DNA from: Formosa sp. Hel1_33_131 | Lineage (GTDB): Bacteria > Bacteroidota > Bacteroidia > Flavobacteriales > Flavobacteriaceae | Direction: 5' to 3' | Length of the DNA stretch: 32,000 nucleotides | NCBI RefSeq assembly: GCF_001735745.1 | Contig: NZ_CP017260.1 | Coordinates: forward strand, 1,740,001-1,772,000 | Shown here: piece after piece, positions 1-32,000 of the stretch | Numbering within the stretch: the stretch's first letter is position 1 | Layout: each line of letters starts with the position of its first letter | The notes under the pieces: generated by a model | Seen by the model: only the letters and a program-made list of their open reading frames with translations | Told to the model about the DNA's origin: nothing | Databases searched by the model: none | Made by a program: the position numbers and the translations under genes

Positions 1-1184
1 TTGTGACGTTCAAGGGATTTTTTAATAAGTTCTAATTCTTTATCGTGTAGAGATAGCGTTTCTTCTTCCTCTTCAATCGCATCAATATAGGTGTATTTTT
101 CCTCATGATCCTTTACGATTTCAACGGTATTTTCTTCTTGTGGCTTTGCAGGAAGGGCTAAAAATTCGGATTCTTTTTTGGGTTCTAAGGTTTCGTCTTT
201 ATTATATATTTTTTCAATTAAACTTTCGTTGTTTTTCTGAACATCACTGTGATTTTCGTTTTTCATCAATTCCATGGTCAGTTTTTTGAGATCGTTCAAA
301 TCACTTTTCATGTCAAATAAAACCTTGTATAAAATTTCTCTTTCGGTACTAAAATCACTCTGATTTTTATCTTTTCCTTGTACTGTTGGAAAATTACCTC
401 CCATATTTGGTAAATACGTTTTCAAGGTCAATATATCAATCATTCTTGAAGACTCTAACACGGAGATTTGCTCAGCAACATTTCTGAGCTGTCTCACATT
501 TCCACTCCATCTATAATTGATGAGGGCTTCAATCGCTTGCTCTTCAAGTCGGATGGTTGGCATTTTATATTTTAAGGCAAAATCACTTGCAAATTTTCTA
601 AACAACAAATGAATGTCGTCTTTTCGATCCCGAAGCGAAGGCAATAAAATTTCAACCGTACTCAGTCTGTAATAGAGGTCTTCACGAAATTTTTCTTTTT
701 CAATGGCCTCAAACATATTGACGTTGGTAGCTGCTACAATCCTAACATCTGTTTTTAAAACAGCACTTGAGCCTACTTTTATAAACTCACCATTTTCTAA
801 AACCCTTAGCAATCGAACTTGCGTCGTTAGGGGAAGTTCCCCGACTTCATCCAAAAAGATAGTGCCTCCATTGGCAACTTCAAAGTAGCCCGAACGGCTT
901 TGAGTGGCTCCCGTAAAAGCGCCTTTTTCATGTCCAAAAAGTTCACTATCAATAGTGCCTTCTGGAATGGCACCACAATTGACGGCAATATATTTTCCGT
1001 GTTTTCGATGCGAAAGTTGATGAATAATTTTAGGAATACTCTCTTTTCCAACACCACTTTCTCCAGTCACCAAAACCGAAATATCTGTTGGTGCTACCTG
1101 CACGGCTTTTTCTATAGCACGATTCAAACCTGTATCATTTCCAATGATACTAAACCGTTGTTTTATAGATTGAACTGTTTCCAT
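1..1184 (-). CDS. sigma-54-dependent AAA+ transcriptional activator (Fis family), no N-terminal receiver domain; C-terminal end runs off the window
   Basis: ATG at 1184. I checked the frame codon by codon from 1184 down to ~660 and read the remainder by eye, and saw no stop before position 1. Walker A GESGVGKE, sigma-54 contact motif GAFTGA, FLDEVGELP, RLLRVLE. The end reads ...KELELIKKSLERHK, the start of the Fis-type HTH. It is absent from the ORF track only because it is open-ended. Confidence 0.9.
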   Translation of the reverse strand, partial: METVQSIKQRFSIIGNDTGLNRAIEKAVQVAPTDISVLVTGESGVGKESIPKIIHQLSHRKHGKYIAVNCGAIPEGTIDSELFGHEKGAFTGATQSRSGYFEVANGGTIFLDEVGELPLTTQVRLLRVLENGEFIKVGSSAVLKTDVRIVAATNVNMFEAIEKEKFREDLYYRLSTVEILLPSLRDRKDDIHLLFRKFASDFALKYKMPTIRLEEQAIEALINYRWSGNVRQLRNVAEQISVLESSRMIDILTLKTYLPNMGGNFPTVQGKDKNQSDFSTEREILYKVLFDMKSDLNDLKKLTMELMKNENHSDVQKNNESLIEKIYNKDETLEPKKESEFLALPAKPQEENTVEIVKDHEEKYTYIDAIEEEEETLSLHDKELELIKKSLERH

Positions 1185-1186
1185 AA

Positions 1187-2632
1187 TTAATTATTTTCAG
1201 ATAAACCAATGGCTTCTCCAATGAGAGTTGCACTTGTGCAACTGTTTATTTTAACGTTTACAAAATTTCCGATTTTATAGTCTTCTTTAGGGAACACGGC
1301 AACTGTGTTTTGTGCACTTCTTCCAGACCATTCTGAAGCAGATTTTTTAGATTCTTTTTCAATCAATACCTCCACCGTTTGGTTTAGAAATTCTTCTGTT
1401 CTGATAAGACCATGAGCGCGTTGTTGCTCCACCACTTCTGCCAGGCGTCTTTTTTTGGTTTCAAAAGGAACGTCGTCTTCGAGTTTTCTTTCGGCCATGG
1501 TTCCTGGGCGTTCGGAATAGGCATACATATACCCAAAACTATACTTAACAACATCCATCAAACTCAAGGTGTCTTGATGGTCTTCTTCCGTTTCGGTTGG
1601 GAATCCACAAATTATATCTTGAGAAATGGTACAATTTGGGAGGATGGCTTTAATGTTGTTGATCAGTTCAATATATTCTTCGCGCGTGTGCTGACGGTTC
1701 ATTTCCTTTAAAATTCGATTGCTTCCACTTTGCACTGGAAGGTGCACGTGATTGCAAATGTTTTGATGTTTTGCCATCGACCGTATTACATCTAAGGACA
1801 TGTCTTGCGGGTTGGAGGTCGAAAATCGAATCCGCATTTTTGGATACGCTTTTGCGCACAGGTCTAAGAGCACTGCAAAGTCAACTGCCGTGGCTTTTTG
1901 CAGGTCCGTTGCCTTCGTAAAATCTTTTTTAAGTCCACCGCCATACCATAAATAGCTATCTACATTTTGCCCTAAAAGGGTCACTTCTTTAAAACCTTTG
2001 TTCCATAAATCACTAATTTCTTCTAGGATGCTTTGAGGGTCTCTACTGCGTTCGCGCCCTCTTGTAAATGGCACTACACAAAACGTACACATATTATCGC
2101 AGCCTCTTGTGATGGATACAAAAGCAGTAACGCCGTTTGTGTTCAATCTTACAGGAGAAATATCGCCATAGGTTTCATCTTTAGAAAGAATTACATTCAC
2201 GGCACTTCGACCTTCATTCACTTCAGAAATCAGGTTGGGAAGGTCTTTATAAGCATCAGGTCCTACAACAAGATCCACAATTTTTTCTTCTTCTAAAAAT
2301 TTACTTTTAAGGCGTTCCGCCATACAGCCCAAAACACCTACTTTCATTTTTGGATTGATGCGTTTGACGGCATTGTATTTTTCAAGTCGTTTGCGGACGG
2401 TTTGCTCTGCTTTGTCACGAATAGAGCAAGTATTCACCAATACCAGATCGGCTTCTTCTAGAACTTGGGTGGTGTTATAGCCTTCTTTTGAAAGGATAGA
2501 TGCAACAATTTCACTGTCGCTAAAATTCATAGCACAGCCATAACTTTCTATGAACAGCTTTTTGGTATTTTCTAGCTTAGGTTCAATGGCTAATTTTGAG
2601 CCCTGAGCCGTTTCATCAATTGTTTTCTCCAT
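1187..2632 (-). CDS. miaB: tRNA (i6A37) methylthiotransferase MiaB, radical SAM
   Basis: N-terminal MTTase cluster (YGCAMNFSDSE), radical-SAM CxxxCxxC (GCDNMCTFCVVP) and a C-terminal TRAM-like region. The ORF is open to 2671, but MEKTIDE at 2632 fits the usual MiaB N-terminus. Confidence 0.93.
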   Translation of the reverse strand: MEKTIDETAQGSKLAIEPKLENTKKLFIESYGCAMNFSDSEIVASILSKEGYNTTQVLEEADLVLVNTCSIRDKAEQTVRKRLEKYNAVKRINPKMKVGVLGCMAERLKSKFLEEEKIVDLVVGPDAYKDLPNLISEVNEGRSAVNVILSKDETYGDISPVRLNTNGVTAFVSITRGCDNMCTFCVVPFTRGRERSRDPQSILEEISDLWNKGFKEVTLLGQNVDSYLWYGGGLKKDFTKATDLQKATAVDFAVLLDLCAKAYPKMRIRFSTSNPQDMSLDVIRSMAKHQNICNHVHLPVQSGSNRILKEMNRQHTREEYIELINNIKAILPNCTISQDIICGFPTETEEDHQDTLSLMDVVKYSFGYMYAYSERPGTMAERKLEDDVPFETKKRRLAEVVEQQRAHGLIRTEEFLNQTVEVLIEKESKKSASEWSGRSAQNTVAVFPKEDYKIGNFVNVKINSCTSATLIGEAIGLSENN

Positions 2633-2784
2633 AATAGTTTCAATATCCAATGAGGGACAATAAGCATGCAAAGATACAATAATTTTGTTTTTTATGACAA
2701 AGTGTCATGATTTTCATTTTTTATTTTGATTTCACAATACAATCCTCTTTATTTGGGGTTCACTAGATTTCAAAATTTTATAGT

Positions 2785-3561
2785 ATGTATGCAGTTCAAA
2801 CGTTATTAAGCAAAATTCAAGCCTCTAAATCTATAGATTTTGGAGATTTATTCAACGAGTCGCTAGGCGTGTTCAAAAAAGTATGGGTTCAAGGCTTGTT
2901 GCTACAATTGTTTTCCATCCTCATTATGCTCCCTTTTATAATAAGTCTCTATTTACCGTATTTCACACTTGCACTTGATGGTGGATTAAATCAAACCTTG
3001 GGCTCCACGCAGTTGAGCAAGGCTCTTATAGAAGAGTATGGGGCTTCTTTGATATGGATTTATTTGTTGATGTTTATAGTGAGTATCGTATCCTCTCTTT
3101 TATATTTAGGATTTTATAGAATTGTAAAAGAAATGGATCATGGAAATTCCTTTGTTATGTCTGATTTCTTCTATTTTTTTAAGAGTCCAGTTTTAGGGAA
3201 AGCGATCGTCTTGCTATTGGCCTATACAGGGATCGCCATTTTAGCAGCCTTGCTTTGCTTCTTTCCTTTGATCTACGCCATGATTCCTTTGATGTTTATG
3301 CTTCCTGTATTTGCATACAACTCCCATTTGTCAACCTCTGAAATTATTAAGGTCGCATTTGCACTTGGAAACAAAAAATGGGGCATTACCTTTTTAACTC
3401 TCATGTTAAATATGATTTTATTCTATGTCGTTTCTTTAGTTACTTGTGGCCTAGGAGCCTTGTTTATTAGCTGTTTTTTATACCTTCCGCAATATATTAT
3501 TTATAAAAAAGTAATAGGATTTGACAGCCAGAAATCAACAACTCAATCAATTGATTTATAA
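2785..3561 (+). CDS. multi-pass inner-membrane protein, function unknown
   Basis: 258-aa ORF with about 5-6 long hydrophobic segments. A hairpin plus T-run follows it. Confidence 0.7.
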   Translation: MYAVQTLLSKIQASKSIDFGDLFNESLGVFKKVWVQGLLLQLFSILIMLPFIISLYLPYFTLALDGGLNQTLGSTQLSKALIEEYGASLIWIYLLMFIVSIVSSLLYLGFYRIVKEMDHGNSFVMSDFFYFFKSPVLGKAIVLLLAYTGIAILAALLCFFPLIYAMIPLMFMLPVFAYNSHLSTSEIIKVAFALGNKKWGITFLTLMLNMILFYVVSLVTCGLGALFISCFLYLPQYIIYKKVIGFDSQKSTTQSIDL

Positions 3562-3593
3562 GTTTTTAAATCAAACCGAATAAGGATTAAAAA

Positions 3594-3618
3594 CGACTGC
3601 ATTTTGCAGTTGTTTTTT
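3594..3618 (+). terminator. putative intrinsic terminator
   Basis: cgactgc-atttt-gcagttg (one mismatch) followed by tttttt. Confidence 0.45.
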
Positions 3619-3688
3619 GCTTTGTTAAAAAAATAAAAGAAAGAAATAAAAAAAATCCTCTACATTTGTACCTCTCTAAAAATAAGAT

Positions 3689-6166
3689 ATGGCTAAGAAT
3701 TTAGTGATTGTTGAGTCCCCTGCTAAGGCAAAAACTATAGAAAAATTTCTAGGTAAAGACTTTAAAGTCGAGTCTAGTTTTGGGCACATTGCGGATTTAC
3801 CTTCCAAAGAATTGGGAGTAGATGTTGAGGGTGATTTTAAACCCAAATATGAAGTTTCAAGCGACAAAAAAGCAGTTGTTAGCAAACTAAAAGCGGCCGC
3901 TAAAAAGGCAGAAATAGTTTGGTTGGCAAGTGATGAAGATAGAGAAGGAGAGGCAATTGCATGGCATTTAGCGGAAACTTTAAAATTAGACAAAGCTAAA
4001 ACCAAACGTATTGTTTTTCATGAGATTACAAAATCAGCGATTGAGAAAGCAGTAAAAAATCCTCGTGGGATTGATTATAACTTAGTCGATGCCCAACAAG
4101 CGCGACGTGTTTTGGATCGAATTGTAGGATACGAATTGTCTCCAGTCTTGTGGCGAAAAGTAAAGGGAGGCCTTTCGGCGGGACGTGTACAATCGGTTTC
4201 GGTTCGATTGATTGTAGAGCGTGAACGCGAAATACAAAAATTCCAAACGGAAGCCACTTTTAGAATTGATGCTGAATTTACAACTGCAAAAGGGCAGGTG
4301 TTTAAAGCAAAGCTTCCAAAGGCATTTAACAGCGAAGCTGACGCAAAAGCGTTTTTAGATAAAAATAGCGATGCTGCTTTCTCAGTTTCAAGTCTTGAGA
4401 AAAAGCCCGCAAAGAAATCACCAGCCCCCCCATTTACAACCTCTACATTACAACAAGAGGCGGCTCGAAAATTATATTTTTCAGTAAGCAAAACAATGAA
4501 TATGGCCCAGCGTCTTTATGAAGCGGGTCTAATTACATACATGAGAACCGACAGTGTAAATCTTTCACAAGAAGCACGAAATACAGCGGCTCAAGAAATT
4601 TCGTCTTCTTACGGAGATACGTATAGCAAGCCTCGAAATTTTAAAGGAAAATCAAAAGGAGCACAAGAAGCGCATGAGGCGATTCGTCCTACCAATTTTT
4701 CAACCCATTCGGTAAATATCGAAAGAGATCAAGCACGACTATACGATCTTATTTGGAAACGCGCCATCGCCTCTCAAATGAGCGATGCACAATTGGAACG
4801 TACCAACGTCAAAATAAACACACCAAACCATAACGAAACATTTACGGCTAACGGGGAGGTTATTAAATTTGATGGGTTTTTAAAAGTATATCTTGAAGGA
4901 ACGGATGAAGAGAATTTAGAGCAAGAAGGCATGTTGCCAGCCATGACGCTGAAAGAGGCCTTAGGAAACAACTACATTACGGCGACCGAACGTTTTTCGA
5001 GACCGCCATACAGATATACAGAAGCCTCTTTAGTAAAGAAATTAGAAGAATTAGGTATTGGAAGACCTTCTACCTATGCGCCTACAATTTCAACCATTCA
5101 AAACAGAAAATATGTTGAGAAAGGTGCTGTTGATGGAGCAGAACGAAGCTATTCATTATGGACCTTGTCTGAGGGAGAATTGACAGGAAAAAAATTGACT
5201 GAAAAGTTTGGTTCTGATAAAGGGAAATTAGTTCCTACAGATATCGGAATGATTGTCACTGATTTTTTAGTGAATCATTTTGAAGCCATTTTAGATTATA
5301 ATTTCACGGCCAAAGTTGAAGCGGATTTTGATTTAATCGCCAGTGGAAAAGAAGATTGGACTAAAATGATGAAGTCATTTTATAAAGAGTTCCATCCAAA
5401 AGTTGAAGACGTCAGTCAAAATGCAGAACGTGAATCCGGAGAACGAATTTTAGGTGTCGATCCAAAATCGGGACGTCAATTAAGCGTGCGTTTAGGGAAA
5501 TTTGGACCGATAGTTCAGATAGGAAAAGCCGATGAAGAAGAAAAACAAGTCTTTGCAAGTGTGCCTCCTAATTTTCAATTAGCAGCCATTACTTTTGACG
5601 AAGCGTTGGAATTATTTAAACTTCCAAAAGATTTAGGTACTTATAAAGGAGAAGACCTTATTGTAAATAACGGTCGTTTTGGACCTTATGTGAAATTTGG
5701 TGATAAATTTATATCCCTTCCTAAAGGCGCAGATCCAATGCGTGTTGAAATGGAAGATGCCATTGAATTAATCAAAGAAAAAGAAGCTGCAGATGCTCCA
5801 ATATACGAGTACGATGGCTTGCCAGTTCAGAAAGGTAAAGGGCGATTTGGACCGTTTATCAAATGGAACAATATGTTTATTAATGTCAATAAAAAATACG
5901 ACTGGGACGATCTTTCTAACGATGATATTGAGACTTTAATTAAGGATAAAATCCAAAAGGAAATTGACAAACTGATTCATGATTGGGAAGAAGATGGTAT
6001 TCGCGTTGAAAAAGCACGATGGGGACGACACAACATCATTCAGGGAAAAACCAAGATTGAGCTTCCAAAAACAGTGGATGCTACAAAACTAACTTTTGAA
6101 GAAGTGAAAGGGATTATTGCCAAAAATGCTCCCAAGAAAAAAACACGTGCTAAAAAGAAAAAGTAA
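3689..6166 (+). CDS. topA: DNA topoisomerase I (type IA)
   Basis: Toprim N-terminus (LVIVESPAKAKTIEKFLG), DEDREGEAI, the active-site region YMRTDS, and a lysine-rich C-terminal tail. Confidence 0.97.
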   Translation: MAKNLVIVESPAKAKTIEKFLGKDFKVESSFGHIADLPSKELGVDVEGDFKPKYEVSSDKKAVVSKLKAAAKKAEIVWLASDEDREGEAIAWHLAETLKLDKAKTKRIVFHEITKSAIEKAVKNPRGIDYNLVDAQQARRVLDRIVGYELSPVLWRKVKGGLSAGRVQSVSVRLIVEREREIQKFQTEATFRIDAEFTTAKGQVFKAKLPKAFNSEADAKAFLDKNSDAAFSVSSLEKKPAKKSPAPPFTTSTLQQEAARKLYFSVSKTMNMAQRLYEAGLITYMRTDSVNLSQEARNTAAQEISSSYGDTYSKPRNFKGKSKGAQEAHEAIRPTNFSTHSVNIERDQARLYDLIWKRAIASQMSDAQLERTNVKINTPNHNETFTANGEVIKFDGFLKVYLEGTDEENLEQEGMLPAMTLKEALGNNYITATERFSRPPYRYTEASLVKKLEELGIGRPSTYAPTISTIQNRKYVEKGAVDGAERSYSLWTLSEGELTGKKLTEKFGSDKGKLVPTDIGMIVTDFLVNHFEAILDYNFTAKVEADFDLIASGKEDWTKMMKSFYKEFHPKVEDVSQNAERESGERILGVDPKSGRQLSVRLGKFGPIVQIGKADEEEKQVFASVPPNFQLAAITFDEALELFKLPKDLGTYKGEDLIVNNGRFGPYVKFGDKFISLPKGADPMRVEMEDAIELIKEKEAADAPIYEYDGLPVQKGKGRFGPFIKWNNMFINVNKKYDWDDLSNDDIETLIKDKIQKEIDKLIHDWEEDGIRVEKARWGRHNIIQGKTKIELPKTVDATKLTFEEVKGIIAKNAPKKKTRAKKKK

Positions 6167-7323
6167 TGGATTATAGTTTCCTTTCTCCTGTTCAAGATCA
6201 GCTTTTAGACGAATTAGAGTTACTACATGACCAGACTATAGGAAAAAAACTAAGGATTCATAGCAGGACACTAGAGCCAAGTTTAGAAGGTGTAAAAATG
6301 GCTATTGTAGGGGTTTTGGAGTCCCGAAATTCGGTTGACTATATAGGTGAAGAATTCCAATTTACTGAAATTAGAAAAGCATTTTACAAGCTGTTTCCAG
6401 GAAATTGGTCGCATGACATTGCCGATTTGGGCGATATCCAAAGAGGTGAAACCGTTGAAGACTCCTATTCTGCACTGATTCAAGTTGTGTCTAGTTTAAT
6501 AAAAGCGAAGATTATTCCGATTATTATTGGCGGAAGTCAAGATCTAACCTATGCCAATTACCGTGCATACGACAAAATCAGCTCGATGATCAATATTGTG
6601 AATGTTGATAAAAGCTTTGATTTAGGGGATTCTAGCAAGCCGATCAATAATGGCAGTTATCTAGGGAAAATCATTTTAGAACAGCCTTATAATCTATTTA
6701 ATTATACCGCATTAGGGTTTCAAACGTATTTTAATTCTCAAGAAGAGATTGATTTAATGGAGAAACTATACTTCGAATCGTACCGATTGGGAGCTATTAC
6801 GCACGCAATTAGTGTAGTAGAACCGGTTCTTAGAGATGCTGATATTGTCACCTTGGATATTAACTCTGTTAAGTCTTCTGAAGTAAGTCTTAAACAAAAA
6901 TATTCACCAAATGGGTTTAATGGCCGCGAAATTTGTGCCATTTCAAGGTATGCGGGAATTAGTAATAAAGTCACTTCTTTTGGGATTTACGAGTACAATC
7001 CTTCACAAAATGACGAAGCAACGGCGATGCTTGTTGCTCAGATCATGTGGTACTTTATAGAAGGAGTGAATTGCAGAATTAAAGATGATGACTTCAGTGA
7101 TTCAAATAGTTACCTAAAATTCACGGTTCTAGTGGAGTCAGAAGAACTGGTGTTCTTTAAGAGTAAAAAAACAGGAAGATGGTGGATTGAAATACCTTTT
7201 TTAGAGTATTCAAATACTAAATTAAAACAACATCCGTTATTAGCCTGTACACATGAGGATTATATCAGTGCTACAAAGGGATTGATTCCTGAGCGTTGGT
7301 ATAAGGCTTACAAAAAAAATTAG
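6166..7323 (+). CDS. arginase/formimidoylglutamase-family protein
   Basis: 385-aa ORF whose start overlaps the topA stop by 1 nt. IGGSQDLTY and DINSV segments resemble ureohydrolase-fold motifs. Assignment is from memory of the family. Confidence 0.65.
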   Translation: MDYSFLSPVQDQLLDELELLHDQTIGKKLRIHSRTLEPSLEGVKMAIVGVLESRNSVDYIGEEFQFTEIRKAFYKLFPGNWSHDIADLGDIQRGETVEDSYSALIQVVSSLIKAKIIPIIIGGSQDLTYANYRAYDKISSMINIVNVDKSFDLGDSSKPINNGSYLGKIILEQPYNLFNYTALGFQTYFNSQEEIDLMEKLYFESYRLGAITHAISVVEPVLRDADIVTLDINSVKSSEVSLKQKYSPNGFNGREICAISRYAGISNKVTSFGIYEYNPSQNDEATAMLVAQIMWYFIEGVNCRIKDDDFSDSNSYLKFTVLVESEELVFFKSKKTGRWWIEIPFLEYSNTKLKQHPLLACTHEDYISATKGLIPERWYKAYKKN

Positions 7324-7455
7324 ATTATAAAGGTGTAAAATTGTTTATATATTTTGAATTAGTATTCAACTAAAAAAAAGTTGTTTTTTAAGAAATATAT
7401 GGATAAGTTTACAGCCTGAAGTTTTTAGGAGTTTATTCCTTGAATTTATATACTT

Positions 7456-8805
7456 ATGAAAAAAATTGTATTAATAACATTAGTCTTCGCTTTTATCACT
7501 AGTTGTGGATCAAAAGACAAAGGAGAATTGGTTGGCGTAAAAGGAAAAAAATGGCATCCAGAGAAGCCTTACGGAATGAGTTTGATACCTGGAGGTGCTT
7601 TTGTAATGGGAAAATCAGATGACGATCTCACTGGAATTCAAGATGCCCCTACCAAAACAGTTTCTGTACGCTCCTTTTATATGGACGAAACTGAAATCAC
7701 CAACAGTGAGTACCGACAGTTTGTGTTTTGGGTACGAGATTCAATTTTAAGATTCAATCTTGCTGAAATGGCTGACTTAGAAGGTTTAACTTCAGAAGAC
7801 GATGAAGGGATTGGTGAGTTTGCATACCTATCTTCTGAGGAGGAAGATATGACACCCTACGAAAAATACATGCTCGATACTTACGGAGATGAACAACGAA
7901 AAATCAATAATGATGTAGATCTTATTTTTGAAACCGAAGACTATCCAGATGAGTTATATTCTGAAGTGATGGATAATATGTACCTACCATTAGAGGAATC
8001 GTACAATGGACAACGTACTTGGGATGTGAGCCAATTTGAGTTTGAATACTCTTACATGGACATTCAAAGAGCCGCGAATAACAGAAATCTTTCGCGTTCC
8101 GATGTTATTAGAAAAGAAGCAGTCAAAATTTACCCAGACACTACCGTTTGGATTAGAGATTTTGAGTATTCTTATAATGAACCAATGCACAACGACTATT
8201 TTTGGCACCAAGCTTATGGAGACTATCCAGTAGTTGGAATTAGCTGGGAACAAGCCAAAGCATTTTGTCAATGGCGTACTTTAATTAAAAACACTTACAA
8301 AAAAGATAAAGGACAACAATTTGTGAATTCATTCCGATTGCCGTCTGAAGCTGAGTGGGAATATGCTGCGCGTGGTGGCCTTCAAGGAGGTACGTTCCCA
8401 TGGGGAGGTCCTTATGCGAAAAATGACCGTGGTTGTTTTATGGCAAACTTCAAACCTTTAAGAGGAAATTATGCAGCCGATCAAGCGCTATATACTGTAG
8501 AGGCGGATTCTTATGAGCCAAATGATTATAACTTATATAACATGGCTGGTAATGTCGCTGAATGGACGATGTCATCCTACGACTCTTCGTCTTACGAGTT
8601 TTCATCTACGATCAATCCAAATGTAAACGACGATACTTTAAATCGTAAAGTAGTTCGTGGAGGTTCATGGAAAGATGTCGCTTATTACTTACAAGTAAGC
8701 TCAAGAGATTACGAAGTAGATACAATTCAACGAAGTTACATAGGTTTTAGAACCGTTCAGGATTATATGGGTACCGACGTAACAGCAAATCAAGCAACTA
8801 ATTAA
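7456..8805 (+). CDS. gldK: gliding motility / T9SS lipoprotein GldK (SUMF1/FGE-like domain)
   Basis: Lipoprotein signal ...FITSCGS, an FGE-sulfatase-like core (RLPSEAEWEYAARGG, VVRGGSW), and position directly upstream of gldL/M/N. Confidence 0.9.
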   Translation: MKKIVLITLVFAFITSCGSKDKGELVGVKGKKWHPEKPYGMSLIPGGAFVMGKSDDDLTGIQDAPTKTVSVRSFYMDETEITNSEYRQFVFWVRDSILRFNLAEMADLEGLTSEDDEGIGEFAYLSSEEEDMTPYEKYMLDTYGDEQRKINNDVDLIFETEDYPDELYSEVMDNMYLPLEESYNGQRTWDVSQFEFEYSYMDIQRAANNRNLSRSDVIRKEAVKIYPDTTVWIRDFEYSYNEPMHNDYFWHQAYGDYPVVGISWEQAKAFCQWRTLIKNTYKKDKGQQFVNSFRLPSEAEWEYAARGGLQGGTFPWGGPYAKNDRGCFMANFKPLRGNYAADQALYTVEADSYEPNDYNLYNMAGNVAEWTMSSYDSSSYEFSSTINPNVNDDTLNRKVVRGGSWKDVAYYLQVSSRDYEVDTIQRSYIGFRTVQDYMGTDVTANQATN

Positions 8806-8853
8806 TATTAAATAACCAATTAACATCAAATAATAAATTTAAAAACATCAATT

Positions 8854-9483
8854 ATGGCATTTAAAATAAACAAGAAAGTAATGAATATGGCCTACGGCCT
8901 TGGAGCAGCAGTAGTAATTATTGGTGCATTAATGAAAATTATTCACAAAGATTTAGGTCCATTAACAGGAAGTATGTTACTGACAATCGGTCTTGTAACG
9001 GAAGCCTTAATTTTTGCACTCTCTGCATTTGATGCTCCAGACGAAGAATTAGACTGGACAAAAGCCTACCCAGAATTAGCGGGTGGAAAAGCGAAAGCTA
9101 AAGGAGCAAAAGAAGAAACTCCAGAAGGTGTGCTTACTAAGAAATTAGACAGCTTATTAAAAGAAGCCAAAATTGATGGTGCCTTAGTCACAAGCTTAGG
9201 AGACAGTATCAGAAACCTAAATTCTACCGCTTCAGGTATGGGCGGGTCTATGGGAGCTTCTCAGAAATACAGTGAAGAAATGGCTAAAGCAGCCGCTCAA
9301 ATGGAATCTATCAACAGTCTTTACAAAGCACAACTAGAAAGTGCAGGTCGTCAGGCTGATATCAACCAAGAGTCTATCGAGAACGCAACGAAACTCAAAG
9401 AACAAATGGAATCTTTAGCATCTAACTTATCTTCATTAAATGGAGTCTATGGTGGAATGTTATCTGCAATGAACAAAAATTAA
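8854..9483 (+). CDS. gldL: gliding motility / T9SS motor protein GldL
   Basis: N-terminus KKVMNMAYGLGAAVVIIGALMKI with two TM helices, a coiled C-terminal part, and synteny. Confidence 0.9.
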   Translation: MAFKINKKVMNMAYGLGAAVVIIGALMKIIHKDLGPLTGSMLLTIGLVTEALIFALSAFDAPDEELDWTKAYPELAGGKAKAKGAKEETPEGVLTKKLDSLLKEAKIDGALVTSLGDSIRNLNSTASGMGGSMGASQKYSEEMAKAAAQMESINSLYKAQLESAGRQADINQESIENATKLKEQMESLASNLSSLNGVYGGMLSAMNKN

Positions 9484-9536
9484 TTAGTTTTTTTAACAAC
9501 TAAAATTTATTTAACAATTTAAAAAACTAATTAACA

Positions 9537-11117
9537 ATGGGAGGAGCAAAAGAAAGTCCAAGGCAAAAAATGATTAATTTGATGTACTTAGTATTTATAT
9601 CAATGCTAGCATTAAATATGTCTAAAGAAGTATTAAGTGCTTTTGGAATGATTTCAGAGCAAGTGACAGAAAATAATATTTCTTTACAAGAACGTATTAT
9701 TACATTTGAAACATCTATAGATAGCAATTTTGAAAAAGAAGATAAAATCTGGAAAGAAAAAAAGCTAGCGAAAGATCAGGTACATGAAATTACAACCAAT
9801 TTCCTAACCTATCTTACGAATCTTCAACAAACACCACCACAAAAAGAAGTTAAGGGATTAAAAGATCCAATTAACGATTACGAAGTGATGGACAAACCAG
9901 ACTATTTTGACAATAAATTCTTTATTGGAAGTCAAGGCGTTTTAAAACCAGAAGGTCAAGAGTTTCTAGATAAGATTAAAGCATTTAAAAGGGACTTTGT
10001 TGCGGTTGTAGATTCGCTCAAGACTGGAAAAAGTGACGAAAACTATGTCAACCTAATCAATGATGTTATAGATGTATTTGATACGGAGTCTGAAGTGATC
10101 AATAGATCAGGAGCCAAAACAACATGGATTGAGTATAACTATTTTGGGTTTCCTGAAGTAGCGACAAACACAAAGCTTACAGTAATGAAAGCCAATGTTC
10201 TTGGGTTTCAAGCAGAACTACTATCTGCGATGATTGGTGGTCAATATAAAATCAATGCCACTCTAGCCAATTTTGATGCCTATGTGGTTTCAGATAAAGC
10301 CGCTTATTTTCCCGGATCTAAATTTTCTGGTACAATAGTTTTAGGTAAAAAATCTGAAAACTTGCAACCGACAGCAATTAAAATCAACGATTCAGAGATA
10401 GATCCAATTGAATCTTTAAATTCTGAAGGAGCAATTGTACTTGATTTCCCAGTGGGGGCTGTGGGTACTAGAGAAATTGTGGGTACAATCACGTTTGAAG
10501 AAGGAGATGGGGAGCCAATTGAAATCCCTGTTTTTTCCAATTACGAAGTGATTTCTAAGCCAAACACTGCTTCTGTACAAGTAATGGGAAGAAACACATT
10601 ATTCAGAAACTTTGACAACTTGGTAAAAGTATCCGTACCAGGCGTTGCTGCAAACTTAGTAACTGCTTCGGGACCTGGAGTCACTAGCAAAGGGGATGGA
10701 TTATACACGATCAAACCTCAAAAGGGACAAGAACTCGTGTTAAAGATTTCTGCTGAACTTCCGGATGATTCTACATTCAGTTCATCTGAAACTTTTCAGA
10801 TAAGAAGAGCTCCAGTGCCAAATATTTTATTTAATGGTAAAGAAGGAGGTTCTATGTCAAGAAGCTCTATGGTAAGCGGATCAATGAGTGCCATTTATGA
10901 CCCAGCTTATGGCTTAGAATCTACAGTTAGAGTAAGATCATTCACCGTAAAAATTGGACCAAAAGCTTTTGATTGTACAGGAAATGCTTTAAGTGCAAAA
11001 GCAAAATCCGCTTTGAAAAAAGCACCAAAAGGGTTTGATGTTAGTTTTAAGAAAATTAATTATGCAGGGATCACCGCCGGTCAAAAAGAATCGGGACCCT
11101 CAATAACCATAAATTAA
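9537..11117 (+). CDS. gldM: gliding motility / T9SS protein GldM
   Basis: Conserved N-terminus PRQKMINLMYLVFISMLALNMSKEVL, a single TM helix, ~520 aa, and synteny. Confidence 0.9.
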   Translation: MGGAKESPRQKMINLMYLVFISMLALNMSKEVLSAFGMISEQVTENNISLQERIITFETSIDSNFEKEDKIWKEKKLAKDQVHEITTNFLTYLTNLQQTPPQKEVKGLKDPINDYEVMDKPDYFDNKFFIGSQGVLKPEGQEFLDKIKAFKRDFVAVVDSLKTGKSDENYVNLINDVIDVFDTESEVINRSGAKTTWIEYNYFGFPEVATNTKLTVMKANVLGFQAELLSAMIGGQYKINATLANFDAYVVSDKAAYFPGSKFSGTIVLGKKSENLQPTAIKINDSEIDPIESLNSEGAIVLDFPVGAVGTREIVGTITFEEGDGEPIEIPVFSNYEVISKPNTASVQVMGRNTLFRNFDNLVKVSVPGVAANLVTASGPGVTSKGDGLYTIKPQKGQELVLKISAELPDDSTFSSSETFQIRRAPVPNILFNGKEGGSMSRSSMVSGSMSAIYDPAYGLESTVRVRSFTVKIGPKAFDCTGNALSAKAKSALKKAPKGFDVSFKKINYAGITAGQKESGPSITIN

Positions 11118-11124
11118 ATTAAAC

Positions 11125-12342
11125 ATGAGAAAGTCTGTTTTTTTATTAGTATTACTTTTGAATCTATCTATTGGGTTTTCTCAAGCGAACCTTTTAAATA
11201 CGAAATCATCTTATGAACTTGAAACGGTTTCTAAGATAGAAGAAGGTGCGGAATTCAAGCCTTTGGATTACGCAAAAGTGAGCGATGAAGATATTGTATT
11301 TTCTTACACAACTTGGGAAGTGATGGACTTAAATGAGCGTGTCAACTTTCCGTTCCTGTATCCGATCGATATTTACTCGGTGACTCCAGACAGAAAACCA
11401 CTAATTCATTATCTAATAGATGGTGTAAGGTCTTTTGAGTTTCCAGCCTATTTTAATGACACTTTCACTGAAGAAATATCAGATGAAGAATTTGAAAATA
11501 TTCAAGTTTATAAAGTTTTAAAACCAGGTGTTGATGCCGATGGTATTACTGAAGGAAAGGAACATTTTGACATTGCAGGTTCATGGAGAGCGCATTTAGA
11601 ATCGCTTGGTTATGAATTCCCTGAAGAAGAATGGGTCACTTACGATCCTTCATCAACAGAATTCTTAGAATTAGAAGACAACCTTAAGGTAGACGAGTAC
11701 CAAAGAAAATGGAACGCAGTTGCGGCTTCTTTGATGCCTGACACCGATTTTAACTCTGCTGAATTTGAGTACAGTGATGTAAGAAAATACATCATTAAAG
11801 GAGTTTGGTATTTCGATAGAATCGCTACAGAACTTAAATTCAGACCCATCGCTATTGGACCTGTTGCATTGAGTGCTGAAGATAAATTTGCACAAACAAA
11901 TGATGACACAGGCAGTGCAGATGATTCTGGGGATGATGGTGGTTTTGGAGCTTTCTTTGATGACGAGCCAGAAGAGGAAGTTGCTGAAGAAGAAGTTGCA
12001 GAAGAAGATTCTGAAACAGATAGTTTTGCTTCAATGAGTGATGAGCCAGCAGTCGATTCTGACAAAGAATATACACCAATGTTCTGGGTGTTCTATCCAG
12101 AAGCAAGAGAAGTTCTTAGTCAGGCCTATGCCTTCAACCAAAAAAATATGTCAAAACCTTTTTCTTTTGACCGATTAATTAACTCAAGACGTTTCTCTGC
12201 GACGATATACAAAGAAGCGAATGTGTATCAAGATAGAGACATTAGAGATTATATCAGTAAAAATGCATTGATGCAACTCTTAGAGTCAGATCGTATCAAA
12301 GAAAAAATCAGAAACAAGGAACAAGACATGTGGAGTTATTAA
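11125..12342 (+). CDS. gldN: gliding motility / T9SS periplasmic ring protein GldN, with an internal acidic insert
   Basis: Signal peptide, position after gldM, and conserved C-terminal part (MFWVFYPEAR...ANVYQDRDIRDY). Confidence 0.85.
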   Translation: MRKSVFLLVLLLNLSIGFSQANLLNTKSSYELETVSKIEEGAEFKPLDYAKVSDEDIVFSYTTWEVMDLNERVNFPFLYPIDIYSVTPDRKPLIHYLIDGVRSFEFPAYFNDTFTEEISDEEFENIQVYKVLKPGVDADGITEGKEHFDIAGSWRAHLESLGYEFPEEEWVTYDPSSTEFLELEDNLKVDEYQRKWNAVAASLMPDTDFNSAEFEYSDVRKYIIKGVWYFDRIATELKFRPIAIGPVALSAEDKFAQTNDDTGSADDSGDDGGFGAFFDDEPEEEVAEEEVAEEDSETDSFASMSDEPAVDSDKEYTPMFWVFYPEAREVLSQAYAFNQKNMSKPFSFDRLINSRRFSATIYKEANVYQDRDIRDYISKNALMQLLESDRIKEKIRNKEQDMWSY

Positions 12343-12364
12343 TTCACAATCTTACCACTACAAC

Positions 12365-12393
12365 AAAACGCTTATCTATTCGATAAGCGTTTT
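12365..12393 (+). terminator. intrinsic terminator after gldN
   Basis: Perfect 12-bp stem aaaacgcttatc / gataagcgtttt with a 5-nt loop. The 3' arm ends in a T-tract. Confidence 0.7.
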
Positions 12394-12414
12394 GTATTTT
12401 AATACCTTTGCCAA

Positions 12415-13455
12415 ATGAAATATGATTACATCATTGTAGGGTCGGGCTTGGCAAGCATTATGTTTGCCGAACAATTACGGCTCCACAATAAATCATTTCT
12501 CGTCATCAGCAACCGTTCTCAACAAGCCTCTGTAGTTGCAAGCGGATTGTACAACCCCGTTGTTTTAAAACGCTTTACAGTCACTTGGAATGCCGCCATT
12601 CACTTGGAGTCAGCAATTCCTAAATATGCCGCCTTAGAGCAGCTATTAGGGCTTAAACTCGACTACGTGCTTCCAATTCATCGGGTGTTTAATTCGGTCA
12701 AAGAACAAAACAACTGGTTTTTAGCTTGTGACAAACCCCTGCTTACGGAATTCTTAAACCCTAAGTTGGTAAACAATGCAAATCCATCTGTCAAAGCCCC
12801 TTTTGGTTTTGGCGCAGTAAACCATACCGGACGGATCGACACCCAAGCTCTTATAGAAGCCTATCGCGATTTTTTAATTAACTTAAACCAATTTAAAGAG
12901 GAAACGTTTGAGCATAATGATTTAATCGAAACTACTGAAGGGGTGGAGTATCACTCTATAAAAGCGCATCACATTGTATTCACCGAAGGTTTTGGAATTC
13001 ATAAAAACCCTTTTTTTAAGCACCTACAGCTAGAAGGCACCAAAGGCGAACTTATTACCATTCATGCGCCAGCTCTCAAATTGGAGTCTATTTTGAAATC
13101 CAGCATATTTGTGATTCCTATGGTGGAAGACCGCTATCTTGTTGGCTCTACCTATGAATGGACTGATAAAACAAATGACCCAACCGAAGCAGCAAAAACG
13201 GAACTTTTAGAAAAACTGGAACGCCTCATTGATTGTGAATTTGAAGTCATTGACCAGCGCGCAGGCATTCGTCCAACCGTCGTCGATCGCCGTCCGTTAG
13301 TAGGGCAGCACCCCAATCATAAAAGCATGTATGTGTTAAATGGACTAGGCACCCGTGGTGTTTTGGTGGCGCCTTCCATGGCAGAAGCTCTTTATGATTC
13401 TATAGAAAAAAATACGCCTCTGGCTGAAGAAATCGATATCAATCGGTTTGCATAG
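12415..13455 (+). CDS. FAD-dependent oxidoreductase (DAO-like)
   Basis: N-terminal dinucleotide-binding motif YDYIIVGSGLAS; 346 aa. Confidence 0.75.
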   Translation: MKYDYIIVGSGLASIMFAEQLRLHNKSFLVISNRSQQASVVASGLYNPVVLKRFTVTWNAAIHLESAIPKYAALEQLLGLKLDYVLPIHRVFNSVKEQNNWFLACDKPLLTEFLNPKLVNNANPSVKAPFGFGAVNHTGRIDTQALIEAYRDFLINLNQFKEETFEHNDLIETTEGVEYHSIKAHHIVFTEGFGIHKNPFFKHLQLEGTKGELITIHAPALKLESILKSSIFVIPMVEDRYLVGSTYEWTDKTNDPTEAAKTELLEKLERLIDCEFEVIDQRAGIRPTVVDRRPLVGQHPNHKSMYVLNGLGTRGVLVAPSMAEALYDSIEKNTPLAEEIDINRFA

Positions 13456-13845
13456 TTATTTTTTTTCAACCAATTCAGCATCGTAACTCATAAAAAGGTT
13501 GATCCAAATATTTCGAGACAGTCGCATGATAATGGGCATAAACCCTATAAGTGTACACACAATGGCAATAAACGACTCCGCTAACGAACTTTCAAAAAGG
13601 ATGAATGTTAATAAGAAAGCTGCCATCGAAAATGCAATTCCAACTCCGTAACTGACATACATGGAACCATAAAAAAAGGAAGGTTCAATTTTGTATTTTG
13701 TTTGACAATGGCCACAGCGTTCGTGCATTTTTAAGGTTTGTGAAAGCTGATAGGCGTTTTTCGTTTCATACATTAATTCAAGATGACATTTAGGACATTT
13801 CCCTGTCAAAATACTATACAGCTTATTTCCTTTTTTTAATATCAT
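13456..13845 (-). CDS. DUF983-like small membrane protein with N-terminal zinc ribbon
   Basis: CPKC...CGHC pair followed by two TM helices. This architecture matches DUF983 as I remember it. Confidence 0.7.
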   Translation of the reverse strand: MILKKGNKLYSILTGKCPKCHLELMYETKNAYQLSQTLKMHERCGHCQTKYKIEPSFFYGSMYVSYGVGIAFSMAAFLLTFILFESSLAESFIAIVCTLIGFMPIIMRLSRNIWINLFMSYDAELVEKK

Positions 13846-13915
13846 AATTCACTATTTTTGCAACTTGTTAAGAAAAGCTAAACTATTTATAATTATTCCC
13901 TTTTACAATTTTTAA

Positions 13916-15829
13916 ATGTTAAACATCCATAAGTTATCCGTATCATTCCAAGGCGATTATTTATTTGAAAATATTTCCTTTCGACTGCGTGGTGGCGATC
14001 GTGTGGGTTTAATTGGAAAAAATGGAGCTGGAAAATCAACACTTCTAAAACTACTTTCGGGAGAATTAGAATATACCGAAGGTCAAGTGGCTCAAGAAAA
14101 GAAAGATCTCAAAATTGGATTTCTAAAACAAGACATTGATTTTGTTTTGGGACGCACCATTCTTGAAGAAGCCTATCAAGCCTTTGTGGAGATTAAAGCG
14201 TTAGAACTTCAACTCGAAGATATTAACACTCAATTGGCGGAGCGTACGGATTATGAAAGTCAAGGCTATCATGATTTGATGGTGGGCTTGAATGAGGTTC
14301 AGGAACAATACGAAATTCTTGGGGGGTATAACTACCAAGGAGAAACTGAAAAAATACTTATTGGTTTAGGATTTAAACGTGAAGATTTTAATAAACTCAC
14401 CGACACCTTTTCAGGGGGATGGCGTATGCGAATTGAATTGGCAAAACTATTGTTGCAAACCAATGACATTTTGCTTTTAGATGAGCCAACAAATCACTTG
14501 GATATTGAGTCAATTATCTGGTTGGAACAATTTTTAAATAACTATTCTGGAGCCGTGGTGATTGTGTCGCACGATAAGATGTTTTTGGACAATGTGACCA
14601 ATCGAACCATTGAAATTGTACTCGGTAAAATATATGATTATCCACGAGCATACACTAAATATTTAGTCTTACGAGAAGAACAAAAAACCTTACAATTAGC
14701 CTCTCAAAAAAATCAGCAAAAACAGATTGAACAAACGGAGAAGCTCATCGAAAAATTTAGAGCCAAAGCGTCCAAAGCCACCATGGCGCAATCGCTGATT
14801 AAAAAATTAGATAAAATTGAACGCATCGCCGTAGATGAGGACGACAACAGTGTGATGACACTTAAGTTTCCTGTGTCCACCATCCCAGGAAAGGTCGTTG
14901 TTGAAGCCTCTCAAATCTCTAAAGAATATGGCGATTTAAAAGTACTTCAGCACATTGATTTAATGGTCGATCGTGGAAGTAAAATAGCCTTTGTAGGTCA
15001 AAATGGACAAGGAAAATCCACGCTCGCCAAAATTATAGTAGGCGATTTAGAAGCTAAGGGTGATGTCAAGCTCGGTCACAACGTTCAGATTGGCTATTTT
15101 GCGCAAAATCAAGCGGAGTATTTGGATGGGAGTAAAACCGTTTTAGACACCATGATTGATGCCGCCAATGAAACCAACCGTTCGAAAGTCCGTGATATTT
15201 TAGGGTCCTTTTTGTTTAGAGGGGATGCTGCTGAAAAGTATGTCAGAGTCCTATCTGGAGGGGAGCGTAACCGTTTGGCACTGGCAAAATTATTGCTTCA
15301 GCCGTTGAATGTACTCATCATGGATGAGCCTACCAACCACTTGGATATTAAATCTAAAAACGTTCTAAAAACGGCACTTCAGCAATTTGAAGGTACTCTA
15401 ATTTTAGTGTCTCACGATAGGGATTTTTTACAAGGATTGACGTCAACTGTTTATGAATTTAAAGATCAAAAACTAAAACAATACTTGGGTGATATCGATT
15501 TTTATTTAGAACAACGTCAGGTTGAAAACTTACGTGAAGTTGAAAAACGCACTCAAATAAAAACACCTCAAAAAACAGCAGCTCCAAAACAGTCCTATGA
15601 AGATCAAAAGCAACTGAAGTCGCTTAATAACCGATTGAGTAAAGCGGAAGCTTCAATTGCCAATTTGGAGAAAGACATCAAAAAAATTGATGTAGAAATG
15701 GAACTCAATTACGATCAAACGGTTGCCAAGCCTGGTTTTTTTGAAAGTTACCAAGCCAAAAAAGATCAATTGGATCAACTCATGTCCGATTGGGAAGGGA
15801 TTACAGAGTCGCTTGAAAAACTGGGATAA
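13916..15829 (+). CDS. ABC-F family ATPase (two ABC domains, no TM domain)
   Basis: Two Walker A motifs (GKNGAGKST, GQNGQGKST), two signatures (FSGGWRMR, LSGGERNR), two Walker B motifs (LLLDEPTNHLD, LIMDEPTNHLD), and a coiled C-terminal extension. Confidence 0.92.
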   Translation: MLNIHKLSVSFQGDYLFENISFRLRGGDRVGLIGKNGAGKSTLLKLLSGELEYTEGQVAQEKKDLKIGFLKQDIDFVLGRTILEEAYQAFVEIKALELQLEDINTQLAERTDYESQGYHDLMVGLNEVQEQYEILGGYNYQGETEKILIGLGFKREDFNKLTDTFSGGWRMRIELAKLLLQTNDILLLDEPTNHLDIESIIWLEQFLNNYSGAVVIVSHDKMFLDNVTNRTIEIVLGKIYDYPRAYTKYLVLREEQKTLQLASQKNQQKQIEQTEKLIEKFRAKASKATMAQSLIKKLDKIERIAVDEDDNSVMTLKFPVSTIPGKVVVEASQISKEYGDLKVLQHIDLMVDRGSKIAFVGQNGQGKSTLAKIIVGDLEAKGDVKLGHNVQIGYFAQNQAEYLDGSKTVLDTMIDAANETNRSKVRDILGSFLFRGDAAEKYVRVLSGGERNRLALAKLLLQPLNVLIMDEPTNHLDIKSKNVLKTALQQFEGTLILVSHDRDFLQGLTSTVYEFKDQKLKQYLGDIDFYLEQRQVENLREVEKRTQIKTPQKTAAPKQSYEDQKQLKSLNNRLSKAEASIANLEKDIKKIDVEMELNYDQTVAKPGFFESYQAKKDQLDQLMSDWEGITESLEKLG

Positions 15830-16011
15830 TGGAAGAACACTTTTATCAATGCCCCCATTGTTGGGAAGAGGTCTCAATTTTAATTGATTTTTCACAAGCG
15901 TCTCAAAATTATATTGAGGATTGCGAAGTGTGCTGCAATCCTATACAGTTCAACATTAGTATCTTAGACCACACTCTGTCTTCTTTCGAAGTAAATAGCA
16001 TAGAACAGTAA
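15829..16011 (+). CDS. CPXCG-motif cysteine-rich small protein
   Basis: 60 aa with CPHC ... CEVCC. The start overlaps the ABC-F stop by 1 nt. Confidence 0.7.
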   Translation: MEEHFYQCPHCWEEVSILIDFSQASQNYIEDCEVCCNPIQFNISILDHTLSSFEVNSIEQ

Positions 16012-16052
16012 GATATATTTTCAATTTTTCTTTTAGAATTACAAAAAGGTTG

Positions 16053-16060
16053 TATATTTG
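16053..16060 (+). promoter_or_regulatory. TATATTTG -7 box upstream of the truncated tRNA copy
   Basis: Matches the Bacteroidota TAnnTTTG consensus, 11 nt before tRNA position 1. Confidence 0.5.
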
Positions 16061-16069
16061 TCGTCCTAT

Positions 16070-16110
16070 ATCGCGGGATAGAGCAGTAGGTAGCTCGTCG
16101 GGCTCATAAC
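16070..16110 (+). repeat. attL: 41-nt direct repeat = 2 nt + positions 1-39 of tRNA-fMet (truncated copy)
   Basis: Identical to 27899-27939. Identity ends right after the anticodon loop, and the downstream sequence cannot complete a tRNA. Confidence 0.9.
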
Positions 16111-16181
16111 ACTCCTCACCACCCAATTTCAACTAATTTTATTAACTCATTTTCAAGTAGTTACAAATATATAATCCTACT

Positions 16182-16212
16182 TGTGTTATACGTGCTAGAC
16201 TCTTGTGTTAGA
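16182..16212 (+). repeat. two direct copies of TGTGTTA(T/G)A (candidate integrase arm-type sites), left arm
   Basis: cTTGTGTTAta at 16180-16190 and cTTGTGTTAGA at 16202-16212. The same 9-mer occurs twice near the right end. Confidence 0.55.
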
Positions 16213-16223
16213 TAAAATACGAA

Positions 16224-17459
16224 TTATCCAAAGACTTTAACCTTCATTAATTTCTCTTCTTCAACGTTTAATAAAAGTGGATTGATGTAGTGGTTTTCTA
16301 ATACCTTCATTGAAGTGTGAGATGACAATAATCTGGTATCACTTCCCATGGTATGAAATACCCAAGTAAGGTATGTTTTTCTCAGATGTTTTAGAGTAAA
16401 AGGAGTTTCGATACCTGCAGATTTTCTAAAATGGGTGAACGATCGAGAAACTTTCTCCATGATGGTATTAATTGTGTACGTATTCTCAGGATCGATGAGT
16501 TTGACATTTTTACCTTTCATTTGATCATATCCCATTTCTTTTAAAAGTTTCAATAGATCTTCATTAATAGGGGAGTACTTCTTTGGAGTATTCTTATTCC
16601 CTAATCGTTCAACCTTCAGGTTTCTAAATTGAAAGAATAGCACTCCGTTATTGCCTTGGATAATATCACTCCATTTTAGACTGAGTACTTCCTCTCTACG
16701 TCCACCAACAAGTAGAAAGAGTTTAAATGCGTTAGTCATCCAAGTAGCATACACGTAATCTCTTCTTCCATTGGTTCTTGTTTGTTGAAATGAAGACTTT
16801 GATTCTACCGCTGCTATAATTTTCTCAAACTCATCTTTGGTTAAAATCAAATTATCACCTGTAAGCACTTGTTTTCTAACACAATTTTTAAATGGATTCT
16901 TGATGTCTAACTCTTCGATTTCGATCAAGAACTTATAGAAAGAAGTTATGCTCGTTAAAACCTTGTTGAAGGTTTTGGGGTGAGGGTATTTAATCTCCAA
17001 TTGTCTGTAGAAAATAGAAACATCATTATTTCTGACATTCCCCGGTTTCATCTTCCTGAGATTGTGGTTGTTTTTCAAAGATTTAGCAAAAAGCGTACAA
17101 TACTTAATTAACTCCTTACGATGTTTATCTGATACCTCCTTTTTTAAATGTGCATATTGTGTATCTCCCTTAAGATATTGATCAAAATAAACGAGTGCTT
17201 CAGCAATATTCATTTTAGATCGATCAGGAACCGTTTCCTCCGCACCATTCTCGATTCTCCTTCTAAATTCAATACCCTCAACTACAGCATCAGCGTATAC
17301 CTTTGATTTTAGGAGTTTACTTCGGTGTTTACCAGTAACTCGATCAATAAAACACATCCGGAACACATGGTGGTCGTTGTGACGACAACCCCTGTTATTT
17401 TGTCTACATTTTTTACAGTAGATTTTGATTCCCGAATGTGAATTATTTGGTAATTTCAT
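16224..17459 (-). CDS. tyrosine site-specific integrase
   Basis: Catalytic-type motifs GGRREEV (R), LKHLRKTY (HxxR) and SHTSMKVLENHY (H...Y), and location at the island edge. Confidence 0.9.
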   Translation of the reverse strand: MKLPNNSHSGIKIYCKKCRQNNRGCRHNDHHVFRMCFIDRVTGKHRSKLLKSKVYADAVVEGIEFRRRIENGAEETVPDRSKMNIAEALVYFDQYLKGDTQYAHLKKEVSDKHRKELIKYCTLFAKSLKNNHNLRKMKPGNVRNNDVSIFYRQLEIKYPHPKTFNKVLTSITSFYKFLIEIEELDIKNPFKNCVRKQVLTGDNLILTKDEFEKIIAAVESKSSFQQTRTNGRRDYVYATWMTNAFKLFLLVGGRREEVLSLKWSDIIQGNNGVLFFQFRNLKVERLGNKNTPKKYSPINEDLLKLLKEMGYDQMKGKNVKLIDPENTYTINTIMEKVSRSFTHFRKSAGIETPFTLKHLRKTYLTWVFHTMGSDTRLLSSHTSMKVLENHYINPLLLNVEEEKLMKVKVFG

Positions 17460-17830
17460 TATTGATAAAGTTCTTGAAAGATGGATTCATGCTCCTTATT
17501 AGAGCTAATGTCCAGATTAAAATGGTAAGGCACAAATCCAGTGTCAAATTCCAAACAATCATGGTAGAGGAGTTGATGTAGTTCTTTCTGATCACCATAG
17601 ATTGATTCTAAACGTGGTTTCCATGAATTTGGATATCTTTTTACTAAATCTTCAGCAAAAGGTCTCCAGACCTCTTGTTCGACCTGTATCCGAAAAACAT
17701 ATTCCCTTCCATCTTTGTGGATGTGGATGTGATGATCCCTAAGCCACTTTTTGATCGAACGGTTGTCCTTTCGATTTATATATTGACCAACTTGATGTAG
17801 GTTTATGCGATTAGTAGAGTTATTATTCAT
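17459..17830 (-). CDS. small HTH protein, excisionase/recombination-directionality-like
   Basis: The N-terminal INLHQVGQYINRKDNRSIKKWLRDHHIHIHKDGREYVF resembles Xis/AlpA-type winged HTH. The stop overlaps the integrase ATG (TAATG). Confidence 0.45.
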   Translation of the reverse strand: MNNNSTNRINLHQVGQYINRKDNRSIKKWLRDHHIHIHKDGREYVFRIQVEQEVWRPFAEDLVKRYPNSWKPRLESIYGDQKELHQLLYHDCLEFDTGFVPYHFNLDISSNKEHESIFQELYQ

Positions 17831-17858
17831 TGCCTTAAAATTATTTTGATGATATCGT

Positions 17859-19409
17859 TTATTTATTTGAATTAATTGACTCTACTATTTTTGCTGCTGC
17901 TTCATCCAATGATGGAAAAGGATCCTCCAATTCTTTGAATTTGATTCCAGGTGTTAATCCCGTTTGTTTACTTATAGAATCAGTTAACAGATATTGTACC
18001 TCATACATCTTCTCTTTTTGACACAATACGCTATCGTGAATGGTGATGTATGGGATATTATTTTTACTCAGTTCCAAACAACCATGCCTCAAAAATAAAT
18101 AGGACTCACATCGTTGGATTAGATATGAAAATGGACTTTTTAAATGATTTACATTGGACATGAATTGAATGAGTTTACTTACATCCTTAAATTTTCTTTC
18201 CATGTGTTTAATGAGTTCTACATTGACCCTCCTATTTTTGTCTGAAAAATTAATGTAGAGTTGAAATTGATCTTTTACCTTCTCACGGGTCATCCCAATA
18301 TCATCACCAATGGTTTTATAGATGTCATCTTTAAAGCTTAATGCCCGATATTTTTGGATTCCTCTCTTTCTCCAAAACCTGCCACACATATATGATATGA
18401 ATGTATCCAGTATAGGATATTTTATATTAGTTAATACATTACCTTGATATGTAATATATTCTATGTAGTTATTATTAATAACATTAGACTCTATAACCAT
18501 ATGTCCAGTAAATTTTTCTAAAAAATCTTGATACTCCATAGAATCACATGAATACTTAAAGGATTTGTAATATTGGGGGAAAATTGAATAGAGATTATAT
18601 CCACCTTTGGTCTCAGTGAAAAATTTTTCTGTGAGAATGGTGGCAAGGGTAAATGGATGTGATGTAGTTATATCTACTTCAACCATCTGTTTTCCATTTG
18701 TCCTTAAAAAATATCGTAATTCCCTCTTAATAGAAGTGAATACCGAATTGACTCTATGATTACTTTTAGATACAGAATAATTAAATTCCTCTTTTTCGAT
18801 GTTCTCAATTACTTTATGTGATTTTTTGAAGTATTTCTTTACCTGTGTTTTATTTTCCTTTACCACCTTTGACAATACCCTTTTTTTCAATTCTTTCAGG
18901 TAATTTTCAGCAGCTGCTGCATCTATGGTAATTTGAGATTGATCCATAGCCTCTTTGATGTGAATGTATCTGTCATCAAAACATTTCATGTCCAATTCCC
19001 ATTCATTTTTAAGTTTTTCTTTTCGAGTGTCATACTTACCGTCAATTTCAACTTCAACAAAATCATTCCCCTCAAGCACCCATTGATTGAGTTTATATCC
19101 AGTGTGTTTAACACCAGGGATAGTTAAGTTATCTGATAGGACAATGGGACCATTTTCGGTCACATTTGAGTCCATTAGGATGGTTTTAACCTCATTAAAT
19201 CTATTACGAGTCATTCTGTTTACAACTTTACTTGAAAGAGGTTTAAAACCCCTCAAATATTGATAGTCTTTTGAATTGTATATTGGGGGTGTTATACACG
19301 ATAAGACATAATAAGCAGCGTCACAAATGGATTTCTTGCGCTGTGATCTTCCCGTTACGTATTGACTAAAATCCACTTGATTGATCGACATTGGAATATT
19401 AACTTTCAT
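17859..19409 (-). CDS. hypothetical 516-aa protein; possible divergent family-A-like polymerase/replication protein
   Basis: Long ORF, co-directional and tightly spaced within the int module. Motifs VEVDITTSHPFTLA, REKVKDQFQLYINF and ITIHDSV occur in the order of palm motifs A/B/C. Confidence 0.55.
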   Translation of the reverse strand: MKVNIPMSINQVDFSQYVTGRSQRKKSICDAAYYVLSCITPPIYNSKDYQYLRGFKPLSSKVVNRMTRNRFNEVKTILMDSNVTENGPIVLSDNLTIPGVKHTGYKLNQWVLEGNDFVEVEIDGKYDTRKEKLKNEWELDMKCFDDRYIHIKEAMDQSQITIDAAAAENYLKELKKRVLSKVVKENKTQVKKYFKKSHKVIENIEKEEFNYSVSKSNHRVNSVFTSIKRELRYFLRTNGKQMVEVDITTSHPFTLATILTEKFFTETKGGYNLYSIFPQYYKSFKYSCDSMEYQDFLEKFTGHMVIESNVINNNYIEYITYQGNVLTNIKYPILDTFISYMCGRFWRKRGIQKYRALSFKDDIYKTIGDDIGMTREKVKDQFQLYINFSDKNRRVNVELIKHMERKFKDVSKLIQFMSNVNHLKSPFSYLIQRCESYLFLRHGCLELSKNNIPYITIHDSVLCQKEKMYEVQYLLTDSISKQTGLTPGIKFKELEDPFPSLDEAAAKIVESINSNK

Positions 19410-19421
19410 ATTCTTGTGGTG

Positions 19422-20954
19422 TTATGCCGCAGCGGTTAATCGATCCTCACTCTCAATGATGAGTGCTTGTTGTAATTCAGATTCAGTTCTTTCTCCTAAT
19501 ACCATATTCATTCTCTTATTACAGAATTCAACTGATACAGGGTCGATGTCAACTCCAATTGCGTTACATCCGTTACGGGCAAAAACCTCAAGTCCCTGAC
19601 CCGCACCACAAAAAATATCAATACAAGTCATTCCTGGCAAAGTGTATGATTCTACAAATTGTTGATATACATCCATAGGTGCTGGTGCATCGTGGGTGAA
19701 ATCAGGGTCGTATTTTTTGTATTCGGAATCGTTAACTACAGGAGTAATAATGACATTTGAGACAACAGTTTCTTCTGCTTGAACAAAAAATCTATTTGTT
19801 CCATCTTTTGCTTTGTGACTTTTCTTAACCATTTTTTTCCCTTCCTTTGTCTTTTTCATTTTGGGATTGAAATTCACTTTCGCACCTTTCATTTTACACA
19901 CCAATATCGTCTCATCCACTGGTCTGAAAAAGTCTTTTAGTATTACAGGAGTTGAGTTGCTTTTGATCCAAGGACTTTTTCCAATGATTTCAACTCCTGA
20001 TTCAAGTAACATCATTTCGTAACGGGTAATTACACTTTTATAACCACCCGAATATGACTCCCCAATTATAATAACGATAACTCCATTTTCATCCATAATG
20101 TCGATTAGTGCTTCAATGAATTTTTTACTGTTATCAATGTACTCTTCTACTGTAGCTTCCTGACCATATTTCATTTCACCTTGGTTTCGATATTTTTTCA
20201 TCGTCCTATACGTTGGGGAGAACATTGCGATATGAGGTCGATACTTTTTAAGATTTGATAAGTCCACGCTACTTTGATTAAACACCTTAAACCAAACATC
20301 TTTATTTACTGCTTCGGCTTTGATTTTCTCTTTAGTACGCTTTTTGTCGTCTTTATCTCTGCTACTCATCATTAATTTGTATGCTGCATCAATTTTGTAC
20401 GTGCCGTTATCAATACCATCAATTAAACCAAGGCTATTATCGGTTTTTTCGTAATCATACACAGACATTAACTTGCGTAATGTTCTACTTGAAAAATTAA
20501 GTCCTGAAAGCATACAAGCAATTTCAAATCTGTTCTTACCTGCGGTCCCAAATTCGTTTTCATTATCCAATTTATCCATTCCAAGCAAGTCATTTCTTTT
20601 GCCTTGGTTAGTGCCTATTAGCCCTAAGATATGTTCAATGTTGAAACATTTTTCAGATAGGTGCACCTTCGTCTTTAAATTATAAGTAATACGAGTATTT
20701 AATATTTCTGAATCAGGAATGTCAAGTACAATACAATCGAGAGATTCAAAATTTCCAGCTTCAATAGCGGAATAATAGCGATGACCGCCGTCAATAATGT
20801 AATAGATACCATCCCTCAATACAACAATCACCGCTGTCTTTTTAGGAAAGTGTTTCATTGAGAATGTAATGAATGGGTTGGGTTGGTATTTTTTGATTTT
20901 CAATACCAACGGGTGAATTCGTATTTCACTTAATTTTACTCTTGTTGTTTCCAT
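19422..20954 (-). CDS. ParB-like nuclease domain fused to a beta-class N4/N6 DNA methyltransferase
   Basis: N-terminal ParB/Srx motif YYIIDGGHRYYSA; motif IV-like MFSPTY; C-terminal HDAPAP...CIDIFCGAGQG...GVDID (AdoMet motif I after motif IV = beta permutation). Confidence 0.85.
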   Translation of the reverse strand: METTRVKLSEIRIHPLVLKIKKYQPNPFITFSMKHFPKKTAVIVVLRDGIYYIIDGGHRYYSAIEAGNFESLDCIVLDIPDSEILNTRITYNLKTKVHLSEKCFNIEHILGLIGTNQGKRNDLLGMDKLDNENEFGTAGKNRFEIACMLSGLNFSSRTLRKLMSVYDYEKTDNSLGLIDGIDNGTYKIDAAYKLMMSSRDKDDKKRTKEKIKAEAVNKDVWFKVFNQSSVDLSNLKKYRPHIAMFSPTYRTMKKYRNQGEMKYGQEATVEEYIDNSKKFIEALIDIMDENGVIVIIIGESYSGGYKSVITRYEMMLLESGVEIIGKSPWIKSNSTPVILKDFFRPVDETILVCKMKGAKVNFNPKMKKTKEGKKMVKKSHKAKDGTNRFFVQAEETVVSNVIITPVVNDSEYKKYDPDFTHDAPAPMDVYQQFVESYTLPGMTCIDIFCGAGQGLEVFARNGCNAIGVDIDPVSVEFCNKRMNMVLGERTESELQQALIIESEDRLTAAA

Positions 20955-20994
20955 TTTTTATTTATTTTAAGTTAAAAAGTTATGTCTTTTTTGT

Positions 20995-21017
20995 TTGGAT
21001 AAGAATATTTTATCCAA
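20995..21017. promoter_or_regulatory. palindromic operator-like site TTGGATAA-N7-TTATCCAA upstream of the ParB-MTase operon
   Basis: Perfect 8-bp inverted repeat, 41 bp upstream of the 20954 start codon. Confidence 0.45.
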
Positions 21018-21028
21018 TAATTTTTGTT

Positions 21029-21054
21029 AAAAAAAATGGAGTTTTACGTCCATT
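21029..21054 (-). terminator. weak intrinsic terminator after the 185-aa gene
   Basis: Minus strand reads aatgga-cgtaaaac-tccatt followed by eight T. Confidence 0.4.
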
Positions 21055-21077
21055 TTGTATCTATAAAGAACTTTTAA

Positions 21078-21635
21078 TTAAAAGTTAACTATCACTCTAT
21101 TCCCATCCAAATCAATTCCTGTTTCACCATCAGCTCCAAGATATTCGATACAGTACTGGTCCCACATCAAATAAAGGATATGTTTTTCTATTTCTTCTAA
21201 CTGATGTAATGGTATATTGCCATTGACTAATACCTTATTCTCAGGTCCAATATTTCTTGAAAACCAACGCACTTTTTTTCCAAAGTGGTCAATCCAAAAT
21301 GCTCTCATTACAATATACTTTACACCAGATTTCTTATTTTTATTTAGTGTCTTATAGAGTCTTACATTGAAAATCAATAATAGTTTTTCAATTCGAATTT
21401 TATATTGGTCAATTAAATTATACAAATTGATTGGTGCAAGTTTATTGCCATCTTTATCAGTAATATCTTCTGTGGTAGACAATAAGTTTTTGAATTCTGC
21501 CTTAACCTCCTCGAACTCCAAGTTAACCTCGTCCCAAAAATCACTATTTTGTTTGTTCTTTGGTTTATGATCATCGATCCAATCCTCAAACTTGAATATA
21601 TAATTCCAATTTTTATTGTAAAAGTCGTTTTTCAT
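21078..21635 (-). CDS. hypothetical protein, C-terminal AP2/Arm-like DNA-binding-type region
   Basis: The ORF is open to 21701, but a canonical promoter lies inside that extension, so MKNDFYNK at 21635 is the likely start. The C-terminal YIVMRAFWIDHFGKKVRWFS resembles three-stranded-sheet DNA-binding domains. Confidence 0.55.
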   Translation of the reverse strand: MKNDFYNKNWNYIFKFEDWIDDHKPKNKQNSDFWDEVNLEFEEVKAEFKNLLSTTEDITDKDGNKLAPINLYNLIDQYKIRIEKLLLIFNVRLYKTLNKNKKSGVKYIVMRAFWIDHFGKKVRWFSRNIGPENKVLVNGNIPLHQLEEIEKHILYLMWDQYCIEYLGADGETGIDLDGNRVIVNF

Positions 21636-21658
21636 TTGTGTCTTTATATTTTGTGGCA

Positions 21659-21689
21659 CAAATATAGACACAATTATTTTATGCACAAA
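21659..21689 (-). promoter_or_regulatory. Bacteroidota-type promoter TTTG-N19-TATATTTG
   Basis: On the minus strand, TTTG is at 21689-21686 and TATATTTG at 21666-21659, 24 nt before the ATG at 21635. It is embedded in the imperfect palindrome 21638-21671. Confidence 0.6.
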
Positions 21690-21829
21690 ATTTTTTTTCA
21701 ACTTTTTGCAATTTCGGCAAGAAGTAAATTATTTACGGTGGTAAAACTCAACTACACCCCCCTACAAAAAATAATTTATGACTCCATGTCTTTTTCAGTT
21801 GTATGACATATTTATAGGGAAACACTTGT

Positions 21830-22006
21830 ATGAAAGATAAAAAATCTAAAAGGGTAATCGTTCGGATAACTGAGAATCAGTTCAAAAATTTGATGGATTG
21901 TGTGATCAACGAAAATAAAAGTAGATATACAGCTTCTGATCTAATCAGAGAATCTGTAATCGAAAAATTAAATAAAATAAAAGAAGATGCTAACAGGAAG
22001 AAATAA
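21830..22006 (+). CDS. ribbon-helix-helix (CopG/MobC-like) small DNA-binding protein, 58 aa
   Basis: Not in the ORF track (<60 aa). MKDKKSKRVIVRITENQFKNLMDCVINENKSRYTASDLIRESVIEKLNKIKEDANRKK shows a beta-strand/helix/helix pattern typical of RHH. Confidence 0.6.
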   Translation: MKDKKSKRVIVRITENQFKNLMDCVINENKSRYTASDLIRESVIEKLNKIKEDANRKK

Positions 22007-22184
22007 TTTAGATTATGAATATTTCAATCGATATTTAAAGAATTGTGGATATAACGACATAAGCGAAATGGAGTTATTAAATGATTTTTTTAAAGAACGA
22101 TTAAATATTCCTCAAGAACATGAATTAGACCCTGAAAAGGTAATTTTCTTGAATGAATTGGTAAGTTTTTGTCGTAAAAAATAA
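21987..22184 (+). CDS. hypothetical 65-aa protein, overlaps the RHH gene by 20 nt
   Basis: The ORF start lies inside the RHH 3' end. No recognisable motif. Confidence 0.4.
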   Translation: MLTGRNNLDYEYFNRYLKNCGYNDISEMELLNDFFKERLNIPQEHELDPEKVIFLNELVSFCRKK

Positions 22185-22334
22185 TCAAGTTAAAAACCTT
22201 AAAATACCAACTGGCGCAGAAAACAATTCTCGATTTCATCTGTTGAATCCCTGATTTTGATCAATGTATTACATTAAATTATTATCGGCACGATTGGTTG
22301 GAATATTGAGCCATTTGTGAAATAAGGACCGTTT

Positions 22335-22784
22335 TTATTTATTTTTCAAATACAGTTTTGTAAGTGTTTCCCCCATTGTGTTACATAGAATTTCCTGTGG
22401 GTGGTGCGCCAATGAGAATTGTTCCAATTGATCCTGATAGAGTTTAGATTTAGTTTCTGATGTAATTAGGTAGTAATGGAAATATTCATGGATAACGGTA
22501 TTGATGAGTTCTCGTCGTATTAGATTGTTATCCCTGTATATTGTAATTGTATTGTTATAGAAACAATACTCTCCCGCAAGATGAGATTTACCTTCAACTA
22601 AAGTCAGTAGTGGTTTTTGTTTACGTATTGGATAAAGATGAAGGCACCAGCTTAATACATCGTCTGCCAAATGCAATTGACAGTCTTCACCATCAGGTTT
22701 TATAAATCTAATTATTTTACAAATCAGATTCAATAAGAACAACACTCCAACTATAATGAAATACCATTTAAAAAAAGTATCCAC
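22335..22784 (-). CDS. membrane-anchored HExxH (zincin-like, SprT/DUF45-like) protein
   Basis: N-terminal TM helix WYFIIVGVLFLLNLICKII and motif VIHEYFHYYL. The start overlaps the recombinase stop by 1 nt. Confidence 0.6.
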   Translation of the reverse strand: MDTFFKWYFIIVGVLFLLNLICKIIRFIKPDGEDCQLHLADDVLSWCLHLYPIRKQKPLLTLVEGKSHLAGEYCFYNNTITIYRDNNLIRRELINTVIHEYFHYYLITSETKSKLYQDQLEQFSLAHHPQEILCNTMGETLTKLYLKNK

Positions 22785-23425
22785 TACAGAATCCTTTTTA
22801 CTTTCATTACAGTATTGGTGGACTTATTTGTTATTGCACTAATATTTCGGATTGACAGCCCTCTATTTATTAACCGAACAACATCCGAGTGACGATTTAA
22901 TACTTTTTCATCACTATCAATATCTCCTTTTTTTCTTCCTACACTTTTCTTTCCATTTTTCTTGATATGATTGCGGTAACCTGACTGTAATCGAGATAGC
23001 GTCATCTTACTTTCCATATTTGCAACGCTGAACAATATTTGGACCATAAACATTGATAAACTATTTGGTGTCTTATCCTCGTTGAGCGTCTCAAGATTAA
23101 AATTCTTTATATAAAGTCCGACTTTTAAATCATGTAGGAGTTGTATGTTTTGAAGGGACTGAAGTACCGACCTTCCTATTCGACTTAACTCCCAAACTAA
23201 TATTTTATCAATTGATCCCTCTTTCGCCAGTTCCAACATCTTGGAAAAAACTGGTCTTTGATCGTTCTTTTTGAATCCACTTACCTTTTCTTCAAAAACT
23301 TCAACTACCTCATAGTTCATTCTCTTAGCATATTGTTGCAGTTCCTTTGTTTGTCTCTCTGTGTCCTGTCTTTCTGACTCTGAACTAACTCTTGAGTAAA
23401 TTACAGTCTTAATCATATGTATCAA
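22784..23425 (-). CDS. small serine recombinase (resolvase/invertase family)
   Basis: N-terminal VIYSRVSSESERQDTERQ (catalytic Ser context), WELSRIGRS, and a C-terminal HTH (RGLSIRNISAITNKSTNTV). The true start may be the MIKTVIY Met at 23416. Confidence 0.9.
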   Translation of the reverse strand: MIHMIKTVIYSRVSSESERQDTERQTKELQQYAKRMNYEVVEVFEEKVSGFKKNDQRPVFSKMLELAKEGSIDKILVWELSRIGRSVLQSLQNIQLLHDLKVGLYIKNFNLETLNEDKTPNSLSMFMVQILFSVANMESKMTLSRLQSGYRNHIKKNGKKSVGRKKGDIDSDEKVLNRHSDVVRLINRGLSIRNISAITNKSTNTVMKVKRIL

Positions 23426-23530
23426 TTTAATCCTTTGGGTTTCTGTGATGCTATGATACAGCGGATTAATGGGGTACCGGAATAATAAATGCTAAATTTT
23501 TGCTACAATAATTGTTTTGAGACACTTTTT

Positions 23531-23652
23531 GTGTGCGGATAATATTTCGTGAAGGATCACCGTCACGGGTTGATCATAATCGTTGTTATCCGCACACCCA
23601 AACGGTACTTGATCTACTCGACGGTCCACAGGTGGGATTATTATCCACACAC
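23531..23652. repeat. three copies of the 12-mer GTGTG(C/T)GGATAA (one forward, two inverted)
   Basis: gtgtgcggataa 23531-23542; ttatccgcacac 23586-23597; ttatccacacac 23641-23652. The cluster begins 105 bp upstream of the serine recombinase ORF start. Confidence 0.8.
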
Positions 23653-23795
23653 CTACTATACTACCCCATGGCGGTCCCCCCTGCAGGACTTCCTGCAGCC
23701 AAGCCCCCTCTTAAAAATGGGTATTTCGACTTTGCCACAGGGGGCTCAGTACTTCGAATGAAATTTTTTTCCAAAAAAATGGGTTAGGGGGGGTT
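23531..23795. other. GC-rich, hairpin-dense non-coding element (candidate structured RNA, recombination site cluster or oriT-like region)
   Basis: Visibly higher G+C than the flanks, C- and G-runs, several perfect inverted repeats, and no credible ORF. Confidence 0.5.
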
Positions 23796-23840
23796 ACTTC
23801 ATAAATAAAATTTTCAGATTTTTTTCAGAAAATTGACCTT

Positions 23841-24041
23841 TTATACTTTAAGTAGTTTCTCCATAATTTTGACCATCGCGAAGGTGTCTAACTTACAGTA
23901 CTCCAGGAGTTGTCTCCTTGTTTCTTCTGCATCACCCTGAAATGTTCCATTTACCATAGAAAGAAAAGTATTGGATGCAGTGTTTATACTATTATAGTGT
24001 AGCCGTTTTTTAATTAAAAGACTTCGTTCAAACACCCTCAA
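23841..24041 (-). pseudogene. 3'-terminal remnant of a DUF2779-like (exonuclease-fold) gene
   Basis: The end reads ...RRQLLEYCKLDTFAMVKIMEKLLKV, matching the C-terminal LLxYCxLDTxAMV signature of that family as I remember it. Only ~45-65 codons remain. Confidence 0.55.
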
Positions 24042-24253
24042 AGATTAAGAGAAGATCTCCCAGTGATTATAAGACCAGTCCAAAATAGTATTGAAAAAAA
24101 GTTTAATGCATCTTTATAGTCTATTTCATTATATTTGAATTAAAATAAACGAGAACAAAGATCCTGTTATCCGGAAACACAGATCTATAAACAGGCCGTT
24201 TGTTCTACATATAACGAGTTGTGCATAATGCAGAAACCGAATTAAGAAAAAAC

Positions 24254-24286
24254 TTTGCACATTGCATTGAAAATTATCTATCTTTG
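24254..24286 (+). promoter_or_regulatory. candidate promoter TTTG-N21-TATCTTTG for the DUF6660/TBDR pair
   Basis: TTTG at 24254-24257 and TATCTTTG at 24279-24286. The ATG at 24292 would give an almost leaderless transcript. Confidence 0.4.
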
Positions 24287-24291
24287 TGATA

Positions 24292-24609
24292 ATGAAATTT
24301 ACTACTATCATATTATCATTATTAATACTTGCTTTGTCAATGAAACCTTGTTCTGACGGAAATAATGCCGAAGACAAACACCAAGACGAAATAAGTGCTA
24401 ATCATAATCACCAAAATGATAGTGATGATACTTGTCCTGTAACTTGTATTTGCAATTGTTGCGGAACATCTATTACTTATCAAGTAATTAAAACTCTTGA
24501 TTTGGGATTAAAAAACCGAATTTCTACAGAAATATTATTTGTTTATCAATCAACATACAGATTTGATTTTCACTCAAATATTTGGCAACCGCCACAATTG
24601 ATTAGTTAA
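24292..24609 (+). CDS. DUF6660-like small secreted Cys/His-rich protein
   Basis: Signal-like N-terminus, LSMKPCSDG, His-rich spacer, DDTCPVTCICNCCG, and C-terminal IWQPPQL. This pattern recurs upstream of TonB receptors in Bacteroidota (from memory). An alternative GTG start lies at 24286. Confidence 0.6.
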   Translation: MKFTTIILSLLILALSMKPCSDGNNAEDKHQDEISANHNHQNDSDDTCPVTCICNCCGTSITYQVIKTLDLGLKNRISTEILFVYQSTYRFDFHSNIWQPPQLIS

Positions 24610-24660
24610 ATTTTAGACTCAAAGTCAAAAAAATTAAATTAATCAATTTTTACATTTTCA

Positions 24661-26844
24661 ATGAATAAATATATATTGAGCATAATGCTCACAGTTATTA
24701 CCTGCTTTTCAATAAAAGCACAAACATCTTATTTAAAAATAAAAGTAATTTCAGAATCCGAAAACGAGCCTTTATTTGGCGCAACAGTTTATTTTGAGGA
24801 GTTAGAAAAAGGAGCAGTAACCGACTTTGATGGAATTGTAACTTTTACCAAAATTCCAAACGGAAAACATATCGCAATAATTTCTTATTTAGGTTTTGAA
24901 ACTCTCAAAACAACTATTCAAGCACCAATAAATTCAACTTTAATTTTCAAATTAAAAAATAGTGGAAACCAATTAGACGAAATTGTGTTACAATCTTCAC
25001 GAAGCACAAGAACAGTTAAGAAAATTCCCACAAGAATAGAGTTTATTGGCACAGAAGAATTGGGAGAAAAAGCAATTATGAACCCAACAAACATTTCGAT
25101 GGTTCTTCGTGAAAGTACAGGAATACAAATGCAACAAACTTCTTTAAGTAGTGGAAATACAAATATCAGAATTCAAGGACTTGACGGACGCTATACGCAA
25201 CTTTTAAGAGATGGATTTCCACTTTATGGCGGTTTTTCAAGTGGCTTGAGCATATTACAAATTCCACCATTAGATTTACAACAATTTGAAATTATTAAAG
25301 GAAGTTCATCAACACTTTATGGTGGTGGAGCAATTGCAGGTTTAATAAATATGGTTTCAAAAACACCAGATGAAGAACCAGCTTTGGATATTATGCTAAC
25401 ACAAACCCAAGCATTAGGAAGTACAGCAAATGTATTCTACAGCAAACGAAATGAGAAATTTGGTGTTTCACTTTACGCTTCTGGTCATTCTCAAAAAGTT
25501 TACGACCCAGAAAATGATGGTTTTAGTAATTTACCAAAAACTACATCAATTTCATTCAACCCAAAATTCTTTTATTATCCATCAGAAAAAACAACGTTTT
25601 GGTTTGGTTTAAATGGAACTTACGATGACAGAATTGGTGGAGATGTAACAAAAATTGAAAGCGGAGAAAATGGAATTCATCAATATACAGAAGAAAACAT
25701 ATCAAAAAGAGTAAGCAGTCAAGCAGTTTATAAAACGCAAATAGATTCAATAAGCTCATTAAATATAAAAAATAGTATTTCATTTTTCGATAGAAATCTT
25801 ACTATTCCAGGTTTTAGTTTTGATGGTAAACAATTCAATACGTTTACAGAAGTTACCTATAAAAAAACTTCTTTAAAAACAGATTGGATTTTTGGAGCAA
25901 ACTTATACACTTCAAACTTTGATGAAAATAATAATGCAACTTTACAACGTGACCAAACAGATATAACTTATGGAATGTTTGCAAACAGCATTCTTGATAT
26001 TTCAGATAATTGGATTTTAGAAACTGGATTGCGAGCAGATTACAATACTGATTTCGGTATTTTTCCACTTCCAAAAATTTCTTTGCTTTATAAAAATGAT
26101 AGCGGATTTTCATGCAGAATTGGTGGTGGTTTAGGCTACAAAATTCCAGATATTTTTACAGAAGAGGCTGAATTTATCAATTTTGAAAATGTAATTGGCA
26201 TTGATAAATCTTCATTAAAAGCAGAACGTTCTTATGGTGTAAATCTTGATTTCAATTATCAAACACGTTTATTTGAAACCATTGGTTTTTCCATTAATCA
26301 ACTTTTTTATGTTACAGCGATTAATAACGGATTGTTATTAAATAGTACAAATAACGGTTTGTTTGCATTTGAAAATGCAACTGACGAAATTTTAAGCAAA
26401 GGAGCAGAAACAAATATTAAGTTTACTTATAAAGATTTTAGATGGTTTTTAAATTATGCACTTATAGACACGAAACTGAACTATTTGGCAGGAAATCCAC
26501 AAAAACCATTGACAGCAAAACATAACGCAGGAAGTGTATTAATGTACGAATCTGATAAATGGCGAATTGGTTACGAGACATTTTATACAGGAAAGCAGTT
26601 TTTATCAAACGGAACTGAAACGACAGATTTTGTCACAATGGGATTATTGTTAATGCGAAACTTTAAATTTGGTAGTGCTTTTGTGAATTTTGAAAATTTC
26701 ACAGACAGACGACAAAGTAGGTTTTCGCCTTTGGTTTTACCACCACACGAAAATCCAGAATTTCCAGAAATTTATGCACCAACAGACGGCTTTATTTTTA
26801 GCGTAGGAATTATTATTAAACCATTTGGTAACGAAGAACATTAA
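24661..26844 (+). CDS. TonB-dependent outer-membrane receptor with N-terminal carboxypeptidase-regulatory-like domain
   Basis: Signal peptide, CarbopepD_reg-like beta sandwich (GATVYFEELEKGAVTDFDGIVTF), plug (IEFIG..., IRIQGLDGRYTQLLRDGFP), a long beta-barrel, and a terminal aromatic-rich strand. Confidence 0.9.
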   Translation: MNKYILSIMLTVITCFSIKAQTSYLKIKVISESENEPLFGATVYFEELEKGAVTDFDGIVTFTKIPNGKHIAIISYLGFETLKTTIQAPINSTLIFKLKNSGNQLDEIVLQSSRSTRTVKKIPTRIEFIGTEELGEKAIMNPTNISMVLRESTGIQMQQTSLSSGNTNIRIQGLDGRYTQLLRDGFPLYGGFSSGLSILQIPPLDLQQFEIIKGSSSTLYGGGAIAGLINMVSKTPDEEPALDIMLTQTQALGSTANVFYSKRNEKFGVSLYASGHSQKVYDPENDGFSNLPKTTSISFNPKFFYYPSEKTTFWFGLNGTYDDRIGGDVTKIESGENGIHQYTEENISKRVSSQAVYKTQIDSISSLNIKNSISFFDRNLTIPGFSFDGKQFNTFTEVTYKKTSLKTDWIFGANLYTSNFDENNNATLQRDQTDITYGMFANSILDISDNWILETGLRADYNTDFGIFPLPKISLLYKNDSGFSCRIGGGLGYKIPDIFTEEAEFINFENVIGIDKSSLKAERSYGVNLDFNYQTRLFETIGFSINQLFYVTAINNGLLLNSTNNGLFAFENATDEILSKGAETNIKFTYKDFRWFLNYALIDTKLNYLAGNPQKPLTAKHNAGSVLMYESDKWRIGYETFYTGKQFLSNGTETTDFVTMGLLLMRNFKFGSAFVNFENFTDRRQSRFSPLVLPPHENPEFPEIYAPTDGFIFSVGIIIKPFGNEEH

Positions 26845-26849
26845 AAATT

Positions 26850-26990
26850 ATGCAAAAAATAGAACAATTTTTAGACTCAAAAAATATTAGAGTTACAGCA
26901 ATGCGATTATTGATTTATAAGTTTCTTGCCGAAAAACAAGTTGCTGTAACATTAAGCGATATAGAAAATGCTTTCGAAAAAGCAGTCTAA
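26850..26990 (+). pseudogene. 5' fragment (46 codons) of a Fur-family metalloregulator gene
   Basis: MQKIEQFLDSKNIRVTAMRLLIYKFLAEKQVAVTLSDIENAFEKA then V-stop. This matches the N-terminal winged-helix start of Fur/Zur-like repressors but lacks the rest of the DNA-binding and metal-binding domains. Confidence 0.65.
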
Positions 26991-27156
26991 CTTACACTCG
27001 TTACTTAAGTATTTTAAAGGAAGGAGAATTGTATATCGTCCAAGTTAAGTGGATCGTCAAAAGAAGAAATTGAGCTGCAACTTCTGTCAATAGGGGGAGG
27101 GGAAATCAAAATTCAAACATCTCAACCTCCTTATTTTAATTTCTTAATTTTGACTC

Positions 27157-27693
27157 ATGTCAAGCACTAATTCAAAAGATAAAGACAAACCTTCAAAAAG
27201 AATTGAATACCGAGGGAAAAATGTCCGAGTTTCAAGAACAGGAGGTGTTTCTGCAACGAAAACATTTAAGGGTGATGGAATTGGTGCTACCATAAACACC
27301 AAACACGGACTTCGTCTTCACAAACGATTATTTAAGGGTGCAAGAATGGGTTTCCAAAACGGTAACTTTCAGTTTATTGGGAGGTATAAAAGTGGCCCAT
27401 TCAATTTCAATGTCTCAAAAAACGGATTAAGTACATCCTTAAAAAATAAACGAGGTTCCTATAACATCTTCAAACCCAATTATTCCAGTTTCAAATTAGG
27501 TGGTGTTCAAGTAAGAGGAAAAAACGCTGCTACTTTTCAAATGATCTACATGGTGATCATTCTCTTTGTTAATTTCATTAAAGTATTTTGGCACATTTTC
27601 ATCTCTTTTTTGTGGTTTGGTTTTTTATCCATTAAATGGATTGTAGACTTTACAATTGGATTTTTCAAAGGTTTTAAAGAAATTGATTCTTAA
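27157..27693 (+). CDS. DUF4236-like protein with C-terminal transmembrane region
   Basis: Repeated basic beta-hairpin-like segments (VRVSRTGGVSATK, NVSKNGLSTSLKNKRGSYN) and two C-terminal hydrophobic helices. Confidence 0.5.
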   Translation: MSSTNSKDKDKPSKRIEYRGKNVRVSRTGGVSATKTFKGDGIGATINTKHGLRLHKRLFKGARMGFQNGNFQFIGRYKSGPFNFNVSKNGLSTSLKNKRGSYNIFKPNYSSFKLGGVQVRGKNAATFQMIYMVIILFVNFIKVFWHIFISFLWFGFLSIKWIVDFTIGFFKGFKEIDS

Positions 27694-27754
27694 TAATTCA
27701 GAAATATTAATGATAACAAGTTTGATTGAAATTTACAAAAATAAATCTCGAGTC

Positions 27755-27817
27755 TGTGTTAGATTTTTGTGCTACAAAATCCTATGAATTACCATTAAAT
27801 GCAGGTTTTGTGTTAGA
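27755..27817 (+). repeat. two direct copies of TGTGTTAGA (candidate arm-type sites), right arm
   Basis: TGTGTTAGA at 27755-27763 and 27809-27817, in the same orientation as the left-arm copies. Confidence 0.55.
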
Positions 27818-27882
27818 ACTAAAAACACCTTCCTTTTTTTAATTTATATTCAAATAAACCTTGTAGAACTTAAAAACTATCT

Positions 27883-27890
27883 TATATTTG
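27883..27890 (+). promoter_or_regulatory. TATATTTG -7 box (with cTTG 19 nt upstream) driving the intact tRNA-fMet
   Basis: Matches TAnnTTTG, 10 nt before tRNA position 1. Confidence 0.55.
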
Positions 27891-27898
27891 CAGTCTAA

Positions 27899-27973
<75 letters not shown>

Positions 27974-28004
27974 CAAAAGGCTAAAAAGCCATTAAGTCAA
28001 TGAT

Positions 28005-28040
28005 AATGCGGTTTCTGATTACTTGGAAACCGCATTTTTT
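28005..28040 (+). terminator. intrinsic terminator downstream of the tRNA
   Basis: 11-bp stem aatgcggtttc / gaaaccgcatt with a 10-nt loop, then tttttt. It occupies the upstream extension of the integrase ORF. Confidence 0.75.
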
Positions 28041-29330
28041 ATGCCTAGATTAGTCGATATTTTAAAAACGGTACACGGTACGGTACACGATTTTGACAAA
28101 GTGAAACCAAAGAGAAAATATTCAGAACCTAAGATTTACACTGGAGGTGTAGATGTTTCTAAATGGAATAAATTATCTAAAGAGGAACAAAAAAAAGCCT
28201 TGTCAAAACAATGGTACCTATATTATTCTTATCGTAATCCGGAAACAGGTAAGCTAGAAAGACAGGATAATATAAAGGATGGTAATTACTACAAGACTAA
28301 AGAGGAACGTTTAGAATTTTTAGAAACACTTAAAAGGAATTTATCTCGATTATTAAAACAAGGTTACAATCCTTTTGATGATACCAAAGATGTTGAAGAA
28401 ATAATGTCAGTTGAGAATGCTATTGAATTTGCCTTAGATATTAAAAGAAAGACTACTGCAGAAAATTCATATATCAGATTTAAATCTAGAATTAATCGAT
28501 TTAAGACATATTTATTTGAAAATGGATATTCGCATCGGTTTATGACCTCAGTCGATAAAAAAATAGTGATGAAGTACCTGAACCACGTTTTAGATACTTC
28601 CAGTCCAAGAAATAGAAATAATACTCGTACAGATATAAGTTCATTGTTTCAAGTGTTAGAAGATAACGATATCATTCCTTTAAATTTTGTTTCTAAAATC
28701 AATGTTTTAAAAGCACCACCAAAAAGGAATAAAACTTATTCGAATGATAAACTTGAACTCATCTATGAGTATTTAGCAGAAAAGGATCCTCAATTACTTC
28801 TTTTCATTAAGTTCGTTTCATATAATTTCTTGCGCCCTGTTGAAGTGTGTAGGCTACGAGTTGGTGATATTAATATAAAAGAAAAAACACTTACAGTAAA
28901 GGCTAAAAACAAACCATTAAAGCAAAAAATAATTCCTAAAATATTACTCGATCAGTTGCCTGACTTATCTGAATATAGTAAAGATGATTTTATTTTTTCT
29001 TATAGCCGTTCTCCTGGTAAATGGGATGCTACTGATGATAATAGAAGAGATCATTTTACTAAACGTTTCAAATCCTTAAAAGACTTTTTTTCAAAGAAGT
29101 CCAAAACAGATGATAAGTACTTTAAGCTTGGGATTGAGTATAATATTTATTCGTTTAGGCACACTTTTATAACCAAGCTATACCGTGAGATACGAAAAGA
29201 AATGACACCTTTTGAAACGAAAAGTAAGTTAATGTTAATTACTGGCCATAGCACTATGACAGCTCTTGAAAAGTATTTGCGTGATATTGATGCCGAATTA
29301 CCTGAAGATTACTCTAATTTGATTAAATAA
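28041..29330 (+). CDS. tyrosine site-specific integrase (Bacteroidota phage-type)
   Basis: N-terminal arm-binding-like WYLYYSYRNPETGKL; LRPVEVCRLRVGDI (R), YSFRHTFITKLY (RH) and GHSTMTALEKYL (H...Y). The start is set at the MPRLV Met because 28023-28040 is the terminator. Confidence 0.9.
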   Translation: MPRLVDILKTVHGTVHDFDKVKPKRKYSEPKIYTGGVDVSKWNKLSKEEQKKALSKQWYLYYSYRNPETGKLERQDNIKDGNYYKTKEERLEFLETLKRNLSRLLKQGYNPFDDTKDVEEIMSVENAIEFALDIKRKTTAENSYIRFKSRINRFKTYLFENGYSHRFMTSVDKKIVMKYLNHVLDTSSPRNRNNTRTDISSLFQVLEDNDIIPLNFVSKINVLKAPPKRNKTYSNDKLELIYEYLAEKDPQLLLFIKFVSYNFLRPVEVCRLRVGDINIKEKTLTVKAKNKPLKQKIIPKILLDQLPDLSEYSKDDFIFSYSRSPGKWDATDDNRRDHFTKRFKSLKDFFSKKSKTDDKYFKLGIEYNIYSFRHTFITKLYREIRKEMTPFETKSKLMLITGHSTMTALEKYLRDIDAELPEDYSNLIK

Positions 29331-29332
29331 GT

Positions 29333-30508
29333 ATGAATCTAAAATTAAGAGATAAAATTCGTAAAGCAATAGGCAAATTAAGAAATGAACGTTTTGAGAA
29401 TTTTGCCAATGATATTCTGAGACGAGAGTATTTTCAATTTGGCACATTGGAAACTATGGTTAATAAGGAAGGTAACCAAAGAAAATCCAAACCAGATGCT
29501 CATATATTTTGGGAGAAAGAAAACAAGTATTTTATTTTCAATCATACTATTGAAGGAAAAAGCAAAATCATTAAGGACATTAACGATACTCTTAATGGAA
29601 AAATACCAACCAATTTAATTTACAAGTATGTTACCTGTACTAATCATCCAGTAGGAGAAGAAAGATATGAATACGAAAGTTTCGTTAAGGAGATTGGTTG
29701 TAAATACGAGGTATTATCGTTAGACCGACTAACAGACCTCTCTCTAAAATATAAAAACATCCTCATCAATCATTTAGGTATTGATTATCAAGAAGAAATT
29801 TCTTTTAAACTATTTGACTGCGGACACCGTATCAAATCTATAAGAGTAGAGCGTGAAATTTCAAAAAGTCAGTTTATAGAATTAGTTGATATTAAAAGCG
29901 AAAAAGAACTAGAGAATATTGAAAACAATGTTTTAGAGTGTTCAAGTGAACTTATTCTAGAGGTATCAAAACTTACTGATGTAAATATCGATTGGATAAA
30001 ACACGGTACCGGAAAAAAGTATTCTAAGCTTTCTATATATGATTTATTCAATACTAATGTTTACGACCTTATTAAGCAAGGTAGATCAGTTCAGAAAGTG
30101 ATTATTTGTGTTGAGCCTAACAATATGAATTTGTCATTCCTGTTCAAGTTTACAGATTATAAAATTGGCATTATTGCTAAATATTCTAATTATGCTTTTT
30201 GGAATCATGATGAATATTTTAGAGAGACTGGCTATGTTGTAGACCTTCTCAATGAATTGAAAAAGATTTACGACAAATACTCGCATAATGTTTATGGAAG
30301 AATAATAAGTGAAGAAGATTCTAAATTAATTCACACATATAATTGTTTTCCAAAAGCTATTGTAGACAAACTTCAAGATGATGGAAATTTCTTTGTTGAA
30401 TCACTATTTGAAGATGAATTATCAGAGAAATCATATTACAGAAAATATCAATGGTTTATGGAGTTTCATAAACTATACAGAAGCCACATTCTAAATATTG
30501 AAGACTAA
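29333..30508 (+). CDS. hypothetical 391-aa protein with a central XRE-type HTH
   Basis: GHRIKSIRVEREISKSQFIELVDIKSEKELENIENNVLECSSELILEVSKLTDVNIDWIKHG matches the XRE HTH pattern. The flanking N- and C-terminal domains are unrecognised. Confidence 0.6.
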   Translation: MNLKLRDKIRKAIGKLRNERFENFANDILRREYFQFGTLETMVNKEGNQRKSKPDAHIFWEKENKYFIFNHTIEGKSKIIKDINDTLNGKIPTNLIYKYVTCTNHPVGEERYEYESFVKEIGCKYEVLSLDRLTDLSLKYKNILINHLGIDYQEEISFKLFDCGHRIKSIRVEREISKSQFIELVDIKSEKELENIENNVLECSSELILEVSKLTDVNIDWIKHGTGKKYSKLSIYDLFNTNVYDLIKQGRSVQKVIICVEPNNMNLSFLFKFTDYKIGIIAKYSNYAFWNHDEYFRETGYVVDLLNELKKIYDKYSHNVYGRIISEEDSKLIHTYNCFPKAIVDKLQDDGNFFVESLFEDELSEKSYYRKYQWFMEFHKLYRSHILNIED

Positions 30509-31123
30509 CTAAAATATCTTTTTATGGACCTTTACGCCATAACTGATGTCTTTTGTAATCAAATTATATTGAGCGCCAACACCAAACCCAAAGTCGCCTT
30601 TATTGATATAGTTAATTGAAGCCTCTACGCTTTCAATACCTCGAATAGGGCTTAAATTTACACCAGGAGAAAGATAGAACCCTGAGCCATACTTAACAAT
30701 CTTTTTTTCAATAGTATTGGTAATAGTTTTTACATCAACTTCTGCAGTAACCTTATTTTGATATACGGTGCCATCTGAAAGTATCTCGCTATAAATCTTA
30801 GCATTCTCCAAATGAGTAGTGTCTTGATACTTATTTAAGTTTTTAACCAAATCTTCATCTCCTTTAGGAATGGGAGTATCTTTATAAACCGGAACTACTC
30901 GATCTTTGTAAATTATAGTAGGCTGTTGAATAGGCTGTTGTAATTGCAACTTATTATTAATAGCTTCTTCTACTACTTTTTTTATATCAATAGTAGTAGT
31001 TTCTTTTTCAGTTACGACCTCTCTTTCAGGTTTTAATAAAAACTGATATGTGCCAAATAAAATCAATGCAATAAGAGCGATATCCTTAACATCGATACTA
31101 AATTTCCTGTTTAGATTATTCAC
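30509..31123 (-). CDS. hypothetical membrane-anchored protein with beta-rich C-terminus ending in Phe
   Basis: N-terminal TM helix IALIALILFGTYQFLL. The C-terminal alternating pattern ...YGVKVHKKIF is reminiscent of an outer-membrane beta signal. Confidence 0.45.
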   Translation of the reverse strand: MNNLNRKFSIDVKDIALIALILFGTYQFLLKPEREVVTEKETTTIDIKKVVEEAINNKLQLQQPIQQPTIIYKDRVVPVYKDTPIPKGDEDLVKNLNKYQDTTHLENAKIYSEILSDGTVYQNKVTAEVDVKTITNTIEKKIVKYGSGFYLSPGVNLSPIRGIESVEASINYINKGDFGFGVGAQYNLITKDISYGVKVHKKIF

Positions 31124-31125
31124 GA

Positions 31126-31446
31126 CTAGAACTGATTTTGCAAAGCCTGTATGTAGGTCTTTGGCGTTTGTACACTTTTAATCACACTAACTGGTTTGCC
31201 GTCTTTGAAAATAACAAAAGTAGGTACCGTTTTAAAGCTCAATTCTTTGCTCAATTCATTTACAGGATAAACATCTGCAGCTGCTGAAAAATATACTATA
31301 GGTATATTAGGTAACTTTTGCTCAACTTTTGGCATTAAGGCTTTTACTTCATCACATCTGCTACAAGGTGTAGGATTTGTAAAAAGTATAGCACATACTT
31401 TATTCTTTAAAAGTTTCGGGTAATCTGATTGCTTTAATTCTTTCAT
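31126..31446 (-). CDS. thioredoxin-fold protein (CxxC = CSRC)
   Basis: 106 aa; the CSRC motif after a beta strand, and the cis-Pro motif TVPTFVIFKDGK. Confidence 0.75.
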   Translation of the reverse strand: MKELKQSDYPKLLKNKVCAILFTNPTPCSRCDEVKALMPKVEQKLPNIPIVYFSAAADVYPVNELSKELSFKTVPTFVIFKDGKPVSVIKSVQTPKTYIQALQNQF

Positions 31447-31457
31447 CTTATTTAGGT

Positions 31458-32000
31458 TTAAAATTCTTTTAATAATGCATAATCAACAAGCTTATTCCGT
31501 TTCCAAACAGCATTAACCATTTGACGATAATCGCCCATTCTATTCCATACTTGACACGCAAAAGACCATCCATTTATAAAGTCTTTTTTTGCTACGCTAT
31601 AAGGGTTGTAATCAACTCCGTGCATATTTGCATAGATGATTTCAAAGTGTAATTCTCCTTGCTCTTCTGAAAATTTGTCTTTATCGGAATCTCTATAATA
31701 ATAGATTGGCTTGTTTTGGCGTAAAGCTCTCATTCTGCCTTTATGATAACCACGTTTAAATAGGTTAGGATAGAATACATCTGTTTTCCAAATAGCAGCA
31801 CCAGGAAGATTGTATTGGTCATAAAAATATAATGCCGTTTTTCCTGCATTGGTAGTTCCAGAACTTACTTGTTTGAAATCAAGACCATCAAAGACATAGA
31901 ATTTATCATCAAACACATTAAAGGCATCTTCTTGGGATTGCACGCCAATTATTAGATACTTTCCTCTATTTGGGATTGTACCACCTATACGTTCAACTTG
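31458..32000 (-). CDS. hypothetical protein, possibly a YkuD-like cell-wall-active enzyme; N-terminus probably outside the window
   Basis: The frame stays open upstream of the GTG at 31943 to the window edge (...GKYLIIGVQSQ...). The pattern IIG-x-Q, TTNAG, ALRQ, YRDSDKD, NMHG and SFACQV resembles phage/T6SS-type L,D-transpeptidase-fold proteins. Weak assignment. Confidence 0.35.
   Translation of the reverse strand, partial: QVERIGGTIPNRGKYLIIGVQSQEDAFNVFDDKFYVFDGLDFKQVSSGTTNAGKTALYFYDQYNLPGAAIWKTDVFYPNLFKRGYHKGRMRALRQNKPIYYYRDSDKDKFSEEQGELHFEIIYANMHGVDYNPYSVAKKDFINGWSFACQVWNRMGDYRQMVNAVWKRNKLVDYALLKEF

Follow-up and report, generated by a model that had tools for sequence, protein, structure and literature searches.

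A minimal family-A polymerase of the TV-Pol type in the integrase module of a Formosa genomic island

The gene at positions 17859–19409 (minus strand) of the window, the 32,000-nucleotide stretch of the Formosa sp. Hel1_33_131 genome analysed here, encodes a 516-aa protein that is a true, stripped-down relative of DNA polymerase I, as evidenced by its open reading frame, homologues, structural model, profile comparison and dN/dS values. Its features fit those of the TV-Pol (Transposon-Virus polymerase) group of minimal family-A polymerases, and the protein is hence no new kind of enzyme. We consider that it probably serves as a primase-polymerase replicating the excised island on which it resides.

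The polymerase gene and its homologues

The initial annotation of this DNA had placed the ORF and three polymerase-like motifs correctly: the quoted peptides are located at residues 218–256, 375–388 and 454–463, and residues 246 and 459 are both Asp. The exact sequence is deposited as WP_197493455.1, labelled 'hypothetical protein' of Formosa sp. Hel1_33_131, and is present on 107 contigs. The ORF is a genuine gene, given its homologues and its dN/dS against two 87%-identical copies, which is 0.16–0.17 overall and 0.07–0.08 in the C-terminal palm, where purifying selection is strongest. A word-index search returned 75 homologues, a second one with the family profile gained little, and matches to the polymerase came from 1,165 representative clusters at 50% identity (E ≤ 1e-3), so that the earlier label of 'orphan' has to be dropped. 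None of the 1,165 clusters carries an annotation or has a Pfam, NCBIfam, PHROG or PADLOC model, and relatives are mostly 450–580 aa long.

The polymerase itself gave no meaningful match in Pfam, PHROGs, NCBIfam or PADLOC, and nothing was returned by Pfam searches with longer relatives of 590–820 aa or by Pfam and NCBIfam searches with 53 relatives; the canonical DNA polymerase I model DNA_pol_A (PF00476) matched neither the query nor the 53 relatives. No nuclease domain was found in the polymerase or its relatives in Pfam/NCBIfam-type library searches, and phmmer and two profile searches of PDB sequences gave noise only. None of the profile searches placed the protein in an unrelated family, in line with the polymerase reading of the initial annotation.

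Homology to DNA polymerase I was instead revealed by hhalign. Comparison of 146 family members with 11 Pol I-type polymerase domains gave Prob 92.3 and P 5.5e-7, and it was only with this profile of 11 PolA domains that significance against Pol I was reached. The alignment pairs D246 with D705, R375xxxK379 with R754xxxK758 and H458-D459 with H881-D882 (Klenow numbering), which brings all three motifs (A to C) into register, and it also pairs D361-D362-I363-Y364 with Klenow D732-I-H734. The family profile against the single sequences of E. coli PolA, T7 RNAP, T7 DNAP and Ma-LMM01 MAP_030 was not significant, with motif C or B in register. The motif A proposal of the initial annotation thus stands for D246 and needs correction upstream of it, where R219 of 'HRVNSVF' pairs with Klenow R682 (TGRLSS) and not with R668 of RIHTSF.

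Residues R219, D246, Y364 and K379 are invariant in the 146 non-redundant relatives, and R232, E435, H458 and D459 are conserved in 145 of them; R375 is found in 121/146 and D362, which precedes the invariant Y364, in 85/146. Judged from this conservation, the polymerase motifs are not chance matches, and the two aspartates on which the initial annotation had made its case depend, D246 and D459, are retained in essentially all homologues. The same data bear on whether the protein could be a catalytically dead polymerase fold kept for DNA binding or scaffolding, as might be suggested by some PolA-SSB 'Pol' proteins that keep little beyond a possibly vestigial RRM core. We regard this as highly improbable, because the catalytic residues are invariant or nearly so across 146 diverse members and the palm is the region under the strongest purifying selection.

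Predicted fold and active site

The AlphaFold2 model (pLDDT 80, pTM 0.70) displays thumb, palm and fingers, bearing out the topology expected from the motifs. The predicted RRM-like palm, with D246 and D459 as its metal-binding aspartates, carries the fingers inserted after its first strand, which is the family-A right-hand layout (β240–247, fingers 250–425, α426–449, β454–457, β460–464, α465–483 and β489–493). Each of the best 50 Foldseek matches in the PDB is either a family-A DNA polymerase or the mitochondrial T7-like RNA polymerase (probabilities 0.96–1.00); they include Bst Pol I (E 1.6e-4), Klenow (E 3.6e-4), apicoplast Pol, Pol theta and POLRMT. Among viral structures, the model most closely resembles marine-phage proteins of ~400 aa labelled 'putative DNA polymerase I' (7.5e-16 and 1.4e-11). 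Together with the conserved aspartates and the profile comparison, these fold matches support the family-A/T7-like polymerase reading put forward initially.

An N-terminal accessory domain (residues 1–124; 19038–19409, minus strand) is predicted to be an α/β unit that folds alone (pLDDT 87), with P6 and L78 nearly invariant among relatives. A fold search with this domain produced nothing significant (best E 0.35) and no resemblance to an exonuclease; winged-helix DNA-binding proteins make up almost all of its weak matches in the PDB. The thumb (residues 125–210; 18780–19037, minus strand) consists of long helices according to DSSP of the model, including the antiparallel pair H164–181 and H184–205, which is connected by a 2-residue turn (pLDDT 86–93). 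It is followed at 18621–18779 (minus strand) by a β-hairpin (residues 212–221, strands 212–213 and 220–221) containing R219, then by R232 and by the palm strand 240–247 ending in D246, as seen in model and alignment; motif A reads VEVDITTSHPF in the query and DIxxSQPY in the family consensus.

Within the fingers, a clade-specific insertion (residues 291–342; 18384–18539, minus strand) is modelled with low confidence and is missing in distant relatives, and the fingers motifs of residues 361–388 (18246–18329, minus strand) include R375xxxK379 as motif B, according to profile alignment and conservation. Finally, model and alignments locate the palm helix LIQRCES (Q432 and E435), which aligns to the Klenow Q849 region, and the motif C hairpin YITIHDSV (H458-D459) at 18018–18134 (minus strand).

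The protein therefore shares with Klenow and Bst Pol I the thumb-palm-fingers fold and the identical order of motifs A, B and C, but identity in structural alignments is only ~10% and the query matches no Pfam model. Unlike Pol I, it has neither 3'-5' nor 5'-3' exonuclease domains, its fingers stretch from motif B to C is 80 residues instead of 124, motif C reads HDS instead of HDE, and the position paired with the Klenow steric-gate residue E710 is never Glu among the relatives (Gln in 126/146 and His in 17/146).

The last two features raise the question whether the protein is a small RNA polymerase of the single-subunit type, transcribing genes of the island or supplying nothing but RNA primers, given that HDS also occurs in motif C of T7 RNA polymerase (IHDSF), locally in register, and that the steric-gate Glu is absent. 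However, DNA polymerases rank first in both the structural and the profile comparisons, and hhalign comparison with T7 RNAP aligned motif C only, without significance (P 0.04–0.07). With 516 aa against the ~880 aa of T7-like enzymes, the protein also lacks the N-terminal promoter-binding domain and the specificity loop, and the sole tested relative prefers dNTPs (PMC7581432). We consider an RNA polymerase improbable.

Comparison with TV-Pols and related enzymes

The initial annotation had recognised no overall family and had judged the protein far smaller than known family-A enzymes. Both statements are superseded by the match to the published TV-Pol family, a group of minimal A-family polymerases of 400–600 aa first described computationally by Iyer, Abhiman and Aravind in 2008, whose listed membership includes Flavobacteriales and other Bacteroidetes (PMC2579912). 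Our assignment is based on size, the lack of an exonuclease, the coiled-coil thumb, the arginine hairpin, the RxxxK fingers, the N-terminal domain and the integrase/resolvase neighbours. Thus, TV-Pols are free of nuclease fusions, as is the 516-aa query, and possess an antiparallel bi-helical coiled-coil thumb, corresponding to the predicted H164–181/H184–205 pair, as well as a hairpin with an absolutely conserved Arg, corresponding to R219 (146/146) (PMC2579912). The query family likewise shares with TV-Pols a pair of aspartates in the palm and, in the fingers, a conserved Asp plus RxxxK; an extra N-terminal globular domain is described for TV-Pols and predicted for the query, and the γδ-resolvase, λ-type integrase or transposase neighbours described for TV-Pols have their counterparts in the integrase and resolvase of the query island (PMC2579912). 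There are also differences: the TV-PolN domain was described as all-helical, whereas the N-terminal domain of the query is predicted to be α/β with a winged-helix flavour (PMC2579912), and a D5-like helicase is absent from the query.

The predicted structure also matches those of V13-type proteins of the Sputnik and Zamilon virophages over ~370–390 columns (E 2e-4 to 9e-3, rmsd 8–9 Å). TV-Pol/helicase fusions of virophages were matched at 6e-3 (Zamilon) and 8.8e-3 (Qinghai Lake virophage); the V13-type proteins, however, are 780–840 aa long and carry a C-terminal D5-like helicase that the query does not have. A marginal match (P 0.01–0.02), colinear from the N-terminal domain to motif A, was obtained between the query family and the MAP_030 family of Ma-LMM01, which we presume to be the TV-Pol of that phage; the homologue search with MAP_030 yielded 6 sequences only, too few for a strong profile. 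Comparison with published TV-Pols covered this candidate and predicted virophage structures and gave no significant homology to a named member, which counts against the assignment.

CcPol of SCCmec, which the 2008 paper counted within TV-Pol (PMC2579912), is the sole TV-Pol characterised biochemically according to Bebel et al. 2020, who demonstrated experimentally that CcPol-MP is a dNTP-using primase-polymerase (PMC7581432). CcPol alone only extends primers, priming requires MP, a separate ssDNA-binding OB-fold partner (PMC7581432), and CcPol works with the Cch2 helicase (PMC7581432; Rice 2023, PMC10061031). In both CcPol-MP and the query, the A-family catalytic core is carried by an integrative element and has site-specific recombinases alongside (PMC7581432; PMC10061031). 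In contrast to the query, CcPol is closer to true Pol I, near the 'CHEAP' PolAs, keeps three exonuclease-domain helices and has no N-terminal TV-Pol domain, and neither an MP-like OB-fold partner nor a helicase is recognisable in the query island.

The island, its operon and a role in replication

Two 41-bp direct repeats bound an island of ~11.8 kb. The left repeat (16070–16110, plus strand) equals the 5' portion of tRNA-Met as far as the anticodon loop, and the right one (27899–27939, plus strand) lies inside an intact tRNA-Met gene (27901–27974). Similarity to related elements begins at about 16050 and stops at ~24.0–24.2 kb; the latter position was considered as the right end of the island and rejected, as it is a backbone/cargo junction and the tRNA repeat marks the end.

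The operon runs from a ParB/methylase gene through the TV-Pol gene and p123 to the integrase gene, confirming the 'integrase module' setting described initially. The upstream gene (19422–20954, minus strand), 12 nt from the polymerase, encodes a fusion of a ParB-N-like domain with an N6/N4 DNA methyltransferase, and a gene of the ParB/methyltransferase type adjoins the polymerase in most related elements (L002–L008, L010 and L011) and is two genes off in L013. The 123-aa ORF p123 (17459–17830, minus strand) is situated 28 nt downstream of the polymerase. Its stop is overlapped by the start of the last operon gene, at 16224–17459 (minus strand), which encodes a tyrosine integrase and adjoins the left repeat. 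A weak Exc match is the sole family hint for p123; it is missing from serine-recombinase variants of related elements and accompanies the integrase, not the polymerase, and is therefore probably an excisionase-like factor. The same co-variation led us to reject p123 as an MP-like SSB partner.

In related elements the recombinase that accompanies this polymerase module varies: some, at tRNA-Met, have a tyrosine integrase, and others, at tRNA-Asn, a serine recombinase of 520 aa. Distant relatives directly follow integrase and HTH_17 genes, one of them adjoining a PIF1-type helicase. The polymerase keeps its place beside the integrase/excisionase core while the cargo varies from island to island. 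It is a core gene of the island with an intact, strongly conserved active site, tied to recombinase modules and mobile islands.

This arrangement also bears on a role in anti-phage defence or conflict, for example in making signalling or decoy nucleic acid, in place of replication. Distant relatives do reside in islands with type ISP restriction, DISARM-like, Dnd-like and ubiquitin-like (Multi_ubiq/ThiF) genes, and the methyltransferase is a constant neighbour of the polymerase. Yet the polymerase has no PADLOC match, its fixed position beside integrase and excisionase with changing cargo is what a backbone gene should show, and the island in the window carries a TonB-dependent receptor as cargo and no defence genes, so that we find a defence function hard to credit.

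From the genetic context and by analogy with one tested distant relative, we infer a role in replication or priming. The inference extends to the enzyme's primase activity, to the nucleotide and template that it uses, and to its copying of an excised circle. In the favoured reading, the polymerase gene would be co-transcribed with the genes for the ParB/methyltransferase, the probable excisionase and the integrase, the recombinase would excise the island as a circle, and the polymerase would begin DNA synthesis on it, by de novo priming and/or extension, with its N-terminal domain possibly providing DNA or origin binding. The island could thereby self-replicate before transfer or re-integration, and a GC-rich, structured stretch at 23480–23800 is one candidate origin. 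Library searches recognised no helicase or SSB among the island genes, which counts against this reading, as CcPol needs its ssDNA-binding partner to prime and works with a helicase. Likewise, no polymerase relative was found by tblastn of phage and plasmid collections or in a viral-contig scan, which counts against autonomous replication.

The polymerase might alternatively be primer-dependent only, filling gaps or carrying out strand-displacement or repair synthesis on the island's behalf, for instance to complete single-stranded DNA after its transfer or to fill in recombination junctions, while the host provides the priming. The behaviour of CcPol alone (PMC7581432), the island's lack of a helicase, an SSB and a zinc-finger primase element, none of the last having been found among its genes, and the family-A fold, which is mainly that of primer-extending enzymes, all speak for this rather unlikely alternative. 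On the other hand, the conserved N-terminal domain could give template binding as MP does for CcPol, and an island with a polymerase but without a primase would profit little unless the polymerase can initiate.

Returning to the primase-polymerase, we can speculate, with considerable doubt, that bacterial TV-Pols bearing the N-terminal domain are self-sufficient initiators, in which the enzyme's own DNA-binding domain would replace the SSB partner and the missing steric-gate Glu would go with a de novo start, possibly with ribonucleotides, allowing an 8–12-kb island to be copied with no element-encoded helicase or primase. If true, no natural A-family primase-polymerase would be smaller, and the enzyme would offer a living model of the ancestor that has been proposed for both Pol I and T7-like RNA polymerases. 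TV-Pol biochemistry bears on how a Pol I-type active site initiates and on the minimum size of such an enzyme, and the named strain Formosa sp. Hel1_33_131 may offer a practical entry to the first biochemistry of a 'true' TV-Pol. The family is large (>1,000 clusters at 50% identity) and abundant in islands of marine Bacteroidota, yet it is annotated only as 'hypothetical'. With correct annotation, many genomic islands, among them carriers of defence and nutrient-uptake cargo, would be recognised as having a replication module.

Further upstream, the island encodes a 207-aa protein (21078–21701, minus strand), which has a counterpart of 51% identity beside the polymerase in the freshwater Flavobacterium element L013, a 149-aa protein with an HExxH motif and a weak SprT-like match (22335–22784, minus strand), which is conserved in related elements, and a small serine recombinase of the resolvase family (22784–23425, minus strand). 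A 98%-identical island was found in a genome in which the ABC-F protein next to it shares only 65% identity, and this disparity between the sequences indicates that the island was transferred recently.

The polymerase gene and its relatives

The polymerase is encoded on the minus strand by an uninterrupted ORF of 516 codons (17859-19409), and both its position and the three motif peptides (residues 218-256, 375-388 and 454-463) are as the initial annotation had them, with Asp at residues 246 and 459 in the translation. The identical protein, WP_197493455.1, is on record for Formosa sp. Hel1_33_131 under the name 'hypothetical protein'; it was seen on 107 contigs. The ORF is a real gene: comparison with two copies of ~87% identity gave a dN/dS of 0.16-0.17 overall and of 0.07-0.08 in the C-terminal palm. 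An insertion in the fingers (residues 291-342, window 18384-18539), rich in Asn, Tyr and Ile and modelled with a confidence <50, occurs only in the close marine clade; residues 271-345, which span it, have a dN/dS of 0.27, somewhat above the rest of the polymerase.

The label 'orphan' initially given to this protein had to be dropped. A word-indexed search returned 75 homologues, none with a name or Pfam domain; a close set, from marine Flavobacteriaceae, has 55-92% identity, and the remainder are distant, at 20-30%. An exhaustive search of 1.84 billion cluster representatives returned 1,165 proteins at E<=1e-3 (198 at E<=1e-10), the majority 450-580 aa long. No Pfam model covered the family when the polymerase and 53 relatives were searched, nor did any model in PHROGs, NCBIfam or PADLOC, and a single-protein search and two profile searches of PDB sequences gave no match.

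In an alignment of 53 diverse members, R219, R232, D246, K379, E435, H458 and D459 are invariant. Among 146 non-redundant members, R219, D246, Y364 and K379 are present in all, R232, E435, H458 and D459 in 145 and Q432 in 142, and the two aspartates singled out in the initial annotation are therefore conserved among homologues. Conservation of this kind is what an active site should show. These residues and the dN/dS values speak against a rival account, very unlikely, in which the protein serves as an inactive scaffold.

Predicted fold and relation to Pol I

Structural modelling in AlphaFold2 from 25 sequences (mean pLDDT 80, pTM 0.70) placed residues 1-124 in an N-terminal domain of alpha/beta type. 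After it come long helices, two of which pair in antiparallel fashion (164-181 with 184-205), a short hairpin bearing R219 (212-221) and a strand with D246 at its end (240-247), then a helical insertion containing the low-confidence clade-specific segment and the RxxxK helix (250-425) and an alpha-beta-beta-alpha-beta unit with H458-D459 at its hairpin turn (426-493). The predicted layout is that of the thumb, palm and fingers of family-A polymerases, and the best 50 Foldseek matches in the PDB were exclusively family-A enzymes (probabilities 0.96-1.00), including Bst Pol I (1.6e-4), Klenow (3.6e-4), apicoplast polymerase, Pol theta and mitochondrial RNA polymerase; TM-scores to PDB entries are low (~0.3) because the relative domain positions differ. 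Among predicted viral structures, the best matches were proteins of ~400 aa from uncultured marine phages, annotated 'putative DNA polymerase I' (7.5e-16 and 1.4e-11), and virophage polymerase-helicase fusions also matched (Zamilon replication protein, 6e-3; Qinghai Lake virophage protein, 8.8e-3).

Modelled alone, residues 1-124 gave a confident fold (pLDDT 87, pTM 0.80). A fold search of this domain against the PDB found nothing significant (best E 0.35), and the weak matches were nearly all winged-helix DNA-binding proteins (PerR, MarR, PadR, ArsR, ScpB and plasmid centromere binders); DNA binding by the N-terminal domain is at most a reasonable guess.

Compared with one sequence at a time (E. 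coli Pol I, T7 RNA polymerase or T7 DNA polymerase), the family profile gave nothing significant, with motif C (Pol I and T7 RNA polymerase) or motif B (T7 DNA polymerase) aligned in register. A Pol I-type profile was built from 11 polymerase domains (E. coli, T7 and nine diverse phages), and hhalign of the 146-member family profile against it gave a probability of 92.3% (P = 5.5e-7, 193 columns). In this alignment D246 pairs with Klenow D705 (motif A), R375xxxK379 with R754xxxK758 (motif B) and H458-D459 with H881-D882 (motif C), while D-D-I-Y364 falls on D732-I-H734 and LIQRCES (Q432) on the Q849 region. The motif A, B and C assignments made by eye thus stand, with the exception of the first arginine, as R219 pairs with Klenow R682 (TGRLSS). 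The polymerase belongs to the Pol I/T7 superfamily, as had been proposed, and D246 and D459 are the correct targets for mutation.

Two positions differ from Pol I: at that of the steric-gate residue E710 the family has Gln or His, with Glu in no member, and motif C reads HDS, as in T7 RNA polymerase, instead of HDE. Sugar specificity is therefore not readable from the sequence. Both positions count in favour of a rival proposal, an RNA polymerase, which is unlikely.

Assignment to the TV-Pol family

TV-Pols, described computationally in 2008 by Iyer, Abhiman and Aravind (PMC2579912), are proteins of 400-600 aa from mobile elements of Bacteroidetes (a Flavobacteriales bacterium, Polaribacter dokdonensis, Psychroflexus torquis and Cytophaga hutchinsonii) and other bacteria, as well as from a cyanophage and Sputnik. 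Four features mark them: the thumb is a coiled coil, a hairpin holds an arginine that never varies, the palm is an RRM with two aspartates, and the fingers carry an Asp and RxxxK. They are in no case fused to nucleases, and a subset has an extra N-terminal domain and adjoins a resolvase, lambda-type integrase or transposase (PMC2579912). The size, the lack of a nuclease domain, the predicted thumb and hairpin with its arginine, the two palm aspartates, the fingers motifs and the neighbouring resolvase and integrase all recur in the 516-aa polymerase; its N-terminal domain is predicted as alpha/beta, where the published one was described as all-helical. Since no significant similarity to a named published TV-Pol was obtained, the protein is filed as a TV-Pol by its architecture and motifs, its taxon and its context. 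Because it fits this family, which is missing from the domain databases searched (Pfam, PHROGs, NCBIfam and PADLOC), it does not make a new class; the initial annotation had allowed for something new.

ORF MAP_030 of cyanophage Ma-LMM01, which adjoins IS605-type transposases and carries plausible YDV, K and QHD motifs, is our own guess for the phage's TV-Pol. Its comparison with the polymerase family gave P 0.01-0.02, with one alignment colinear from the N-terminal domain to motif A.

The island, its recombination modules and a proposed role for the polymerase

On the minus strand, the polymerase comes second in an operon with little space between its genes. A ParB-N/N6-N4 methyltransferase fusion ends 12 nt upstream, and 28 nt downstream lies a 123-aa ORF that overlaps, at its stop, the tyrosine integrase start, in agreement with the 'integrase module' initially described. 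Beyond these, the island has a 207-aa ORF, a pair of small ORFs on the plus strand, a gene for a 149-aa protein with an HExxH motif and one for a small serine recombinase, with no helicase, primase or SSB among them. A 41-bp exact direct repeat (16070-16110 and 27899-27939), corresponding to the 5' part of tRNA-Met up to the anticodon loop, bounds an island of ~11.8 kb, and its right copy lies inside the intact tRNA-Met gene (27901-27974). The repeat implies that the tRNA receives a new 5' half from the island, an unusual arrangement, as the 3' end of a tRNA is the target of most islands. The promoter-like sequence upstream of tRNA-Met is also partly duplicated with the repeat. The backbone (~16050-23980) is common to related elements; the right part is cargo (a DUF6660 protein, a TonB-dependent receptor and a DUF4236-like protein). 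A second, unrelated tyrosine integrase (28023-29330, plus strand) starts 49 nt past tRNA-Met and is followed by an HTH protein (29333-30508, plus strand), so this tRNA-Met looks like a hot spot used for integration twice, with another island on its right, for which no 3'-tRNA repeat was found within the window.

A search of species-representative genomes located the polymerase at 16 loci, almost all of them in Bacteroidota MAGs. In Flavobacteriaceae MAG O_MB241 (L011), the island shares 98% nucleotide identity with the window over 16050-27407 whereas the adjacent ABC-F protein is only 65% identical, suggesting recent horizontal transfer between different genera. Several genes of this locus look frameshifted, probably owing to assembly errors. 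One Urechidicola croceus MAG carries two different polymerase copies (contigs L002 and L010; 85% and 87% protein identity to the query), of which only one is accompanied by the integrase and 123-aa ORF.

Loci L003-L007 have a recombinase gene of the resolvase type and tRNA-Asn after the polymerase, which represents a swap of the integration module; in L004, whose ORFs were listed, a 520-aa serine recombinase (9717-11279) stands in place of the integrase and 123-aa ORF. A freshwater Flavobacterium element keeps a resolvase, the polymerase, the 207-aa ORF and the ParB/methylase in changed order. Distant relatives (L020-L024, ~20-25% identity) are located after integrase and HTH_17 genes, one adjoining a PIF1-type helicase. 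As the polymerase is kept while recombinase modules vary, it belongs to the backbone of these integrative islands, a family whose recombination modules are interchangeable.

The analysis shows that the protein is homologous to family-A polymerases, that its active site is intact and under selection, and that its gene resides in a mobile-island core. After excision it would start and/or extend DNA synthesis on the circular island, as we infer from the genomic context described by Iyer et al., in which TV-Pols take the place of primase-polymerases beside helicases (PMC2579912), and from the precedent of SCCmec CcPol-MP, a dNTP-using primase-polymerase and the sole tested TV-Pol member; apart from CcPol, no TV-Pol has been characterised according to Bebel et al. 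(PMC7581432). CcPol is atypical in that it has no N-terminal TV-Pol domain, retains helices of the exonuclease domain, depends on the OB-fold partner MP and clusters near true PolAs. A rival to synthesis started by the protein itself is a primer-dependent polymerase only, which would cover extension. A defence function is a further, unlikely rival to island DNA synthesis.

The methylase fusion (19422-20954, minus strand), with a ParB-N-like and an N6/N4 DNA methyltransferase domain, has counterparts beside the polymerase in most related elements, mostly at only ~26% identity, and so diverges much faster than the polymerase; the island holds no cognate restriction enzyme for it. The 149-aa protein (22335-22784, minus strand) has an N-terminal hydrophobic segment, HEYFH and a weak SprT-like match, and is 62-84% identical in most close related elements and weaker in L002 and L014. 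Loci L003-L007 and L009 keep the polymerase, ParB/methylase and 149-aa protein, with a recombinase beside tRNA-Asn replacing the tyrosine integrase and 123-aa ORF; the 3' end of the L004 recombinase overlaps tRNA-Asn (11242-11318). In L020 and L021 a PIF1-type helicase directly follows the polymerase, and cargo in L020-L024 includes a type ISP restriction enzyme, Multi_ubiq/ThiF, DISARM-like DrmE/MZB/helicase genes, DndD-like, AAA_23, HicA and Fic.

In the AT-rich island, 23480-23800 is a GC-rich non-coding stretch of ~320 nt with a 14-bp perfect inverted repeat (GTGTGCGGATAATA / TGTTATCCGCACAC, ~23531-23598), a CCTGCAGG hairpin and a fold z-score of about -2.5 on both strands; it matched no Rfam family, is not conserved in the related elements L005 and L010, and may represent an origin, res site or ncRNA. 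A neighbouring 66-aa ORF (23841-24041, minus strand) without a family match may be a gene fragment marking the backbone/cargo junction, and nucleotide similarity across it (23761-23981) is conserved at the backbone edge in L005, L008 and L010.

Follow-up and report, generated by a model that had tools for sequence, protein, structure and literature searches.

A conserved array of 12-bp repeats upstream of a small serine recombinase gene in flavobacterial islands: a candidate res-like region

Short repeats clustered in front of a small serine recombinase gene raise the question of which protein reads them and whether they form part of a recombination site. Such a cluster lies in the window, the 32,000-nucleotide stretch of DNA analyzed here, where the original prediction proposed a res site, an inverton, or a crossover site. 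We recovered the three 12-mers with exactly the sequences and coordinates that had been given: GTGTG(C/T)GGATAA (GTGTGYGGATAA) has three exact matches in 32 kb compared with 0.00 expected from 100 shuffles, all of them confined to 122 bp upstream of the recombinase gene, with center-to-center distances of 55 and 55 bp. A chance origin of the repeats is rejected. Copies 1 and 2 form the perfect 12-bp inverted repeat that had been described (12/12), and copies 1 and 3 pair as an 11/12 inverted repeat. The predicted distance of 105 bp to the open reading frame is correct when measured from the TTG at 23425; measured from the ATG at 23416, which as a start agrees with the 210-aa length of the homologues, it is 114 bp. 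Copy 2 is the distal arm of a 67-bp imperfect palindrome; the cgtga/tcacg mini-hairpin noted between copies 1 and 2 is present but is not conserved among relatives.

The proposed degenerate fourth copy at 24167-24180, which has two mismatches to the 12-mer, proved to be a chance-level match. Allowing up to two mismatches, we found seven matches in the window versus 3.8 expected; the matrix score of this one (11.2) equals that of five unrelated window positions, and it is without the invariant GCAC core. The near-palindrome TTCCTGTTATCCGGAA (24160-24175), which contains this match, is outside the 12-mer family; it is constant in L018, L119, and L027, and its neighbors vary. The coordinates of the features discussed below are collected in Table 1.

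Table 1. Features of the island backbone and of the repeat region. Positions are those of the window, and scores are from the family matrix.
Feature	Position	Strand	Sequence, size, or match	Remark
Tyrosine integrase	16224-17459	-		One island end
516-aa protein (p516)	17859-19409	-		No Pfam, NCBIfam, or PHROG match
ParB-like N-terminal/N6-N4 DNA methylase fusion	19422-20954	-	PF01555, E = 3e-26	
Two overlapping small ORFs	21830-22006; 21987-22184	+	58 aa; 65 aa	Convergent with the recombinase operon
Copy 4	22282-22293	+	TTATCGGCACGA	Score 15.2, like copy 3; new, found with the family matrix
Operon enclosed by the sites	22335-23416	-		
149-aa protein (p149)	22335-22784	-	N-terminal membrane helix; HEYFH (HExxH)	Start overlaps recombinase stop
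Small serine recombinase	22784-23416	-	PF00239, E = 1.3e-32	ORF from TTG, 22784-23425
Inverted TGT-type copy	23418-23425	+	TGTATCAA	Abuts the start codon; at -13/-14 in L019, L034, L037, L042, and L029
Direct repeat	23497-23507	-	TGTAGCAAAAA	17 bp apart from TGTCTCAAAAC
Direct repeat	23514-23524	-	TGTCTCAAAAC	
Copy 1	23531-23542		GTGTGCGGATAA on +; TTATCCGCACAC in the recombinase-gene direction (-)	Promoter-proximal; score 20.5
Inter-arm segment	23548-23582		Two conserved TGATC(A/C) boxes, 23552-23559 and 23571-23576, around CCGTCACGG	
Copy 2	23586-23597		TTATCCGCACAC on +	Exact reverse complement of copy 1; score 22.2; 36 loci
Copy 3	23641-23652		GTGTGTGGATAA on -; TTATCCACACAC on +	Score 15.5
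Conserved non-coding block	23653-23840			Between array and cargo
66-aa ORF	23841-24041	-		C-terminal remnant of the DUF2779 gene

The window is a piece of Flavobacteriia chromosome with gldL, gldM, and gldN, and the array belongs to an 11.8-kb island (16111-27940) integrated in tRNA-Met. Its bounds are the two copies of a direct repeat, at 16070-16110 and 27900-27940, which comprises the tRNA-Met promoter together with the 5' half as far as the anticodon loop; the intact tRNA-Met occupies 27901-27974. The island replaces the 5' half of the tRNA and not the usual 3' end. Related islands (L004, L017, and L071) likewise adjoin tRNA-Met. Starting from the integrase, the minus-strand backbone encodes a 123-aa protein, the 516-aa protein, the ParB-methylase fusion, and a 207-aa protein. 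After the 207-aa gene come the two small plus-strand ORFs, then p149, the serine recombinase, the repeats, and the non-coding block, past which lie the C-terminal remnant of a DUF2779 gene and a cargo of DUF6660, TonB-dependent receptor, and DUF4236 genes.

The AlphaFold model of the 516-aa protein (pLDDT 79.6) matches family A DNA polymerases (Bst Pol I, E = 1.6e-4, probability 1.0), and its invariant residues D246, K379, and HD458-459 resemble motifs A, B, and C. If the modeled likeness to a family A polymerase holds, the island may replicate. The ParB-methylase fusion is typical of the orphan methylases of mobile elements; L016 has separate ParB_N and methylase genes. The 58- and 65-aa ORFs are conserved in many relatives and have no family match, and their layout resembles that of toxin-antitoxin pairs beside Tn3-family resolvase genes.

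The DUF2779 gene retains 124 aa in L001-L003; in L016 it is complete (492 aa) and preceded by Eco57I-like and DEAD/MZB genes. These remnants suggest repeated cargo replacement with breakpoints inside an ancestral defense operon. Across 65 loci, the 1.2 kb of cargo lying 0.5-1.7 kb upstream of the recombinase fell into 22 unrelated clusters, among them type I restriction genes, the Eco57I-like/DEAD-MZB/DUF2779 set, Cus/Czc efflux, and an integrase with Fic. Because the variable cargo is on the array side, the repeats sit at the junction of backbone and cargo.

We then considered the recombinase itself. It aligned over its full length to Sin (residues 7-207), keeping the residues Y, R, S, E, R, and R: YSRVSS is present, E occupies the D36 position (as in Sin), and the last two arginines are found in ELSRIGR. 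At the D67 position the enzyme has Ser, as do 3guv and 3g13; D67 is non-essential in Tn3 resolvase (PMC2794168). By these residues the enzyme looks catalytically competent. Residues 176-205 of the 210-aa protein match PHROG 5497, annotated as “HTH DNA binding protein,” which supplies the C-terminal HTH. The best PDB matches were the catalytic domains of IS607-type and large serine recombinases, followed by Sin, which alone among solved small recombinases aligns along the full length. The NCBIfam Mpi model scored 51.7 bits, compared with a cut-off of 272. The family is very conserved and comprises 1076 proteins at E ≤ 1e-20, mostly from marine metagenomes. The second protein of the operon, p149, exists as two types that are 30% identical and alternate behind near-identical recombinases; its SprT-like match was sub-threshold (E = 0.03).

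To compare the locus with its relatives, we collected 127 loci through an exact-protein look-up, a species-genome scan, and a scan of metagenomes for the conserved promoter sequence. The same order of genes between recombinase and integrase appears repeatedly among these loci, with heavy module swapping. A large serine recombinase takes the place of the integrase in L004 and L019, and these minimal elements, without the methylase and polymerase genes, still carry arrays. Searching homologous recombinase loci for the same repeat, as had been recommended, returned a homologous motif at the same position: T-W-A-T-Y-S-G-C-A, with a conserved ATT just 5' of this core, is found at the same place in about 125 related loci in one to four copies. 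In the 127 loci, the 12-mer occurs only upstream of the recombinase gene. Near-identical arrays are followed by neighboring proteins that swap types, and the recombinase is their only strongly conserved partner.

The flavor of the array is lineage-specific, and its copies are of mixed orientation or all direct. Two inverted copies are carried by 25 loci, three copies in the arrangement of the window by 11, and one inverted plus two direct copies by 3; another 22 have direct copies only (TAATCGGCA / TTATTTGCACAC; two to three scored, with a weaker fourth in some), and a single TAATTGGCATAG is found in the remaining marine loci. Copies are spaced 39 to 88 bp apart, and their helical phase is not constant. 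Read in the gene direction, the marine relatives share a block of A/T and G runs, the array, a near-invariant AAAAGTGTCTCAAAACAATTATTGTAGCAAAAATTTAGC... sequence, and a conserved leader. One copy of the array invariably lies 6-7 bp from TGTCTCAAAAC; in the window this is copy 1, at 6 bp, and a site homologous to it is at the same position in essentially all marine relatives. At the other end, approximately 30 two-copy loci are homologous to the window only as far as 23596, at the edge of copy 2. Copy 3 belongs to an exact extra 55-bp unit and is limited to the eleven three-copy arrays (the window, L027, L045, L055, L075, L086, L091-L093, L100, and L113). Many freshwater relatives keep the recombinase and the TGTCTCAAAA repeats with no array; because the recombinase is retained there, the array is accessory. 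Further afield, Bacteroides plasmids carry recombinase homologues of 40-43% identity near ParA genes; in plasmid p5482, where the recombinase lies beside rhuM and near ParA, we found no comparable array.

Two rearranged loci were seen in this collection. In L071 (1-1240; also L099 and L108), a remnant consisting of the leader, the promoter, three motif copies, and the block lies approximately 500 bp from tRNA-Met; nothing is left of the recombinase gene or the backbone, and the leader is adjoined by a chromosomal gene for a secreted protein. L124 (1-420) has a second copy of the motif, the block, and the DUF2779 end upstream of a truncated recombinase; in this second copy, other sequence takes the place of the promoter side, starting exactly where the motif ends (TTTTAATCGGCAAA|ACCTATT). 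No match to the left flank of L124 was found among the collected sequences, and the second junction reflects either a rearrangement at the site or a chimeric assembly.

We measured constraint as the mean pairwise identity of 17 diverged type-A elements with intact genes. The 89 bp holding copy 1, the direct repeats, and the promoter reached 97.5%, compared with 80% in the distal part of the array, 85% in coding sequence, and 71% at third codon positions. TGTGC and TAA are invariant in both arms of the palindrome. The middle triplet of the distal arm varies (GGA, GAG, GAA, GAC, AGA, or CGA), the proximal arm never compensates, and the perfect 12/12 inverted repeat is found only in three-copy arrays. 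This pattern of conservation fits recognition of duplex DNA by a protein and not a selected hairpin.

Scanning with the family matrix revealed a new copy 4, located 42 bp past the stop of the p149 gene, the second in the operon. Copy 4 has the opposite orientation to copy 1 and the same orientation as copies 2 and 3, and its offset is the same in eight other loci (L001, L045, L055, L079, L081, L086, L092, and L100). In elements of the TAAT flavor the site reads TAATTGGCAC(G/A)A, and the flavor of the copy-4 site (TTAT or TAAT) agrees with that of the array in at least 23 loci and disagrees in 2. With copy 4 past the operon and the array upstream of it, the sites therefore bracket the promoter-recombinase-p149 unit. 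In L016, L022-L024, L047, and L049, detectable homology to the window spans the array to the copy-4 site and extends no further.

Other conserved elements surround the 12-mers. The direct repeats of the TGTCTCAAAA type are conserved family-wide, including relatives of 67-72% identity, and at 41-49% identity the relatives carry a TGT-type motif of their own, again in a layout of two direct copies and one inverted copy. The layout is thus retained down to 41% identity, and the repeat sequence changes along with the protein. TGTCTCAAAAC and TGTAGCAAAAA are the best candidates for the recombinase's own half-sites, and safer ones than the 12-mers. Within the inter-arm segment, GATCA, GTGA, GGTGATCC, and a central AA vary little or not at all among 18 variants, and a GGTGATCC-like box lies approximately 19 bp 5' of many 12-mers and recurs in the units of other lineages. 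The TGATC boxes may be weak partner half-sites, in which case 23532-23559 and 23571-23596 would make up sites of 28 and 26 bp.

The non-coding block adjoins the array in all marine relatives, regardless of cargo. It contains phased A/T runs, TTGACC..AAGTCGAAA, TAAGGGGGGAT, and two to three tandem 11-13-bp units of TCCnGCAGGGrG, with the G runs on the recombinase-sense strand; an Rfam search of the block gave no match. The block could be an R-loop-type origin or a further binding array. A 16-bp inverted repeat with 81% complementarity (23409-23424 / 23454-23469) lies in the recombinase leader and overlaps the start codon, where it may exert translational or operator control. Scans with the sigma-70 and Bacteroidetes promoter consensus sequences were uninformative.

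Which protein, then, would use the array? We consider it quite possible, and the reading to be preferred, that the 12-mers are recognized by a protein of the island that binds specific DNA sequences, most probably the recombinase, and that 23497-23652 together with 22282-22293 forms a res-like recombination/control region. The array is real and functional; we infer the identity of its binder and strand exchange at the array. Because no crossover site can be named and the recognition helix is nearly constant despite the changes of flavor, “res” is a plausible analogy rather than a demonstrated identity. The original idea that the clustered 12-bp sites belong to the recombinase is still the best-supported one, with a conserved position, constraint, and a co-varying copy 4 in its favor; its inverton versions are not supported.

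If the recombinase is the binder, its dimers would occupy TGTCTCAAAAC/TGTAGCAAAAA over the promoter, providing both autoregulation and a regulatory site similar to Sin site II. Further dimers would bind two to three upstream sites, each with a strong half (TGTGC-NNN-TAA) and a weak TGATC half. The wrapped complex would then recombine two directly repeated copies of the region, such as might arise from multimers of the excised circle or from tandem islands at tRNA-Met. Recombination would restore single copies and, as a by-product, would leave backbones and cargos reassorted at the junction.

Several observations speak for the recombinase as the binder. The distance from the strong half to the TGATC box is 26, 28, or 34 bp in different units, and serine resolvases tolerate variable spacing, with 25, 28, and 34 bp in the Tn3/gamma-delta res. 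The sites 23571-23596, 23532-23559, and 23497-23524 together cover approximately 101 bp, the size of a res, and the region as a whole (23497-23597, or to 23652 with the extra unit) lies 72-236 bp upstream of the ATG, in agreement with the location and length of a Tn3-like res. A resolution role would also fit the ParA-adjacent homologues on Bacteroides plasmids. Moreover, the gene immediately downstream of the array belongs to PF00239 and has its catalytic set intact, and the Tn3-like, SGI1, and Sin res sites are also upstream of the recombinase gene (PMC12217951, PMC2428073).

Against it, the recognition helix NKS(T/S)NTV.KVK is almost invariant, whereas the motif varies between TTATCCGCAC, TAATCGGCA, and TAATTGGCA. 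The correlation of helix KST versus KSS with flavor is suggestive and is broken by L025, L016, and L047. With the family matrix we found no second half-site scoring >6 in 23380-23900 and no strong (inverted) partner beside any 12-mer. The three subsites of Tn3, each an inverted 12-bp pair, have no equivalent here; the partners are weak TGATC boxes, and the proximal site takes the form of a direct repeat. We found no convincing crossover site with dyad symmetry in the region, and the center of the palindrome differs by 1 bp among variants (43 versus 44 bp). We also looked for a sharp site-specific breakpoint; pairwise homology breakpoints were scattered 0-205 bp upstream of the anchor and gave no support. 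The freshwater relatives that have the gene but no array and the variable helical phase of the copies also count against the recombinase.

In a second explanation, rather unlikely in our judgment, the 12-mers serve as an operator or as a replication or transfer origin for another protein of the island, a helper, or the host, and the recombinase binds only the TGTCTCAAAA repeats. Motif flavor varies and the helix does not, and the family-wide TGT-type repeats, which co-vary with the protein in distant relatives, make the better recombinase sites. The island encodes a family A DNA-polymerase-like protein, and the adjacent block of A/T and G runs with its short tandem repeats would suit an origin. 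However, arrays and block persist in elements without polymerase or methylase, array type is tracked by no backbone protein, and the recombinase operon is specifically the one that the sites bracket; no Rep, relaxase, or other DNA-binding family was detected among the small island ORFs, and we found no co-variation of motif flavor with p149, the small ORFs, the methylase, or p516. Mixed orientation and the 39-88 bp spacing are unlike tandem iterons. Iterons of a plasmid origin were rejected on these grounds, on the core length (12-16 bp compared with tandem repeats of 17-22 bp), on the identity of the adjacent gene, which is a recombinase and not rep, and on the presence of arrays where the polymerase-like gene is missing. 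An origin or transfer function, especially of the G-run block given the PolA-like gene, is possible and is a question separate from the 12-mers.

Less probable again is a cargo-exchange or cassette-excision platform formed by the motif-bracketed promoter-recombinase-HExxH cassette, with the G-run block as a possible R-loop origin for the PolA-like enzyme. If this doubtful proposal were true, tandem or circular islands would recombine so that any backbone could acquire any cargo, and the island would hold a serine-recombinase counterpart of an integron-like hotspot.

It is very unlikely that the repeats constitute an invertible switch, either of the short segments between copy 1 and copies 2 or 3 or of a Hin-like 1.24-kb cassette (22294-23530) between copies 1 and 4. 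The geometry invites the idea: copy 1 is inverted relative to copies 2 and 3 and makes a perfect 12-bp inverted repeat with copy 2, the inverted copies 1 and 4 enclose the promoter, recombinase, and p149, much as hin is located inside its own invertible segment, and L016, L022-L024, L047, and L049 are homologous to the window over the stretch between the two sites. Inverted flanking repeats are therefore present, but both orientations were not found in related genomes. Between the inverted arms, the 43-44-bp segment points the same way in 35 of 35 contigs; these come from many samples and represent 15 variants with differences at up to a quarter of their bases. The 11 three-copy arrays are also uniform in orientation. 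In approximately 100 loci the promoter always points toward the array and p149 toward the small ORFs. These orientations were read from assemblies and represent the majority state, which rare flipping would escape. A segment of 43 bp is also too short for the looping of known serine invertases. In 22 relatives only direct copies occur, and those arrays therefore cannot invert. The inverton versions of the original prediction are thus not supported, and its larger invertible segment of approximately 640 bp depends on the chance-level match at 24167. A working phase switch is not supported.

A cluster of DnaA boxes for replication initiation or DnaA-dependent regulation is highly improbable. Copy 3 contains TTATCCACA, a perfect match to the consensus TTATNCACA, copies 1 and 2 contain TTATCCGCA, one base off, and an A/T-rich block is near; yet boxes with up to one mismatch are not enriched (13 in the window versus 10.6 expected), and conservation reaches GCACAC and the 5' ATT, outside the 9-mer. 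Relatives carry TAATCGGCA, TAATTGGCA, or TTATTTGCA at the position of the box, and TTATCTGCA replaces copy 3 in other three-copy arrays. DnaA boxes were rejected because they are not conserved in relatives. Just as implausible is a role of the 67-bp palindrome as a folded single strand or RNA hairpin (single-strand origin, attC-like site, or leader): 23526-23602 folds well as ssDNA (-17.8 kcal/mol, z = -4.6), but changes in the distal arm are never compensated, 12 of 15 variants have 8-11 of the 12 arm positions paired, and sister arrays are direct-only.

The remaining candidates can be dismissed briefly. A structured RNA found no Rfam match at E ≤ 1 except a spurious plant miRNA. The original prediction had allowed that the 12-mer might turn out to be the terminal repeat of a dispersed MITE/IS, and we saw no other exact copy in the window, nor any in the 127 related loci away from the stretch upstream of the recombinase gene. 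A viral origin was rejected, as the promoter anchor had no match in IMG/VR, and so were arm-type sites of the tyrosine integrase, the array being 4-7 kb from both island ends and persisting where a large serine recombinase replaces the integrase.

The recombinase family is abundant yet unstudied, and it marks the cargo point of islands in marine and freshwater Flavobacteriaceae that carry at least 22 unrelated cargo sets, including restriction and DISARM-like defense genes, metal efflux, Fic proteins, and TonB receptors. Should the repeats prove to be its recombination and control site, they would offer a simple sequence handle for finding such islands and their cargo boundaries in metagenomes, and they would add a new and tractable res architecture in which strong half-sites stand alone, copy number varies, and one site lies past the operon. 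Should a different protein bind the repeats, they would represent an unrecognized origin or control element of a replicative island.

How does the region compare with known systems? Like Hin/hix, Gin/gix, and Bacteroides Mpi, it has inverted short sites near or enclosing a small serine recombinase gene, and the outer TTATC of the 12-mer presumably resembles the outer end of hix/gix half-sites. Unlike in those systems, no second orientation is seen in approximately 100 independent assemblies, relatives have direct-only arrays, and there are no 26-bp dyad sites.

The Tn3/gamma-delta res (114 bp, sites I-III) shares with it a 12-bp recognition unit, a position upstream of the resolvase gene and overlapping the promoter, several sites within approximately 100-120 bp, and variable half-site spacing, the centers of sites I and II being approximately five helical turns apart, compared with 55 bp here. 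However, Tn3 subsites are inverted pairs of related half-sites, whereas here the partner halves are weak or absent; the promoter-proximal site is a direct repeat, unlike Tn3, and the recombinase is only distantly related to Tn3 resolvase. In Sin resH and beta six (86 bp), site I is inverted, site II is head-to-tail, and a spacer binds HU/IHF. The likeness is in the gene-proximal regulatory site, which consists of two direct-repeat half-sites, as do TGTCTCAAAAC and TGTAGCAAAAA with their 17-bp separation; the Sin site II duplex measures 29 bp (PMC2428073). The present region differs in its extra 12-mer sites, in having no clear inverted site I at the expected distance, and in its phased A/T runs, which lie outside the sites and not between them.

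The closest analogue is probably the resolution system of the Salmonella genomic island 1 (SGI1) family. The SGI1 res is Tn3-like, spans 107 bp with three dyad subsites of 28, 30, and 25 bp, and was shown by EMSA and resolution assays, whereas the region described here has lone strong 12-mers whose number (one to four) and orientation vary by lineage, and places one copy beyond the operon. SGI1 also acquires cargo via res-hunting transposition with 5-bp duplications, which we did not see here. In both cases, an integrative element has an integrase and a separate small serine recombinase, whose gene has the site immediately upstream, where the conserved backbone meets the variable cargo; in SGI1, the role of Res/S027 with its res site is to remove island multimers (PMC12217951).
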